Of a DNA stretch of 64,000 bases, positions 1 to 64,000 are shown one piece after another (positions within the stretch are counted from its first letter, which is position 1; the number at the start of each line of letters is the position of its first letter). The stretch is from Spirochaetia bacterium. Lineage in GTDB: Bacteria; Spirochaetota; Spirochaetia; DSM-2461. The notes under the pieces were generated by a model. The model searched no databases. It saw only the letters and a program-made list of their open reading frames with translations, and had not been told where the DNA came from. Where the stretch lies: assembly GCA_963668315.1 (NCBI GenBank), contig OY764216.1, forward strand, positions 4,352,001-4,416,000, in the 5' to 3' direction. The translations under genes were made by a program, and so were the position numbers.

Positions 1-1
1 C

Positions 2-355
2 AACTTCAACGACTGGTTTCCGGGAAAGGCCTACGATATGAGGGACCAGCCTTCGGTCGTTTACGCAGCCGATATAGATCTTTCCGATGACCGAACGGAG
101 TATGATCTCTCTATCCTGGGCTTTGTTCCCATGTACGAACGCTCCCGTTACGGGAACTTCTCCTTTACCACGGAAGATCAGAAAGCCTATGAGGCCGGAA
201 CACTCGCCTTTGCCAAGGGTGAGATTTTCGAAGAGATGCGCTACATCACCCATGGCAGGAATACCGAAAAGGGAGTCATTAGCTTCGGCCCGGAAGACAG
301 GGCTCAAAGCGCGATCCGTTCGGTGACCGCCATTACGGCAACGGTGGAGAAGTAA
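2..355 (+). CDS. Hypothetical protein, 5'-truncated by the window edge (possibly DUF2271-like C-terminus)
   Basis: Frame is open from position 2 (NFNDWFPGKAYDMRDQPSVVYAADIDL...) to TAA at 353-355, and the next gene starts at 361. The QPSxxYxxxIDL stretch recalls DUF2271-type proteins; this is a weak recollection. Confidence 0.7.
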   Translation, partial: NFNDWFPGKAYDMRDQPSVVYAADIDLSDDRTEYDLSILGFVPMYERSRYGNFSFTTEDQKAYEAGTLAFAKGEIFEEMRYITHGRNTEKGVISFGPEDRAQSAIRSVTAITATVEK

Positions 356-360
356 TCTGC

Positions 361-2109
361 ATGATGTCCGAGAAGGGGAAGCTGCCGCTTTTTCTGATAA
401 TCTTCTGCGCTCTGCTGGCAGGATGTTCAGTCCTGGCGGAGGACAGCTTTCAGGAAAACAATGATGATCTTCCCTTTGTTCCCCCTCCGGACACTTCTGT
501 CAGACTGCCTGTCGGAATGAATCTCCACGGGCTGACCTACTACTCCCGGGCTCCCGTCTTCACCGACGCCATGACAACCGCCAGTAATCTGCTTACCTTC
601 TATACCGATGAACCGGGGTCTCCCTGGAATACGGGACTGGCCGGGGAGATTGGTAAAGACCGTTACGGTTATCCCCTCTCTCTACCCCAGAGGACAAGCG
701 ACGGGCATGACAGCCATGTCCGTTTTCTCATTAATAATTATTACAAAGGGCGGTATCGGGTCTTCTATGAGGGTGACGGTCTGCTTATCGCCGGCGGGGA
801 CCGGCTGAAGGAAGATGAGAAGGGACTCTATATTGATCTGACCGGAACGGGAAGCAATACCTGGATTGATATAAGAGAGAGCACACAGGGTAATCCCCTG
901 AGGAATATACATATCATTCCCGAGGAATACGGCCTGTACAGCAGTTCCGATTACAGCCCGGATCTCTTTCCCTTGTTCCTGCCCGCCTATCTGGAGGGAT
1001 TGGCTCCGTTCCATGCCCTTCGTTTTATGGACTGGATTAATACGAATAATTCCGTTCAGGTAGACTGGGGCCTCGGCTCATCCCATAACGCCACTCCCGG
1101 CGACTACAGTGATGACCGCATAACAATAAACCACTACTCCCAGGCGACCGGAAGGGGCATCAGCTTTGATTACGCCATTGAATTATGCAACGAACTTCAT
1201 GCCGATGCCTGGGTCTGTATTCCCCATATGGCCAGTGACGACTATATCCGGCACCTGGCCCGTCTCTGGAAAGAGAATCTGGATCCGGGACTGACGATTT
1301 ACCTGGAGTTCTCCAACGAAATGTGGAACTGGATCTTTGACCAGTCCCACTGGATTGACGAAAGCGGTACCTATCAGTCCTTCCCGGAACCGGTGGACTC
1401 CTCTGTAAAAACCGATCTGGAATACCTGGAAATCCACGGGGGCTTTCCCGAACAGGACGCCTATATGATGGCCCGCGCCTTTTCTCTCTGGTCTGAAGAG
1501 TTCGGAAGTGAATTTTCCTCCCGCGTGGTAAGGGTCGCCACGGGTCAGCACGCCTGGACGGGTAATTCACGGAGACTTCTGAACTATCTGTACAGTGATG
1601 ACGCCGCTTTCGGGGCCGTCGGATGCGACGCTCTGGCCGTGGGCGGCTATTTCAGTTTTTCCGAGGATAATCACGAAGAGTGGCTGACTCTGGGTAATGA
1701 TCTCGCCATGGAGCAGATCTACCGCGATACCTACGAAAATTTTCTGACCACCAGTAAGGTCTGGACGGAAGAATCCGCCGCCATCGCCGCCGATTTCGGA
1801 ATCGATTACCTGGTATACGAAGGGGGACAGCACATGCAGCCCTGGCATCAGGGGAGCCAGTGGAGTTACAATCAGCGCCTCTGGGACTTTCAGATAAACG
1901 AAAGGATGTATGACCTGTATATGCACAACTTCGATGTTCATGCAGAACCGGATGTAAACTGCAAGCTGTTTATGGCCTTCTCGTACATAGGAGTCAGGGA
2001 GAGCCAATACGGTTCCTGGGGTCACCTGGAGTCGCTTGACCAGATAGGAACAAACTACTCCGATGCGCCCAAATACCGGGCACTCCTTGATGTGAATACA
2101 GCCCGCTAG
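361..2109 (+). CDS. Lipoprotein, putative clan GH-A glycoside hydrolase (the kind often annotated 'cellulose-binding domain protein')
   Basis: Lipobox LAGC (Cys22). Motifs LRFMDW, DAWVCIPH, YLEFSNEMWN (acid/base-like NE) and YEGGQH (nucleophile-like). Next to a mannosidase and a LacI gene. Confidence 0.7.
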   Translation: MMSEKGKLPLFLIIFCALLAGCSVLAEDSFQENNDDLPFVPPPDTSVRLPVGMNLHGLTYYSRAPVFTDAMTTASNLLTFYTDEPGSPWNTGLAGEIGKDRYGYPLSLPQRTSDGHDSHVRFLINNYYKGRYRVFYEGDGLLIAGGDRLKEDEKGLYIDLTGTGSNTWIDIRESTQGNPLRNIHIIPEEYGLYSSSDYSPDLFPLFLPAYLEGLAPFHALRFMDWINTNNSVQVDWGLGSSHNATPGDYSDDRITINHYSQATGRGISFDYAIELCNELHADAWVCIPHMASDDYIRHLARLWKENLDPGLTIYLEFSNEMWNWIFDQSHWIDESGTYQSFPEPVDSSVKTDLEYLEIHGGFPEQDAYMMARAFSLWSEEFGSEFSSRVVRVATGQHAWTGNSRRLLNYLYSDDAAFGAVGCDALAVGGYFSFSEDNHEEWLTLGNDLAMEQIYRDTYENFLTTSKVWTEESAAIAADFGIDYLVYEGGQHMQPWHQGSQWSYNQRLWDFQINERMYDLYMHNFDVHAEPDVNCKLFMAFSYIGVRESQYGSWGHLESLDQIGTNYSDAPKYRALLDVNTAR

Positions 2110-2139
2110 GGAAAACAGCCCGGGAATACCCTGGGGTTC

Positions 2140-3108
2140 CTACTCCCCTTGAATTCTGAAATTCTTCAGAGGAACGATAATTTTCCTCTCCCCTGTCCCC
2201 TTGTTCTCCTTCGGATAGTTTAAGAGCAAGTGACACGCCCTGAAAGCCATCTCCTCAAAATCCTGCTCGCAGACGTAGACTTCGGATGCCGGATAGAGCG
2301 ATCCCGGCCATTCGTCAAACACCCCGCATAAAACGCATTTATCAGAGAGACCGGATGCCCGATCATTCATAAGAGAAAGAACATGCCCGTAATGGGTCGC
2401 TATAATCCCGATTTTGTCCGCCCCCGCGACAGGTACAGGACCGGAGAAAGGATCATCGGGGAACAGGATGACCGGCTCCACTCCCCTTTCCCTGCAGGCG
2501 TCGACGGCTCCGGCCACACGGGCTTCCTCCACCCCGTTCTGCTGCCGGGAAAGAATCAGGATGGTCTCACAGCCCCTGGCCAGCAGCCTCCTGGCCAGGC
2601 CTTCCCCCCCGGTCCGGTTATCCGAAGTCACCACAGGAAAGGAGGGCATCCCATCCCAGCGGTCCAGATATACCAGGGGGAAATTTCTCTGGGCCAGGCG
2701 GTGTAAAATCTTTTCCGCCCGGGGAGAGAGGTTCGTTCCCGGAATGATCATGGCGCCGTCAAAAAGATTCTGCTCCAGCCGGGCTACCTGCCTTTCGAAG
2801 GTCTTTTCGCTCCTGCCGGTCAGGGAGATCATCAGGTCGTAATTCCTCTCCTGCAGCCAGGTGCTGGCATACTGGGCGGGAAGCCTTTCCATGGGAACGT
2901 TCAGGCTCGAAACGATCAGGGCAATGGTCCGGCTTTTTCCGCTGACCAGGTGCCGGGCCGCCAGATTCGGCGTATAGTGCAGCGCTTCAGCCGCATCCCG
3001 CACCCTGTCCCGGGTTTCCGGTTTCACCCGCTCATCCCCGCGGAGCGCCCGGGACACGGTGGAGATATCCACACCGCACCGGACGGCCACATCTTTCAGC
3101 GTTGCCAC
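2140..3108 (-). CDS. LacI-family transcriptional regulator
   Basis: N-terminal ATLKDVAVRCGVDISTVSRAL helix-turn-helix, YTPNLAARHL hinge, and a sugar-binding-type effector domain. Overlaps the 3' end of the mannosidase gene. Confidence 0.95.
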   Translation of the reverse strand: MATLKDVAVRCGVDISTVSRALRGDERVKPETRDRVRDAAEALHYTPNLAARHLVSGKSRTIALIVSSLNVPMERLPAQYASTWLQERNYDLMISLTGRSEKTFERQVARLEQNLFDGAMIIPGTNLSPRAEKILHRLAQRNFPLVYLDRWDGMPSFPVVTSDNRTGGEGLARRLLARGCETILILSRQQNGVEEARVAGAVDACRERGVEPVILFPDDPFSGPVPVAGADKIGIIATHYGHVLSLMNDRASGLSDKCVLCGVFDEWPGSLYPASEVYVCEQDFEEMAFRACHLLLNYPKENKGTGERKIIVPLKNFRIQGE

Positions 3109-6100
3109 AGCCGGTAAGTCCTGATCTCAAAGGGTTTGAGGGAGATCTCCACTTCATCCTTCCCTTCTATCCTGTCACCCAGGAGATTCCACTCCATCAT
3201 ATCCGTTTCGGCAATCGATCTATTGCCGCCGTTCAGCATCAGGGTGCCCGATGAATTTTTACCCCGCAGTTCCACGAAACGGAGGACCAGGCTGTCATCC
3301 TTCTCGGATTTTTTCACCACCTCCAGAGAGATAACCTTCGAATCAAAGGTACAGGGAACGGCAATTTTCCCCATGAGTTCTCCGGCGGCGCAGTAGGGTT
3401 TCTGATTCAGCATGGCGCCCGCCTGATAGACGGAAGACTCTTCCAGACGACCCCTGTGGGGCATGAAGGCATAGGTAAATTCGTGCTCCCCGTAATCGGC
3501 ATCGGGATCGGGGTAGTTGGGAGAGCGGAGCAGATTCAGATCCAGTACATTCTCATGCACCTTGTAGCCGTACTTGCAGTCGTTCAGGAGGGCGGCTCCG
3601 TAGTCTTCACAGGAAAGATCCACGAACTTATGGGCCGCCGCCTCGAATTTGGCCATATCCCAGCTGGTATTCCTGTGGGTATTCCGCTTGACCGTACCGT
3701 ACTGGATATCGTAGGAGGCCTGATCGGCACGCACGTCCACGGGAAAACTGACCCGGAGCATCTTGTGCATTTCCCTCCAGTCCGCATGGGTATGGAAGCG
3801 GATCATCGGGGAATCTTCGGGCAGGACAATCTCCTGGGTCAGCCTGGATTCGCCCACCGTAAAGGTGAAGCGCAGTCCCTGACTGACGGGCCCCTTTTCC
3901 AGACCCTCCCATCCGGTCAGCACACCCTCGGCCATTTTCTGATTCTCATAAAAAATATCCACGTCCCAGGCATCGTACTGGTTGGGGACATCTTCGAACA
4001 GGCTGAAGACATTTCCCGGCCCGGCCATCATTTCCCGGTTCATCTCCTTGTCAAAACAGCCGGTCATGCGGCCCTTCTCGTCAAAGGTATAGCGGACAAG
4101 ACCGTTTTCAAGGACAAGGGCGGATTTCTCTGTAGAGACTGATTTCGGGGCGCCCTTTTGAATCCTTGTGAGGCTCATGGGCGGCAGAGGAGCGTTCAGG
4201 TACAGGCGGCTGCCCGTTTTCTGAACCTCCAGAGAGCGGCCCTCCCCGTCAAGGATCTCACAGCCCTCCCAGGAGAGGGGCAACTCGACCGGTTCGGAAT
4301 ATTCATGGGAGAGAATGTTGACCAGGGTGATGACATTTTCATCGGGAGTCAGCAGGGCTTGTTCCAGCTCATCCAGCTCGGAGAACAGTTTCTCATAGGT
4401 GGCATGGGCATCTTTGTAGACCCGGTTTATACTCGACCCGGGGATTATATCATGAAAATGGAGACAGAGCATATCTTTCCAGATGCGGTCCAGCTTTTCC
4501 GAAGGGTAACCGGCCAGATCGAAAAGGGAGTAGAGGAACTCCACCCGGCGGAGACGCTGTTCCATGAGGCGGTTGCGCTTCTTGACCAGAGCCTGGGTCG
4601 TCAGGGTGCCCCGGTGGTACTCCAGATAAAGTTCGCCGGACCAGACCGACAGCTCCTCCTTCCTCTCCGCCAGACGGTCAAAGAAATCATCGGCCCTGCC
4701 GAAAACGACCTGGGGCGTCCCCTCCAGATTCCCCTGTCTCAGACCGGCTTCGATCTGTTCCGCCTTGGGGCCGCCGCCCCCGTCACCTACGCCGAAGAGG
4801 ACCATAAACTCATCGAGGAAGGCTTTTTCCCCGAACTTCTCACCCGCCTTGCGCAGGCTGTCGGCAAAGAGATTGCTGTTATAGGTATCTTCCGGGGGAA
4901 AATGGGTCAGGACCTCGCTCCCGTCAATTCCCCGCCAGGTAAAGGTATGGTGGGGAAACTTGTTGAACTGGCTCCAGGAAATCTTCTGGGTAAGGAAAAA
5001 ATCTACCCCGCACTTTTTCATGATCTGGGGCATGGCGGCGGAATATCCGAACACATCGGGTATCCAGAGATTGCGGACATCCTCGCCGAACTCATCCCGG
5101 TAAAAATTCTTTCCGTGGAGAAACTGGCGGACCATGGACTCTCCGGAGATCACGTTGCAGTCGGCCTCGACCCACATGCCGCCCTGAAGCTCCCAGCGCC
5201 CCTCCTTCACCCTGGCCTTGATCCGCTCATAGAGATCGGGATAGTGCTTCTTCGTAAATTCGTAGTGCTGCGGCTGGGACGCCCCGAAAATGTACTCGGG
5301 ATAGCGTTCCATCAGGTCAAGCTGGCTGGAGAAAGTACGGCCGCATTTGCGGATAGATTCCCGGATGGGCCAGAGCCAGGCCGTATCGATATGAGCATGC
5401 CCCACGCTGACGGCCTTCAGATCCGATTCCCGGGCGGGCTGATTCAGGGCTTCGGCCAGAATAGTCCGGCAGGCGGAAATATCTTCCGGTCCGTAATGGG
5501 CATCCATGGCTTTTCCCAGAGTCCTCAGTATGCGGGCCCGGCGGACCGATTCAGCGGGCAGACCTATCATAAGCCGGTAAAGACAGGCGAAATCCATGGT
5601 GAACTGGAAATATTCCGGGCTGAACCGGCAGAGCTTCAGCTGCCTGACCTTGCCGTCATAGTGGCCGTGTCTCTTCGGGGCATGGCGGCGGGGATCCTGC
5701 TCTTTCTCGATTCCCATGAGATTGCTCGCCGAAGCTTCCACAATCAGGCTGATCTCTTCCCCGCCGTCGCAGCTCTTTGCCAGAGGACGCCAGAGTCGGG
5801 TATAATCGGACCAGAAAACAGAACTGTCGGAGAGTCCCTGAAGGGCGTTCCCCTCACCATCAAAAAGCAGAGCTTCCCCGCTGAAATCAAGGTAGGCCGC
5901 CAAAGCGGAACCTTTCCATGCTTCGGGAACGCGGGCGGTCAAATGAAACCAGGCGCTGTCCCACTCCTTACCCCAGCTCTCCCCCTCGGAAATAGGTTTC
6001 CATCCGTCGCTGCGGTCATTGGTCAGTCTTTCGGCGAAAGGGACGGGTTCATCGGACCGGTTAAAGGTCGCCTCGAATAGTACGGATTCACGACTCCACA

Positions 6101-6167
6101 GGGTGGGAAGCTTTTCAAGGAACTTCTCCGCCCGCCGTATATGCAGTTCTAACTCTTCTTTATGCAC
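3096..6167 (-). CDS. Alpha-mannosidase, glycoside hydrolase family 38
   Basis: GHAHIDTAWLWP, GGMWVEAD, WIPDVFGY (nucleophile Asp), GDGGGGP, ELYLEYHRGT, HFHDIIPGSS. Probable GTG start at 6167 after GGGAG. Confidence 0.95.
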   Translation of the reverse strand: MHKEELELHIRRAEKFLEKLPTLWSRESVLFEATFNRSDEPVPFAERLTNDRSDGWKPISEGESWGKEWDSAWFHLTARVPEAWKGSALAAYLDFSGEALLFDGEGNALQGLSDSSVFWSDYTRLWRPLAKSCDGGEEISLIVEASASNLMGIEKEQDPRRHAPKRHGHYDGKVRQLKLCRFSPEYFQFTMDFACLYRLMIGLPAESVRRARILRTLGKAMDAHYGPEDISACRTILAEALNQPARESDLKAVSVGHAHIDTAWLWPIRESIRKCGRTFSSQLDLMERYPEYIFGASQPQHYEFTKKHYPDLYERIKARVKEGRWELQGGMWVEADCNVISGESMVRQFLHGKNFYRDEFGEDVRNLWIPDVFGYSAAMPQIMKKCGVDFFLTQKISWSQFNKFPHHTFTWRGIDGSEVLTHFPPEDTYNSNLFADSLRKAGEKFGEKAFLDEFMVLFGVGDGGGGPKAEQIEAGLRQGNLEGTPQVVFGRADDFFDRLAERKEELSVWSGELYLEYHRGTLTTQALVKKRNRLMEQRLRRVEFLYSLFDLAGYPSEKLDRIWKDMLCLHFHDIIPGSSINRVYKDAHATYEKLFSELDELEQALLTPDENVITLVNILSHEYSEPVELPLSWEGCEILDGEGRSLEVQKTGSRLYLNAPLPPMSLTRIQKGAPKSVSTEKSALVLENGLVRYTFDEKGRMTGCFDKEMNREMMAGPGNVFSLFEDVPNQYDAWDVDIFYENQKMAEGVLTGWEGLEKGPVSQGLRFTFTVGESRLTQEIVLPEDSPMIRFHTHADWREMHKMLRVSFPVDVRADQASYDIQYGTVKRNTHRNTSWDMAKFEAAAHKFVDLSCEDYGAALLNDCKYGYKVHENVLDLNLLRSPNYPDPDADYGEHEFTYAFMPHRGRLEESSVYQAGAMLNQKPYCAAGELMGKIAVPCTFDSKVISLEVVKKSEKDDSLVLRFVELRGKNSSGTLMLNGGNRSIAETDMMEWNLLGDRIEGKDEVEISLKPFEIRTYRLWQR

Positions 6168-6179
6168 AGTTGACTCCCG

Positions 6180-6250
6180 ATACAAAGGTTTGTATTCTCG
6201 GGATTCATCATATCACGGAGATAGGAAAAGTCAATACAAAGGTTTGTATT
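6180..6250 (-). promoter_or_regulatory. Sigma70 promoter of the mannosidase-lacI operon, flanked by two identical 17-bp pseudo-palindromic operators
   Basis: ATACAAAGGTTTGTATT at 6180-6196 and 6234-6250. Minus-strand -35 TTGACT (6229-6234), 16-bp spacer, TGn-extended -10 TATGAT (6207-6212). Confidence 0.8.
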
Positions 6251-6299
6251 TCTTATGAAAAGCCTTTCCCGATGATACAGCCCATGGACTATCGGGGAA

Positions 6300-7226
6300 T
6301 CAGAAGGTTTCCCGCAGCTTTTTCAGCACCTGTTCGAAGGCTTCGGGCAGAGGGGCCTCGAAAGTCTGAGGCTCCTCCTCTCCGGGGAGGGTTATGGCCA
6401 GCTTCCAGGAGTGCAGCATCAGGGGAGCATCGGGAAAATGGTTATCCTTCCGGCCGTAGATGGGATCGCCAAGAATCGGCTTATTCAGAGATTTCATATG
6501 AACGCGGATCTGATGGGTCCGTCCCGTATGGATGCGGATCTCGAGGAGAGTGTATTTATCAAAGCGCTCCCTGACAATATAATCGGACTGGGACCATTTG
6601 CCCCGTTCTTCATCGACAAGAACAAATTTTTTCCGGTCCCGCTTATCCCTGACCATATACCCTTCTATCGTACCCGTAGAAGAGGGGGGGCTTCCCTTGA
6701 TGACGGCCAGATAGACCTTTTCCGTCTCCCGCTCCCGGAACTGTTCGGAAAGCATTTCAAGGGTTTCCCTGTCCTTGGCGGTAATGAGAACACCGGTCGT
6801 GTCCTTATCCAGCCTGTGAACGATGCCGGGCCTCCCCTCTTCCGAATCGAACTCCTCGGCCATTTCCCTGTTATGATGGAGCAATCCCTGCACCACCGTG
6901 CCGGTCCAGTTTCCCGCCGCCGGATGCACCACCATACCGGCCGGTTTGTTTATCACCACCACATGGGAATCCTCATAAATAACAGGCAGATCCAGATTTT
7001 CCGGTTCCAGTGTATGCTCCGTCTCTTCCTGCCACACTAGGAAAAGATTATCCCCGTCCTTTACCTTCTGGGAGAGTTTGATCTCCCGGCCCCCTTCCTT
7101 ATCATAGATGTGAAGATCACGGGCCTTTATCTGTCCCCTGGTCAGGATCTCCGCCCGGGCGATATAGCGGTCGGCCCGCTCTGTCATACTGTCGGGCAGC
7201 TGAACGGTGATATTACGGTTTATCAT
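6300..7226 (-). CDS. rluD: RluA/RluD-family 23S rRNA pseudouridine synthase
   Basis: VINKPAGMVVHP, RPGIVHRLDKDTTG, TGRTHQIRVH, PILGDPIYG. Likely start is ATG 7226. Confidence 0.9.
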   Translation of the reverse strand: MINRNITVQLPDSMTERADRYIARAEILTRGQIKARDLHIYDKEGGREIKLSQKVKDGDNLFLVWQEETEHTLEPENLDLPVIYEDSHVVVINKPAGMVVHPAAGNWTGTVVQGLLHHNREMAEEFDSEEGRPGIVHRLDKDTTGVLITAKDRETLEMLSEQFRERETEKVYLAVIKGSPPSSTGTIEGYMVRDKRDRKKFVLVDEERGKWSQSDYIVRERFDKYTLLEIRIHTGRTHQIRVHMKSLNKPILGDPIYGRKDNHFPDAPLMLHSWKLAITLPGEEEPQTFEAPLPEAFEQVLKKLRETF

Positions 7227-7569
7227 CTTTTTGTAATTCTCCCACAATAAAATCGGCCAGAGCCAGTATCCCCGAAAGGGAGACGCTTATGCTCATTTTC
7301 TGGCCCAATACGTCGTTCGTGTCAGCAGGCGGGGAGGCGGAACTCATGTCAAAATACATATCGTACCCCAGACTGGTGAACATATAGAAGAGAGGCAGGG
7401 CCCCGAAAAAAAGGACTTCCCCCCTCCTTAATTTCCCCAAAGCCGGGGAAAACTCATCTTCCTGATAGGGAACGGGTTCACTCTCTCCTGTCTGTTTCGT
7501 CTGCGTCCCCGTTGTGGCGCAGGAAAAAGAAAAAATCAGAATAAGAAAGCAAAGGGTAAATCGCTTCAA
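7213..7569 (-). CDS. Hypothetical membrane lipoprotein
   Basis: Signal peptide ending FSFSC and two hydrophobic segments. Overlaps both neighbours as part of an operon. Confidence 0.75.
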   Translation of the reverse strand: MKRFTLCFLILIFSFSCATTGTQTKQTGESEPVPYQEDEFSPALGKLRRGEVLFFGALPLFYMFTSLGYDMYFDMSSASPPADTNDVLGQKMSISVSLSGILALADFIVGELQKDDKP

Positions 7570-8255
7570 TAGTTCCTGGCTCCGAATATAGCCGTTCCCA
7601 CCCGGATAATGGTAGCTCCTTCTTCAATGGCTTCCACATAGTCTCCCGACATCCCCATGGATAATTCGGAAAAATCCTGATCGGGAAAACGCTTCTGCGC
7701 CTCGTCTCTCCATTCACGGCAGAGGCGGAATGTCCGGCGGATCAGATCCCTCTCCTCGATAAAGGGAGCCATGGTCATGAATCCCCTGACACGGATATGT
7801 CCGAGTTTCCCTATCCCGTCCAGTTCGGCCAGCATCTCTTCAAGGGATCTGTAGCCGGCTTTACTCTCTTCGCCGGAAGTATTCAGCTCGAGGAGAATGT
7901 CCTGGCAGCGGCCCATTTCCCCATTGACCTTATCCAGTTTAGCGGCCAGCTTCAGGGAATCCACCGAGTGGATCAGGCGGAACTTCCCCGCCGTCTTCCC
8001 AACCTTATTACTCTGAAGATGCCCGATCAGATCGATTTCCACACCGGCAGGCAGTTTCTCCAGCTTTTCCAGGGCTTCATCCACCCGGTTCTCCCCGAAC
8101 AGAGTTTCCCCCGCTTCACATGCTTCCAGCAGCGCTTCTATCGGATTTCTCTTACTGACAGGCAAAAGCCTGATCGACTGAGGATCCCGCCCGCAGCTGA
8201 GAGCGGTCCGGTTCAAGTTATCTTTTATCTTTTGTAGATTATCTGCGATGGCCAT
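7566..8255 (-). CDS. yggS: YggS/PLPBP pyridoxal-phosphate homeostasis protein
   Basis: LLPVSK (PLP lysine), FGENRVDE, IGHLQSNK, LSMGMSGD, IRVGTAIFG. Confidence 0.95.
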   Translation of the reverse strand: MAIADNLQKIKDNLNRTALSCGRDPQSIRLLPVSKRNPIEALLEACEAGETLFGENRVDEALEKLEKLPAGVEIDLIGHLQSNKVGKTAGKFRLIHSVDSLKLAAKLDKVNGEMGRCQDILLELNTSGEESKAGYRSLEEMLAELDGIGKLGHIRVRGFMTMAPFIEERDLIRRTFRLCREWRDEAQKRFPDQDFSELSMGMSGDYVEAIEEGATIIRVGTAIFGARNY

Positions 8256-8330
8256 GGGATAATTATAGACTGATTAAGCCGATTTGGGAACCATGAGGAA
8301 GTCCTGTCTGAACGTTCCCGGTCTGCCCGC

Positions 8331-8900
8331 TTATCCGGCTTCTCCCGTCCTTCTGAACTCCGTCTTCCGGATATAATACCACCTATGAAGGACCGGCTCG
8401 GGACTTTTCATCAGGACGTAGGGTTCCGTTCCGCCATAGGACATGCAAAGTTTCTTCAGGACCTTCTCGCTGGCCCTGTTTTCCAGATCACAGTAGGCTT
8501 TCATAATACTCAGGTCCAGATCTTCAAAGCAGAATTGAAGAATCCTTTGGGCCGCTTCGACCATCAAGCCCCGTCCCCAGTAGGGTTTGGCGATAATGTA
8601 ACCGAATTCTGCTCCGTTTATCTCCCTGTCCAGTGCATGAAGCCCGATGGTCCCAATCATTTTCCTGTCTTTTTTATGCAGGATGGCCCAGTCATAATAC
8701 ATCTCCCCGTCATACAGTTCCTGGGCGAGATCAATGAATTGAGCGGTTTTACCCTTTGATTCATGGGGGGGCCAGGACATGTATCGAACCGTTTCTTCAT
8801 CGGAAGTATAGGCGTACATGTCCTCAAGATGTTCAGGACTGATTTTCACGAGACGGAGACGATCCGTTTCCATCTCTCTGAATTTGTACTCTTCGGTCAA
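8331..8900 (-). CDS. GNAT N-acetyltransferase, RimJ/RimL family
   Basis: ETDRLRL, AEFGYIIAKPYWGRGLMVEA, NRASEKVLKKLCM. Probable TTG start at 8900 overlapping the deoB stop; the ORF-track extension to 9071 lies inside deoB. Confidence 0.85.
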   Translation of the reverse strand: MTEEYKFREMETDRLRLVKISPEHLEDMYAYTSDEETVRYMSWPPHESKGKTAQFIDLAQELYDGEMYYDWAILHKKDRKMIGTIGLHALDREINGAEFGYIIAKPYWGRGLMVEAAQRILQFCFEDLDLSIMKAYCDLENRASEKVLKKLCMSYGGTEPYVLMKSPEPVLHRWYYIRKTEFRRTGEAG

Positions 8901-10072
8901 AAGAACGGCGTACCCTTTTCCATCTTTGCCCCGTAACTCTCGGCTATCGTGGCTGCCAGATCGGCAAAGGTGGCGCGGATTCCCACAGAACCGCCCGGCT
9001 GTCCTTTGATCATATAAAGAAGGGGGACATATTCCCTGGTATGGTCCGTTCCTTTGAATGAGGGATCGCATCCGTGATCTCCCGTGATGACCAGCCGGTC
9101 TCCCTCTTCCAGGAGTTCCAGCATTTTGGGAAGCTTGGAATCGATCTTATCAACGGAATTAAAGTACCCTTCCACATCCCTCCGATGACCGTAAACCATG
9201 TCCGTATCGACGAGATTCACAAAGATGAATCTGTCCTTTTCGCTCTTTTCCTTAAGCACCTTCAAGGTCCGGCAGAGGCAGTCGGGATTGCCCGTATCAT
9301 GATAGGAGACATCAATCCCCTGCTCCAGAAAAATGGATCCGATCTTTCCCACGGCGACCGTTTCCACACCCTTTTTCTGCAGTACGTCGAGGATGGAATG
9401 CCCCGGCAGGGTGATGCTGTAGTCATGCCGTTCGGAAGTCCGGAAAAAAGCGCCCGGTTCCCCGTCGAAAGGACGGGCTATCACGCGGCCCACCTTCAGG
9501 GGATCGCACAGTTTCCGTGCCTTTTCGCAAAGGGCGTATAGTTCTTCTATGGAGTATTTTTCCCGGTGGCAGGCGATCTGAAAAACGGAATCGGCCGAGG
9601 TATAGCAGATGGGATATCCGGTTTTCAGGTGCTCTTCACCCAGTTCGTCGATAATGGCCGTCCCCGAGGCGGCTTTATTTCCGAGAATGCCGCCGCAGCC
9701 TGTTTCCTTTATAAATGCATTCACCAGCTTTTCAGGAAAGGAGGGATATTCTGCCGGAAAAACATGAAAGGGCTTATCAAGGATGAGCCCCGCCATTTCC
9801 CAGTGGCCCGTGGTGGTATCCTTTCCCGGTGACGCTTCATTCATGACACCGAACCAGGCCTCCGGATTCTCAACGGGCTTGAGGCCGTCCAGAGGATTCC
9901 CGAGCAGCAGGGAAGCGTTGCCAAGTCCCATCCGCTTAAGAAACGGCCATTTTTCTCCGTGTATAATACTGCAGATGTGACCTGCCGTATTGGCCCCGCT
10001 GTCTCCGTATTTCGAGGCATCCGGCAAAGCGCCGATGCCGAAGCTATCAATAACAAGCACAATCGTAGTCAT
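8897..10072 (-). CDS. deoB: Phosphopentomutase
   Basis: LVIDSFGIGALPDA, GKDTTTGHWE, YTSADSVFQIA, YGHRRD, DHGCDP, DHTREYVP. Confidence 0.96.
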   Translation of the reverse strand: MTTIVLVIDSFGIGALPDASKYGDSGANTAGHICSIIHGEKWPFLKRMGLGNASLLLGNPLDGLKPVENPEAWFGVMNEASPGKDTTTGHWEMAGLILDKPFHVFPAEYPSFPEKLVNAFIKETGCGGILGNKAASGTAIIDELGEEHLKTGYPICYTSADSVFQIACHREKYSIEELYALCEKARKLCDPLKVGRVIARPFDGEPGAFFRTSERHDYSITLPGHSILDVLQKKGVETVAVGKIGSIFLEQGIDVSYHDTGNPDCLCRTLKVLKEKSEKDRFIFVNLVDTDMVYGHRRDVEGYFNSVDKIDSKLPKMLELLEEGDRLVITGDHGCDPSFKGTDHTREYVPLLYMIKGQPGGSVGIRATFADLAATIAESYGAKMEKGTPFF

Positions 10073-10212
10073 AGCGTCTTCCTTTATCCGGCAGTTAACC
10101 GGCCTTCAAATTCCATAATAATATCCTTTCGCCCGATTGTCCAATAAAAGCCTTATATTAGGTCAAAAAAATTCCGATTATGAAGATAAGATTTCTCAGG
10201 AGCGTCATAACG

Positions 10213-12936
10213 ATGAAAAAAGTGCTACCATTAATCCTCTTTATAACAATTCTTCCCCTTTTCGCCGGAGGAAAGCCGGAAATGCCCGGTGAACCGGCGG
10301 TTTTCGAATATCTCGATACCGGAGATGTGGAAGGATTGAAGCGTTACCTCCTTTCCGATAACCCGCAGGTGAATACCCCCAACAGCCAGGGGATATATCC
10401 TCTTCACCGTGCTGTGGAAAAGAACAGCCGGCAGATGAGTCTTCTTCTGCTGAACAGCATGGCGGCTCCCGATGTGAAAAATACCAAGGGTGAAACCCCT
10501 CTCCTCCTCAGTGCCAAAAGGGACAATCGGGAGCTGGTGGATCTTTTCCTTAAATGGGATGCCGACCCTCTCCTGCCCGACAATACCGGCACCTATGCCC
10601 TCCATTACGGGGTTAGAAACAACGATTTGGCCGTCGTCAGCGAACTGATTCCCGTCATGGATAATCCGGATATTCCCGACGGAGAGGGAAAATCGGCCCT
10701 TCTGATAGCCGTGGAAGAGGATTACCGCGATGTGGCCTCCTATCTGGTGGACAGCGGGGCGGATATCTATTACGAATCGTCCGACGGCATCCGTCCTGCG
10801 GAACTGCTCATTGAAGAGAAGGATCTGGAACTCATCAAGGCGGTAATTCGGGAAGAAAACTATCCCCGCTCCTTTGACAAGCCCTATCCCCTTCTCCACC
10901 GTGCCGTCGAACAGGGCCAGAGGGACATCTGCGAATATTTCATGGGTCTGAACAAGAAAGCCATGGATATCGCCGACGTGGAGGGCCGTCTGCCCATCGA
11001 CATAGCCCTCAGTTACAAAAGAAGCTATGACCATGCCCTGATCGCGAAATTCCTGATTGACCAGGGCTCCAAAAGAAGCAACCTGAGGGAATTCTCCTAT
11101 ATAACCGATCTTTTCCGAAATGAAGATATCACCATGGATCTGGGAGAGGGTGTGACCCCCCTTCACATGGCGGCCATGATGGGCCACGAAGGCCTCATTA
11201 AACTGATGATCAGCCGCTATTCTCCCGACCTGGATGTCAAGGATTCCGTGGGGGGAACTCCCCTTCTCTTTGCCGTCAGGGGCGGTCATGAAGCGATAGT
11301 TCAGATACTTCTGGATAAGGGAGCCGATGTTAATCAGTCGGACAATTATGAGCAGACGCCTCTCCACGCCGCCATCGGCCTGAACAACTACGCCACCATG
11401 ATCGATCTTCTGGTCAGCAGCGGCGCCCATATCAATCAGCAGGATGTTCACGGAAATACGGCTCTTCATCTGGCCGTGCAGTACGGACTCAGCCGTAATG
11501 TGGTGGAAGCCCTGGTGAATAAGGGGGCCGACGCCAATATACGGAACAGCGAGGGAAGCATCCCCCTCATCTATGCCCTTCTCGGGGAGAGAAACGACCT
11601 GATTCCCTTCCTTACGCCGATCTCCGATATTTTTGCCGTAAATCTGGATGATCAGTCCGCCGTTCTTCTTGCCCTTTCGGGGGATATGGCCCTTATGGAG
11701 AGCTTCTTCACTCCCCGCAACCTGGCTCTACAGGATGTGGAAGGCAATTCGGCGCTCCATTACGCTGCAACTTACCCCCTGGACGAGCTTACCACGGAAA
11801 AAATGGAATTCATGGTAAACCTGGGGGCCGATCCCAACCTGCGTAATGCCCGGGGTATGACCCCCCTTCACAGCGCCATAGAGAGTTTCTACTGGAAAAC
11901 AGCCAATACCCTGACCGGGCTTGGGGCCGATATGTACCTGGCGAACAACGCCGGTGAGACGGCCCTTCATATGGCTTACGTCCGGGGCAGCGATTTCTCC
12001 ATCCGCTTCCTTACAGACGGAAACGATCTGCTGGAAGTTACCGACCTGGCGGGCAACACGCCCCTGTTCCACGCGATCCGTGAGTACCACCTGCCTCTGA
12101 TAAAACTTCTCATCGCCAGCGGCGCCGAAGTGGACCACAAGAACAATCTGGGCCAGACGCCCCTCTTCACGGCGGTAAAGGAAAACTCCCTGGAATCGGT
12201 ACAGATACTCCTGGATAACGGCGCCGACCTGAATGTGGTGGATACGGCGGGAAACACGCTCCTGCACTTTCTCGTCCAGGCGCAGAACGTGAACTGGGTC
12301 GTCGGTGATATCCTGGTTGACGGGGGACTCTCGGTAAACAGTCACAACAACGAAGGCCTGACCCCGCTCCATGTCGCCATCAAGCAGGTTTCCACCACGG
12401 GAGCCGCCTATCTCATCGATAAAGACGCCGATGTTGATCCCCTGGACAAAAACGGCTTCACCCCCCTGTTTTACGCCGTCATGGAAGATTCGGTAGATCT
12501 GGTGAATTTCCTCCTTATCAACGGGGCAGGCATCAACAAAAGAGATCTCCGGGGCAATACGGTGCTTCATGCCTCCGTTCTTCAAGCCGTGGACATGGAT
12601 AACGGGGAAATGGTAGATCTCCTTCTGGACTGGAAGGCGGATATATTCGCCCGGAATAAAATCGGCGACACCCCCCTCGGCCTGGCCATAGAGGTCGGCC
12701 CCGTGGTTCTCGACCATATACTCAAGGAAGGAACGATCAACTCCATCAACAATGAGGGCAATACACCCCTTCATTACGCTCTGGAAGCGGAGGCCCCCGA
12801 TGCGGTCATTGAAATCATACTGGGGGAAGGGGCTGATAAAAAAGCGATCAACGGCAAGGGAGAGACTCCCCTGCAGACTGCGGAGAACAAGGGCTACGGC
12901 AGTTATATTCTGAATTTGCTGAAAGCTGAAAGCTGA
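10213..12936 (+). CDS. Large secreted ankyrin-repeat protein (roughly 20 repeats)
   Basis: Signal peptide MKKVLPLILFITILPLFAGGKPE, followed by many G-x-T-P/A-L-H-x-A...L-L-x-x-G-A-D-x-N ankyrin repeats. SD CAGGAG upstream of ATG 10213. Confidence 0.92.
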   Translation: MKKVLPLILFITILPLFAGGKPEMPGEPAVFEYLDTGDVEGLKRYLLSDNPQVNTPNSQGIYPLHRAVEKNSRQMSLLLLNSMAAPDVKNTKGETPLLLSAKRDNRELVDLFLKWDADPLLPDNTGTYALHYGVRNNDLAVVSELIPVMDNPDIPDGEGKSALLIAVEEDYRDVASYLVDSGADIYYESSDGIRPAELLIEEKDLELIKAVIREENYPRSFDKPYPLLHRAVEQGQRDICEYFMGLNKKAMDIADVEGRLPIDIALSYKRSYDHALIAKFLIDQGSKRSNLREFSYITDLFRNEDITMDLGEGVTPLHMAAMMGHEGLIKLMISRYSPDLDVKDSVGGTPLLFAVRGGHEAIVQILLDKGADVNQSDNYEQTPLHAAIGLNNYATMIDLLVSSGAHINQQDVHGNTALHLAVQYGLSRNVVEALVNKGADANIRNSEGSIPLIYALLGERNDLIPFLTPISDIFAVNLDDQSAVLLALSGDMALMESFFTPRNLALQDVEGNSALHYAATYPLDELTTEKMEFMVNLGADPNLRNARGMTPLHSAIESFYWKTANTLTGLGADMYLANNAGETALHMAYVRGSDFSIRFLTDGNDLLEVTDLAGNTPLFHAIREYHLPLIKLLIASGAEVDHKNNLGQTPLFTAVKENSLESVQILLDNGADLNVVDTAGNTLLHFLVQAQNVNWVVGDILVDGGLSVNSHNNEGLTPLHVAIKQVSTTGAAYLIDKDADVDPLDKNGFTPLFYAVMEDSVDLVNFLLINGAGINKRDLRGNTVLHASVLQAVDMDNGEMVDLLLDWKADIFARNKIGDTPLGLAIEVGPVVLDHILKEGTINSINNEGNTPLHYALEAEAPDAVIEIILGEGADKKAINGKGETPLQTAENKGYGSYILNLLKAES

Positions 12937-12980
12937 AAGCTGAAAGCTGAAAGCTGAAAGCTGAAAGCTGAAAGCTGAAA
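12918..12980. repeat. Heptamer tandem repeat (GCTGAAA)x9 spanning the ankyrin stop codon
   Basis: 63 bp of perfect 7-bp repeats read directly. The TGA at 12934-12936 lies inside the array. Confidence 0.97.
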
Positions 12981-12988
12981 AAAGTAGT

Positions 12989-13031
12989 ATCAGTCGGTCT
13001 CTATGTCGATAGTTACCGACTGATTTTTTTT
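12989..13031 (+). terminator. Intrinsic terminator between convergent genes
   Basis: ATCAGTCGGT (12989-12998) pairs with ACCGACTGAT (13015-13024), followed by a T run. Confidence 0.75.
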
Positions 13032-13045
13032 CCTATTTCGGCTAC

Positions 13046-13861
13046 TTATTCCTCATCCCCTTCGACGGCCATCATAGCCACGATTTTATCTTCCACATCA
13101 AGAAGGCGCTGCTGCATATCTTCGATGCTTTTCTGAATGCGCCGTTTCTGGGATTCCAGCTTCTTGACGGTCATCTTGGGCTCGGGACGGCTCTCTTTGA
13201 TTGACTGGCGCACCTCATTCTGGCTCTGTCCCTCTTTGAACGCCTGAACGGCTTCTTGTCTCTGGGCAGGCTCTTTTATGGAAGCAACAACTTTCATGTT
13301 GTCAAAGCCGATTTCCGGATCAACATCCCTGGCGAACATCTGCATGGCCGATTTGGCCGTCGTTCGGTTCATTCCCAGAGCCCGGTCGATATAGTCCTCA
13401 AAAATCGCATGCTTCTGCTGGCACAGATCGAGGGCCTGAATGAGAAGTTTTCCGAACTCTTTCATGATTTCGCCGTTTTTAGCCAGATAGTTTGACTTGA
13501 TCTGATCCGTCAGATCCTTGAAACGGGGATCGCTTTCATACACATTGGTATAGATGCCCTTCTCCTCGGCTGTCTTAAGAAGCTTGTGGAAAATATCCCA
13601 GAAAAGGACCGTATGATGGGCTCGGGGAGTGGTTTCATTGGCAAAACGGGTAAACTGAATATGATGGGCGAACTCATGAATCGCCGTATACATGAGAGAG
13701 TTGTCTTCTTCGAAATTCTGATTATGGATGATAATCTCATGGTTATCGGGATGGTAAAGGCCATCCACTTTCTTACTCTGCTTTCCCGAATAAATGAGGG
13801 TGAACTCAGCCACGTCCCCATCAATCTCCAATAGTTTTTCCTTAACCTGGTCTTGATTCAC
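13046..13861 (-). CDS. Hypothetical protein: HEXXH zinc-metallopeptidase-like N-terminus, DUF3102-like helical domain, C-terminal coiled coil
   Basis: YTAIHEFAHH and HHTVLFWDIF; GKLLIQALDLCQQKHAIFEDYIDRALGMNRTTAKSAMQ; heptad-rich tail. GTG start after GAGGAG. Confidence 0.75.
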   Translation of the reverse strand: MNQDQVKEKLLEIDGDVAEFTLIYSGKQSKKVDGLYHPDNHEIIIHNQNFEEDNSLMYTAIHEFAHHIQFTRFANETTPRAHHTVLFWDIFHKLLKTAEEKGIYTNVYESDPRFKDLTDQIKSNYLAKNGEIMKEFGKLLIQALDLCQQKHAIFEDYIDRALGMNRTTAKSAMQMFARDVDPEIGFDNMKVVASIKEPAQRQEAVQAFKEGQSQNEVRQSIKESRPEPKMTVKKLESQKRRIQKSIEDMQQRLLDVEDKIVAMMAVEGDEE

Positions 13862-13864
13862 TGC

Positions 13865-15088
13865 TTACTCCTCACCTGTCTCATTTTTGTGTGATATGTT
13901 ATAGAACAGGATTTCAAAAAGATCAATAAAGTTATGAAGGAATCCCCCTTTTTTCAGCTCACTGGCTGTAACAAGGGATGATTCACCCACCGGTTCACCT
14001 TCGAAATACCAGTTGATTTTACCCCCCGGCGATCCTTTAGGCAAGGGTGCCCTGAGCCAGGGTTCCGCCTCCCATGTCCGGGAAAGGAGATCTTTTTCCT
14101 GTTCACCGTAAGTAAAGAGGGGGATTTCTTCAGGAATCAGCAGTATTTCTTCTTCCTCCCCGGAATAAACCTTGAGGGGAAGGGAAAAATCCGGCAGGGG
14201 ACGGGTTTTCCAGTTGGCAAATCCGTACTCCAGCAGCTCAGTCGATTCCAGGGCCCGTTCCTTCACTCCCTCCCGGTAATCGTCGGTGAAGATTCCCATA
14301 ACAACCGTAATGAAACGGGTGTCCCCCCGCTTGGCGGTGGCGGCAAAATTAAAACCCGATTCATCTATATAACCGGATTTCAATCCGTCCACCCCTTCTA
14401 CATTACCCAGAAGCAGATTGGTATTCTTCTTTGTCCGGGATGTCAGGATCTGCCCGTCGGGAGCTTTGTTCTCATCCTTCGGATAGGTAAAGACTGCGAG
14501 GGAGTGGAGCTTTTCCAGAGCCCAGGGAAAGCGTTCTATGTATCGGCGGGAAAAATCGGCATAACTGACCGGGGAAACCTTGTTATTTTCACTCCAGCCG
14601 TCGGGATCTTCGAAATGCATATCTTCATATCCCATGGAATAGACGAGCAGATTCATCTTGTCGACAAATTTTTCCGGTGTCCCGGCCAGCAGTTCGGCCA
14701 GCTGATAGGCGCCGTCATTACCGGAAGAAACGGCGATTCCCTGAAGAAGTGTCAGATAATCGAGGGTCTGCCCCTCCTCCAGCAGCATGAGGGACGAACC
14801 GGCCGGTCGGGAAAAGGCGGAGCCCGTGGCAGTTACCGTAACGGGGGTATCCAGGGTGATATAACCCCGTTCCACCGCTTCGCAGCCGAGATAAAGGGAC
14901 ACAAGCTTGGTCATGGAAGCGGGAGGTCGGGCATCCGTTCCGTTCTTGTCATACAGGACACGTCCTGTCAGATAGTCCATGAGGACGGCGCTTTCCGCAG
15001 TCAGTTCCGGTGCGACCTGAGCGGCCGCGGAAAGGGTAACAAAGATACAAAATAGGGTTAGGGTAATTTTTCTCAAGGTATTTCTCAT
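13865..15088 (-). CDS. dacA: D-alanyl-D-alanine carboxypeptidase (peptidase S11)
   Basis: Signal peptide, PASMTKL (SxxK), SGND (SxN), GLKSGY (KTG-like). Confidence 0.93.
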   Translation of the reverse strand: MRNTLRKITLTLFCIFVTLSAAAQVAPELTAESAVLMDYLTGRVLYDKNGTDARPPASMTKLVSLYLGCEAVERGYITLDTPVTVTATGSAFSRPAGSSLMLLEEGQTLDYLTLLQGIAVSSGNDGAYQLAELLAGTPEKFVDKMNLLVYSMGYEDMHFEDPDGWSENNKVSPVSYADFSRRYIERFPWALEKLHSLAVFTYPKDENKAPDGQILTSRTKKNTNLLLGNVEGVDGLKSGYIDESGFNFAATAKRGDTRFITVVMGIFTDDYREGVKERALESTELLEYGFANWKTRPLPDFSLPLKVYSGEEEEILLIPEEIPLFTYGEQEKDLLSRTWEAEPWLRAPLPKGSPGGKINWYFEGEPVGESSLVTASELKKGGFLHNFIDLFEILFYNISHKNETGEE

Positions 15089-15101
15089 GATTTGTCAGAG
15101 C

Positions 15102-15130
15102 ATTATAAGTGGCACGGATTTTTCCGTCAA
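15102..15130 (-). promoter_or_regulatory. Near-consensus sigma70 promoter for dacA
   Basis: Minus strand TTGACG-17 bp-TATAAT, 13 nt upstream of the ATG. Confidence 0.75.
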
Positions 15131-15190
15131 CCGGAGGGAGGAATCAAATCCCAGATCCCTGCTGAGACAGACCATCGCGGTAAAACAAAT

Positions 15191-16210
15191 CTATAAACTA
15201 CCGATAAAGCGATTCAAAATATCCTCCAGTTTCTTTTTATCCAGAGAGTAATATACCCGTTTGCTTTCGCCCATTTCCACTTGGAAAATATTGAATCGAT
15301 TTAAAATCCCCATATGATGGCTCAGGGTTCCCCTTGTCAGATTCAATTCTTTCGCCAATTCCGTACTGTACCGGGGTTTTTCAGCCAGAGCTCTGATTAT
15401 TGACAAGCGGGAATCATCGGCTAAGGCTTTAAAAAAATCCAGGCTTGCAACCTTCCGAAGGGAAGGATCAAAGCTTTTCTCCATCTGATAGTTGTAACAT
15501 ACCAGTACGTTCGTCCCCCTCAGCGTGTAGAAGAGCCGCCCCCCCGCAAGATAGGAAACCAGGTAATCGAAGACAAGCTCTCCACCTTTCGCAGTATCAA
15601 GGGAAATTTTGATGAGCTCCTTTTCAAACTGATCGGGGTTCTCTTTTCTGAGTATCTCATGATTACGGGCTTTGCTCTTAAGAAAGGATTCTATCCGACT
15701 CTCATAGGGCTGGAAATACTCTTCATAGAGTCGGGAAAAAAACGAGCGGGCCCGATTTATCTGCTCTTCGGGATACCGCTTCAGTTCCTGGTATGCGGTC
15801 AACACTTTATCACCCTGCCCTACTTCGGAGAGCAAAGCCTCAAGAGCTTTCATCTTCCCATCATCATCTTCACCTATCAGTTCATCACCGTTGTTATCCA
15901 GAAAGAAGGTAATGTATTCCTGTGCGTCCATCTTTTGCCAGCGGGTACTGTATTCGGAGAAACTAGCAGCCCACCCCATAACGTCAGGAGCATAGAGTGG
16001 GTAGGTATAGAGAATCGTATCTTTTACCAAAAGCTTAAGGTCTGCCTTCATAGAAGGGGTAAGGTCCCTATTGGCATTGCCCACGATCTCCCTTATAAAT
16101 ACATCCGGTTCGGACCAACCGTTCCTTGAAGCGAAATTTTTATAATGGGCCAGGTTTTCAAGGAACTCGACAAATTCCCTTAAGAGGCTATAAGATATAA
16201 CTGACGACAT
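15191..16210 (-). CDS. ArsR/SmtB-family regulator with C-terminal winged HTH and a large N-terminal domain
   Basis: C-terminal FFKALADDSRLSIIRAL...ELAKELNLTRGTLSHHMGIL...RVYYSL. Confidence 0.85.
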   Translation of the reverse strand: MSSVISYSLLREFVEFLENLAHYKNFASRNGWSEPDVFIREIVGNANRDLTPSMKADLKLLVKDTILYTYPLYAPDVMGWAASFSEYSTRWQKMDAQEYITFFLDNNGDELIGEDDDGKMKALEALLSEVGQGDKVLTAYQELKRYPEEQINRARSFFSRLYEEYFQPYESRIESFLKSKARNHEILRKENPDQFEKELIKISLDTAKGGELVFDYLVSYLAGGRLFYTLRGTNVLVCYNYQMEKSFDPSLRKVASLDFFKALADDSRLSIIRALAEKPRYSTELAKELNLTRGTLSHHMGILNRFNIFQVEMGESKRVYYSLDKKKLEDILNRFIGSL

Positions 16211-16235
16211 CTGAGGCTTCTCCTTCCCTCATAAC

Positions 16236-17498
16236 CTATTCCGACTCTCCATAGGATATCAGATCAAGACGACGCAATACTTCCGTTCGCCCCATGAGGC
16301 CTAACAATAGTAACACGAATATCCCGCAGGTGGAAAGAATCATGGCGGGAGATATATTTTTCGTCAGAAAACCGAAGAGAAGATAAGCTATAGGTATGAT
16401 TCCCTCGCATAAAGAATCGGTCAGCGACCCTACCCGCCCCAGATATGCCCTGTCGACATAGGCTTGAAAGAAAACGCCGATCGGTATATTCACAATCATC
16501 GCCACCGCAGCAGCAAGCAAAGGAAATGGGGTTATTATCAAAGCAGCCGTTAGGGATGAAAAATGTTTTCCTGCGGAAAAAGCCATTCCAGTCAAAAGAA
16601 AAAGCAGCCCTATCATAGCAAGAGTGGAAATCATATGCCGCCGGGTAAGCCTAATATGAAGCTTTCCCGCAATTATCGCCCCGAGAAACGCACCGCCGGA
16701 TAGGGCGGACATTACCGCACCGTATAAATTCTCCGGCAATTTCAGATATTCAATGAGCCCATAGGGCAGAAGAACTGTCAGGGAAGAGAAAAAGAAATTC
16801 AAAAGCATCACGGATAAGGAGATATATACAAGCAGGGAGTCGGACTTGAAATATTCCAGGCCCTCCCGCAAATCTGACATAAAAGGCTTCCTTTGCTCCT
16901 CATCCGGTCCGACCTCGCTGCAATTAAAACGAAAATCGATGAATAGTTCCGATAAGGCCGAAAGGAAAAAGGAGATCCCGTTTATTGCCAGGAATATCCA
17001 AAGGGGGATGAACACGTAAATCAAACCGGCGACAAGAGGAGAAAGCAGAGTAACCAAACTGATGACGGATTGCCGCAGAGAACTGAGCAGAGTCAAAGAG
17101 TCCATGGTAACCATATCCCGCTGGGAAGCTGTAAAGGCCGTTTCCAGCATGATCTCAGTCAAGGAGAGAATTGGAGTCACGAGGTAAATCCAAAATAGCT
17201 TTAAGCTATGGGTATAACTAATGAAAACGAGAAATCCCATGAGAAAGGCACTGACAAAATCGGCTCCTACAATAAGTGCCTTTTTACTCATCCGGTCCGT
17301 AATGTTTCCGAGAAAAGGGCCTGCTATGACCCTGGGTAGAACACTTAGGACTAGAGAAATAGCGAAAGATTGCCCCGATCCGGTAAGGTTGAGCACATAT
17401 AATCCGATGGCAAACGAGTAAAGGGCCGTACCCAGTCGAGACACTCCTACTCCTGCTACAACAAATATGATGTTTCTTCTCTCTTTTTTCTTCATCAT
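16236..17498 (-). CDS. MFS transporter (MefA-like efflux type)
   Basis: About 12 hydrophobic segments, motif-A-like GNITDRMSKK, DLREGLEYF loop, YLGRV motif. Confidence 0.9.
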   Translation of the reverse strand: MMKKKERRNIIFVVAGVGVSRLGTALYSFAIGLYVLNLTGSGQSFAISLVLSVLPRVIAGPFLGNITDRMSKKALIVGADFVSAFLMGFLVFISYTHSLKLFWIYLVTPILSLTEIMLETAFTASQRDMVTMDSLTLLSSLRQSVISLVTLLSPLVAGLIYVFIPLWIFLAINGISFFLSALSELFIDFRFNCSEVGPDEEQRKPFMSDLREGLEYFKSDSLLVYISLSVMLLNFFFSSLTVLLPYGLIEYLKLPENLYGAVMSALSGGAFLGAIIAGKLHIRLTRRHMISTLAMIGLLFLLTGMAFSAGKHFSSLTAALIITPFPLLAAAVAMIVNIPIGVFFQAYVDRAYLGRVGSLTDSLCEGIIPIAYLLFGFLTKNISPAMILSTCGIFVLLLLGLMGRTEVLRRLDLISYGESE

Positions 17499-17516
17499 AT
17501 ATACACCTCATTGCAT

Positions 17517-17543
17517 TATACATATCATTTATATATATGTATT
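17517..17543. promoter_or_regulatory. Candidate operator (inverted repeat) for the MFS-ArsR operon
   Basis: TATACATAT-N9-ATATGTATA just upstream of the MFS ribosome-binding site. The AT-rich context lowers its specificity. Confidence 0.5.
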
Positions 17544-17855
17544 ATATTCATCTAACATAAAAGGTTTTGAAAAGAACTTCAAGAGCGAAGGCTAATAATA
17601 AATTCCATTGCCTACACATCTGCTTGCCCCCTATGCCCATGAAAGAAATGAGAAATTACCTAAGCTTTCGATTGAGATTCTGAAAGTCAATGAAATCATG
17701 GATAAAGGTATAATCAAAATCGTATTATCACCGGGCCGGACTGATCAGGCATCTAAAAAAAGAAATATCCGTTTTTTTAAGAAACAATCATCCCTAATTT
17801 CCGATGAGACGAAATACATGAAGAACAGAGTAATGACTTTTTTTACCCGATTTGT

Positions 17856-17907
17856 GAAAAGGGAGAGGGTATTATATTGTTTTCAATATAACGCCCTCTC
17901 CCTTTTC
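17856..17907. terminator. Long near-perfect palindrome (bidirectional terminator-like)
   Basis: GAAAAGGGAGAGGG-TA-TTATATTG-TTTT-CAATATAA-CG-CCCTCTCCCTTTTC. Confidence 0.6.
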
Positions 17908-17937
17908 CCCCCTTTCAAATCTGTAATCCCCCATTTC

Positions 17938-17966
17938 TTGTTAATCGGCAAAGGATAGGCTATAAT
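17938..17966 (+). promoter_or_regulatory. Sigma70 promoter, probably giving a leaderless transcript of the FHA-GGDEF gene
   Basis: TTGTTA-17 bp-TATAAT, then 7 nt to ATG 17974 with no SD. Confidence 0.65.
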
Positions 17967-17973
17967 AGAACCC

Positions 17974-18903
17974 ATGAAGATTTTTCATCTTTATTATCTG
18001 GATAAGAAGAGTGAGATTTCCCCAAACAGGACTTACACATTGGGAAGAAACTGGGACAACAGCATCATTCTTCCGGAAAAGTCGGTATCCCGGAATCATG
18101 CCGTACTCGAGGGGACGAGTGACGGATTCATTCTCAGGGATCTGGGAAGTACCAACGGGACTTATATGGAAGGAGAGCGCATTACGGAAAGATCGTTCCG
18201 CGACAGCGCCAAATTCCGCATCGGCTCATGCAACCTGGAAGTTTGCTCCCGGGAAGCCGATCTGACCCCTTCCGATATGCTACCCAGCGATACGATGATT
18301 TTCGAGAACCGCATCTCCAAGCTGAAAAAAGAGGTGAATGATCCCGATCTGGCCGGACGGATTGAAGGGTTGAAACAGTTTTTCAACAGCAAAAGGGAAT
18401 CCCTCTCCCTCAAGGCCAACAAAGACGGATTGACCGATCTGTACAATCGCCGGTATATGGATGAAAAATTGAATGAGGAGATTGACCGGGCCGTCCGCTA
18501 TAAACGTCCCCTGAGCCTGATCATGGTCGATATCGATCTCTTTAAGAAAATCAACGACGCCTACGGCCATCAGAAGGGAGACGAAGTCCTTACCACCGTG
18601 GCCAGAATTCTGAAGGTGACCAGCCGCAATATGGATATCCTCTGCCGCTACGGCGGAGAGGAGATGGTTTTCATCCTTCCCGAGACATCCCCCGAGCATG
18701 CGATGATTATGGCCGATATGTGCCGCCAGCGCATAGACGACAACGTGGTCAAGGAGACGGGGGTCAAGGTGACCATCAGTCTGGGCGTGGCCGGAGTAAG
18801 TATGCGGTGCGATTCTGCCGAGGATCTGATAGCTGCGGCCGACAGGGCTCTCTATCGGGCCAAGCAGAAGGGACGCAACCGGGTGGAATGGGAGGAAACG
18901 TGA
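17974..18903 (+). CDS. FHA-domain diguanylate cyclase (GGDEF)
   Basis: FHA motifs LGR, SRNHA, DLGSTNGT. GGDEF motifs DGLTDLYNRR, DIDLFKKINDAYGHQKGD, RYGGEEM, and an RxxD I-site (RNMD). Confidence 0.93.
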   Translation: MKIFHLYYLDKKSEISPNRTYTLGRNWDNSIILPEKSVSRNHAVLEGTSDGFILRDLGSTNGTYMEGERITERSFRDSAKFRIGSCNLEVCSREADLTPSDMLPSDTMIFENRISKLKKEVNDPDLAGRIEGLKQFFNSKRESLSLKANKDGLTDLYNRRYMDEKLNEEIDRAVRYKRPLSLIMVDIDLFKKINDAYGHQKGDEVLTTVARILKVTSRNMDILCRYGGEEMVFILPETSPEHAMIMADMCRQRIDDNVVKETGVKVTISLGVAGVSMRCDSAEDLIAAADRALYRAKQKGRNRVEWEET

Positions 18904-19586
18904 AAATACTGCTAGTAGAGGATGACCGGGGCATCGGTTCCTTCATAAAAAAAGGTTTTGTACAGGAAGGGCATACACTGGATTGGGCCGAAAGAGGCGA
19001 TGACGGTCTGATGATGGGCCTGTCCGGAGAATATGACGCGGTAATTCTGGATTTGATGCTTCCCGGAATGGAAGGCCTGGAAGTCCTCTCGGAACTGCGT
19101 AACGGCGGAAAAAACTGCCCCGTCCTGATCTTGAGCGCCAAACAGACCGTGGATGACCGCGTTAAGGGTTTGAAAGCCGGCGGTGACGATTACCTCACCA
19201 AACCCTTCGCCTTTTCCGAACTGCTTGTACGGATAGAGACTCTCGTACGCAGAACTTCGACGGGAGGCGGCTCTCGGGAAGTGACGAAGCTGAGCTGCGC
19301 CGATCTTGAGGTGGAACTACTCTCCCGCAAGGTTGTCAGAGGCGGTATGCAGATTGAGCTCCAGCCCCGTGAATACGCCCTTTTGGAACTTTTTCTTCGG
19401 AACAAGGGAAACGTTCTGACAAAAACTCTCATCCTGGAAAAAATCTGGAACTGGAATTTCGATCCCCAGACAAATGTCGTGGATGTTCTCGTCTCACGTC
19501 TGAGAAGCAGGATAGACAAGGAGTTCGACGTCAAGCTGATTCACACGGTCCGGGGAGCCGGTTATGTTCTCAAAGAACCGGTTTAA
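18900..19586 (+). CDS. OmpR-family response regulator (CusR/CopR-like)
   Basis: GTG start after GGAGG; KILLVEDD, ILDLMLPG, DDYLTKPF, NVVDVLVSRLRSRID, IHTVRGAGY. Confidence 0.93.
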   Translation: MKILLVEDDRGIGSFIKKGFVQEGHTLDWAERGDDGLMMGLSGEYDAVILDLMLPGMEGLEVLSELRNGGKNCPVLILSAKQTVDDRVKGLKAGGDDYLTKPFAFSELLVRIETLVRRTSTGGGSREVTKLSCADLEVELLSRKVVRGGMQIELQPREYALLELFLRNKGNVLTKTLILEKIWNWNFDPQTNVVDVLVSRLRSRIDKEFDVKLIHTVRGAGYVLKEPV

Positions 19587-20967
19587 CCCGGTATTCTTTC
19601 GTTCCATTCAATTCAAGATAGGCCTGGTTTTTTCCATTACCTTCGTACTTCTCTTCACCATACTGGGGCTGTGGGTTATTTATACGACTTATACGGCCCT
19701 GATCAGGGAAGAGATGCAGTTTCTCTACAACAGGCTGGCCATGTACCGCGCCCAGTATGAAACGGAGGGTGTCGAAAACCTTTTCGACAGGGCGAAGAAT
19801 GAAAACGAGAATCTTCCCTACATGAATTTTTTCCTCCGGTTCAACGATTCGGACGGAAAGGAGATCTTCTTTTATGTTCCTCCCGGATGGGAAAACTTTG
19901 ATTTCGACCCCCTATACCGGGCCGTCGCCTCGGGCGATCACAGCCGTCTTCTCCACCTGGGAGGATCGGATCCGACAAAACGGCTGACTTCGGTTATTCT
20001 TCCCCTGGCCGACGGGAGCACCCTCCAGTGCGGAGTGGTTTCCGCCTCCCAGTATAAACTTATGGCCGGTTTCCGCCATATGGCCTACCGCCTTTTCACT
20101 ATTCTGGTCGTGGTCGCCTTTGCGACGGGCGTATTCGTTACAGCCCGTTCTCTCAAACCCATTGCCCGGCTTAACCGGGAGATAGAGAGGATAGCCCTGA
20201 CAGGGGAAATTTCCCAGCGGCTGACCACACGGGGGACGGGTGATCATATCGATTCGATGGCCCATAGAATGAATCACCTCCTCGACCGGATAGAGGAGCT
20301 TGTGGAAGGTCTCAAGGGAACTCTGGACAACACCGCCCACGATCTGCGCACCCCTCTGACACGGTTGATGGGGCGGGCGGAACTGGCCCTGGGGGGAACG
20401 GAAGAGGAAAAGGATGAGGCCCTGGTCAACTGCCTGGAAGAGAGCCGGTATATTCTGACCATGCTCAATACGCTTATGGATATATCCGCAGCCGAAAAGG
20501 GGCTGATAGAGATAACGGAAGAGCCGATAAACATGAAAGAGCTGATCGACCAGTTCGCCGATATGTACGGGTTCGTTGCCGATGACCGCGGAGTGGAACT
20601 GAATTGCTCCTGCGGAGAGGACATACGCCTTAAAGCCGATCCTGTCCGTCTGAATCAGGCCATGGCCAATCTTCTGGACAATGCCATGAAATTTACACCG
20701 GAGGGAGGAAAAATATCCTTGGCGGTGATGAAGGATGACGACGGCCGCGGTACGGTTATCAGTGTCAGCGATAACGGGCCCGGTATTTCCGATGAGGAAA
20801 AGGGGCAGATATGGACGAGACTTTACCGGGGAGAAAAAAGCCGTACAAGTCCCGGAATGGGTCTGGGACTGAGCCTCGTTAAGGCCGTGGCGGAAGCTCA
20901 TAACGGACGGGTGGAGGTCTTGGACAACCCGGGGGGCGGTTCTATTTTCAGACTGCATATTCCCTGA
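19564..20967 (+). CDS. Sensor histidine kinase (2 TM, HAMP, HisKA, HATPase)
   Basis: AHDLRTPL H-box, NLLDNAMKF, DNGPGI, GMGLGLSLV. Confidence 0.93.
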   Translation: MFSKNRFNPVFFRSIQFKIGLVFSITFVLLFTILGLWVIYTTYTALIREEMQFLYNRLAMYRAQYETEGVENLFDRAKNENENLPYMNFFLRFNDSDGKEIFFYVPPGWENFDFDPLYRAVASGDHSRLLHLGGSDPTKRLTSVILPLADGSTLQCGVVSASQYKLMAGFRHMAYRLFTILVVVAFATGVFVTARSLKPIARLNREIERIALTGEISQRLTTRGTGDHIDSMAHRMNHLLDRIEELVEGLKGTLDNTAHDLRTPLTRLMGRAELALGGTEEEKDEALVNCLEESRYILTMLNTLMDISAAEKGLIEITEEPINMKELIDQFADMYGFVADDRGVELNCSCGEDIRLKADPVRLNQAMANLLDNAMKFTPEGGKISLAVMKDDDGRGTVISVSDNGPGISDEEKGQIWTRLYRGEKSRTSPGMGLGLSLVKAVAEAHNGRVEVLDNPGGGSIFRLHIP

Positions 20968-21086
20968 ACCGGAAATTTTGTATAACATATGGGTCCCTAA
21001 GTTTTCGGGAAATTATTCCGAAAATAGGATTGAGTGGATGGCTATTCGCTTTAATATCTTCCCAAAGGATTTAATGGATTAATAAA

Positions 21087-21572
21087 ATGAAAAAGACGAT
21101 TTGCACACTTTCTATAGTTCTCGCAGGAATGCTGATTCCCCTCTTTGCCGAAACTGGCCTCGGTGCCGCTTTCTCCTATGGATTAAGCAACGGAGCCAAT
21201 AATATGGGGGGAGTCCTGACCCTGAGCACTCCGGCAATCCCCGGTACGGTTCAAACCTTGAGGCTCTCCTTCAGCGGATCGGATTACATCAGTTTCGGAG
21301 TAACCGATGACTGGTGGGTGGTGCAGGAAGACCTCACGGGTGATCTGGATTTCTACATCGGCCTGGGATTCTATTCGGGCTTCACCATGGATGACGGGGA
21401 TCCCGATTTTCAGCTGGGGGGTCGTTTTCCTCTGGGGCTGACGATTATGCCTCTGGATTTTCTGGAACTGTTTCTGGAAGTTGCTCCGGCAATCGGACTG
21501 GGGTTCGAACCTACGGTCTATTTTCCCGCCTGGGATGCTCAGGGGGCTCTGGGCTTCCGTCTCTGGTTCTAA
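21087..21572 (+). CDS. Small outer-membrane beta-barrel protein (DUF3996-like, spirochaete type)
   Basis: Signal peptide, amphipathic strands (LDFYIGLG, LGGRFPLGL, LELFLEVAP) and C-terminal ...GFRLWF barrel signature. Confidence 0.7.
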   Translation: MKKTICTLSIVLAGMLIPLFAETGLGAAFSYGLSNGANNMGGVLTLSTPAIPGTVQTLRLSFSGSDYISFGVTDDWWVVQEDLTGDLDFYIGLGFYSGFTMDDGDPDFQLGGRFPLGLTIMPLDFLELFLEVAPAIGLGFEPTVYFPAWDAQGALGFRLWF

Positions 21573-21595
21573 AAGGAATATATTCTTCGGACCTG

Positions 21596-21628
21596 AAAAA
21601 ACCGCCGACGGAAGTCAGGCGGTTTTTT
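21596..21628. terminator. Bidirectional intrinsic terminator
   Basis: AAAAAACCGCC...GGCGGTTTTTT between convergent genes. Confidence 0.85.
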
Positions 21629-21649
21629 ATTTACCCTTCAGTATTTACA

Positions 21650-21685
21650 AGGGAGCCTTCACTCGGTCTGGAGGAAAGGCTCCCT
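21650..21685 (-). terminator. Hairpin just downstream of tkt
   Basis: AGGGAGCCTT pairs with AAGGCTCCCT; the U-tract is weak. Confidence 0.5.
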
Positions 21686-21691
21686 CAGGGT

Positions 21692-23683
21692 CTACAGGGC
21701 CAGGGCTTTCTCGGCCACATTCTCGGGGGTGAAGCCGAAGTGCTTGAAAATCTGTTTCACACTGCCGGAAACGCCGTATCCTTCCATTCCGATGACAGCT
21801 CCGTCGAGACCGACATACTTGTACCACATGTCGCCGATCTGGGCTTCCACAGCCACTCTTTTGGTGACAGCTTTGGGAAGAACACTTTCCTTATAGGCCG
21901 CGCTCTGGCCATCAAAGACTTCGGTACAGGGCATGGAAACGACCCGTACTTTCTTGCCCTTGGCGCTTAACAGCTCCGCCGCGTCAACGCAGACTTTCAC
22001 TTCCGAACCGGTTCCGATGAGAATAATGTCGGGAGTTCCCGCACAGTCGGAAAGGACATATCCGCCCTGGGCTACCTGAGCAACCTGTTCATCCGTCCGG
22101 GGGAGGGGGTCCAGATTCTGGCGGGACAGGGCCAGAGCGGAAGGCCCGCCTTCGTACTTGACCGCTTCCTTCCAGGCCACGGCCGTTTCAAGCCAGTCCG
22201 CCGGACGCCAGGTATGAACATTGGGCATGAGCCGCAGGGTGGGAATCTGCTCCACCGGCTGATGGGTGGGGCCGTCCTCCCCTACTCCGATGGAGTCATG
22301 GGTATAGATCAGGATGCTCCGCTGTTTCATGAGGGCGGCCATTCTGATGGCGTTCTGGGCGTAATCCTTGAAGATAAGGAACGTTGCATTATAGGCCAGG
22401 AAACCGCCGTGGAGAACCATACCGTTGGTAATGGCAGTCATGGCGAATTCCCGTACACCGTAATGGAGGTAGTTTCCGTCAGCATCGTCGGGAGTGATAT
22501 CCTTGGAACCGGACCAGATAGTCAGGTTGCTGGGAGCCAGGTCGGCAGAACCGCCCACCAGCTGGGGAATCAGCTTACCCACTTCGTTCAGGCTGTTCTG
22601 GGAGGCCTTGCGGGAGGCGATGGACGTGGCGCCGGTCATGAGTCCCTTGATGTATTTATCATATTCTGCTTCCCAGCCTTCGGGAAATTTTCCGGCCATT
22701 CTGTCGAGCAGTTCCTTTCCTTCGGCGGGATAGGCCTTAACGTAGTCATCCATCAGGGCGTCCCAGGCGTCGTTGGCTGCGGCCCCCTTGGCTCTGGCGT
22801 CCCAATCGGCATAAATATCCTCGGGCACGTAAAAAAGCTCATCGTACTCCCAGCCCAGTTCCTTGCGAACCAGGGCGCACTCGTCCGGTCCCAGGGGAGC
22901 GCCGTGGGATTCCTCTTTTCCCCCCTTGTTGGGAGAGCCGAAACCGATCGTAGTCTTACAGATAATGAGAGCGGGCTTGTCGCTTACGCTTTTTGCCTCA
23001 TCAATAGCCTTCTGAATAGCCGAATCGTCATGACCGTCGACAGGACCGACGATCTGCCATCCGTAAGCCTCGAATCTTTTGGCCGTATTATCGGTAAACC
23101 ATCCGTTGACTTCCCCGTCGATGGAGATGCCGTTGTCATCGTAAAAAGCAACCAGTTTGCCCAGCTTGTGGGTTCCCGCGAAAGAGGCGGCCTCGTGGCT
23201 GATACCTTCCATCATACAGCCGTCCCCCATGAAGGTGTAGGTGTAGTGGTCGATGGGAGCAATATCGGACTTGTTGTAACGGGCGGCCAGGATTTTTTCG
23301 GCCAGGGCCATTCCCACGGCATTGGTAAATCCCTGTCCCAGAGGACCGGTTGTCGTATCCACACCGGGGACTTCATCGTATTCGGGATGCCCGGGTGTTC
23401 TGGAATCGAGCTGACGGAAATTTTTCAGATCCTCGATGCTCAGATTGTAACCGGTCATGTGAAGAAGAGAGTAAATGAGCATGGATGCGTGGCCGTTAGA
23501 GAGGACGAACCTGTCCCGGTTGAACCATTTCGGATTAGCCGGATTGTGATTCATGTTTCTTCTCCAGAGGACTTCAGCCATATCGGCCATTCCCATGGGA
23601 GCTCCCGGGTGTCCCGAGTTGGCCTTCTGGACTCCGTCCATGGCCAGAATTCTAAGGGCGTTCGCCTGTTTCGTGCTTTTCAC
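21692..23683 (-). CDS. tkt: Transketolase
   Basis: [36 protein letters not shown]...[29 protein letters not shown]. Confidence 0.97.
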
Positions 23684-23838
23684 TTATTACTCCTTATAAA
23701 TTATCTTCAGAAAGGGATTTTCAATGTTACATATTATAATAAAAGGAGGAAGATGAAAACATACATATAATTGACTCACCGTGAGCTATAATCTGTATGT
23801 CCCCAGCGTCCCTCCTTCCGGAAAAGATCTATTCTGTC

Positions 23839-25110
23839 TTAAATATTTTTCGTATTGGCAAGAAAATATTCCTCCGCCTCGGCAGACCATAAACCGTTAT
23901 TCTTTTTTACGATTTTACCCAATTCCGCATAAAAGGGGTCGGATTTACCCATTTCTTCCAAATCGGCCAGAGCGAAGAGATCACAGCTTTTCTGAACATA
24001 CATCAGTTTCTTTCCTCCGGGTATTTTGGGAAGGTTCTTGGTGGTTTCCACAACCGCATCCAGTCCTCCCACGTGGGTGACCATGGCCGACGGATTCAGT
24101 TCTCCCTTCGCCATCATGGCCAGGGACTCTTTGAGGTCATCGGTGTTACCGCCGGAAGTTCCCACCAGATGATGGGCGGCATAATGGACATTGTAGAAGT
24201 TCATTTCCACGCTGAACGAATTGTCGCTGGGACCGGCGAAAAAGTTCAGGCAGCCGTCCTGGGCCAGGATCGCATCGCCCTGCCTGACAACGGGAGCCAC
24301 GGGTGCCATGACCATCACGTCATCGTATCCCCTGCCGCCGGAAAGCTCCATCAGGTTGGCAACCGCATCGCCTTCGCTCGTATTCAGGTAGATCAGCTTA
24401 ACGCCGTTCTTTTTGGCCTCCTCTACGGTATAGATGGAGGCGGCTCTGTCCAGACGGGCCTGATCGATATCGGTCACAACCAGAAGCCCGGGTTTTCTGT
24501 CGCAATGGAGGGCATAGTCGATCGCGCCCAGTCCCATGGGGCCCACGCCGGCCAGGATAGCCTGATTGCCCCCTTCGGTAATCCCCATGTTATGGATGTA
24601 GGTACCGGCGGGAATATGGTAATGGGCATGGTAGGTTCCCACGATGCAGGATACCGGCTCGGCCAGGGAGCCCATGAAGAAGGCTTCGGCGTCATAGGGA
24701 AGGAGACAACCCTGCTCCATTACTTCGGCGGGGATAACGATATGGGTAGACGCTCCTCCGATGGTGCGGTAGGAGTATCCCGGGGCAGAAAGCAGACCGA
24801 CCGGTCCTTTTTCGTAGTTGAGGGCGGGCTGAATGGCAAACTTATCCCCTTCCTTGAACTGGGAAGCCCACTTGGACCCGACCTTTAAGAGGCGTCCGCA
24901 GAATTCATGGCCGATAATGATGGGATTTTCCGCCACATCATCGGGGACACGCTTATGATCGGCTCCCTGGCTCTGGGCTTTATAGCTGGACATACAAACG
25001 CTGTCGGAAATGATCTCCGCCAGAATCTCGTCGTCCTTGATTTCGGGCAGTTCGAATTCATCAAGTCTCAGGTCGCCCTTTCCGTATAATCTTACCGCTT
25101 TCGTTTTCAT
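23839..25110 (-). CDS. L-sorbose-1-phosphate reductase-like zinc-dependent dehydrogenase (SorE-like)
   Basis: MKTKAVRLYGKGDLRL, DSVCMSSYK, GHEFCG, SLAEPVSC, GVGPMGLG, NFYNVHY, GTSGG, IPGGKKL closely resemble enterobacterial SorE. Confidence 0.8.
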   Translation of the reverse strand: MKTKAVRLYGKGDLRLDEFELPEIKDDEILAEIISDSVCMSSYKAQSQGADHKRVPDDVAENPIIIGHEFCGRLLKVGSKWASQFKEGDKFAIQPALNYEKGPVGLLSAPGYSYRTIGGASTHIVIPAEVMEQGCLLPYDAEAFFMGSLAEPVSCIVGTYHAHYHIPAGTYIHNMGITEGGNQAILAGVGPMGLGAIDYALHCDRKPGLLVVTDIDQARLDRAASIYTVEEAKKNGVKLIYLNTSEGDAVANLMELSGGRGYDDVMVMAPVAPVVRQGDAILAQDGCLNFFAGPSDNSFSVEMNFYNVHYAAHHLVGTSGGNTDDLKESLAMMAKGELNPSAMVTHVGGLDAVVETTKNLPKIPGGKKLMYVQKSCDLFALADLEEMGKSDPFYAELGKIVKKNNGLWSAEAEEYFLANTKNI

Positions 25111-25205
25111 GAAATAACTCCTTTAATTGACCACGAATTGGTGGTTCAACGTACTTTCTGATATCTCTTGCAGACCGTCTGTGCTCAGGGAGTTGGTATC
25201 TCTCC

Positions 25206-25278
25206 GAGCCAGCAGAGCCAGCAGAGTTTTTTCTCTCGCAAAGGCACAAAGGGGAAGATTCGGCGTCCTTGGGCCTTT
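25206..25278. repeat. Degenerate 8-9-bp tandem repeats with a partial inverted partner
   Basis: GAGCCAGCA x2 plus GAG; CGCAAAGG-CACAAAGG; downstream GCGTCCTTGGGCCTTT. Confidence 0.45.
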
Positions 25279-25319
25279 ATATTAAATCCCTAAATATACC
25301 ACTTTTCTATAAGGGGTAT

Positions 25320-25445
25320 CCGGATGGGGCAGATTTTGTTGAAGACAAGGCGGAGGAAGGTTTCCGGCCCGCAGTGTACGGTTGGTACATGAGGAGCCGG
25401 AGTTCTTCCGACTACGCTGCATTCGACAAAAGATGCCCCTTCCGG
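25320..25445. mobile_element. 126-bp palindromic MITE/REP-like element
   Basis: Terminal arms CCGGATGGGGCAGATTTTGTTGAA and TTCGACAAAAGATGCCCCTTCCGG (20/24 complementary), with nested CCGGC/GCCGG and TGTAC/GTACA stems. Abuts the SDR stop codon. Confidence 0.6.
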
Positions 25446-26573
25446 CTAATTCAGCATGACCTGGCCGCCCGTAATCGGCACAGCCTGTCCCGTCTCATAC
25501 TTCTGCTCCACCGTATAGAACAGAGCCTTCATGACATCCTCCGTTGTGCATCCCCTGTCCAGGGGCACTTTGGATTCGTAAAACCGGCGTACGTCGGCCA
25601 CAGTCTTCGCACCGGGCACTTTACCGGCGTTCAGGTACTGGACGAACAGGCCCCGGTCGGGATCTGACCAGAGGGGGCCGTCCAGGAAATTGCCAGGGCA
25701 GAGGGCGTTCACCTTGATTTTATCGGCTACCAGTTCCAGGGCGAAGCTCTGTGTCAGGCCGATGACTCCGAACTTGGCTCCCGCGTAGGCTCCGTTTTTA
25801 TTGGAACCCTCCAGACCGGACTTTGAACTGATGCAGATGATATCGGTCAGATATCCGTCGGCCTCACGGTTCTGCAGGGCCATCTGAAGAGCGGCAAACT
25901 TGGTGCAGATGAAAAACCCCGTATAATCCACGCTGGTGACGAAGGAGAAGTCCTTCAAGGTCATTTCCTTGACGCTTCCCGCTTTAAGCACTCCCGCATT
26001 ACTGACAAAAATATCCAGCCCGCCGGTGGTCAGGGCGACTTTGTCCATCATGGCCTGTACCGATTCCTCATCGGTCACATTGACAGATAAGGCGAAGGCG
26101 CAGGTCCGTCCCAGTTCTTCGTTCAGCTTCCGGGCCAGGTTATCAGCCCCTTCCAGGTTCATATCGGCGATATAGACGAAGGCTCCCGCCTCGGCCAGTC
26201 CCCTGACCATTCCTTCGCCGAAACCCTGGGCTCCCCCCGTCACCAGGGCCGTTTTGTTAAGGACCACGCTGTTTCTGTCCATGGGAGCCGCCGTCTCGGC
26301 GGGAGAGGAGATTCTCCCCTCCGCCAGGGAGGCCGCTTCATCGTAGGATTCGCCCAGGTAGAAGCAGCCGACCCCTTCCACAGAGACCATGCCGGTGCCG
26401 GGCTTCCAGGATTTTCTCAGGATTTCCTGAAAGTTATCCTCCCTGAGGCCGCTTATCCCTACGGCGGGAATGACATTCTGCTTGGTCTCGGCAAAAAGGA
26501 CGATTTTTCCCTTGTTTCCGTCAAAACTCAATCCCCTCAGTACGGGGGCTATTTTCGTAGCCAATGTATTCAT
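25446..26573 (-). CDS. Sorbitol-6-phosphate 2-dehydrogenase-like SDR (SrlD-like) with ~100-aa N-terminal extension
   Basis: TGGAQGFG, SSKSGLEGSNKNGAYAGAKFG, CPGNFLDGPLW, KVPLDRGC, TGQAVPITGGQVM. Confidence 0.82.
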   Translation of the reverse strand: MNTLATKIAPVLRGLSFDGNKGKIVLFAETKQNVIPAVGISGLREDNFQEILRKSWKPGTGMVSVEGVGCFYLGESYDEAASLAEGRISSPAETAAPMDRNSVVLNKTALVTGGAQGFGEGMVRGLAEAGAFVYIADMNLEGADNLARKLNEELGRTCAFALSVNVTDEESVQAMMDKVALTTGGLDIFVSNAGVLKAGSVKEMTLKDFSFVTSVDYTGFFICTKFAALQMALQNREADGYLTDIICISSKSGLEGSNKNGAYAGAKFGVIGLTQSFALELVADKIKVNALCPGNFLDGPLWSDPDRGLFVQYLNAGKVPGAKTVADVRRFYESKVPLDRGCTTEDVMKALFYTVEQKYETGQAVPITGGQVMLN

Positions 26574-27883
26574 TTAAGACTTATCTCCTCAGGAGCGGAA
26601 GGATTCATCGACCGTCCCGCCGATGCGTAGGCGGCAGACCTTTCAGCCAGGGTTTTTCCGGCCAGGGGATTCTTCGGGTTAAAGATTCCCAGATGGCCGT
26701 CCTTCATGCTCAGTTTTTCGTGGGCGATCAGAGCCCAGGTTGCATCGATCAGATGCTTGAAATCATCCTGCAGGATCTCGGGGCAGTTGAAGCTCTGCCG
26801 GGAGGAGTTGATGTCCACCCCGCTGATCTCCATGAATCCGTGTTTCCCGCAAAGGGCCATGACGCGTTTGAGCTGTTCCAGGGTATTGCGGGGAGGCATA
26901 TAGGTAATCGCCTGAAATCCCGCATCCTTCAATACATCCATCAGCTCATCCAGAAAGGAGTCCTCGAAGGTCTGCGCTTTCTTATCCCCCGTGGGACTCT
27001 CCCCCACATCGCCGAGATAGGCATAGGAGGGAATGGCCCCGACAGAGCGGGCGAAGGCGGTGACCTCTTTGACGGGAGGGCACTCTTTCCCATCGGGCTG
27101 AACAAAGAAGCGCTCGACGAAATTGCCCTTCATTACGCCTAAAAGGTCGTAAAGGTAATGGGGATTGGACTCATCAAGCAGTCTCTCCCTCAGGGAACCC
27201 TTAAGCTCAAGTCCCATCTTCTCTTCCATCAGCTTGACAACGGGTGCCCCCTTGCCGGATATTTCCACCAACTTGGCCGCCAGGGCGTAACAGATGTGCC
27301 TTTCGGTAATCGTTCCCCCTTCCTCGTAACGGGAAATGGCGACCACTTCCCTGTCAAAATCCAGTCCGGGGAGGTCGTATCCGGCCAGCAATTCGTTCAG
27401 CTTAGACACTTCCGCTCTGTTTCTTTCGAAACGGGCGGCCCGGTAGGGTTTCAGAAAGGCTTCGCACTCGGCCGTTTTGTTGACCGGTATGCCGTGCAGG
27501 GTCATATAAGCCAGGTTATCCGAATCGGGATTATTGAGACGCCTGCCTTCCATGGGCGTTCCGGTAAAATTCACCCGCATCTCGAAACCGCAGGTGGTGG
27601 CCAGGCCGATCGCCTTTCCGGCTTCGACCATCTCTTCCAGTCCCCCCACGCTGTCGTGATCCATGATGCCCACGGCCAGCAGACCCGCTTCCCAGGCTTT
27701 ATAGGCCGCCAGAGAAGGCGAATAGGGACTGAAGGAGTAGATGGTATGGACGTGGTTGTTTACTTCGGGAGTTTCCCTGCGGGTAACTTCGCCGGCTCGT
27801 ATCAGCTCGCCCATTTTCCGGGCCGCCGCCAGCCGCCCTTCCTTTTCGGGGCCGTTCATTTCTTCGATTAATCTATCAATCAT
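26570..27883 (-). CDS. PHP-domain phosphoesterase-like protein
   Basis: NNHVHTIYS (HxH), IMDHD, CGFE and TERH motifs. Overlaps the SDR start by 4 bp. Confidence 0.82.
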   Translation of the reverse strand: MIDRLIEEMNGPEKEGRLAAARKMGELIRAGEVTRRETPEVNNHVHTIYSFSPYSPSLAAYKAWEAGLLAVGIMDHDSVGGLEEMVEAGKAIGLATTCGFEMRVNFTGTPMEGRRLNNPDSDNLAYMTLHGIPVNKTAECEAFLKPYRAARFERNRAEVSKLNELLAGYDLPGLDFDREVVAISRYEEGGTITERHICYALAAKLVEISGKGAPVVKLMEEKMGLELKGSLRERLLDESNPHYLYDLLGVMKGNFVERFFVQPDGKECPPVKEVTAFARSVGAIPSYAYLGDVGESPTGDKKAQTFEDSFLDELMDVLKDAGFQAITYMPPRNTLEQLKRVMALCGKHGFMEISGVDINSSRQSFNCPEILQDDFKHLIDATWALIAHEKLSMKDGHLGIFNPKNPLAGKTLAERSAAYASAGRSMNPSAPEEISLK

Positions 27884-27907
27884 TACCGCTCCGTTTATTG
27901 GTTATGA

Positions 27908-28041
27908 CCGAACCGCGAAAAACGCGAAAGGCGCGAAAGGGGCGGTTCGGGGTATGAAGCTGATTCAGGCTTTCGCTTGTATCGGCTTCATTCGAATAGT
28001 CGGTTGAGGCGCCTGACGCGAAACACGCGAAAGGCACGAAA
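27908..28041. repeat. Cluster of 9-bp-period CGCGAAA repeats and hairpins
   Basis: CGCGAAA at 27914, 27923 and 27932, enclosed by CCGAACCGC/GCGGTTCGG. Hairpin ATGAAGCTGAT/ATCGGCTTCAT (27954-27991). Second triplet at 28017, 28026 and 28035. Confidence 0.75.
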
Positions 28042-28102
28042 CTACGGTTCCTTTTAATTATCAGCGCTGATGCGGGATAAAATCAACCTCAATCTTCTCT
28101 TT

Positions 28103-28210
28103 ACAATTCTTCATTCTTAATTCTTCATTAAAACATGTGAGAAAAGCCAAAAGCGAAAGCCTCGTAAGCCTAACTCGCTCACGTCCGCTTTCCGCTGTCG
28201 GCTTTCACAT
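28103..28210. repeat. Four degenerate heptamers followed by a 76-bp imperfect palindrome
   Basis: ACAATTC TTCATTC TTAATTC TTCATTA (28103-28130); ATGTGAGAAAAGCC...GGCTTTCACAT (28135-28210), immediately after the E1 stop. Confidence 0.6.
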
Positions 28211-28212
28211 CC

Positions 28213-30669
28213 TTACACGCCCAGCCTGTACTGGCGGAGGATTTCCCCATTGGTCTGCACGGTGGAGACCTCGTGTCCCGGCAGGGGCAGGATCTGCTCA
28301 TGCACCGCGTCGATCATCCACTCGGGGCGGGGGAAGTAGATATGCTCCAGCTCTGCGGGGGGGCTGATCCAGTTCCGGCTTCCCACGACAACGGGAGGTC
28401 CGTCCAGGTAATCGAAGGCCAGCTTGGTGATGATGGACGCGATATTATGCAGGTAGGACCCCCGTTCACAGGCGTCGGAAGTCAGCATAACCCGTCCGGT
28501 CTTCTTCACCGACTCGATGATGGGCTCGAAGTTGAGGGGGTTGATGAAACGCAGGTCGATGACTTCGGCGCTGACGCCGTACTTCTCTTCCATCTGCGCT
28601 GCGGCCTTCATGGCGGGATACAAAGTGGGTCCGACGGTCAGGATGGTCAGATCCTTTCCTTCCTTTCTGACAACCGGTTCGCCTTCGGGCACCTCGTAAT
28701 ACTCTTCGGGGACGCCCTCTTTCACGAACTCCTCGCCCACGCCGTACAGTTTCTGGCTCTCCAGGAAGATCACCGGATCGGTTCCCCTCAGAGCCAGGGC
28801 GAGCATGCCCTTCGCGTCGTAGGGAGTGCTGGGGTAGTACACTTTCAGGCCGGGGATATGGGCCACGAGGGCCGACCAGTCCTGGGAGTGCTGGGCGCCG
28901 TATTTGTTACCCACCGACACGCGGAGGACAACGGGCATCTTGAGTATTCCGGCGCTCATGCTCTGCCACTTGGGCAGCTGGTTGAAGATCTCGTCTCCCG
29001 CCCGTCCCATGAAGTCGCAGTACATCAGTTCCACCATGGCCCGTCCTCCGGACATGGCGTAACCCAGGGCGGAAGCCACGATGGACGCCTCGGATATGGG
29101 GCTGTTGAACAGTCTGTGATAGGGAAGAGCCTCGGTCAGGCCGCGGTAACAGGCAAAGGCGCCGCCCCAGTCCCGGTTCTCCTCGCCGTAGGCCACCAGG
29201 GTCGGGTCTTTGTAGAACCGGTCCAGGGCGGCTTCGAAAATACCGTCGCGGAAGGTATACAGGCGGGTGGCGGAAATGGCCTGGCCCTTCTCATCGAAGG
29301 CGTAGCGCTGCTTTCTGGCCAGCTGCTGAACCCGGGGATTCTCCTCTTTGGTCATCAGCACGTCCGGCTTGGCTTCGTCAAAGGCTTCCACCTTTTCGTT
29401 GGAGTACATGACCGATTCGATGAACTTGCCGTCCACCATGGGGCTGATTTCATCGTTGATGGCCAGACTCATGGTGGTCTCGATTTTCTTGATAACCTTC
29501 ACCTTCAGGCTTTCGGCATCCTTGTCGCTCATTACGCCGCCTTTGACAAGGTACTCCCTGAAGGCGTCGATGGGATCGGCCTGTTTAAAGGCGTCCTGCT
29601 CTTCCCGGCTCCGGTAGCTGGAAGCATCCGAGGGAGAGTGCCCGGAGAGGCGGTAGGTAATGGTATCCATGATAACCGGACCGTCGCCCGCTTCCAGAAT
29701 TTTTCGTTTCCTCTCCATGGCGTCCGCCACGGCCAGGGGATTGAAACCGTCCACCCGCTCGGCATGCATGGCCATCTCATTGACGCCGGCACCAATTCTC
29801 GCGGGATATTTGTACCCCATGGTCTCACCCCAGGTCTGGCCGCCCATGCCGTAAAAATTATTGAACACGTTGAGCATATAGGGGGGAGCGCCGGCCATGT
29901 CGCCCCAGAGAGTCTTGTACTGGTCCATGGCGGCCAGCATCAGACCTTCCCATACGGGACCGCATGCCGTGGCCGCGTCGCCTATGTTGGCGATGACGAT
30001 ACCGGGCTTCCGGTTGATTTTCTTGTAAAGGGCGCCGCCCACGGCGATGGCGCCGGAACCGCCGACGATGGCGTTATTGGGCATGGAGCCGAAGGGGATG
30101 AAAAAGGTGTGCATCGAACCGCCGAGTCCCCGGTTGAAGCCCCACTTGCGGGCGAAGATCTCCGCCAGAGCGCCGTAAAGGATGAAGTTCTCCGCATGAT
30201 CCCGGACATTCTCTCCCTTGAAGTGCTTGTCTACGACCTTGAGAGTATCCCCTCCCAAAAAGCTTTCCATCGTCGTGGTCAATCCGCTCTCGTCCATCTT
30301 GGATACGGCGGAAAGGCACTTGGCCAGAATCTCTCCGTGGGACCGGTGGGAACCGAAAATAAAGTCCTCCGCCCCCAGGGTCATGGCCTGGCCCACGGCG
30401 GCCGATTCCTGACCGGCGGACAGATGGGCGGGGCCTTTATGATTATATTCCACACCGTGATAACTGTTATTCTTCTTAATGTCGTCCAGCATGGTTTCGA
30501 ACTCGCGGATCATCAGCATATCGTAATAGGCCTTTTTCAGCCTGTCCTTGCCGTACTTCTTGATCTCCTTCTTGATATCTCCCTTGTACTGGTTTACGGG
30601 GATATCCTTAATGCTGAGCATTTCCGGTTCTCTGATCTTTTTCGGGTCTATGTTTAGGACCTGTGGCAT
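28213..30669 (-). CDS. ThDP-dependent 2-oxoacid/acetoin-dehydrogenase-like E1 with fused alpha and beta subunits; substrate unknown
   Basis: Alpha part: [27 protein letters not shown]...[13 protein letters not shown]. Beta part: [40 protein letters not shown]. Confidence 0.9.
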
Positions 30670-30708
30670 ATTTTTCTCCTTCCTTTCTATTTGTCTACCG
30701 TTACGGCT

Positions 30709-30737
30709 ATTATCTCTTTTCTAAAATGTAGAATCAA
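30709..30737 (-). promoter_or_regulatory. Candidate internal promoter for E1 and downstream genes
   Basis: Minus strand TTGATT-17 bp-GATAAT, directly downstream of the heptamer array. Confidence 0.45.
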
Positions 30738-30745
30738 AAATTGCA

Positions 30746-30899
30746 TCAATTCTCAATTCTCAATTCTCAATTCTCAATTCTCAATTCTCAATTCTCAATT
30801 CTCAATTCTCAATTCTCAATTCTCAATTCTCAATTCTCAATTCTTCATTCTTCATTCTTCATTCTTCATTCCGCTTTCGCCCTTCAGCTTCCGTCTTTC
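30746..30899. repeat. Compound heptamer array: (TCAATTC)x14, (TTCATTC)x4, then four degenerate AGCTTTC-like units
   Basis: Read directly: 30746-30843, 30844-30871, then CGCTTTC GCCCTTC AGCTTCC GTCTTTC up to the lpdA stop. Confidence 0.96.
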
Positions 30900-32243
30900 T
30901 CACTTCACCTGCCAGAGGGCATCCTTGACGATCTCCGACATGCTGGGATGGGGGAAAATCACTTCCTTCACATCCTGTATCCTCAGCTCATCCTCAATCA
31001 TAACCGAGGCGGAGTGAATGATCTCCGAACAGGTCCCGCCCAGCATATGCACGCCCAGGATACGGTCCGTTTCTGCCTCGGCGATCACCTTGCACATGCC
31101 CCGCTCCTTGCCGTACTCCGCCAGGAAACGGCCGTTGGCGATAAACTGCATGGTACCCGTCTTCACCTTGATGCCCTGAGCCTCGGCGTCCTTCTCGGTC
31201 AGCCCGCACCCGGCGGCTTCCGGATTGGAGTATATCGCCCAGGGGATCGCCTCGTAACGCATGATCTGGCTGCCGCCGAACATATTCGCCACGGCCACCT
31301 CGGCCATGCGGGAAGCCGAATGGGCCAGGAGGGATTTTCCCGTCACATCGCCGATCGCCCAGACACCGGGGAGGTTTGTGGCCATTCTCTCGTCCACCGC
31401 GACGCCCCGGGGAGACACATCCAGCCCCAGCCCGTCCAGACCGTCCACATTGGGCCGTCTTCCCACGGACATGAGCACCAGATCGGCGTCCAGGTAGTCG
31501 GTTTTACCCGTTTTATCGGTATATTTTACCCGTTTTCCCTCGACCCCGTCGACTTTGCAGCTCAGAAGGAATTTCACCGGCTTCAGCTGCTGCCTGAGCA
31601 TTTTGGAGAACTCCCGGTCCATCAGGGGGGCCACTTCGTCCATCATCTCCACCACGGTCACATCCGATCCGATCTGGGAAAAGAAATTGGCAAACTCCAG
31701 GCCGATCACGCCGCCGCCGATGATCACCAGCTTTCCGGGGATCTCCTTAATCTGGAGAATCTCCCGGCTGGTCACCACGATCTCGCTGTCATGGCCGGGA
31801 ATGGGGGGCACAAAGGGCCTCGATCCGGTGGCGATGATGATATTCTTCCCCTCGTAGCTGCCCTTTCCCTCTCCGTCGAGGACCTCCACGCTTGAGCGGC
31901 CGGTCATCCTGGCCTCGCCGAAAATCACATCCGCCTTGCCCGACTTCATCAGAAAGGCGATGCCCTTCCGCAGCTGGTCGATCACCTCGGCCTTCCGCTC
32001 CATGGCCTTTTCCAGGCTGAATTTCACATCCCCGCAGGTCACACCGAAGTCCTCCCCGTGCAGGGCGTGGCTGTAGTGTTTGGCCGACGCCAGAAGGCAT
32101 TTGGTGGGGATGCATCCGTGGTTCGTACAGACCCCGCCCAGATGATCCTTCTCGATTATCAGGACTTTTTTACCCATATGGCCGGCCCTTTCGGCAGCCA
32201 CGTAACCGCCGGGACCGGAACCGATCACAATCAAATCATACAT
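30900..32243 (-). CDS. lpdA: Dihydrolipoyl dehydrogenase (E3)
   Basis: IGSGPGGY, GGVCTNHGCIPTK redox disulfide, GGGVIGLE, AIGDV, HPSMSE. Confidence 0.96.
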   Translation of the reverse strand: MYDLIVIGSGPGGYVAAERAGHMGKKVLIIEKDHLGGVCTNHGCIPTKCLLASAKHYSHALHGEDFGVTCGDVKFSLEKAMERKAEVIDQLRKGIAFLMKSGKADVIFGEARMTGRSSVEVLDGEGKGSYEGKNIIIATGSRPFVPPIPGHDSEIVVTSREILQIKEIPGKLVIIGGGVIGLEFANFFSQIGSDVTVVEMMDEVAPLMDREFSKMLRQQLKPVKFLLSCKVDGVEGKRVKYTDKTGKTDYLDADLVLMSVGRRPNVDGLDGLGLDVSPRGVAVDERMATNLPGVWAIGDVTGKSLLAHSASRMAEVAVANMFGGSQIMRYEAIPWAIYSNPEAAGCGLTEKDAEAQGIKVKTGTMQFIANGRFLAEYGKERGMCKVIAEAETDRILGVHMLGGTCSEIIHSASVMIEDELRIQDVKEVIFPHPSMSEIVKDALWQVK

Positions 32244-32261
32244 CAATTCTTCTCCTATTCT

Positions 32262-32335
32262 GGGGGGCCGCCCTCCGGGCGCCGGGCTTTCCGCTCGAAC
32301 AGGCTGGCGCCTGTAACCGCTGCAATCCCTGCCCC
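32262..32335 (-). ncRNA. Structured intergenic element resembling the Flavo-1 RNA motif
   Basis: Minus strand GGGGCAGGGATTGCAGCGG-TTACAGGCGCCAGCCTGTTCG-AGCGGAAAGCCCGG-CGCCCGGAGGGCGGCCCC. The GGGATTGxAGCGG...AGCGGAAAGCCCG pattern matches my recollection of Flavo-1; needs cmsearch. Confidence 0.5.
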
Positions 32336-32340
32336 ATACG

Positions 32341-33699
32341 TCAGCCCGCCAGGGCCAGGTCTATGTTCTCTATGGTGGTAACCACATCCTTCAGGAACTT
32401 CGCCGCCGGAGCCCCGTCCAGGGCCCGGTGGTCAAAGGTCAGGGAAAGTCCTATGCGGGACTGCAGCCTGATCTCCCCGTTTACTTCCGCCGGCTGTTTC
32501 GTTATGGCGCAGACGCCCAGGATACCCGCTTCGGGGGTGTTCAGCACGGGAGTGAAGCTTTCGATGCCCATGGCTCCCAGGTTGGTTACCGTAAAGGTTC
32601 CGCCCGAAAGATCCTCCGGACCGGCCTTCCCCTCCTGACAGGCGCCGGCGAGCCGTTTCGTCTCGCCCGAAATGCCCTTGAGGCTCAGAAGATCGGCGAA
32701 TTTCACAACCGGAACCATCAGGCCCTTGGGGGTATCCACGGCCAGGCCCAGGTGGACATGGTCGAACTGGACCATCTTGTCGCCCAGGAAGTGCTGGTTG
32801 ATCTCGGGGTATTTTGTCAGCGCCCGGCTGACGGCGAAAAGGACCAGATCGTTGATGGTCACCCTTGTCAGGCCCATCTCTTCGGGGCTGTTCTTAAACC
32901 GCTTGCGCAGGGCCATAAGGGCCGTGGCATCGGCGGAGGTATTCAGTGTCAGCTGAGCCGAGGAGCTCAGGGAGTCGTGCATTCTCTGGGATATCACCTT
33001 GCGGATGCCTTTGACGGGAAGTTCGGTAGCAGATCCGGGGAATTCCAGTCCCGTTTCGGCGGGGGTGGCCACGGGAGCGGCGCCTCCCAGATCGGAAACC
33101 CGAACGCGGCCTCCCATTCCCGTGCCCGATGCCGGTGCGGTCATTCCCGAATCCTTCGCGGCCTGTACGGCGGCGGGGGTCAGAGGCTGCTTGCCCGCCA
33201 GGGCGGCTTCCACATCCCGTTCGATAACCCGTCCCCCCGGACCGGAACCGGCCAGCTGAGCGGCATCGAAGCCCTTGCCGGCGGCCAGATTTCTCGCACG
33301 GGGCGATACGGCGCCCTGTCCCGCAGCAGAAGTCACGGCCACTGTGGGAGCGGCGGCCGGGACAGGAGCGGCTGCAGGGGCAGCCTTCTCTGCCGGAGCC
33401 GGTTCGGAAGATACCGTTTCTGCCGCCGGGGCTCCGCCTTCGTAGGAACTGACGTCCTCCCCCGCTTCGCCGAGAAGAGCGATGAGAGTATGGACAGGCA
33501 CTTCGTCATCGATATTAAAAAAGGTTTTCAGAAGAACGCCGTCGGCGGGTGATTCCACGTCCACCACGGCCTTATCCGTCTCCACCTGGCAGAGTATGTC
33601 ACCGGTGGAAACGGTATCTCCCACTTCCTTATTCCATTCAACGATAATACAGGATTCCACTGAATTACCCTGCTTTGGCAGTAATACTTCTTTTGCCAT
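32341..33699 (-). CDS. Dihydrolipoamide acyltransferase (E2)
   Basis: One lipoyl domain (VETDKA), Ala/Pro linker, two peripheral-subunit-binding-like repeats (GSGPGGRV, GTGMGGRV), GGTFTVTNLG and DHRALDG. Confidence 0.95.
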   Translation of the reverse strand: MAKEVLLPKQGNSVESCIIVEWNKEVGDTVSTGDILCQVETDKAVVDVESPADGVLLKTFFNIDDEVPVHTLIALLGEAGEDVSSYEGGAPAAETVSSEPAPAEKAAPAAAPVPAAAPTVAVTSAAGQGAVSPRARNLAAGKGFDAAQLAGSGPGGRVIERDVEAALAGKQPLTPAAVQAAKDSGMTAPASGTGMGGRVRVSDLGGAAPVATPAETGLEFPGSATELPVKGIRKVISQRMHDSLSSSAQLTLNTSADATALMALRKRFKNSPEEMGLTRVTINDLVLFAVSRALTKYPEINQHFLGDKMVQFDHVHLGLAVDTPKGLMVPVVKFADLLSLKGISGETKRLAGACQEGKAGPEDLSGGTFTVTNLGAMGIESFTPVLNTPEAGILGVCAITKQPAEVNGEIRLQSRIGLSLTFDHRALDGAPAAKFLKDVVTTIENIDLALAG

Positions 33700-33721
33700 T
33701 CCTGATTTTTCTCCTTTTTTC

Positions 33722-34477
33722 CTAAACCATTTCTATTTTTATGCCCGATTCGCTTAACCGGTTTTTATCTTCTTCTTTTATATGACCGTCAGTAATGAGC
33801 CGGCTCACCCGTTCCAGGGGAAATATCTTGGCGAAGCCCGCTTTGCCGATCTTCGATGAATCGGCCAGAACCACCGTTTCCCGGGAGTGATCGGCCATCA
33901 CACGGATAATTTCCGCGTTCTCCACCAGATGGGACGTAAAACCCGCTTCGGCGGAGATGCCGTCAGTGCCGATAAAGGCGTATTTCACGTGGTACTGTTC
34001 CAGTTCTTTCAGGGCGGTGGGCCCGACGAGCGCTTCGGCCTGGGGACGGAATTCGCCGCCCACAAGGGTCAGATTCAGCGCCGGGTTCATACGGGCGTAG
34101 GGAAGGATCAATGTGGAATTGGTCACGATGCGCACATCCCGCTTCCCCAGGAGATAGGAACCGATAAGGGCCGTCGTCGTACCGGCCACGATCATGACCG
34201 TATCTCCGTCTTCGATCATATCGGCCGCTTTACGGGCTATCTCCTTCTTGGCGTCCATATTTTCTTTCTGCCGGGAGAGCATATCCGGGTGGAAGGCGGT
34301 CTGAACCCCTCCCCTGGTTCGGAAAACCAGGCCCATGGAAGCCAGATGGTCCAGATCATTCCTCACGGTGACCCGGGATACATCAACGAGCTCGCTCAAC
34401 TGGGAAACAGACAGGGACGGATCGTCTCTCAAAAAATCCAGAATATCCTTCTCCCTCTCATTTAAACCACTGAACAT
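33722..34477 (-). CDS. DeoR/GlpR-family transcriptional regulator
   Basis: VSRVTVRNDL HTH, RTRGG, KKEIARKAADMIEDGDT, AGTTT, VTNS, LADSSK. Confidence 0.95.
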   Translation of the reverse strand: MFSGLNEREKDILDFLRDDPSLSVSQLSELVDVSRVTVRNDLDHLASMGLVFRTRGGVQTAFHPDMLSRQKENMDAKKEIARKAADMIEDGDTVMIVAGTTTALIGSYLLGKRDVRIVTNSTLILPYARMNPALNLTLVGGEFRPQAEALVGPTALKELEQYHVKYAFIGTDGISAEAGFTSHLVENAEIIRVMADHSRETVVLADSSKIGKAGFAKIFPLERVSRLITDGHIKEEDKNRLSESGIKIEMV

Positions 34478-34508
34478 GCCATAATCCTTCTAAAAGCTTA
34501 TCAATATC

Positions 34509-34552
34509 TTTCTTTTTTATTTCATATTACTTTCCTTTTGCTTTTCTATCAA
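34509..34552 (-). promoter_or_regulatory. Promoter of the DeoR operon overlapped by four phased GAAA boxes (candidate operator)
   Basis: Minus strand TTGATA-17 bp-TAATAT. Plus-strand TTTC at 34509, 34520, 34531 and 34543. Confidence 0.55.
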
Positions 34553-34665
34553 GGTTTTTTGAAAAGTTTTTGATAATTTCCCCTATCCGGTGGGAGGCTG
34601 AGAGCTTTTTTGTTATATTGATTGTACCGGGATGTCCCGGACTGACCATGCGAGGGAGGGATATT

Positions 34666-35187
34666 ATGGAAAAACAGCCGTACCAGCTTTTTCTTGATCT
34701 GGACGGCGTTCTGGTTGATTTCAACAAGGGCGTCCGTTTTTATACGGGGAAAAGTCCGGAGGACCAGACCCCCAAGCAGATGTGGTCCGTCCTCTCCCAT
34801 GTCAAGAATTACTATGCCAAGCTGGACTGGACCGAAGACGGCCGTGAGCTTTGGGATCGGACAAAAGATCTGAATCCGGTCATTCTCACCGGTCTGCCCC
34901 TGGGAAAATGGGCGGAGCCGCAGAAAAGGGAGTGGTGCCGACGGGAGCTGGGGAAAGACGTGCCGGTTATATGCGGCATGTCCCGGGAAAAGCATCTGCT
35001 GGCCTGGGACTGGCTCCACGAAAACGGCCTGGGCGATGTCGTTCCCGTTCTGATTGACGACAGACTGAACCTGAAATTCCCCTGGGAGGAGTCGGGGGGA
35101 AAATTCATTCTCCACTTCAACTCAAGGGAGTCGCTGAGTCAGCTTGATGAGATACTGGATTCGTCGGCAGTCTCCGCCGGGATCTAA
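34666..35187 (+). CDS. HAD-superfamily hydrolase, 5'(3')-deoxyribonucleotidase-like
   Basis: FLDLDGVLVDF (motif I), ILTG, K and LIDDR. ATG 34666 follows GGGAGG. Confidence 0.82.
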   Translation: MEKQPYQLFLDLDGVLVDFNKGVRFYTGKSPEDQTPKQMWSVLSHVKNYYAKLDWTEDGRELWDRTKDLNPVILTGLPLGKWAEPQKREWCRRELGKDVPVICGMSREKHLLAWDWLHENGLGDVVPVLIDDRLNLKFPWEESGGKFILHFNSRESLSQLDEILDSSAVSAGI

Positions 35188-35909
35188 TAGGGACAGGCCA
35201 GCTTTTCGGCCAGATTGACCGATTCTATCAGCAGAAATCCGGCGATGCCCAGAACAAGAATGCCCGCATACATCTCTCCGTAGGCCAGTCGGGACCAGGC
35301 ATCCATGATGTACCAGCCGATTCCGCTCCGGGAAGCATAGGTTTCCGATAAAAAGAGCACGGCGATGCCCGTCCCCATGGTGAGTCGGAGTATACTGAAA
35401 ACCCGGGGTAGAATGGCGGGGATGATGATATGACCGAGGCTTTCCGTAAAAGTGCCCCCCAGACTCCTGAAGGAATCATAGAAGTGAGGATCGATCTCCA
35501 TAACCCCGTCCCTTATGTTCAGGTAGAACTGAAAAAAGACAATCAGGGCTACGAGAAAAATTTTCGAACCGTTGCCCAGGCCGAAAAAGAGAATAACCAG
35601 GGGCAGCAGGGCGATCTTCGGCACGGGAAAAAGTATATACATGGTGGGACTGACCAGATTGTCCATGGCCTTATTTGTACCCGAACCGATCCCCAGGATA
35701 AGGGCGGGTATGAAGGCAAAGACGAGCGCGGCCACAACCCGCAGAAGGGATATTCCCAGATTGGCCATCAGGCCTCCCAGAATATCGCTCTGTCCCATAA
35801 GCAGGAACACTTTCGCCGGAGTGGGCAGAAAGGGCTGATCCACATAAAAACTCAGGAGAGTCCAGAGAACAAAAAGTATGACCAGGGAGAGGATTTTTCG
35901 TTTTATCAC
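35184..35909 (-). CDS. ABC transporter permease, SsuC/TauC (NitT) type
   Basis: PTP, ISLLRV, PVPKIALLPL, IIIPAILP, GIGWYI; about 6 TM segments. Confidence 0.9.
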   Translation of the reverse strand: MIKRKILSLVILFVLWTLLSFYVDQPFLPTPAKVFLLMGQSDILGGLMANLGISLLRVVAALVFAFIPALILGIGSGTNKAMDNLVSPTMYILFPVPKIALLPLVILFFGLGNGSKIFLVALIVFFQFYLNIRDGVMEIDPHFYDSFRSLGGTFTESLGHIIIPAILPRVFSILRLTMGTGIAVLFLSETYASRSGIGWYIMDAWSRLAYGEMYAGILVLGIAGFLLIESVNLAEKLACPY

Positions 35910-36643
35910 CGGCTTATCCTTTCCAGTTCCCGGCGAACACCCAGACAGGTCTCAAAGAAGCGCTGCTCCTTTCGGTAGGCCGCTCCTCCGGGAGAATTAT
36001 CCAGGCTTTGCAGTCCGCCCTGGCCGTCCATAATGTGAATTCTGTCGCAAAGGAATACGGCTTCTTCAATACTGTGGGTGACGAGAATAATGGTCAGGGG
36101 GCTCTCGCTCTTTCTTTTGATTTCCAGAAGCCTGTCCTGAAGCCCCTCTCTGGTCATGGAATCGAGTGAAGAGAAAGGCTCGTCCAGAAGAAGAAGGCGG
36201 GGTTCAAGAATCAGAGCCCGCCCGATGGCCAGCCTCTGCTGCTCACCGCCGGAAAGCTGGGAGGGAAACCGCTTTTCCTTGCCGGAAAGGTCCAGTTCCT
36301 GAAAGGTATGCCTCACCTTCTCCTCGATAACATGCTTTTCCACCCCCCGGATTTTTAATCCCAAAGCCAGATTGTCTCCGCATCTCTTCCAGGGGAAAAG
36401 GCCGAATTTCTGCAGTATGATGCTTATGTCTCTCCGCCCCGCTTCCGCCGGGACTCCCCCGACGCTGACCCGTCCTTTTCCGGGCGTAAGGAGACCGGCG
36501 ATCATATAGAGGAGAGTCGTTTTCCCGCAGCCCGATTTGCCGATGATGCCGTGGACTTTTCCCTCTTCGAATGTAAAATCAAGGGATGAAAATATAGCGT
36601 CTTCCCCCTTATAGGAGAAGAACAGATCCGCCAGCTCCACCAC
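35906..36643 (-). CDS. ABC transporter ATP-binding protein, SsuB/TauB type
   Basis: [40 protein letters not shown]. Likely GTG start at 36643, next to the ubiX stop. Confidence 0.92.
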
Positions 36644-36644
36644 C

Positions 36645-37247
36645 TTACACAGACCCCATCCGGCCGTCCCATCGTTTGGTACGATCCGATTCCCGGCCCA
36701 GAAGATCAAGGACACGGGAAACGGTATGCCTCACCATATCCTCCAGGCTCTCCGGTTTGTGATAAAAGGCGGGGACGGGGGGCATGATACAACCGCCCGC
36801 TTCGGTAACGGACAGCATATTTTTCAAGTGAAGGACGTTCAGGGGAGTTTCCCTTGCCAGAAGGATGAGGGGGCGTCTCTCTTTCAGTGTCACATCGGCC
36901 GCCCTTTCCAGCAGATTGGAAGAGATGCCCCCGGCTATCCGGGCAAGGGTCCCCATGCTGCAGGGGGCGACCACCATACCGGCCGTCAGATAGGAACCGC
37001 TGGCCATGGGACTGTGCAGGTCCCGTAATCCGCAGGTTGTCAGAAGCCCCTTTCCGCCGTCGATATCCCGGCTCCACTCCTCCCATCTCTTCCCCGTCTC
37101 GAAGGCCAGAACATTTCGCCCCTGCTCGGTCAGGACCGCTTCCACGGGGATTCCCTGTTCTACCAGAGCCCGGGCCGTTTCTATTCCGTAAACCGAACCG
37201 GTCGCACCGGTAATGCCCAGAAGGACCGGTCTCTCAGAGGGAGCCAT
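36645..37247 (-). CDS. ubiX: Flavin prenyltransferase, UbiX family
   Basis: GITGATG, ASGS, PCSMGTLA, RAADVTLKERR, RETP, PPVPAFY. Confidence 0.94.
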   Translation of the reverse strand: MAPSERPVLLGITGATGSVYGIETARALVEQGIPVEAVLTEQGRNVLAFETGKRWEEWSRDIDGGKGLLTTCGLRDLHSPMASGSYLTAGMVVAPCSMGTLARIAGGISSNLLERAADVTLKERRPLILLARETPLNVLHLKNMLSVTEAGGCIMPPVPAFYHKPESLEDMVRHTVSRVLDLLGRESDRTKRWDGRMGSV

Positions 37248-38121
37248 ACATTCCTCCGGGAAGATAAATATCCAGAAGTGCGAAAAAAAGGAACAGGGGG
37301 GAAAGGATCTGATTCAGATGGTACGATGCCAGGGGGATCCACTTTATACTCCCCTTCCAGGCAAGAAGGTGTTCGGCCGCCAGAAGGAATCCGGCCAGAA
37401 TCAGCCCGGTCAGATACCATCCACGAAGGGGAAAGAAGAGGAAATTCATGGCCCAGAAAGAAAGCGTTCCCAGGTGGGACAGCCCCGCAATGACGAGGGC
37501 TCCCTTTTTTCCGAAGGCGGCGGGAACCGAATGGATGCCATGGGTTCTGTCATGCTCGATGTCCTGAAGGGCATAGATAATATCGAACCCGGCCACCCAG
37601 AGGGCGGCGCCGATGGTCAGGGGAAAATAACGGATTTCAAATCGTCCGCTCAGAGCCAGAAAGCTCCCCATGACGGCGGCCGACGTGGTCACCCCCAGCC
37701 AATAGTGGCATAAAAAGGTGAAACGCTTGGTAAAGGAGTAACCGAAGATCAGCACCAGAGCGGCGGGGACCAGGAGCAGACAGAGGGGATTCAGTTTCCA
37801 GGCAGCGAAGAGAAACAGGGCCAGACAGAAAAAGGAAAAGACCGACAGCTCCATCGGCTTGAGCCGTCCCGAAGGCAGGTCCCTTCCGGCGGTCCGCGGG
37901 TTTTCCCTGTCTATATGCCGGTCTATAATGCGGTTGAGGGCGTTTGCTCCGTTTCTGGCTCCGAATACGGCGACCAGTATCCAGAGGACTTTCATCAGAT
38001 CGGGTCTGCCTTTGCTTTCAAATAGAAAGGCGGCAACCGCCAGAGGCAGGGAAAAGAGTGTATGCTGTATCATCACCGCCGAGCCAATGAGAGAAGTTTT
38101 ATCCAGAATTTTCTTAATCAA
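37234..38121 (-). CDS. UbiA-like polyprenyltransferase (MqnP-type)
   Basis: IQHTLFSLP, NRIIDRHIDRENPRTAGR, YSFTKRF, WVAGFDIIYALQD. Confidence 0.88.
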   Translation of the reverse strand: MIKKILDKTSLIGSAVMIQHTLFSLPLAVAAFLFESKGRPDLMKVLWILVAVFGARNGANALNRIIDRHIDRENPRTAGRDLPSGRLKPMELSVFSFFCLALFLFAAWKLNPLCLLLVPAALVLIFGYSFTKRFTFLCHYWLGVTTSAAVMGSFLALSGRFEIRYFPLTIGAALWVAGFDIIYALQDIEHDRTHGIHSVPAAFGKKGALVIAGLSHLGTLSFWAMNFLFFPLRGWYLTGLILAGFLLAAEHLLAWKGSIKWIPLASYHLNQILSPLFLFFALLDIYLPGGMYGSL

Positions 38122-39562
38122 GGCCCAGCTCCCCCCAGATACGATCGATTTTCGCCTTGACCTCTCCGGTCATTTCGATATCCTCGGGCCACTCCCGGTG
38201 GTGGTTGTCCATGGGACCTTTCTTGGTGGCGTCGATTCCCATTCTCGTTCCGAAACGGGGCAGAGGCGAGGCGTGATCCAGCGCATCAAGAGGCCCCTGG
38301 GACAAAATCAAATCCCGGGAAGCGTCAATATTATTGAAGACTTTCCACATCACTTTGCCCACGTCCTGAACATCCACTTCCTTATCCACAACAATGATCA
38401 TTTTTGTATACATCATCTGCCCCAGACCCCAGAGAGAACTGAGTACCTTGTGTACATGACCGGGAAAGCGCTTTTCCATGGAAATGATGGCGCAGTTATG
38501 GAAGACCCCTTCCAGGGGCAGGTTAAGATCGACAATCTCGGGAACCATTTTCTTCAAAAGGGGAAGAAAAAGCCTTTCCGTCGCCTTGGCCATATAACAG
38601 TCCTCCATGGGAGGCTGCCCGACAATGGTGGCGAGAAAAACGGGATTTTTCCTGCGGGTGATACAGGTCACGTGAAAAACGGGGTAATCGTCCGCAAGAG
38701 AGTAATACCCCGTATGGTCCCCGAAAGGTCCTTCCCTGCGCAAAGGCTCGGAGGGATCGACATAACCTTCCAGAACAAATTCCGCCTGGGCGGGAACATG
38801 GAGATCACAGGTCACACACTTGACGGTTTCCACGGGCTTGCCCCGCAGATATCCGGCGAAAAAAAGCTCCGAGACACCTTCGGGAAGAGGAGCCGTAGCC
38901 GCATAGGTAACGGCCGGATCATCGCCCAGAGCCACAGCCACGGGCATCTTCTCGCCCCGGGCCTTATACTTCTGATAGAAGTGGGCTCCATCCTTGTGGA
39001 GGTGCCAGTGCATGCCGGTGGTCTTTTCATCAAAGACCTGCATCCGGTACATCCCCATGTTCTGTGCTCCCGTATCGGGGTCGCGGGTTATTACCAGAGG
39101 AAGGGTAAAGAAAGGTCCCCCGTCCCCGGGCCAGCAGGTCAGCACGGGCAGTTTGGATAGGTCCGGCTCTCTCTCCACCACTTCCTGGCAGGGAGCTTTG
39201 AGGACCTTGCTGGGCAGGAAAAGGCGCGCCCATTTCGCCTTGGAGAGGAAGCTGGGAATATCCAGCTTGACCGTCTGTGAAAAGGCCCAGTCGATCAGTT
39301 CCTCCAGCTCACGGGCCTTGGCATCAAGGGATTCGCTCCCCAATGCCAGAGCCATACGCTCGTAGCTCCCGAATCCATTGATAAAAACGGGAAAATCCGA
39401 TCCCTTCACATTCTCGAAGAGCAGAGCCGGACCGATTGCCTTACTTACCCGATCGGTAATTTCCGTAATCTCCAGACACGGATCCACTTCCCGGGAGATT
39501 CTCTTCAGCTCCCCCCGGGATTCCAGATTTTTTATGAAGGAACGCAGATTCTTATAAGCCAT
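38114..39562 (-). CDS. UbiD-family prFMN-dependent decarboxylase (menaquinone-biosynthesis MqnL type)
   Basis: CWPGDGGPFFTLP, NMGMYRMQ, GMHWHLHKDG, EGPFGDHTGYY, GQPPMED, LWGLGQM, GPLDALDH. Confidence 0.9.
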   Translation of the reverse strand: MAYKNLRSFIKNLESRGELKRISREVDPCLEITEITDRVSKAIGPALLFENVKGSDFPVFINGFGSYERMALALGSESLDAKARELEELIDWAFSQTVKLDIPSFLSKAKWARLFLPSKVLKAPCQEVVEREPDLSKLPVLTCWPGDGGPFFTLPLVITRDPDTGAQNMGMYRMQVFDEKTTGMHWHLHKDGAHFYQKYKARGEKMPVAVALGDDPAVTYAATAPLPEGVSELFFAGYLRGKPVETVKCVTCDLHVPAQAEFVLEGYVDPSEPLRREGPFGDHTGYYSLADDYPVFHVTCITRRKNPVFLATIVGQPPMEDCYMAKATERLFLPLLKKMVPEIVDLNLPLEGVFHNCAIISMEKRFPGHVHKVLSSLWGLGQMMYTKMIIVVDKEVDVQDVGKVMWKVFNNIDASRDLILSQGPLDALDHASPLPRFGTRMGIDATKKGPMDNHHREWPEDIEMTGEVKAKIDRIWGELGLD

Positions 39563-39563
39563 T

Positions 39564-40418
39564 TCAGCGGACCACTATGTCTTCGAGAGTAAAATCGATG
39601 GCCACACCGTACTTGTTTTCATACCACCCTTTAACCGATTGAAAGTTCTCTTCCGTAGGAAGGGTGATCCCGTCAAATTCGGGCATGGGGAAGTCCTGGG
39701 CTTCGGGAAGCCGAATCTGTTCCAGAAGCATCCCATGATATTCGCCCGGATTATCATTGATCTCCTTCACGGTTCTGTTCCAGGATTCGGTCAGGACTTT
39801 CATCATCCCGCTGTTCTTTTCCAGATAGGAACCGGAAAAGGCCAGAATGGTAGGGGTAATGGTCGTATCCGCCTGATCACGGAGTATCTGAAATCCCTGG
39901 TTCAGAAGGGGCCAGGCCATTCCATCGGTCAGACAGGCCATGGGAAGCTGTCCCGTCCTGAGCATTTCCATACGCACGGGAACCTGGGGAATGGGATTTT
40001 TAATTATATTCTCCCCTTCCAGCAGGGTGTCCACCATATATTCGATAACCGTATTTTCCGATATCCCCACTTCGTAGGTATCACCTGAAAAGTCAGGCTG
40101 GGCGACAAGGAGGAAGCGGCATTCGGTAAGGGTTAAAATCTTCATTTCCTGTCCGTTGCGCTGGAAATGAAAAAGACCGACCATATCGCCGGAAATACCA
40201 TCCAGTTCACCGGCCATCAATGCCGCATCCCGTTCTTTGGCACTCATAAAGGGCACAACTTCCACTTCATCCATTAAAAGAAGGGGAAGATTACCCGGAT
40301 CGGGCATGACGCCGATTCTTACCTTTCTCGGGGAGGAATCGGCCTCTTTCTTTCCTTCTCCGGAAAGGCTGAAGAGAGCGAGGACGGCAGCAATAAGCAA
40401 ACAAATTCTTTTGATCAT
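39564..40418 (-). CDS. ABC transporter substrate-binding protein (NlpA/SsuA-like)
   Basis: Signal peptide, RIGVMPD, FMSAKERDAALMAGELDG, GISENTVIEY, IPQVPVRMEML. First gene of the operon. Confidence 0.82.
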   Translation of the reverse strand: MIKRICLLIAAVLALFSLSGEGKKEADSSPRKVRIGVMPDPGNLPLLLMDEVEVVPFMSAKERDAALMAGELDGISGDMVGLFHFQRNGQEMKILTLTECRFLLVAQPDFSGDTYEVGISENTVIEYMVDTLLEGENIIKNPIPQVPVRMEMLRTGQLPMACLTDGMAWPLLNQGFQILRDQADTTITPTILAFSGSYLEKNSGMMKVLTESWNRTVKEINDNPGEYHGMLLEQIRLPEAQDFPMPEFDGITLPTEENFQSVKGWYENKYGVAIDFTLEDIVVR

Positions 40419-40559
40419 AGAAAATCCTTATTTTTTCTCGTGTTTTTACAATTTTGTTTGATTATAGAGAAAAATGACAAAAAAAATAAGGGAAAAGAGA
40501 GGGGGACCCTAAAAAAAATCCTGATCCCCTTCAACCATTTTTTTCTTCAGCTGAAATAA

Positions 40560-40844
40560 TTAATAGTAATCCCGGGTCCGGCTGAATGTATAGAATAACT
40601 GAAGGAAGAGGAAGGAAAAAAAGAGAGCCGAGCCGATAAGAATCCACAAGGAACTTACAGGCAAATCACTGAGAAAAAAGGAGCCGACCAGACTGCCTCC
40701 GAACGAACCGACCAGAGATACGGCCAGGGGCGGTATGACCCGGCCGGGAAAATCCCTTTTCATAATAAAAATCTGAAAAAAGGCCGTTCCGGTGCCAATA
40801 AAAATGAAAAGAAAAAAATCCGTTATTAAATCCATGCTTATCAT
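40560..40844 (-). CDS. Small membrane protein (3 TM; GlsB/YeaQ-like)
   Basis: Hydrophobic, with VGSFGGSLVG glycine pattern; SD AAGGAG. Confidence 0.65.
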   Translation of the reverse strand: MISMDLITDFFLFIFIGTGTAFFQIFIMKRDFPGRVIPPLAVSLVGSFGGSLVGSFFLSDLPVSSLWILIGSALFFSFLFLQLFYTFSRTRDYY

Positions 40845-40860
40845 GTCATCCGCTCCTTTA

Positions 40861-41649
40861 TCATTGGGGAACCCAATACGCGGGATTTATGGTTACATTT
40901 CCCAGATAGACGGGAATGCTCTCGATCGAGGAGGCAGAGGTGGAAACCCCCTGGGAAAAAGCGGCTACGGCCACCACAAGGGATTGCTGGTCGTAGTTCT
41001 CATAACCGTAGTAAAACCGGCTGCTCTTTAGAAACAAGTCGTAGACATCCGAATCTATGCCGTCGGAATCACTGCTAATCGTTACACTATTATTATAGGC
41101 CTGGTAGCTTTCGTCATCCTTAAAGTCATATTCAGCAGAAAGAAAGCCTATCCCTCTTACATCATCATCGACAGTAGTGCCGCTGGAATCAAGTTCAATG
41201 GCCCGCCTGTATAAAACAGATGTGTTATTGGCTCCGCTCACCTGAAGCTCCTGGTCTTCCAGGTTGAAGTCCAAAGTAACCGTGGATGAAGCATTGACAG
41301 TCGGATCGGTAGTCGAATCGGGATAATTGCCGTTTACCTCTGTATCATCGGTATTCTTCATTTGAACAAACCCCAGTTTCTTCAATGTATCAAACCCGAT
41401 TTCCACCTCGTCTTCATCATTAATCTTTGACCGGTCGCTGCTGATGAGGGACGTCTCATTGGCCCAGTAAAGCTTATAAGCCAGGACGTAATTGTCGGTA
41501 TCCGTATCCGGTTCAAAGGCCAGAGTGTAGTCGGTACCGTCGGAATCCACGACTTTGGGAGGATTGAGTACTTCATAACTGGGTAGACCGCAGGAAAGAA
41601 ACGGCAGGCTAAGCACCGCTGCGGCGAGAATCTGTTTCCATTGACCCAT
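40861..41649 (-). CDS. Hypothetical acidic lipoprotein
   Basis: Lipobox FLSC followed by GLP...LNPP; Asp/Ser/Thr-rich. Start overlaps the cyclase stop. Confidence 0.8.
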   Translation of the reverse strand: MGQWKQILAAAVLSLPFLSCGLPSYEVLNPPKVVDSDGTDYTLAFEPDTDTDNYVLAYKLYWANETSLISSDRSKINDEDEVEIGFDTLKKLGFVQMKNTDDTEVNGNYPDSTTDPTVNASSTVTLDFNLEDQELQVSGANNTSVLYRRAIELDSSGTTVDDDVRGIGFLSAEYDFKDDESYQAYNNSVTISSDSDGIDSDVYDLFLKSSRFYYGYENYDQQSLVVAVAAFSQGVSTSASSIESIPVYLGNVTINPAYWVPQ

Positions 41650-44081
41650 TAAGCCCGCTTCATTCCTTTTTTATTATTCCCGGAGAACTCAACTTTCAGG
41701 TCTCCGTCATAGCCGACCAGCTCGTAAATCCTGACGGGCTTCAGTTTTCCTTTAACACGGATGTCATCCAGCTCACGGGTTATGAATTTCTCATCTCCGG
41801 CGATGGCATCCTTCGTACTCTGGCTAATCACGATTCTCGTCCGGTACTGCTTGTTAATACCTTCCAGACGGGAGGCCAGGTTGACATTGTCCCCCATAAC
41901 CGTGAAGTTCATACGCCCCTGGCTTCCCATGTTGCCTACCGTGCCGATACCGGAATTCATACCTATCCCGATATTGATCTTCCGATTCGGTTCGGCCTTC
42001 TCGTTCATCAGTTCCAAAAGCTCCATCTGACGCAGGGCGCTTTTACAGGCCAGTTCGGCATGATTTTCCTGGGGAAGCGGAGCCCCCCAGAACCCCATGA
42101 TGGCGTCCCCTATGTATTTGTCCAGAGTACCGTTGTAATCGATCAGACAGTCAGTCATGGTGGTCAGATAATTGTTCAGAAGTTCTACAAGCTCCTGGGG
42201 CGACATAGATTCGGACAGGGTGGTAAAACTCCGTATATCGGAGAAGAAGATGGTAATGTCCATGTCGACTCCGCCCAGTTCAGGGGGATTTGTCATCATC
42301 TGTTCGACAACGGCGGGGCTGACGTACTTCCCGAACATATCCTTGATGCGTTTTTTATCGCTTTCACCGGCGACAACACGGTAGACGATAATGATGACAT
42401 AGGTGATCAGCATTCCCATGACGGGAGTGGCAAAATTTACGAGGATGTTTCTGTTCTCAAAAAAGAAAATATTGGCGAACCAGAAATAGGCCGCCGTCAC
42501 GATCAGAGTAATGAGGAAGGAGACAAGGGTATTGATTCTTGATGAAAAAAAGGAGATCAGCAGAATCAGTCCCAGAAGTATGATGACATTGACCCAGCCC
42601 GGAACGGGTACTAGGAAATTATCCATGAGAATGGTATTCAGGGCGTTGGCATGAACCTCGACTCCATACATGAGCCCGAAGGGCGTTGTCTTCTCATCGG
42701 TTCCCTGGAAAAATCCGCCCACCATAAGGATCTTGTTTCCGACGGCCTTAGTCCTGGGCCACTGTTCCGGATTTTCTCCGGGGACCCGGCGTGCATAGGC
42801 GGAATAGGAGCGGATGGGAAAGGTCTGATATCCCCCTCTGCCGGGATTGGAACGGGCGCCCATGAAATTAATCATCATCTGCCCTTTTTCATCAATGGGG
42901 ATTCTGATTTCCGGAACATCCCTGTATGTGGCCTCCTTAACGACATTTCCTTCGCCGTCATATTCGGGATAGGCTGTCATGATCCTGTAGGATTCAAGCT
43001 CCTCCGTTTCAGTGTTCAGAACGAGGGGCTTGGGAAAAAGGATGTATTTACCCAGCTCGATCTGAATATCCTCCAGGGGGGTATGAAAATAGTTTGCCGC
43101 CAGGGAGAGGGTGATGGAAGGGATAAAGGTGTCTTTATACCGCTTGAGTTCGTAATACCGGTTATCGGGAGTGCCGTCACCATTGGTATCTTCCGAGCGG
43201 GAGGGTGCCCGGCTTTCCATTTCCTTTCTCAAATTATCGATGATTCCCCGGGTGAGGGGCATCTCCACATCGATCCATTCTCCATCCCGAGTCTGCCACG
43301 CGAGCCTCTCACCGGAAAGGAGCCCTTCGGCAGGATCAAGATGATCAAGCCTGATCGTCCCCATATCGGTGCTTAAACGGGCGACCATCTGCTGGTTGCG
43401 GAAAACCTTATCCCACTCGGCGCCGAAATTGGCATGACCATAACCTTTAACAGCCTGTCCATAGGGAATAAGAGGCGTTTCTGCGCTGTAATAGGTGAAC
43501 AGCTGTGAAACATCCCCCGAAACACGGGTCAGCTGACCGCCCGATTCGAAGAGGGCGTTCATCCGCTCGTTGCCGTCCTTCAGGGCATAGCTCGGAGGAT
43601 TGACATCAAGTATGGTTTCCAGAAAAACCGTACCGCTCTCCTCCATGGTTTTCACCAGAAGCTGGTCACGGGATTCATCCGTATCGGGATCGGAAAAGAA
43701 AATATCCAGGAAAAGAGCACTTTCTCTTTCATTCTGGTTTTTTATACGGGAAAATGAGTTGATCAGGTTGGCGTGAATATCACGGGAGAAGGGCCATCGC
43801 CCGAAGGTATCGAGAGAAGGCACATCGATACCCACAATGACGATGTCCTGGGAAATTTTCAGATCCTGGGCTTCTTCGATGACACCGGTCTCGACGATTT
43901 CCCTGTCCTTACGGACTTTCAGCTGAAAATGGACATCGATGACGTTCTTTTCCAGGCGGGAAAAGACGTCGGTCACCGAGGAGAACAAATAGATGATGAT
44001 GAAGACAACCAATCCAAGGAAAAAAGAAAATACCCTGGGATCCAGCCATTTGTGAATTGACCTGTCCTTCGATGCACCCAT
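41649..44081 (-). CDS. CHASE2-domain class III adenylate cyclase
   Basis: CHASE2 motifs (IVIVGID, GRWPFSR, DIFF, GVEVHANALNTIL), 3 TM, cyclase motifs FSDIRSFT, DKYIGDAIM, NFTVMGDNVNLASRLE, VKGK. Confidence 0.93.
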   Translation of the reverse strand: MGASKDRSIHKWLDPRVFSFFLGLVVFIIIYLFSSVTDVFSRLEKNVIDVHFQLKVRKDREIVETGVIEEAQDLKISQDIVIVGIDVPSLDTFGRWPFSRDIHANLINSFSRIKNQNERESALFLDIFFSDPDTDESRDQLLVKTMEESGTVFLETILDVNPPSYALKDGNERMNALFESGGQLTRVSGDVSQLFTYYSAETPLIPYGQAVKGYGHANFGAEWDKVFRNQQMVARLSTDMGTIRLDHLDPAEGLLSGERLAWQTRDGEWIDVEMPLTRGIIDNLRKEMESRAPSRSEDTNGDGTPDNRYYELKRYKDTFIPSITLSLAANYFHTPLEDIQIELGKYILFPKPLVLNTETEELESYRIMTAYPEYDGEGNVVKEATYRDVPEIRIPIDEKGQMMINFMGARSNPGRGGYQTFPIRSYSAYARRVPGENPEQWPRTKAVGNKILMVGGFFQGTDEKTTPFGLMYGVEVHANALNTILMDNFLVPVPGWVNVIILLGLILLISFFSSRINTLVSFLITLIVTAAYFWFANIFFFENRNILVNFATPVMGMLITYVIIIVYRVVAGESDKKRIKDMFGKYVSPAVVEQMMTNPPELGGVDMDITIFFSDIRSFTTLSESMSPQELVELLNNYLTTMTDCLIDYNGTLDKYIGDAIMGFWGAPLPQENHAELACKSALRQMELLELMNEKAEPNRKINIGIGMNSGIGTVGNMGSQGRMNFTVMGDNVNLASRLEGINKQYRTRIVISQSTKDAIAGDEKFITRELDDIRVKGKLKPVRIYELVGYDGDLKVEFSGNNKKGMKRA

Positions 44082-44109
44082 AATGTCACCTCCCCGGCGA
44101 TATAAAACT

Positions 44110-44769
44110 TTAGTTCATTAACAATATACGCGTTTTTGCAATATTTTTCCAATCGGAGGAGTCATAATCGGCAATAAGGGCTTCATAATACTCCTTTGCC
44201 TTGGCGGAGTCGCCACCCTCTTCCGCCAGTCGTCCCAGATTAAAAAGAGCTTCGGCCGCTTCGGGTGCCTCATCGCTGAAGCCATCCACCAGTTCCTGAT
44301 AATAGCGGGCGGCGTCTTCCGACTTCCCCGCCTCATCCAGAGTGGAAGCTCCGTTGAACAGAGCGACAGGGGCAAGGTAGCTTTCGGGATAATCATGTGC
44401 CAGGAGAATAAAATCGGCCGATGCCTCATCCCACATTTCCTTGTTGATGTAATACTGTCCCCTCATGAAAAGGGCTCTTTGACCGGCATAGGAAGAACCG
44501 CTTTTTGAGAGCACCTGAGAAGCCAGAGCCAGGAATTCCTCCTCCTTGGCGGATTTATCCTCATCGGAGGCATACATCCAATCGGAGAACAGTTCGTCCA
44601 GCTGTTCAGCTGTCTGAGCGTCTTTTTCGGCCAATTTATCACTGACCGGTGCCCATACGGCGGCGGTTATAATGATAACTACAACAACGGCCAGCGCTGT
44701 AATGACCAGAGCTCTTCTTTCGGTTAAGAAAATAGACAGCCTATCTGCCATATTCAGTTTATCGCTCAC
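44110..44769 (-). CDS. Membrane-anchored tetratricopeptide-repeat protein (YfgM-like)
   Basis: N-terminal TM, then TPR helices (YPESYLAPVALFNGA, AEALFNLGRL). Confidence 0.82.
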   Translation of the reverse strand: MSDKLNMADRLSIFLTERRALVITALAVVVVIIITAAVWAPVSDKLAEKDAQTAEQLDELFSDWMYASDEDKSAKEEEFLALASQVLSKSGSSYAGQRALFMRGQYYINKEMWDEASADFILLAHDYPESYLAPVALFNGASTLDEAGKSEDAARYYQELVDGFSDEAPEAAEALFNLGRLAEEGGDSAKAKEYYEALIADYDSSDWKNIAKTRILLMN

Positions 44770-44771
44770 AA

Positions 44772-46301
44772 TTAACTCCCCTTGACTATATTCAATTCTT
44801 TAATCAGCCGTGACAGATACGTCCGCTGGATCCCCAGCTTACGGGCCGTTTCAGTCTGATTCCCCTTATTGCGTTTCAGGGCGGCTTCAACAAATCCTCT
44901 TTTAAAGAGCTGCAGACCCTCTTTCAAGGTAAGGTCTTTTCCCTTTTCTCCGTCAATATCGGAAAGAGTATCCCCCCTGTCGGGCAGGTGAAGATCTTCC
45001 GTATTCACTTCTGAATCCTCCCCCATAAGAACAACCCTTTCCATAACATTCATCAGCTCACGGATATTTCCGGGCCAGCCGTACTCATAGACCGCTTCCA
45101 CAGCGGCGGGAGTCAGCGTTCTTTCCGGCCTGTTATGCTTCCGGGCGAAAACATTCAGAAAATGATCCGCGAGAAGCATGATATCCTCTCCCCTTTCCCT
45201 CAACGGAGGAAGGTATACGGGAAGTACATTTATCCTGAAGTAGAGATCCTCGCGGAACTCCCCCTCCCGGATAGCTTTCTCAAGATCCCTGTTAGTGGCG
45301 GCAATAACACGCACGTCGCAGGGTATCGGTTCAACCGATCCGACTCTTTCAATACTCCGTGACTGAAGAGCCCTGAGCAGCTTGGTCTGAAGATGAATGG
45401 GAATCTCACCAATCTCATCGAGAAAGATGGTACCTCCCGAAGCGACTTCAAACCGCCCTCTCCGGATCTTATCGGCACCGGTGAAGGCGCCCCTCTCATG
45501 GCCGAAAAGCTCCGATTCTATCAGATCTTCCGGCAGGGCGGCACAGTTGACAGCCACGAAAGGACCGCCTGAACGCTCCCCCCGGGCATGTATCATCTCG
45601 GCGATAAGCTCCTTCCCCGTACCGCTCTCCCCCGTAATCAGTACCGGACTGAAAACCGGAGCGATTCTGTCTATCTGAGCGACAATGCCGTTCATGACCG
45701 ACCGGGAGGAATAAATCAGCTTATTACGGCCTTTCCCCATGGCTTCTTCACCGCGTATACTCCGCAAGGAAGCATACTCACCGGCATTAAGAATGGCAAG
45801 GGCCGCCTGGGTGGCGAAGTAATTCAGCCATTCCAGATCGTCCTCGGAAAAACGGCGGTTCAGCTGATTGAGAATCACCTCCATGACGCCCAGGCATTTG
45901 CCGTACCCGATGAGCGGTGCAGCGGCAATGGCTCTGGTATGGTAACCGCTTTTCTTATCAATAGTCGGTGAAAATCTTTCGTCCTTCTCCACGTCATTGA
46001 CGATAAGGGATTTTTTCCTCTGAAAAACCCATCCGGCGATACCTTCGTCCGCCGATATGGAAAGATTCCTTATCGTTGAGCTTTTGCTGCCCAGAACAAC
46101 CTGAAAAAAGAGGGATTCATCTCTCTCGTCAACTAAAAGAAGGGAGGCAGAATCACCTCCCAACACTTCCGAAGCAACTCCTACAATATGAGATAGGAGC
46201 TGCTGGATGCTCTGATCGCCTGAGCAGATCAGAGCATTTATTTCCGTGAGCTTATTGAAACGTCCCTCTCGAACAGTAGATTCGACCTGGTCCGCAGGCA
46301 T
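44772..46301 (-). CDS. GAF-domain sigma54-dependent enhancer-binding protein (Fis HTH)
   Basis: GAF domain, GESGTGKE, ESELFGHERGAFTGA, FLDEIGE, FREDLYFR, WPGNIREL, C-terminal HTH. Confidence 0.94.
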   Translation of the reverse strand: MPADQVESTVREGRFNKLTEINALICSGDQSIQQLLSHIVGVASEVLGGDSASLLLVDERDESLFFQVVLGSKSSTIRNLSISADEGIAGWVFQRKKSLIVNDVEKDERFSPTIDKKSGYHTRAIAAAPLIGYGKCLGVMEVILNQLNRRFSEDDLEWLNYFATQAALAILNAGEYASLRSIRGEEAMGKGRNKLIYSSRSVMNGIVAQIDRIAPVFSPVLITGESGTGKELIAEMIHARGERSGGPFVAVNCAALPEDLIESELFGHERGAFTGADKIRRGRFEVASGGTIFLDEIGEIPIHLQTKLLRALQSRSIERVGSVEPIPCDVRVIAATNRDLEKAIREGEFREDLYFRINVLPVYLPPLRERGEDIMLLADHFLNVFARKHNRPERTLTPAAVEAVYEYGWPGNIRELMNVMERVVLMGEDSEVNTEDLHLPDRGDTLSDIDGEKGKDLTLKEGLQLFKRGFVEAALKRNKGNQTETARKLGIQRTYLSRLIKELNIVKGS

Positions 46302-46311
46302 AGGCTCTACT

Positions 46312-48009
46312 CTAGTCTTCCTTCTTCAGGGCGTCGGCAAGAGTAAAGGTTTCGGAACCGCTATCATCATCGCTTCCGGAATCCATATACCTTTCGATTT
46401 CCTGTCTCTCCTCGCGGTACTTAAGTTCGCGGATGGAAAGGCCCAGTTTCTGACGTCCGGGATTGATCTCGGAAACAGCGGCGCGGACTTTGTCGCCCAC
46501 TTTGAACTGGGTCAGCATTTCATCGGGATCATCCTCTCTGTTGGGGCTGAGCTGATTTTTGAAGATAAGACCTTCAATATCTCCCATAACCTTAACAAAG
46601 ACTCCGAAGTCAGCCACATTGGAGACTTCGCCCTCGATGATGGAACCTTTGGGATACTGAGCTTTAAGCTGTTCCCAGGGATCATCGGAAAGCTGCTTGA
46701 CTCCAAGACGGATTCTTCTCGCTTCGGTATCGACCCGGATAACCGTAACTTCCAGCTCTTCACCGGGCTTGAATACGGAATGGGCGCTCTGAACTTTCTG
46801 GGTCCAGGAGTAGTCATCCACGTGGAGGAAACCGTCGATTCCCTCTTCCAGCTCAACGAAGGCACCGGCATTGGTTACGTTCTTAATTGTTCTGGTCAGT
46901 TTGGTTCCAACGGGATAGGAAGCTTCGATCTCATCCCAGGGATTGGGGAGGACCTGCTTGAGGCCCAGAGATACTCTTCTTTCGTCCATGTCGTAACCGA
47001 GGATCATCGTCTCTACTTCATCACCGATGGAGAGAACTTCCTTGGGATGCTTAATCTTCTTAACCCAAGACAGCTCGGAAATATGAGCCAGGCCTTCGAT
47101 ACCCGGTTCAATTTCAATAAAGGCTCCGAAGTCGGTCATCTTGGTAACGGTACCCTTGACCCGATCGTCCACCTGATATCTTTCATTAAAGGATTCCCAG
47201 GGATCTTCGGCGAAGTCCTTGAGGGACAGGTTGATTTTCTGACCTTCACGGTCAAGCTTGATAACCTTAAGCTTAATCTCCTGACCTTTCTTAACGAAGT
47301 CACGGGGTCTGGTTACGTGTCCCCAGCTCATATCATTGATATGAAGGAGTCCGTCGAACCCGCCCAGATCGATGAAAGCGCCGAAGGAGGTAAAACTTTT
47401 TACCGTACCTGTCACTTCGTCCCCTTCCTGGGTCTTCTCGAAAAATTCAGCCCGGTTCTCCTGGCTCATCTGTTCGAGGTAACCCCTTCTGGAAACCACA
47501 ATATTTACTTTTCTCTCACCATAAAGTCTTTCAAGAAGGAACTTCCCTTTGAGACCGATATATTCGGAGGGAGTTTCCACCTTTACTATATCTGTTTTGG
47601 AAATGGGCAGGAATGCACGGGCGTCAACACCCAGATCTACCTCAAATCCGCCTTTAATCTCTTTAACAATCTCCCCGTCAACGGGAGTCTTGTCATTGAA
47701 GGCATCCTTCAGATCTTTCCAGACCTGTTTCTGTTCTGCCTTTTTCTTAGAAATGATGGGCTCACCATTCCTTCCTTCCTTTTTGATGAGTAATACGCTG
47801 ACTTTGTCGTCTAGTGCAGGCGCTTCACTGAATTCGGACAGGTTTATCTTACCTTCGCTCTTACAAAAGACATCGAGGTAGACAAACTCGGAATCCACCT
47901 GTACAACCGTACCTTCTACGATTGCACCTTCCTCTAAATTTTCTAGAGGCTTGAGGTAAGCTTCCTGAAGCTCTGTCTGGTCAGCTGCCATTACATCCTT
48001 TTCCGCCAT
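46312..48009 (-). CDS. rpsA: 30S ribosomal protein S1
   Basis: Six S1 domains (FGAFIDLGGFDGLLHINDMSW, FGAFIEIEPGIEGLAHISELSW). Confidence 0.97.
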   Translation of the reverse strand: MAEKDVMAADQTELQEAYLKPLENLEEGAIVEGTVVQVDSEFVYLDVFCKSEGKINLSEFSEAPALDDKVSVLLIKKEGRNGEPIISKKKAEQKQVWKDLKDAFNDKTPVDGEIVKEIKGGFEVDLGVDARAFLPISKTDIVKVETPSEYIGLKGKFLLERLYGERKVNIVVSRRGYLEQMSQENRAEFFEKTQEGDEVTGTVKSFTSFGAFIDLGGFDGLLHINDMSWGHVTRPRDFVKKGQEIKLKVIKLDREGQKINLSLKDFAEDPWESFNERYQVDDRVKGTVTKMTDFGAFIEIEPGIEGLAHISELSWVKKIKHPKEVLSIGDEVETMILGYDMDERRVSLGLKQVLPNPWDEIEASYPVGTKLTRTIKNVTNAGAFVELEEGIDGFLHVDDYSWTQKVQSAHSVFKPGEELEVTVIRVDTEARRIRLGVKQLSDDPWEQLKAQYPKGSIIEGEVSNVADFGVFVKVMGDIEGLIFKNQLSPNREDDPDEMLTQFKVGDKVRAAVSEINPGRQKLGLSIRELKYREERQEIERYMDSGSDDDSGSETFTLADALKKED

Positions 48010-48015
48010 AACTGG

Positions 48016-48669
48016 TCATTCTCCTGGATCTACTATATATTCTTTGATTTTACCCGATACTTTCTCACAAACTTGCTCTAAGGTCAAGCCGGAAGTATCT
48101 AAATATTCCGCATCTTCCGTAATTTTGAGAGAACCTTCCTTCTTATTCCGGTCTTTCCGGTCCCTCTCTTCTATATTGCTTCTTATTTCCTCAAGGGTCA
48201 GTTCGCTGACCCCCTGACGGTATCTTCTTTCGGCACGGGCCAGGGGCGAAGCGTCCAGAAACAGCTTGATTTCCCCGTGGGGAAACACCACGCTGGTCAT
48301 GTCCCGGCCCTCGGCTACCACGTTCATACCGGAGGTGATCCGCCTGATGTGGTCGTTCACTATATGCCTTACGGGAACACAGGCAGAGACGGGGGAAACC
48401 ACCCGGTCGACCCGGTCGGTATGCAGCTCACCCTCCACATCGGCGCCGTCCATAAAGAGACGGCCGTCCCGGATATCCAGGTCCAGCCGGGAAGCCAGCT
48501 CGGTCAGCTTCTCCTCTTCCTCGGGAGAGACTCCCTCCTCCAGGGCTTTCAGCGCCACAGCCCGATAGAAGTTCCCCGAATTCAAATTAAAAAAACCGAA
48601 ATGGTCCGCCACATACTGGGCCACGGTGCTTTTGCCGACTCCTGCCGGTCCGTCGATGGCTACAATCAT
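48016..48669 (-). CDS. cmk: Cytidylate kinase
   Basis: AIDGPAGVGKST, NSGNFYRA, VAEGRDM, RAERR. Confidence 0.96.
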   Translation of the reverse strand: MIVAIDGPAGVGKSTVAQYVADHFGFFNLNSGNFYRAVALKALEEGVSPEEEEKLTELASRLDLDIRDGRLFMDGADVEGELHTDRVDRVVSPVSACVPVRHIVNDHIRRITSGMNVVAEGRDMTSVVFPHGEIKLFLDASPLARAERRYRQGVSELTLEEIRSNIEERDRKDRNKKEGSLKITEDAEYLDTSGLTLEQVCEKVSGKIKEYIVDPGE

Positions 48670-49433
48670 AACGACTTCTCCTCCCCTCCGGAACCGGCGC
48701 GGTTCTTCTTTCCCCTGTTCAGAGCCAGTTCGGTCAGTTTCTTAATCTCGCTCTCCTTCAGGTTCCGGAAATGACCGGGGAGAAGTCCCTTCACGGTGAC
48801 CGATCCGATACGGACGCGGTGTATCTTCTTCACGGTGATGTTACGGGAGAGGAAAACCTTACGAAGCTCCTGGTTTCTTCCTTCCTCAAGGACGATATGG
48901 ACGATGTGAGGCCCTTTGAGCCGGTAGCTTTTCGCCTTGTAGAATTCGCCGTTCACCCGGATCCCCGTCAGGAACTGCTTCATAAGCTCCTCGGGTATTT
49001 TTTTCTTTGTGGTGATCACGTACTCCTTCTCGAGGTGGGTGGAAGGATGGGTGATCAGCTGGGCGAAGTCGCCGTCATTGGTGAAAAAAAGGAGCCCCGA
49101 GGTCATATAGTCCAGACGGCCCACGTTGAAGATTCTCTGGGGCACGCCGGCAATCAGATCCCGTGCCACCGGCCGGTCCCGGTCATCCTTGTTCGAACAG
49201 ATGTACCCCGAAGGCTTATGAAGGGCGATATAAATCTTCCTCTTCATCGGCTTGACCACCCGACCGTCCAGGCGGACATCATCCTCCAGGGAAACCTTAT
49301 CACCGGGGGAGAGGGTGACCTTTCCGTTCACTTCCACTCTGCCGCTTTTTATTATCTCTTCACACTTACGCCGGGAGTCAACTCCCGACTGGGCCAGGAA
49401 TACCTGGAGCCTCATCTCATTATCATTATCCAT
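48666..49433 (-). CDS. rluB: RsuA/RluB-family pseudouridine synthase
   Basis: S4 domain (RLQVFLAQSGVDSRR), VGRLD, EGRNQELR; usual scpAB-rluB-cmk context. Confidence 0.9.
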   Translation of the reverse strand: MDNDNEMRLQVFLAQSGVDSRRKCEEIIKSGRVEVNGKVTLSPGDKVSLEDDVRLDGRVVKPMKRKIYIALHKPSGYICSNKDDRDRPVARDLIAGVPQRIFNVGRLDYMTSGLLFFTNDGDFAQLITHPSTHLEKEYVITTKKKIPEELMKQFLTGIRVNGEFYKAKSYRLKGPHIVHIVLEEGRNQELRKVFLSRNITVKKIHRVRIGSVTVKGLLPGHFRNLKESEIKKLTELALNRGKKNRAGSGGEEKSL

Positions 49434-49965
49434 TTAATTCAAACCTGTCACTTTCCACATCATCCAGCTTGGGAAGATCGGCAATACTCTTCAAGCGGAA
49501 AAGTCTCAAGAACTCCCGGGTTGTTCCGTACAGAATCGGTTTCCCCGGGACATCTTTCTTTCCCACTTCCTTTATAAGCTTCTTCTTCAAAAGAAGCCTC
49601 ATCATCCCGTCCACAGACACGCCGCGGATATTCTCGATTTCCGAACGGGTCAAAGGCTGACTGTAGGCAATAATGGAAAGAGTTTCCAGTGCGGCCCGGG
49701 ATAGTTTTTCCTCATTTTTATGACCGTAATTCTCCTTGAGGAGTTCGGAGAATTCATCCTTGGGGACCAGTAGGTACCCCCCGTCTATCTCGGCGAGACC
49801 GATTCCTCTGTGTTCAGACGCGAGGTCTTCGGATAGCCGGTCCATCACCGATTTAAGAACACCCTTGTCCATCCCGGTGACCCGGGACAGGTAGGTTAGA
49901 TTCACGGGCTCGTTTTCAAGAAAGAGCACAGCCTCGAGCAGGGCCGATTCTTTTTCAAGACTCAA
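49426..49965 (-). CDS. scpB: SMC-Scp complex subunit ScpB
   Basis: LSRAALETLSIIAYSQP, IENIRGV, PGKPILYGTT. Confidence 0.96.
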   Translation of the reverse strand: MSLEKESALLEAVLFLENEPVNLTYLSRVTGMDKGVLKSVMDRLSEDLASEHRGIGLAEIDGGYLLVPKDEFSELLKENYGHKNEEKLSRAALETLSIIAYSQPLTRSEIENIRGVSVDGMMRLLLKKKLIKEVGKKDVPGKPILYGTTREFLRLFRLKSIADLPKLDDVESDRFELNG

Positions 49966-50716
49966 AGGTCAGCACCTCCTTTGGTACATCCGAGCTATTT
50001 CGGGCCCGGATTTTTATATCACCGAAAAGCCGGTTCTGATAGATGAGGATCTGCTGGGTCTTCACCGACTCCAGAACAGCCAGAAAGGTGCAGACTATCT
50101 CCAGGAGGGAATCGGGATTGATAAGCAGATCGGTAAAAAGAAATTCCTCGGCCGTTTCAAGGAGTTCCATGATCAGGGTGATTTTCTCGTTGACCGTAAC
50201 CTCTTCGTAGAGATTGACGATTTTTTCCGAGGACAGATTTTCCATAATCCCGGAAAAACACTGCAGGAGATCCCACACTTCCACCTCCTGCCAGAGATTG
50301 TCCTCTTCCTGAAAGGGCAGAAAATGCTGCCTTTTCTTTCTCTCTATCACCCAGGTGGTTTCCTTCTCCTTCTCTGCCATCAGAGCGGAGAGTTTCCGGT
50401 ATTTCTGATATTCGATGAGTTTCTCCACCAGCTCCCGCCGCGGATCGTCCAGCTCATCCTCGAAATCCACCTCCACGGGCAGAAGCATGCGGGATTTAAT
50501 GTAGAGCAGCGTGGAGGCCATCAGGTAGAATTCGGTGATATTCTCCAGATCCACCCCGGCGGCGTATTTCATATATTCCAGATACTGCTCTGTCACTTCC
50601 GCGATGGGAATGTCATAGATGTTGACTTCGTTTTTTCGGATCAGGAAGAGGAGAAGATCCAGAGGCCCCTCGAAGGATTCCAGCTTATATTGATGTTTTT
50701 TCTTTTCCTCTTCCAC
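49955..50716 (-). CDS. scpA: Segregation and condensation protein ScpA
   Basis: FEGPLDLLLFLIRK, IKSRMLLP, DPRRELV, TFLAVLE. Confidence 0.96.
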   Translation of the reverse strand: MEEEKKKHQYKLESFEGPLDLLLFLIRKNEVNIYDIPIAEVTEQYLEYMKYAAGVDLENITEFYLMASTLLYIKSRMLLPVEVDFEDELDDPRRELVEKLIEYQKYRKLSALMAEKEKETTWVIERKKRQHFLPFQEEDNLWQEVEVWDLLQCFSGIMENLSSEKIVNLYEEVTVNEKITLIMELLETAEEFLFTDLLINPDSLLEIVCTFLAVLESVKTQQILIYQNRLFGDIKIRARNSSDVPKEVLTFES

Positions 50717-50778
50717 GGCTCCATGGGTTTCAGGCGGACAGAAGGCCGTCCGATCTATCCGGTCCGGCCGTTCCGTGC

Positions 50779-51258
50779 CTATAAAACCACTCCCTCCGAG
50801 TTATCTTTGATAAAGCTCTCCTTCATATCCTTGCGGAAGGCTATGAGTTTCTCCTTTAACTCGTGGTGTTTCAGAGCCATCATCTGCACCGCCAGCATGG
50901 CGCCGTTGTAGGAATTGTTCACTCCCACGGTGGCCACGGGGATGGATTTGGGCATCTGCACGATGGACATAAGGGCGTCCATACCTTCAAAGGCGGCATT
51001 CAGGGGGACCCCCACCACGGGAAGAATCGTCTTGGAGGCGATGACACCGGGAAGATGAGCCGCGAGACCCGCTCCGGCCACAATGACCTCGACCCCTTCC
51101 GCTTCCATTCGTTCCAGCTCGGCTTCCAGTTTTTCGGGGACCCGGTGAGCCGAAAGGACGTGGGCTTCATACTCCACGCCGAAAGACTCGAAACATCGGG
51201 CGGCGCCCTTCATTTTATCCGTATCCGATTTACTACCAAAGATTATCGCTGCTTTCAT
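50779..51258 (-). CDS. purE: N5-carboxyaminoimidazole ribonucleotide mutase
   Basis: IIFGSKSD, SAHRVP, GAGLAAHLPG, SIVQMP, PVATV. True start is ATG 51258. Confidence 0.96.
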   Translation of the reverse strand: MKAAIIFGSKSDTDKMKGAARCFESFGVEYEAHVLSAHRVPEKLEAELERMEAEGVEVIVAGAGLAAHLPGVIASKTILPVVGVPLNAAFEGMDALMSIVQMPKSIPVATVGVNNSYNGAMLAVQMMALKHHELKEKLIAFRKDMKESFIKDNSEGVVL

Positions 51259-51360
51259 AGGGAAAATATAACAGAAAAACATGTTGAAAGGAAGCCCCGC
51301 CTCTAGTATTCTTAGAGAACAATACCAACTATAAGGGATATAATTCCCGGGGAGAGAACA

Positions 51361-51768
51361 ATGGCAGGAAAATCCTTCAATGTAATGCTGATTCTTCAAA
51401 TTCTGGTAGCACTTCTACTGCTGACTTTCGGTCTTGATGCGCTGACCGGCTACAATTCCACCGGTGCCGAGCTGATGAGAACGGTAAACAAGGCCTTCGG
51501 AGGGAGCAACAATATTCTCCCGGTAATCTTTGCCGTGATTGAAATTGTCGTGGGAGCTCTGCTGATTCTCGAATTTTTCATGCCCGTAACAACCAAGTTC
51601 GTCTTCATAGGTATGATCGTAATCTGCGTGGTATGGATTATAACCATTGTCATGAATTTCATATCCAGCGGATTTCTCGAGCCGAATTTCATCTCCTGGC
51701 TCAGAAACCTTTCGGTACAGCTCATCCTCCTGACAAGCTTCTGGCTCGTCGGCTCATCCAAGCAGTAG
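51361..51768 (+). CDS. Hypothetical membrane protein (4 TM)
   Basis: Four hydrophobic segments, SD GGGGAG, ends 8 bp before mutL. Confidence 0.75.
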   Translation: MAGKSFNVMLILQILVALLLLTFGLDALTGYNSTGAELMRTVNKAFGGSNNILPVIFAVIEIVVGALLILEFFMPVTTKFVFIGMIVICVVWIITIVMNFISSGFLEPNFISWLRNLSVQLILLTSFWLVGSSKQ

Positions 51769-51775
51769 GAGCTCC

Positions 51776-53593
51776 ATGACTGAACCGCGCATAGCCGTAC
51801 TGGAAGATTCGGTCGCCCGCAGAATCGCCGCGGGGGAAGTGATAGAGAGGCCCTCGTCGGTTGTGCGCGAGCTGCTGGACAACTCCATCGATGCGGGCAG
51901 CAGCGAAATCGCCCTTCACATAGACGGGGGCGGCATCGGCCGGATAAGAATAGTGGACAACGGGACGGGAATGTCCGGAGAGGAGATGGATCTCTGCTGG
52001 CTCCCCCATGCCACCAGCAAGATACGAACGGTGGACGACCTGATGAGCGTGGGGACCCTGGGTTTCCGGGGGGAAGCCCTTTCCAGCGTGGCGGCCTGCG
52101 CCCGGATGGAAATCGTCAGCGCCACCGATGATTCGGGCGCCGCCGAGAAACTCCTTATTCAGGGGGGCAGGAAAGTCCTGCGGGAAGGAACGGCGGGTAC
52201 CAGAGGAACGGTTATCGATGTTTCCGATCTGTTCTACTCCATCCCGGCCCGGAAGAAATTCCTCAAAAGGGAGTCCGCCGAAGCACAGCAGTGCCGGAAA
52301 ACTTTTCTGGAAAAGGCCCTGCCCTTCCCGGAAGTGGGATTCCGCTATTTCCAGGACGGCCGGCTGAATTTATACCTTCCCCCCTCGGATCTGAAGAGAC
52401 GGGTTCTTGCCGGCTATCCGGCCCTGGGGCAGGAAAAGCTGTTCACCCATCTGAGGGGAGAGGACGAGGGATTTACCGTGGATATTATCGCCGGCTCCCC
52501 GGCGCTCCACCGGCGCAACAGGCAGCAGATTCATATTTTCGCCAATAAACGCCGCATCGATGAGTTCGGATTCGTCCAGGCGGTGGAGTACGGCTACGAC
52601 ACCTTTCTGCCGGGCGGCCAGTTCCCCGTCTGTTTCGTTTTTGTCCAGTGCGATCCCCGCCTGGTGGACTTCAATATCCATCCGGCGAAAAGGGAGGCGA
52701 AATTCCGCATTAAACAGGAGATCCACCACCGGATCGTGATCATGCTCAAAGAGGAGCTCAACCGCAGCCATACGTCTCTGGACAGGCCGGCCCTGAATGA
52801 TATTGGCAAAGTCACCGGAAGACTCCCCTCGGGATACCAGAGCGAAACTCCCCAGGGAGAGTTCAAATCCCTGACAATGGGGGAGAGGGATGACTACAGA
52901 CTGAACTCGCCGCAATCACCGGGTCACTCAGGCTATGTGGCCCGTGAAAGGACGGCGGCCGCCAAATCGGCCCACCCCTTCTCCCTGCCCGAAGAGAGAA
53001 CCGCCCCCTTTGCGGGAACCAGAGAGCTTCCCCGACAGGAGGAGACGTCCCGGAACTTCCGCTACCTGGGACAGTTCATGAATCTTTTCCTTCTCATCGA
53101 GAGGGAGAGCAAACTCTATATCATGGACCAGCATGCCGCCCACGAGAGGATTCTCTACGAGGAGTTCAGGCAGAACCGCTCCCATCCGCAGGAGCTGCTC
53201 ATTCCCATCCGGCTGGAACTGACCGACGACGAAGACGAGTGGCTCGGGAAAAACCTTGATGACTGGAAAAATCTCGGATTCGACCTGAAGCGCCACGGGC
53301 CGGGAGACTGGACGGTGAACCGTGTTCCCGCCTTCGCCGAAAGAATGGACCGGGAAATACTGGAGATCATCCAGGGCCGGGGCGGTACGGGCGACCGGCT
53401 TGAAAAGGACCTCTACGCCACCGCCAGCTGCAAGGCCGCCATCAAGGACGGGGAGGTTCTGGACCGGGAGACGGCAGAGAGGCTGATAGAGAGAGCCTTC
53501 CGCCTTCCCTTCCCCCGCTGTCCCCACGGAAGGCCACTCTGGTTCGAAATCAGCCGGGACGAGCTTTTTCAGCTGGTGGGTCGCACGGTCTAG
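51776..53593 (+). CDS. mutL: DNA mismatch repair endonuclease MutL
   Basis: IAAGEVIERP, HATSKI, GFRGEAL, NIHPAK, DQHAAHER, SCK, CPHGRP. Confidence 0.97.
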   Translation: MTEPRIAVLEDSVARRIAAGEVIERPSSVVRELLDNSIDAGSSEIALHIDGGGIGRIRIVDNGTGMSGEEMDLCWLPHATSKIRTVDDLMSVGTLGFRGEALSSVAACARMEIVSATDDSGAAEKLLIQGGRKVLREGTAGTRGTVIDVSDLFYSIPARKKFLKRESAEAQQCRKTFLEKALPFPEVGFRYFQDGRLNLYLPPSDLKRRVLAGYPALGQEKLFTHLRGEDEGFTVDIIAGSPALHRRNRQQIHIFANKRRIDEFGFVQAVEYGYDTFLPGGQFPVCFVFVQCDPRLVDFNIHPAKREAKFRIKQEIHHRIVIMLKEELNRSHTSLDRPALNDIGKVTGRLPSGYQSETPQGEFKSLTMGERDDYRLNSPQSPGHSGYVARERTAAAKSAHPFSLPEERTAPFAGTRELPRQEETSRNFRYLGQFMNLFLLIERESKLYIMDQHAAHERILYEEFRQNRSHPQELLIPIRLELTDDEDEWLGKNLDDWKNLGFDLKRHGPGDWTVNRVPAFAERMDREILEIIQGRGGTGDRLEKDLYATASCKAAIKDGEVLDRETAERLIERAFRLPFPRCPHGRPLWFEISRDELFQLVGRTV

Positions 53594-53685
53594 GACGACG
53601 GTTAATTTTTTTTACCCTTTTCTCATCTTTTCCTAACATAACTTCCGCAGAATGGGAAAGAGCTCTATGAGGAGAAGGTAAAAAT

Positions 53686-54564
53686 ATGACCATTAAAAAA
53701 AGCCTCCGGGGAAATATTATCCTGCTCACCCTTGCCGGCGAGCTGGATATGTATAATTCCACCGAATTCCGCCAGCATATAGATGCCATGCTGGACAAGC
53801 ATTCCCCCAAGGGTCTTCTGATGAATTTCCGGGATCTCACCTATGTTGATTCCAGCGGTATCGGCCAGCTGCTCTCGCTGATAAAGAGGACGACCCAGAA
53901 AAACTGCGAAACCTGTTTCTGCCACATCCAGGATCAGGTCCTCGAGATAATCAAACTGACCAGGATTCTGCCCCTTTTCGAGATTAAGAGCTCCGAAAGG
54001 CGGGCCATCGATTATCTGGAGGGAAAAATCAGGAAGAAGTCCCAATACAGCCGTTCCACTGTCCGCATTGACGAGGACAGCCCCCTTATGAGCAGGGAGG
54101 GGATGAGCCATAAGACCATCAATATCGATTTCAGCCGCATCCGCTACATCAGTCATATCATAACCCAGGACGCGCCGGACATCATCCGCGAGTATAATCT
54201 GCTTGAACAGCAGATAAGCGAAATCATAAAAAACGGCATACGCCACGGCAATAAGAACGATATCAGCAAATCCCTCAAAATCTGGTGGCACTTCACGGCC
54301 CGTTCCGCCCGGCTCATCGTGGAAGACGAGGGGGAGGGATTTCAGAAACTGGAGGAGTGGCTGGATTTTCACGAGAAGAGGCTGGAATGCTTTTCCCGGG
54401 GGGATTTTGAATCGATGACGGAATATCTGAGCTACCGCACACCGGAAAGCCGTGAGGAGGACGGGGGAAATGCCCTTTTCGCCGCCGTGGAGTACTGGAA
54501 CAGGGGCGTGGTGTTCAACAATAAGAAGAATGCCATAGCCGTGGCCCGCGATTTTATATATTAG
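53686..54564 (+). CDS. STAS anti-sigma-factor antagonist fused to an RsbW-like HATPase domain
   Basis: N-terminal LAGELD...YVDSSGIG (phosphorylatable Ser). C-terminal EIIKNGIRHGNK, VEDEGEGF, GGNALF. Confidence 0.8.
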   Translation: MTIKKSLRGNIILLTLAGELDMYNSTEFRQHIDAMLDKHSPKGLLMNFRDLTYVDSSGIGQLLSLIKRTTQKNCETCFCHIQDQVLEIIKLTRILPLFEIKSSERRAIDYLEGKIRKKSQYSRSTVRIDEDSPLMSREGMSHKTINIDFSRIRYISHIITQDAPDIIREYNLLEQQISEIIKNGIRHGNKNDISKSLKIWWHFTARSARLIVEDEGEGFQKLEEWLDFHEKRLECFSRGDFESMTEYLSYRTPESREEDGGNALFAAVEYWNRGVVFNNKKNAIAVARDFIY

Positions 54565-54566
54565 AA

Positions 54567-55754
54567 ATGATAAAAAGAATACCCATAGAAAAAAGAAGAA
54601 AGCAGACGGTCGGGTTTCTGGGAGCCGATTCCTTCTATGTCAGGGACGACTGTACGGTGGAAGAGCTTCTCCGGGCCCTGGAAGAGAGTTCCGAGACATC
54701 CCTCTATGCTCTGGCTGTGGTCGACAGGAATATGAAAAACCGGGGGCTCATCGTCCTGAGGGAGCTCTATTCCCTCATAGGGCGTCAGTACGGAAGAGCC
54801 ATTCTCGGCAAGAAAACGGTCAATGCGGTTATGAACCGGGAAACCCCCGCCTTCAATATAGACGACAATATATTCTCCGTGGGGGAAGAGCTGGAGAAAA
54901 ATCTGCGTGACGATGAGATAACCTACTACCTGCTCCATGACAACGACTATGTGTTCAAGGGGATTTTCTCCTCACGGGATATTCTGATCCATCTAAGCAA
55001 TATGACAAAGAACGATATGGTCATGGCCCAGTCCATCCAGAGAAAGATCTCACGGGAGGAGACCAGTATCCACGAGTCCCACTTTGACCTGGTCGCGTCC
55101 ACCCAGCCCGTTATGGACGTGGGGGGCGACTGCTACCTCATCAAGAAATACCATAAGAACCAATGGCTCTTCTCGGTGTGCGATGCCTCGGGCAAGGGGA
55201 TCGCCGCCTCGCTTCTGACGACGACGATCTGGGGCATGATGAGCATTTACGATTTCACCGGGGGGCTCTCCTCCTTTCTGAAAAAAGTAAACAGCTACCT
55301 CTTCGAGACACTGGAATCGGAACGTTTCATAACGGGGATTTTTCTGGATTTCCATGCCGATACCGGCAAAGTTCATATCTATGACATGGGCCATTCCTAT
55401 CTCTATATACACAGGACGGGACGGCTGAAAAGAATCCCCCTGAAGGGTAATCCCCCCATCGGGATTCAGGAACTGAAGAATTTTTCCGTGGGAACTCTGC
55501 AGCTCAACGAGGGGGATTATCTTTTCATTCCCACCGACGGGCTTCTCGAACAGTCGAATCAGGAGGGGCGTTTCTATTCCATCAAGCGGGTGCAGACGAT
55601 CATCAATAAGAACCTGAACAAGCCCATAGATCAGGTGAAAACCGAAATCCGCCGGGACTTCCTGGAGTTCAAGGGAAAGGAGCATGTCCATGACGATGTG
55701 ACCTTTCTGCTCCTGAAGTATTACGACAGGGAAGCGAAGGACGAATACGTCTGA
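54567..55754 (+). CDS. CBS-domain SpoIIE/RsbU-family PP2C phosphatase
   Basis: N-terminal CBS-like pair; AQSIQ, VGGDCY, CDASGKG, TDGLLE, DDVT. Confidence 0.88.
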   Translation: MIKRIPIEKRRKQTVGFLGADSFYVRDDCTVEELLRALEESSETSLYALAVVDRNMKNRGLIVLRELYSLIGRQYGRAILGKKTVNAVMNRETPAFNIDDNIFSVGEELEKNLRDDEITYYLLHDNDYVFKGIFSSRDILIHLSNMTKNDMVMAQSIQRKISREETSIHESHFDLVASTQPVMDVGGDCYLIKKYHKNQWLFSVCDASGKGIAASLLTTTIWGMMSIYDFTGGLSSFLKKVNSYLFETLESERFITGIFLDFHADTGKVHIYDMGHSYLYIHRTGRLKRIPLKGNPPIGIQELKNFSVGTLQLNEGDYLFIPTDGLLEQSNQEGRFYSIKRVQTIINKNLNKPIDQVKTEIRRDFLEFKGKEHVHDDVTFLLLKYYDREAKDEYV

Positions 55755-55767
55755 GAGGACCGGACCG

Positions 55768-56136
55768 TCAGACAGCCCGGCCTATCTGCTTCCTGACAAC
55801 GGACATAACCACCTCAGGATCGACCGGTTTTGTCAGGAAGTCGACCGCCCCGAGGGATAATCCCCGGGCTTTTTCCTCGGGGCTGTCGTTCCCCGTAAGA
55901 AAAATAACGGGGACATCCCTGAGGTTCTCATTGCCTTTGATCCGGGTGCAGACCTCGTACCCGTCCATTCCGGGCATGACGATATCGAGCAGGACGAGGA
56001 GCGGCTTCTCCTCTTCCATGATTTCCAGGGCTTCCTCCCCGTCCAGAGCCACGGAAATATCATCAAGACTGCTTAAGAGCTCCAGCAGAATATCTATATT
56101 CGCCGGTGTATCATCCACTACTAAAATCATAGGCAC
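55768..56136 (-). CDS. Single-domain response regulator (receiver)
   Basis: ILVVDD, LLDIVMPGMDG, IFLT, DFLTKP. Confidence 0.92.
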   Translation of the reverse strand: MPMILVVDDTPANIDILLELLSSLDDISVALDGEEALEIMEEEKPLLVLLDIVMPGMDGYEVCTRIKGNENLRDVPVIFLTGNDSPEEKARGLSLGAVDFLTKPVDPEVVMSVVRKQIGRAV

Positions 56137-56181
56137 CTGCCCTTCCGATTATGAAATGCCCCGTCCGGACATTTCCCCCTC

Positions 56182-59100
56182 CTACTGCAGAAAGGGTTCA
56201 AGGAGCTGTGCGGCTTCTTTCATCTTATAGCCGCCCATCAAAATCCTAATCTCCCTGAGCTTTTCTTGTAAATCCCCGGGAAGCTCATACCCTTCAAGCT
56301 CATCGAAGACCCCATTGGCCGGTTTCGGCTTTCTCATTCTCAGCGCATCGGAAGCTGACTGAAGCATTTCCCTAAGCTGTTCTCCGGAAATGACCCCGTT
56401 CCCTTCCGGTTCCTTCCTGTTCCGGCCGGATAGCCCGCTCTCCCCTATGGCATTTATCAGCGCGGCGGTCTCTTCTTCCACATCGATGAGAAACTTCCCC
56501 GGAACTCGCCCTTCCTTCAATGCCTTCTCGAGGACTGCGGCTTTCCGATGAAGAGAATCGGCTCCGAGATTGGCGCTCACCCCTTTCAGGGTATGGGCCA
56601 GACGTACAGCCTCATCGGTCTCTCCCCCGTCCAGAAGTCTGCTGAAGTCCATACCCAGGCTCCCGAAATCTCCGGCGAATCTGACGAGTAAATCCCTGTA
56701 GAGAGTCCTGTTCCCCCCCACGTGATTAAGCCCCGACGTACTGTCTATCCCTTCTATCTCGGGCAGGGGGACATCTCTCTCCGGCGGCGTCCTTCCGGTA
56801 AAAAGCTCTCTCCGAGCCGGGACGATCCATCGAACCAGGACATTCCAGAGTTCCTCCGTATGGATCGGCTTGGTGATATACTCGTTCATACCCGCTTCAA
56901 AAACCTTTTCTTTCACTCCGGACATGGCGTCGGCGGTCATAGCCACAATGGGAAGATCGGCACATCCCGGAGAATTCCGGATGAGACCGGTTGCCTCGTA
57001 ACCGCCCATGACGGGCATCTGCAGATCCATGAGGACAATATCGTAAGGGCCGTTCCGGACCTTATCCACAGCGATCTTCCCGTTATCGGCTATGTCAACG
57101 AAAAACCCTTCCCCCTCAAGAAGTTCCCTCGCGACCTGCTGATTGATCTCGTTATCCTCTGTGAGAAGGATTCTGGCCCCGCGCACCCTGTCGAAACCCT
57201 CGGGATACCGGTTCGGGGAGAGGGTTCTCTCCCCGGTTCCCCCGTGGCCGAAAGCTTCGATGATCATATTGTAAAGTAGAGACTGATTGACCGGCTTCAG
57301 GACAAATCCGTCGAAATGGTGCTTTTCCACGCCGCTTAATATTTCGTCACGGCCGTATCCGGTGATGAGAATATATCGGGGCCTTTGCTCCGCAGGCAGC
57401 AGCTCATTGATCTTTTCGGCCGTCTGAAACCCGTTCAGCCCGGGCATACTGTAATCGACAAGGACGAGGGCAAAGGGAGCTTTGTTCTCCTCCAGCCTTT
57501 CTCTGACGGCCCTTACAGCCTCCGTTCCGTTATCGACGGAGCAGGGCTGAAAACCGAAATCCCCGGTATATTCCCTCAGGACCTCCCGGCTGGTGCTGTT
57601 GTCATCCACAATCAGGACTTCCAGATCAATCAGTTCTTTTGGAACGACCTCTTTTTTGTTTCTTTGCCGTATCTCAAACTTGCCGGTAAAACAGAAGGTG
57701 GAACCTTCTCCGTAAACGCTTTCGACACCGATACTTCCCTCCATCATCTCCGCCAGATTCTTACTGATGGAAAGGCCCAGACCGGTTCCGCCGTATTTTC
57801 GGGTCGTGGATGTATCGGCCTGGGTAAAGGCACAGAACAGTTTCTCCGACTGCTCCCCGGTCAAGCCTATGCCCGTGTCCCTGACAAGAAACCGGATCTC
57901 CGCCACCCCCTCCTCCGCAGCGACCAGTTCCGCGATCACATCAATCTCGCCGGTTTCGGTGAATTTTACGGCATTGCTGGTCAGATTCAAAAGTACCTGT
58001 CCCAGACGGAGCGGGTCTCCCATAAGATCCCGAGGAACATCCGTTCCAATGAGAAAGACCAGTTCAAGATTCTTCTCATAGGCTTTTTTGCTGATCATGG
58101 ATCCCAGATTGTCAAAGACCTCGTTCAGATTGAAATCAATCTTTTCCATGACAAGTTTCCCCGCCTCAATTTTGGAAAAATCCAGAATATCGTTTATAAT
58201 ACCCAGAAGGCTGTGGGCGGAGCCGTTTATCTTGCTGATATAATCGAACTGCTTGTCGGTCAGATCCGTTCTCTGAAGCAGCTGCGCCAGCCCCATGATG
58301 GCATTCATCGGCGTACGTATCTCATGGCTCATATTGGCGAGAAAATCGGACTTGGCCCTGGTGGCTTCCTCCGCTTCCTCCTTGGCCCGGGCCAGTTCTC
58401 GCTCGCCGTTTATCCGCTCGGTTATGTCCTGGTAATATTCGATCATACGAACGACAGCCCCCCCGTCGTCAAAGATGGGATACCCATAGACCTCCAGGTA
58501 CCTTTCGCGGCCCTCCCCGTCTCGGTGGACATGTCTGACCGTCACGGACTCTTTCCCCTCCACGACCAGGCTGAGCGGACAGGGATGCTCCTCCCCCCCG
58601 CAGGGAGTGTCAACTCCATGGGTCATCCCGTAGCAGGTGGTGCTCTCCCTTCCTCCGCCGCACTCCCTGGCGGCGGAATTCGCCAGGACGATGTCCCGCG
58701 TTTTCACATCGATAACGTAAAAGGGATGGGTCAGGGCTTCTATGGTGTTCTCAAGCTCCTTTTTGGCGAAGCTGAGCTCCCGGGTTCGCGCATCGACCCG
58801 GTCTTCCAGTTTGTCATTCGCACTCATCAGAGAGCGGTTGGCCTGCTCTCCCATAATCAGATTAATCAGCGTGGAGACTCCTGCCAGGACGAAAGCCATA
58901 AGGAGCGTGAGTAAGATCAGCAGCTCCATCATATGGAACGTGGAGAGGGCCTCCCCCAAATCCAGTTCCGCGGCGACCCCCATGGATAGGCTGTCGTTCC
59001 AGAACCAGGCACCCAGGACTTCAACCCCCCGGTAGTCACGGTAGCTTCCGGCCACGCGGCCACTCCGTCCGGTCATGGCCTCTGTAAAAAGTTTTGTCGG

Positions 59101-60981
59101 AGGAAGTTCGCCGGAAGGACGGTCAAAGGGCTTCTCTGCACTAAGGGCCCTCCCGGGATCAACCATGCCGATGTTCAGCCTGCTGCGCAGATCCCTATCG
59201 AGTAATCCGTAATCATGCAGCTGGTCTTCAAAACGGCTGTTGGTCAGTATCGTTCCGTTCCGGTCGAACAGATAGGAATCCCCCATGAGTCCGGTCCGGC
59301 CTACCTTGGAAAATTCCATAAAATCCCTATCGGGATCTTCCCTCTGGGAGAGAACGGCAATGACATTCCCCTCGGTGTCTCTGAGGGGAACGGTATAATA
59401 CATAACCCCTTTCTCTATCCCCCCGCCGGCTGCTTCTTCCCTCTCGACATCGGGGATGGGGGGGATAAAGGTCGATTCGCCTCCCAGAACCCTCTCAAAC
59501 AGATCCGGGCGATAGGCCATGACAGGGCTGATTTTACCGACCAGATTCTCATCGACGGAAGCGATGATATTGCCTTCGGGAGAGATCAGAGAATATCCCT
59601 CATAATTCATATAGCGGTTCCGGTAATTAAAGTAGGTCTTGAACTTAACCAGTTCCTCGCTCCTCAGGAGCTCTCTCCGGTCAAAGGGGATCTGGAGCAT
59701 CTCCTCGACATAACGCCGGGGAATAGGTTCGGCCGCTTCCACCTCCATATGCCTGATCCGGCTCCCTATGTAGGCCTGAACGGAACCGTTGACCGAGGCG
59801 GCCACCACTTCGAGATTCTGGAGGACCGCTTCATATTCCCGCTTCTTTATCGTTTCCAGTTCCAGCAGGGAAACAATCAGAACCAGAATAATCAGGGAAA
59901 TCAGAACGCTCACGCTGATAATCCGGATCCGCTTTATTTCAAAATATTTACCCCGGGCGGATCTTCGCCGAATCATGGACTGGACGGCGAAAAGGATCAT
60001 CAGAATGATGGCGATAACGGCGATGACTCTCGTCGTCAATGTTCTGGCCGTGCTCCGGATCACAGCCGGATCGCCCCCTTCCGCGGGAGAAACCTCCCCG
60101 GCGGATACACCGCGCCTCCCCGAATCATCAGAAGGGATACTCCCTTGTCCCTCCATTCCCAGCCAGCGGTTCTCCAGGACAAGCTTCTCCCCGGAATCGA
60201 CCATCCCGATGCCCTTATTCAGGATGGAGACAAGTATATCCCAGTCTTTCCTCACGGCCAGGTACATTTCGTCGGAATCAACCTCCCCGTCCCCCGAAAG
60301 GGAAGCGAACTTTACCCCGGACAGATTATTCTCCCTTATCAGGGCATTCGTCACGACAAGCCTGTCGATATAGGCATCGGCTTTACCGTAGATGACCTCG
60401 GTCAGGCCTTCCAGAGCGCTCCCGACAACCTGAATGTGAAGGAGCGGATAATTTTTTCTGAGATAGCTTTCCAGGTTAAAACCGTCTACCACGGCTACCG
60501 TCCGGCCTTCGAGATCCCCTATCCCGTGAACGGAATCATCTCCCGACTTGACAAAAAGAGCCCTGGGATTGGTCACATAGGAATCGGTATAGCTCAGAAA
60601 GGATTCCCTCTCCGGGACGTAAACGATGCTGTGGATAACGTCAATCTCTCCCGCCTTCACCATATCCAGCAGTTCGCTCCAGCTGTATCCGTTCACCCAC
60701 TCCCAGTGGAATCCGATTTTTTCGGCAATGAGATTCAGATAGTCAACATCATAACCGGCGGGTAAGCCGTTCCGCACAAAATCGAAGGGGGGCCAGTCCA
60801 TCTGATTGGAAACCCTCAGAACAGGATGTTCCTGCAGCCATGACCTCTCCTCTGCGGTAAGATCCTGGGGAAAAAGAGTCTCTGCGGAAGGGAAAAGAAG
60901 GAGTCCGTAAAAGAAGAGAACCGCCATCCCCATTGACCTGTGTCTCTTCGGCCTCGGAGACAAGAGTGGGCAAAGGATCAT
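56182..60981 (-). CDS. Hybrid sensor kinase: SBP-family-3 domain, Cache-like domain, PAS, HisKA, HATPase, two receivers, HPt
   Basis: DWPPFDF (SBP), three TM, FLANMSHEIRTPMN, NAVKFT, GGTGLGL, LVDYSMP, LMDLQMP, AHTLKG. Confidence 0.93.
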   Translation of the reverse strand: MILCPLLSPRPKRHRSMGMAVLFFYGLLLFPSAETLFPQDLTAEERSWLQEHPVLRVSNQMDWPPFDFVRNGLPAGYDVDYLNLIAEKIGFHWEWVNGYSWSELLDMVKAGEIDVIHSIVYVPERESFLSYTDSYVTNPRALFVKSGDDSVHGIGDLEGRTVAVVDGFNLESYLRKNYPLLHIQVVGSALEGLTEVIYGKADAYIDRLVVTNALIRENNLSGVKFASLSGDGEVDSDEMYLAVRKDWDILVSILNKGIGMVDSGEKLVLENRWLGMEGQGSIPSDDSGRRGVSAGEVSPAEGGDPAVIRSTARTLTTRVIAVIAIILMILFAVQSMIRRRSARGKYFEIKRIRIISVSVLISLIILVLIVSLLELETIKKREYEAVLQNLEVVAASVNGSVQAYIGSRIRHMEVEAAEPIPRRYVEEMLQIPFDRRELLRSEELVKFKTYFNYRNRYMNYEGYSLISPEGNIIASVDENLVGKISPVMAYRPDLFERVLGGESTFIPPIPDVEREEAAGGGIEKGVMYYTVPLRDTEGNVIAVLSQREDPDRDFMEFSKVGRTGLMGDSYLFDRNGTILTNSRFEDQLHDYGLLDRDLRSRLNIGMVDPGRALSAEKPFDRPSGELPPTKLFTEAMTGRSGRVAGSYRDYRGVEVLGAWFWNDSLSMGVAAELDLGEALSTFHMMELLILLTLLMAFVLAGVSTLINLIMGEQANRSLMSANDKLEDRVDARTRELSFAKKELENTIEALTHPFYVIDVKTRDIVLANSAARECGGGRESTTCYGMTHGVDTPCGGEEHPCPLSLVVEGKESVTVRHVHRDGEGRERYLEVYGYPIFDDGGAVVRMIEYYQDITERINGERELARAKEEAEEATRAKSDFLANMSHEIRTPMNAIMGLAQLLQRTDLTDKQFDYISKINGSAHSLLGIINDILDFSKIEAGKLVMEKIDFNLNEVFDNLGSMISKKAYEKNLELVFLIGTDVPRDLMGDPLRLGQVLLNLTSNAVKFTETGEIDVIAELVAAEEGVAEIRFLVRDTGIGLTGEQSEKLFCAFTQADTSTTRKYGGTGLGLSISKNLAEMMEGSIGVESVYGEGSTFCFTGKFEIRQRNKKEVVPKELIDLEVLIVDDNSTSREVLREYTGDFGFQPCSVDNGTEAVRAVRERLEENKAPFALVLVDYSMPGLNGFQTAEKINELLPAEQRPRYILITGYGRDEILSGVEKHHFDGFVLKPVNQSLLYNMIIEAFGHGGTGERTLSPNRYPEGFDRVRGARILLTEDNEINQQVARELLEGEGFFVDIADNGKIAVDKVRNGPYDIVLMDLQMPVMGGYEATGLIRNSPGCADLPIVAMTADAMSGVKEKVFEAGMNEYITKPIHTEELWNVLVRWIVPARRELFTGRTPPERDVPLPEIEGIDSTSGLNHVGGNRTLYRDLLVRFAGDFGSLGMDFSRLLDGGETDEAVRLAHTLKGVSANLGADSLHRKAAVLEKALKEGRVPGKFLIDVEEETAALINAIGESGLSGRNRKEPEGNGVISGEQLREMLQSASDALRMRKPKPANGVFDELEGYELPGDLQEKLREIRILMGGYKMKEAAQLLEPFLQ

Positions 60982-62105
60982 CGGCGGACGGCCTCGCGCT
61001 CTTCTTCGGATTCCATCAGCTCCAGGGCGATCTGACGGAACTCTTCATGGATCTCCATAAAACAGTCGACGATTTGCGGGTCAAAATGGCTTCCCCTGCC
61101 CTCGCTTATCAGAGAGAGCGCCTTTGAATGGGTATAGGGTTCCTTATAGACCCGCCTGGAGATAAGCGCATCATAGACATCGGCCAGAGCCATGATTCTT
61201 CCCGAAAGAGGAATATCCTCCCCGCTCAACCCTTGGGGATAACCGCTTCCGTCCCATTTTTCATGGTGAGTATAGGCGATTTCCCGGGCATACTGCAGAA
61301 AAGACTCGCCCCTCATCTCTTCTTCGGCTTTCAGAAGGGCGTTCATTCCGTACAGGGTATGGCGCTTCATCTCGGAAAATTCCTCATTGTCCAGCTTGCC
61401 CGGTTTCAGCAGAATGGCATCGGGAACTCCGATTTTCCCGATATCATGCAGGGGGGCCGACTTTACCAGAAGCTCTATCAGCCTCGGATTCAGAACGGAG
61501 GAATACTCCTCCCTATCCTTCAATCCCATGGCTATTCTTTTCATATAGCGCTGTGTTCTTATGATATGGTTTCCCGTCTCATTATCTCTGGTTTCCGCGA
61601 GGGAGGCGGCCATACGGATTGTGATATCCTGGGTGTTGACGATTTCCCGGGTTCGCTCGACCACAAGCTCTTCCAGTATCTCATTCTGATTTTCCAGAAT
61701 ATCCCGGGCCATTTTCACAGCCAGATGGGTTTCCACCCGTACCAGGACTTCTCTGACATTGAAAGGCTTGGTTATATAATCGACGGCACCCAGCTGGAAT
61801 CCCTTTGTCATCTCGTCGATATCGGTCAGAGCGGAAAGGAATATGACGGGGATCTCTTCGGTTTTTCTGTCTGATTTCAGCCTTGCACAGGTTTCATAAC
61901 CATCCATTTCAGGCATCATAATGTCCAGGAGAATCAGATCGGGCATCTCCCCGGAGACCGCCTCAAGGGCCTCTTTCCCGTTTGTAGCCACAATCAGGGA
62001 AAAGCGGTCACCCAAGGCATCGACAAGAATATCAATATTCTGCGGCGTATCATCCACAACGAGAAGGGTCGCTCCATTGATTAACCCGTTATTCAAGGTA
62101 TTCAT
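60978..62105 (-). CDS. RpfG-like response regulator with HD-GYP c-di-GMP phosphodiesterase domain
   Basis: Receiver domain, ETGNHIIR, LHDIGK, HHEKWDGSGYP, ADVYDAL, HFDP. Confidence 0.94.
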   Translation of the reverse strand: MNTLNNGLINGATLLVVDDTPQNIDILVDALGDRFSLIVATNGKEALEAVSGEMPDLILLDIMMPEMDGYETCARLKSDRKTEEIPVIFLSALTDIDEMTKGFQLGAVDYITKPFNVREVLVRVETHLAVKMARDILENQNEILEELVVERTREIVNTQDITIRMAASLAETRDNETGNHIIRTQRYMKRIAMGLKDREEYSSVLNPRLIELLVKSAPLHDIGKIGVPDAILLKPGKLDNEEFSEMKRHTLYGMNALLKAEEEMRGESFLQYAREIAYTHHEKWDGSGYPQGLSGEDIPLSGRIMALADVYDALISRRVYKEPYTHSKALSLISEGRGSHFDPQIVDCFMEIHEEFRQIALELMESEEEREAVRR

Positions 62106-62413
62106 CCCTACCACCTCTTAATAATACCCGTATATAATCCGCCTTTTGAGCAGCTTCCTTCAATTTATATTTTTCCGAAAGGGATATCATGTCATTGATA
62201 TCATGGACGGCATCATCCGGGGCTGCCTTATGCAGAATCAAACAACCCGGATTTCCAGCGACTCTTTTTACGGAGTGGACCAATCTCCCGGCTGCCGCCG
62301 ATTCGATGCAAACCGTCATCAACATCAAAGATCCTCAGTTTATTAACATGGCTATGCCTTTTCCCTAAGATTCTCCCTGTTCGCGGGCCGTCATTAAAGA
62401 ACAGCCTCTTCAA
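62089..62413 (-). pseudogene. Decayed, frameshifted remnant of a hybrid-kinase C-terminus (HPt region)
   Basis: One frame gives IFDVDDGLHRIGGSRE. A second frame gives AGRLVHSVKRVAGNPGCLILHKAA and YKLKEAAQ. These match IDSTSGLNHVGGNRT, AVRLAHTLKGVSANLGADSLHRKAA and YKMKEAAQ of the downstream kinase, in the same order. Confidence 0.6.
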
Positions 62414-62495
62414 TAATCATAGGCCATGCATTTTTGAAAAGCAAACACAGGTATTCATAAATATTTTCCTGGGAGAATTTCCCTTTCCATACAAC

Positions 62496-62523
62496 AAAAA
62501 AGCCCCCACATATAGTGAGGGCT
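62496..62523 (-). terminator. Intrinsic terminator after the flavoprotein gene
   Basis: Minus strand AGCCCTCAC-TATAT-GTGGGGGCT-TTTTT. Confidence 0.8.
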
Positions 62524-62551
62524 GTATAGAACAGCTGATGAAGACCGGAAA

Positions 62552-64000
62552 TTACTTGAGATTCAGAACTTCTTCAGCGCTGTAGGCACCGCCGAGGCGG
62601 CCGGAAGTAAAGGAGTACCCTATGCCAACACCGTTGCCCACATAGGTATCGTTAAACAGAACGCCTTCCGATTCCAGACCGACGGCGTACAGTCCCTTAA
62701 TGGGAATGCGGTTGTCATCAAGAACCTGAAATTCCGTATTAACCAGCAAGCCGCCTACAGAGCCGAGGTTATTGATCTCGGCCTTGACGGCATAGTAAGG
62801 TCCGCTTTCTCCCATGGGCTCAAGAAATGCGCCGGCCTTGCCGAATTCGCTATCCACACCGGATGCGATGGCTTCTACGTATTTTCTGAAATTCTTAACG
62901 AAAATATCTCTGTCCATACCGGCGTTTTCGGCCAGCTCTTCAATGGTATCGCCCCGGTAACCGTCTCCGTTCGCAACCATGGCATCGAAGATGGTATCGA
63001 TATTAACCCAGGGATTGTCCAGGGTGAACTGATCCCTGAAATCGGCATAAAACTCCGGAGGCATACCGGGAAGTTTCGGTGCATGAATTCCTGCCATTCC
63101 GGAAGCTTTAAGAGCATCCATCTGGGCCTTTGAGATGATAACATAGTGAAAAGGACCGTTGAAGGCGCTGGTATTAGCGGCCGCCACGGAAGTAAGAGTG
63201 GCCGTCTCATCGCGGAAACGGGCGCCGTCGGGTCCCACGTTCATAAAGTTGGGAAGATAACTGATCATCAAGGGATAGCAGGCCTGAAAAGGTTCATACC
63301 GGGCCCTCAGCTTTTTCGTGGCCCGCGCCAGCGTCTGGTGAAGCATCTGCCCCCCGAAGTTATCGGGGACTTTGGCTCCGGCGGCCCAGGCCATCTCGAG
63401 TCCTTCGCCCACGTTCTGGCCTAATCCGCCGTTGACCCCTTCGAATCCGAATGCTTCCCGGACCATATCGGCATTGGCCGCATACCCGCCGGTGGCGATA
63501 ATGACAGCCGAAGCGCTGATCTCGAGCCGGGTGCCGTCCTCACTGAACGCGACGCCTCCGGTTACATTTCCCTCCGAATCGGTTATCAGTTCCTTTCCCG
63601 TGGTATTGGTTAACACCATACCGCCGTTGGATTCCACCGAATCTTTAAGCATGTTTCTCAGAAGTCCTTCCCGGGTATCGTAGGCAGGGAGCATATGAAG
63701 CTGTTCCCCGAAGAAATTCAGGAAGATGGTTCCGTATCCCTTTTCGCGCAGCCAGTCATAGGTATCCTTGGACTTCACGACATACTGGCGAACGGCCGCC
63801 GCGTTCACCCGCCAGTGGTTATTCTCGATCCAGTCGGAAATGGTCTTTTCCTCGTCCACTTCCAGCCCTTTCTCCAGGGCAACCGAAGAGTTGAAGAATT
63901 TTCCCGCCCAGGAAAGATTGCTGGCCCCTCCGATGGTGCCGGTCTTCTCTATAATGATGACTCGGGCGCCTAGATCGGCGGCTGCCACGGCGGCGGAAAC
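62552..64000 (-). CDS. FAD-dependent oxidoreductase of the fumarate-reductase/flavocytochrome c superfamily, 5'-truncated
   Basis: Frame open to the window end; IIEK...GGAS, VIIATGGY, GPDGARFRDE, GGLLVN, IKGLYAVG, SGRLGG. Confidence 0.88.
   Translation of the reverse strand, partial: VSAAVAAADLGARVIIIEKTGTIGGASNLSWAGKFFNSSVALEKGLEVDEEKTISDWIENNHWRVNAAAVRQYVVKSKDTYDWLREKGYGTIFLNFFGEQLHMLPAYDTREGLLRNMLKDSVESNGGMVLTNTTGKELITDSEGNVTGGVAFSEDGTRLEISASAVIIATGGYAANADMVREAFGFEGVNGGLGQNVGEGLEMAWAAGAKVPDNFGGQMLHQTLARATKKLRARYEPFQACYPLMISYLPNFMNVGPDGARFRDETATLTSVAAANTSAFNGPFHYVIISKAQMDALKASGMAGIHAPKLPGMPPEFYADFRDQFTLDNPWVNIDTIFDAMVANGDGYRGDTIEELAENAGMDRDIFVKNFRKYVEAIASGVDSEFGKAGAFLEPMGESGPYYAVKAEINNLGSVGGLLVNTEFQVLDDNRIPIKGLYAVGLESEGVLFNDTYVGNGVGIGYSFTSGRLGGAYSAEEVLNLK

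Follow-up and report, generated by a model that had tools for sequence, protein, structure and literature searches.

In the acetoin dehydrogenase system (AcoA/AcoB/AcoC/AcoL), a methyl ketol, acetoin, is cleaved to acetyl-CoA and an aldehyde; ThDP cleavage of a methyl ketol gives hydroxyethyl-ThDP, the same as in PDH and AcoAB. In the L-sorbose pathway, SorE reduces L-sorbose-1-P to glucitol-6-P and SorD (SrlD) oxidizes glucitol-6-P to fructose-6-P, a sequence that inverts the carbon chain end for end. Among the main sugars of algal fucoidan, mucin and pectin are fucose and rhamnose; along the textbook anaerobic routes half of the carbon is lost as 1,2-propanediol, or toxic lactaldehyde has to be handled.

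The window (the whole stretch of 64,000 nucleotides analyzed here, from a Spirochaetia bacterium) carries on its minus strand the eight co-directional ORFs that the preliminary description had claimed, all present and in the order given: deoR, E2, E3, fused E1, PHP, SDR, MDR and tkt. Protein families were assigned by Pfam and NCBIfam profiles, with curated NCBIfam cut-offs passed by E3 and tkt. The spacers, from deoR to tkt, measure 22, 94, 230, 329, -4, 335 and 155 bp. As also claimed, neither a transporter nor a sugar kinase was found inside the block by ORF calling and profile search. The features are as follows.

34524..34552, minus strand: sigma70-like promoter match upstream of deoR (TTGATA-17-TAATAT), a consensus match only
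33722..34477, minus strand: DeoR-family regulator, 251 aa (PF08220 and PF00455)
32341..33699, minus strand: E2 dihydrolipoamide acyltransferase, 452 aa, with lipoyl, E3-binding and catalytic domains; under all NCBIfam E2 cut-offs
30900..32246, minus strand: E3 dihydrolipoamide dehydrogenase, 448 aa (TIGR01350, 499.5 bits against a cut-off of 408.8)
30746..30871, no strand: tandemly repeated heptamers between E3 and E1 (TCAATTC x14.1, ATTCTTC x4.6), which have no part in the pathway
28213..30669, minus strand: fused ThDP-dependent E1 (alpha-beta), 818 aa, in a clade of its own and with an HR motif of AcoA type
26570..27883, minus strand: PHP-fold protein, 437 aa, YciV/Cv1693-like
25446..26573, minus strand: SrlD/SorD-like SDR, 375 aa, with about 100 additional N-terminal residues and a 4-bp overlap with the PHP gene
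23839..25110, minus strand: SorE/YggP-like zinc-binding MDR, 423 aa
23733..23738, minus strand: TATAAT hexamer before tkt, in the 155-bp spacer (66% AT), which may be a separate promoter for tkt; none of the full matches listed by the promoter scan falls in this spacer
21692..23683, minus strand: transketolase, 663 aa (TIGR00232, over cut-off)
21605..21618, minus strand: terminator-like stem-loop 3' of tkt, a consensus match only

DeoR, E2, E3, fused E1, PHP, SrlD-like and SorE-like genes form a conserved seven-gene module found in several groups of anaerobes. Because the partner genes recur across 80 related E1 loci (E2 in 64, E3 in 61, PHP in 52, DeoR in 47, SDR in 46 and the SorE-like gene in 42), the arrangement is not due to chance. 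The preliminary description had placed E1 among sugar-phosphate enzymes and proposed a neighborhood survey of its homologues; the survey bears out this linkage, since E1 stays beside the SrlD-like and SorE-like dehydrogenases across loci, and of the 51 E1 loci that extend 5.5 kb or more downstream, 34 have the complete PHP-SDR-SorE set and 17 do not, a shortfall that counts against the route favored below. Conversely, among metagenome PHP loci 10 kb or longer, 23 of 36 include E1. Eight of 201 spirochaete genomes encode a member of the PHP family, each of them one of the nine with a close E1, and in a second phylum the nine PHP-positive genomes (of 151) all have E1. The suspicion that tkt may be a mere neighbor proved justified: it is a lineage-specific, recruited gene, present in 8 of the 80 E1 loci (49-50% identity throughout, apart from a short match at 67%) and in 0 of 80 metagenome PHP loci, counts that rule it out as a core member. 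The slot after the SorE-like gene is occupied, in the loci of 19 relatives, by a rhamnulokinase-like gene in seven, tkt in three, FucI in one and RhaA in one. The tkt of the block is the sole full-length transketolase copy in the host. The part of the literature accessible outside subscription journals yielded no account of the module or the intermediates proposed below.

By its genes the lipoyl-dependent complex is complete, comprising the three-domain E2, E3 and an LplA homologue in the genome (G000, 4.02 Mb). E1 remains under the cut-offs of the PDH profiles (TIGR03182, 171.8 against 393.85; TIGR03181, 112.6 against 411.35; NF006667, 226.1 against 321). The YR motif of PDH and BCKDH is absent, E1 having SHRSHGE where the human enzyme has TAYRAHG and that of Paracoccus TSYRDHGH. 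E1 shares HR at residues 108-109, the ThDP motif GDA..NN and the catalytic-histidine motifs GHS and QHS with the aco-operon proteins L126 and L128; the diagnostic value of HR is inferred from the aligned rows. In a quick tree with flagged long branches E1 forms its own clade apart from annotated AcoAB (branch 3.36, SH-aLRT 100%), and this clade falls among AcoAB-like proteins. On a grouping with BCKDH or Firmicute-type E1 the signals differ: the best PDB match of the beta part is a 2-oxoacid dehydrogenase, but the YR-type rows, themselves unannotated, lie outside the clade. Placement and motifs together agree with the suggested kinship to ketol-cleaving enzymes. E1 is likewise distinct from the housekeeping PDH, as had been suspected, the host carrying a separate aceE-aceF-lpd over cut-off elsewhere in the genome.

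The module shares with the Aco system an E1 of heterotetrameric type with an HR motif, a lipoyl E2 and an E3, and the predicted conversion of a methyl ketol to acetyl-CoA and an aldehyde. Its E1, in contrast, is an alpha/beta fusion with insertions, in a separate clade and 30-35% identical to annotated AcoAB and PDH; it travels with DeoR and sugar-phosphate enzymes instead of the sigma54 regulator AcoR and AcoX of aco operons, and its predicted leaving group is erythrose-4-P rather than acetaldehyde. E1 is somewhat favored to be an acetoin-type enzyme cleaving between C2 and C3, and is predicted to be a dehydrogenase that cleaves a 1-deoxy-ketohexose-6-P. The proposed reaction would resemble the oxidative reverse of DXP synthase on a six-carbon homologue, with ThDP chemistry on a D-threo ketose phosphate as in DXP synthase and transketolase. 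In a weak profile alignment a Y-x-x-F-x-x-R segment of E1 aligns with DXS, and of the three GAP-pocket residues of DXS (Y392, R420 and R478, E. coli numbering) only Y392 is matched, by Y550; unlike DXS, E1 is PDH-type and coupled to lipoyl/CoA.

The MDR is 49.6% identical over 100% of its length to Klebsiella SorE and 50% to E. coli YggP. For the SDR the best NCBIfam family is sorbitol-6-P dehydrogenase (231 bits, below the cut-off of 307) and the best PDB match 5o3z. The pair would be expected to carry out the inversion of a ketose-1-P to a ketose-6-P known from the L-sorbose pathway. The module differs from that pathway in that its SDR and MDR are below curated cut-offs or unclassified, in its linkage to rhamnulokinase, RhaA and FucI without a PTS, and in its predicted product, a 1-deoxy ketose unable to enter glycolysis. 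The N-terminal extension of the SDR may be a remnant of the second domain of the aldolase-fold protein adjoining rhaA; the similarity is significant for two of seven SDRs, that of the window not among them.

The predicted PHP model (pLDDT 95) is a barrel with an insertion domain that superposes on 3o0f (Z 26.5, rmsd 2.7, 273 aligned) and 9etk (Z 24.5). Ligand positions were mapped by sequence to RNase AM via canonical host paralogues. Five of the nine metal ligands are kept (H44, H46, H76, E101 and D357) and four are replaced (F51, Y126, Y289 and N359); Y126, Y289 and N359 occur in 38 of 38 family members, F or Y at position 51 likewise, and all four replacements in 80 of 80 further matches. 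The fold, the alpha-metal ligands and the distal phosphate arginines (R151/R154) are those of YciV/RNase AM/Cv1693 (TrpH). In contrast to these enzymes, both beta-site histidines are invariantly tyrosine, and the gamma site has invariantly lost two of three ligands (Asp to Phe, His to Asn). In RNase AM, mutating the equivalent D20 or D255/H257 leads to loss of activity. With four of nine ligands invariantly missing, the protein is therefore probably not a phosphoesterase; the earlier assignment was correct as to the fold and probably not as to the activity. It is predicted to be a sugar-phosphate epimerase, at odds a little below even; metal-ligand loss is also seen in non-catalytic PHP domains, which counts against this prediction.

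L-fucose and L-rhamnose, rather than sorbose or sorbitol, are the sugars linked to the module, and a deoxy-sugar substrate is very likely. Neighbors in the 80 E1 loci include rhamnulokinase-like kinases (20 + 6), RhaA (8), FucI (7), FucU (5) and RhaM (5); no other sugar isomerase family recurs in more than three loci. FucI or RhaA is present in all nine close-E1 spirochaete genomes of the 201 (FucI in eight, RhaA in six) and in 35 of the 192 remaining genomes, which have no close E1. The second phylum has a high background (107 of 151; Fisher p 0.06), which counts against the favored route. None of the 8 FucI-positive close-E1 genomes has a class II aldolase gene 11 kb or less from fucI, versus 18 of 23 FucI-positive genomes with neither E1; these counts are not independent, since a single genus supplies 15 of the 18 and some of the genomes with the module are in fragments. 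The host encodes RhaA, FucI, FucU, RhaM, a kinase, LplA and TAL; the genes for its isomerases, mutarotases, ABC transporter and kinase are located outside the block, at other places in the genome. Pontiella desulfatans F1, which carries the PHP orthologue, converts fucose to H2, acetate and ethanol, and 1,2-propanediol was not reported.

We put at about even the chance that the module is the lower half of an undescribed L-fucose/L-rhamnose route ending in acetyl-CoA, erythrose-4-P and NADH. A 6-deoxy sugar passing through the SorE and SrlD steps has its methyl group next to the new ketone. 6-Deoxy-L-sorbose and L-fuculose are epimers at C3, so that the scheme lacks exactly one epimerase and requires no phosphatase. 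PHP would convert L-fuculose-1-P to 6-deoxy-L-sorbose-1-P as a C3 epimerase, the SorE-like enzyme would convert this to 1-deoxy-glucitol-6-P, and the SrlD-like enzyme would form 1-deoxy-D-fructose-6-P, which E1-E2-E3 would turn into acetyl-CoA, erythrose-4-P and NADH. Rhamnulose-1-P, a C4 epimer, would enter via class II aldolase-fold proteins adjoining rhaA. Transketolase and transaldolase would recycle erythrose-4-P (3 E4P to F6P and 2 G3P), and the repeated recruitment of tkt and tal is explained by this need. Isomerase, mutarotase and kinase entry would be shared with the classical pathway (FucI/RhaA, FucK/RhaB, FucA/RhaD or RhaEW, FucO); in contrast to it, module genomes have no aldolase beside fucI, the proposed cut is at C4-C5 (C2+C4) and not C3-C4 (C3+C3), and lactaldehyde is not obligatory. 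The full claim is doubtful: that there are two new activities, a PHP-fold, single-metal, tyrosine-based ketose-1-phosphate 3-epimerase and a lipoyl-dependent 1-deoxy-D-fructose-6-phosphate dehydrogenase (forming acetyl-CoA and erythrose-4-P), by which several phyla of anaerobes ferment fucose and rhamnose without lactaldehyde or propanediol.

The same E1 chemistry could have another feed, a reading that we consider unlikely. The module would then be a lactaldehyde-salvage branch beside FucO, in which aldolases split fuculose/rhamnulose-1-P and an enzyme such as an FBP-type aldolase joins the free L-lactaldehyde and DHAP again into 6-deoxy-L-sorbose-1-P; or direct reduction of fuculose-1-P would give fucitol-1-P, to be oxidized to 1-deoxy-D-tagatose-6-P, with PHP acting later or being non-catalytic. 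The aldolase-fold proteins adjoining rhaA argue for it, as they keep the FucA-type Glu and three His, co-occur with a tandem FucA-like protein (which reached no fuculose-aldolase cut-off) and in one locus, L052, are represented by a fusion to an SDR. The aldolase-type Glu also weakens the idea that the protein beside rhaA is an AraD-type 4-epimerase. Aldolase adjoins rhaA in genomes G200 and G111, and Pontiella sulfatireligans F21, which carries the module, produces 1,2-propanediol from fucose; both count against the favored route. So does the host, which retains FucO over cut-off and probably still makes propanediol; two of its four class II aldolase-fold genes have intact aldolase-type Glu/His sites and are linked to rhamnose loci. 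The propanediol of F21 and the FucO of the host also speak for the salvage feed. Against the salvage feed, genome G150 (99% complete) has the module and FucI with no match to class II aldolase at 1e-8 and none to FucO, FucO is likewise without a match in G081 and G029, and fucose loci such as L001 and L023 contain no aldolase.

It is rather improbable that E1 is a specialized 2-oxoacid dehydrogenase (for 2-oxo-4-hydroxybutyrate or a sugar-derived 2-oxoacid, for example) acting downstream of deoxy-sugar catabolism without ketol cleavage. Automatic names read 2-oxoisovalerate or alpha-ketoacid dehydrogenase, and the unmatched DXS phosphate-pocket arginines (from the weak profile alignment) would fit. 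A fused E1 sister of 51.5% identity lies in the R. leguminosarum pRL8 cluster pRL80079-88 (pRL80083 by gene order) near homoserine dehydrogenase, and no other close relative found has a reported phenotype; it is cited as needed for homoserine catabolism, a role that fits 2-oxoacid chemistry and counts against the favored route. Its Rhizobiales clade, sister to E1, is accompanied by a lipoyl domain plus alpha/beta hydrolase of AcoC type and by sugar kinases, which speaks for the favored route. The Rhizobium cluster differs from the module in its AcoC-type split E2 and in annotated neighbors without PHP, SorE or SrlD, and itself has sugar ABC, RbsD/FucU, kinase and isomerase genes. Also against a 2-oxoacid substrate, E1 has ketose-P/alditol-P oxidoreductases and a kinase as its partners, the motif is HR and not YR, and a dehydratase, lactonase or aminotransferase is never a recurrent part. 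The earlier proposal, in which the block acts on L-sorbose, sorbitol or some other ordinary ketose and glycolyl-CoA is the product of E1, is very unlikely. SorE and SrlD are indeed the nearest characterized relatives, but no glucitol or sorbose/mannose-type PTS was found in the five module genomes tested (PF03608 0/5, PF03609 0/5, controls positive), F21 shows no growth with sorbose, sorbitol or galactitol, the neighboring genes are fuc/rha, and a methyl-ended ketose would yield ordinary acetyl-CoA. Least of all would E1 be an ordinary acetoin dehydrogenase or a second PDH beside sugar genes by chance: its AcoA-type motif and position among AcoAB-like proteins are set against its low identity and own long branch, a genome profile nearly matching that of PHP, and the AceEF already in the host.

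If the proposed fucose/rhamnose route is correct, the methyl end would go straight to acetyl-CoA, altering the products predicted for anaerobes of sediment, digester and gut, and propanediol-free fucose fermentation in P. desulfatans could be explained. Lipoyl complexes would be extended to sugar phosphates and the PHP fold would gain a non-hydrolytic role. Thousands of proteins now named 2-oxoisovalerate dehydrogenase or phosphoesterase would be re-annotated; at E<=1e-100, E1 candidates number 7997 of 7997 scored, the distant family included, and PHP candidates 7318 of 8000. Cultured strains carry the module.

All eight genes of the block are present, each on the minus strand and arranged as previously described, namely deoR, E2, E3, fused E1, PHP, SrlD-like SDR, SorE-like MDR and tkt, with no transporter or kinase gene among them. 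The intergenic distances from deoR to tkt are 22, 94, 230, 329, -4, 335 and 155 bp. A promoter-like match upstream of deoR and a terminator-like hairpin downstream of tkt are consensus matches only. Gene families were assigned with Pfam and NCBIfam, which confirmed the DeoR family, resolved three domains in E2, placed E3 and the transketolase over their cut-offs, and gave only a weak PHP domain match. E1 is a fused alpha-beta protein that scores under every PDH cut-off in NCBIfam. The family nearest to the SDR is sorbitol-6-P dehydrogenase (231 bits vs a cut-off of 307) and its best solved relative is SrlD 5o3z; the MDR belongs to the zinc MDR family and shares 49.6% identity with Klebsiella SorE and 50% with YggP. 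Further features of the region are as follows.

30746-30871: heptamer tandem arrays in the E3-E1 spacer
28106-28129: heptamer tandem arrays in the E1-PHP spacer
34570-35187, plus strand: divergent 205-aa ORF without a Pfam or NCBIfam match

Heptamer-type repeats of this kind are presumably associated with the PF05635 family, and a PF05635 four-helix-bundle gene lies within or adjoining the same operon at three related loci (L023, L033 and L035). By their motifs, ORFs at 36645-39562 resemble UbiX, UbiA and UbiD from a pathway of the menaquinone type; they are unrelated to the module.

The first seven genes form a module that is real and conserved, built from known folds and apparently undescribed; a search of the open-access literature found no description of it. 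A scan of species genomes yielded at least 592 confirmed E1 relatives, of which the best 80 were surveyed. The closest among the matches listed are from Spirochaetales, so that the host is taken to be a spirochaete, and the 80 loci belong mostly to Spirochaetota and Kiritimatiellae/Verrucomicrobiota, with one locus each from Lentisphaerales, Vecturithrix, Sumerlaeia and Trueperaceae. Many of these loci are short; E2 is present in 64, E3 in 61, PHP in 52, DeoR in 47, SDR in 46 and the SorE-like gene in 42. The proposed linkage of E1 to the PHP, SrlD and SorE genes is borne out by this neighborhood survey, the full set being present in 34 of 51 loci that extend 5.5 kb or more downstream of E1 and absent as a full set from 17. 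The reverse survey, from PHP, covered 80 metagenome loci, and the 36 of at least 10 kb contained SDR (27), E1 (23), E2 (23) and the SorE-like gene (20). Among 201 spirochaete genomes, E1 matches fall into two groups, nine at 58-100% and ten at 35-38% identity, and the eight genomes with the PHP family are all among the nine with a close E1; in the phylum around genome G201, nine of 151 genomes carry PHP and all nine also carry E1, the surveyed genome sets partly overlapping and related genomes being non-independent counts. Variants without an adjacent E3 occur at L006, L007, L026, L060, L063, L068, L071 and L078. A second short E2-like match (~85 aa), probably a free lipoyl-domain gene, lies between E2 and E3 at L018, L024, L025, L031, L033, L035, L040 and L041, and was seen in Kiritimatiellae/Verrucomicrobiota loci.

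The tkt gene encodes the sole full-length transketolase of the host. In the loci of 19 relatives, it comes next after the SorE-like gene in two same-genus genomes (88%), and a different transketolase (47%) takes that place in one more. Found in eight of the 80 E1 loci and in none of the 80 PHP metagenome loci, tkt is a recruited neighbor, a possibility that the preliminary description had allowed.

In E1 the ThDP motif is intact, as are the motifs of the catalytic histidines. Like aco-operon proteins, E1 carries HR in place of the YR of human and Paracoccus PDH. A quick tree was built from 49 rows, with separate alpha and beta subunits concatenated and long-branch joins flagged. In it the E1 family and a Rhizobiales clade share a long branch as a single group, whose sister is formed by the distant spirochaete E1s; the group lies among AcoAB-like rows, and the YR-type rows fall outside. 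In a weak profile alignment, Y550 of E1 aligns with DXS Y392, and R420 and R478 of the DXS GAP pocket, as identified in PMC11019550, are unmatched. Two AcoAB-like E1-E2-E3 sets, one divergent from a glucitol-type PTS on a Priestia plasmid (L127 309-7946) and one behind a sugar-binding regulator in a C. difficile record (L134 1520-7440), are candidate further sugar-linked lipoyl complexes.

The structure model of the PHP protein (pLDDT 95) matches YciV/Cv1693-type PHPs with Z scores of 26.5 and 24.5. Metal ligands are listed for RNase AM in PMC9410882, where D20A, E72A and D255/H257A abolish activity, and a nine-ligand PHP consensus is given in PMC3666897. Mapping of the ligands onto solved sequences through four canonical paralogues showed that H44, H46, H76, E101 and D357 are retained, together with the distal phosphate arginines R151 and R154, and that D20, H83, H198 and H257 are replaced by F51, Y126, Y289 and N359. 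These replacements occur in all 38 aligned orthologues (one with Tyr at 51) and in 80 of 80 further matches. As judged from the alignment, a single metal site is intact and two have decayed, with substitutions that do not vary, which argues against the phosphoesterase originally assigned and for a new conserved function with a phosphorylated ligand. The role may instead be purely structural, as in E. coli Pol III.

Gene content makes a deoxy-sugar link of the module very probable. Recurring extra neighbors are FGGY kinases (one family reaching 462 bits for rhamnulokinase against a cut-off of 528), RhaA, FucI, FucU, RhaM, sugar ABC transporters, transaldolase (TAL) and LplA. In the 80 loci, kinases number 20 + 6, RhaA 8, FucI 7, FucU 5, RhaM 5 and TAL 4, and 33 loci contain at least one deoxy-sugar gene. 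FucI or RhaA is encoded in all nine close-E1 spirochaete genomes (FucI in 8, RhaA in 6), in 35 of the 192 others, and in 25 of the 182 that lack an E1 of either group; in the second phylum the contrast is weak (9/9 module genomes vs a background of 107/151). Of 23 FucI-positive genomes with no E1 of either group, 18 have a class II aldolase no more than 11 kb from fucI (15 of them from a single genus), compared with none of eight close-E1 genomes, in one of which fucI is at a contig edge. Genome G150, at 99% completeness, encodes FucI, FucU and the kinase as well as the module, with no match to class II aldolase at 1e-8 and none to FucO. None of the five module genomes searched gave a PTS of the glucitol or sorbose type. 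In the host, genes for RhaA, FucI, FucU, RhaM, an ABC transporter, the kinase, LplA and TAL are dispersed over the genome. The host also encodes FucO, which scores over its cut-off, a separate aceE-aceF-lpd set, and four genes of the class II aldolase fold, one of them AraD. The second fused E1 family (~35% identical; L094, L096 and L098-L102, in G007, G021, G044, G053, G062, G084 and G091) adjoins a gene resembling mannitol-1-P dehydrogenase and in many cases stands behind DeoR, no E2/E3 being nearby; all ten genomes that carry this family are FucI-positive, the 11 kb around fucI contain no aldolase in any of them, and the family may be a parallel sugar-cleaving system.

SorE followed by SorD converts L-sorbose-1-P into fructose-6-P with the carbon chain reversed. 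Steps of this type on a 6-deoxy ketose-1-P would yield a 1-deoxy-ketose-6-P, which is the type of methyl ketol that acetoin dehydrogenase cleaves. Because L-fuculose is the C3 epimer of 6-deoxy-L-sorbose, one epimerase would join FucI and a kinase to the SorE/SrlD pair, and PHP, the sole core gene without an assigned step, is the candidate. E1 would then release erythrose-4-P (E4P) and pass hydroxyethyl-ThDP to lipoyl-E2 to give acetyl-CoA, with NADH formed by E3, so that L-fucose + ATP + CoA + NAD+ would give acetyl-CoA + E4P + ADP + NADH. E4P would be recycled by transketolase and TAL, which would account for the repeated recruitment of both. We give this complete fucose route an even chance of being correct.

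Published phenotypes bear on the fucose route. Pontiella sulfatireligans F21, whose genome carries the module (L025), and P. desulfatans F1 grow on L-fucose and L-rhamnose, and L-sorbose, sorbitol and galactitol are unused, according to the growth data of PMC7356697, including Table S2; sorbitol growth was predicted with none observed, and that study found no fucK. According to PMC6388578, F1 ferments fucose to H2, acetate and ethanol, with succinate and lactate as minor products, and F21 additionally forms 1,2-propanediol. The F1 phenotype fits the model, the module gene matched in F1 being the PHP orthologue (PDESU_01495), and F21 shows that a lactaldehyde route can operate beside the module. 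In F21 a class II aldolase adjoins a putative methylthioribose-1-P isomerase gene. P. agarivorans uses neither fucose nor rhamnose, as recorded in the substrate data of PMC10880615.

The main counter-evidence to the fucose route is the homoserine citation of a sister E1. The Rhizobiales sister E1s (51-52% identity) adjoin a lipoyl domain, an AcoC-type alpha/beta hydrolase, sugar kinases and sugar regulators.

L123 14001-19649 (pRL8), with L124 and L125: Rhizobiales sister E1 accompanied by a free-standing lipoyl domain and an alpha/beta hydrolase, next to sugar kinases

The pRL8 E1 is pRL80083 by gene order, pRL80079, pRL80081 and pRL80085 having been matched to annotations. This cluster and gene are cited for homoserine catabolism in a review table (PMC8416774) and in a preprint (10.1101/2021.02.09.430557). 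Despite this citation, the gene content of the pRL8 cluster resembles sugar catabolism.

Entry from rhamnulose-1-P could involve two host proteins with aldolase-type sites.

G000:C1 (host) 3616485-3617603: RhaEW-like aldolase half directly after rhaA
G000:C1 (host) 495656-496966: tandem FucA-like class II aldolase, second domain without metal histidines

They could interconvert C4 epimers via DHAP and lactaldehyde, an exchange that would also permit propanediol overflow. The two co-occur in genomes G018 and G202. At locus L052 (14997-16964), a natural 656-aa fusion of an aldolase-fold protein and an SrlD-like SDR mimics the architecture of RhaEW.
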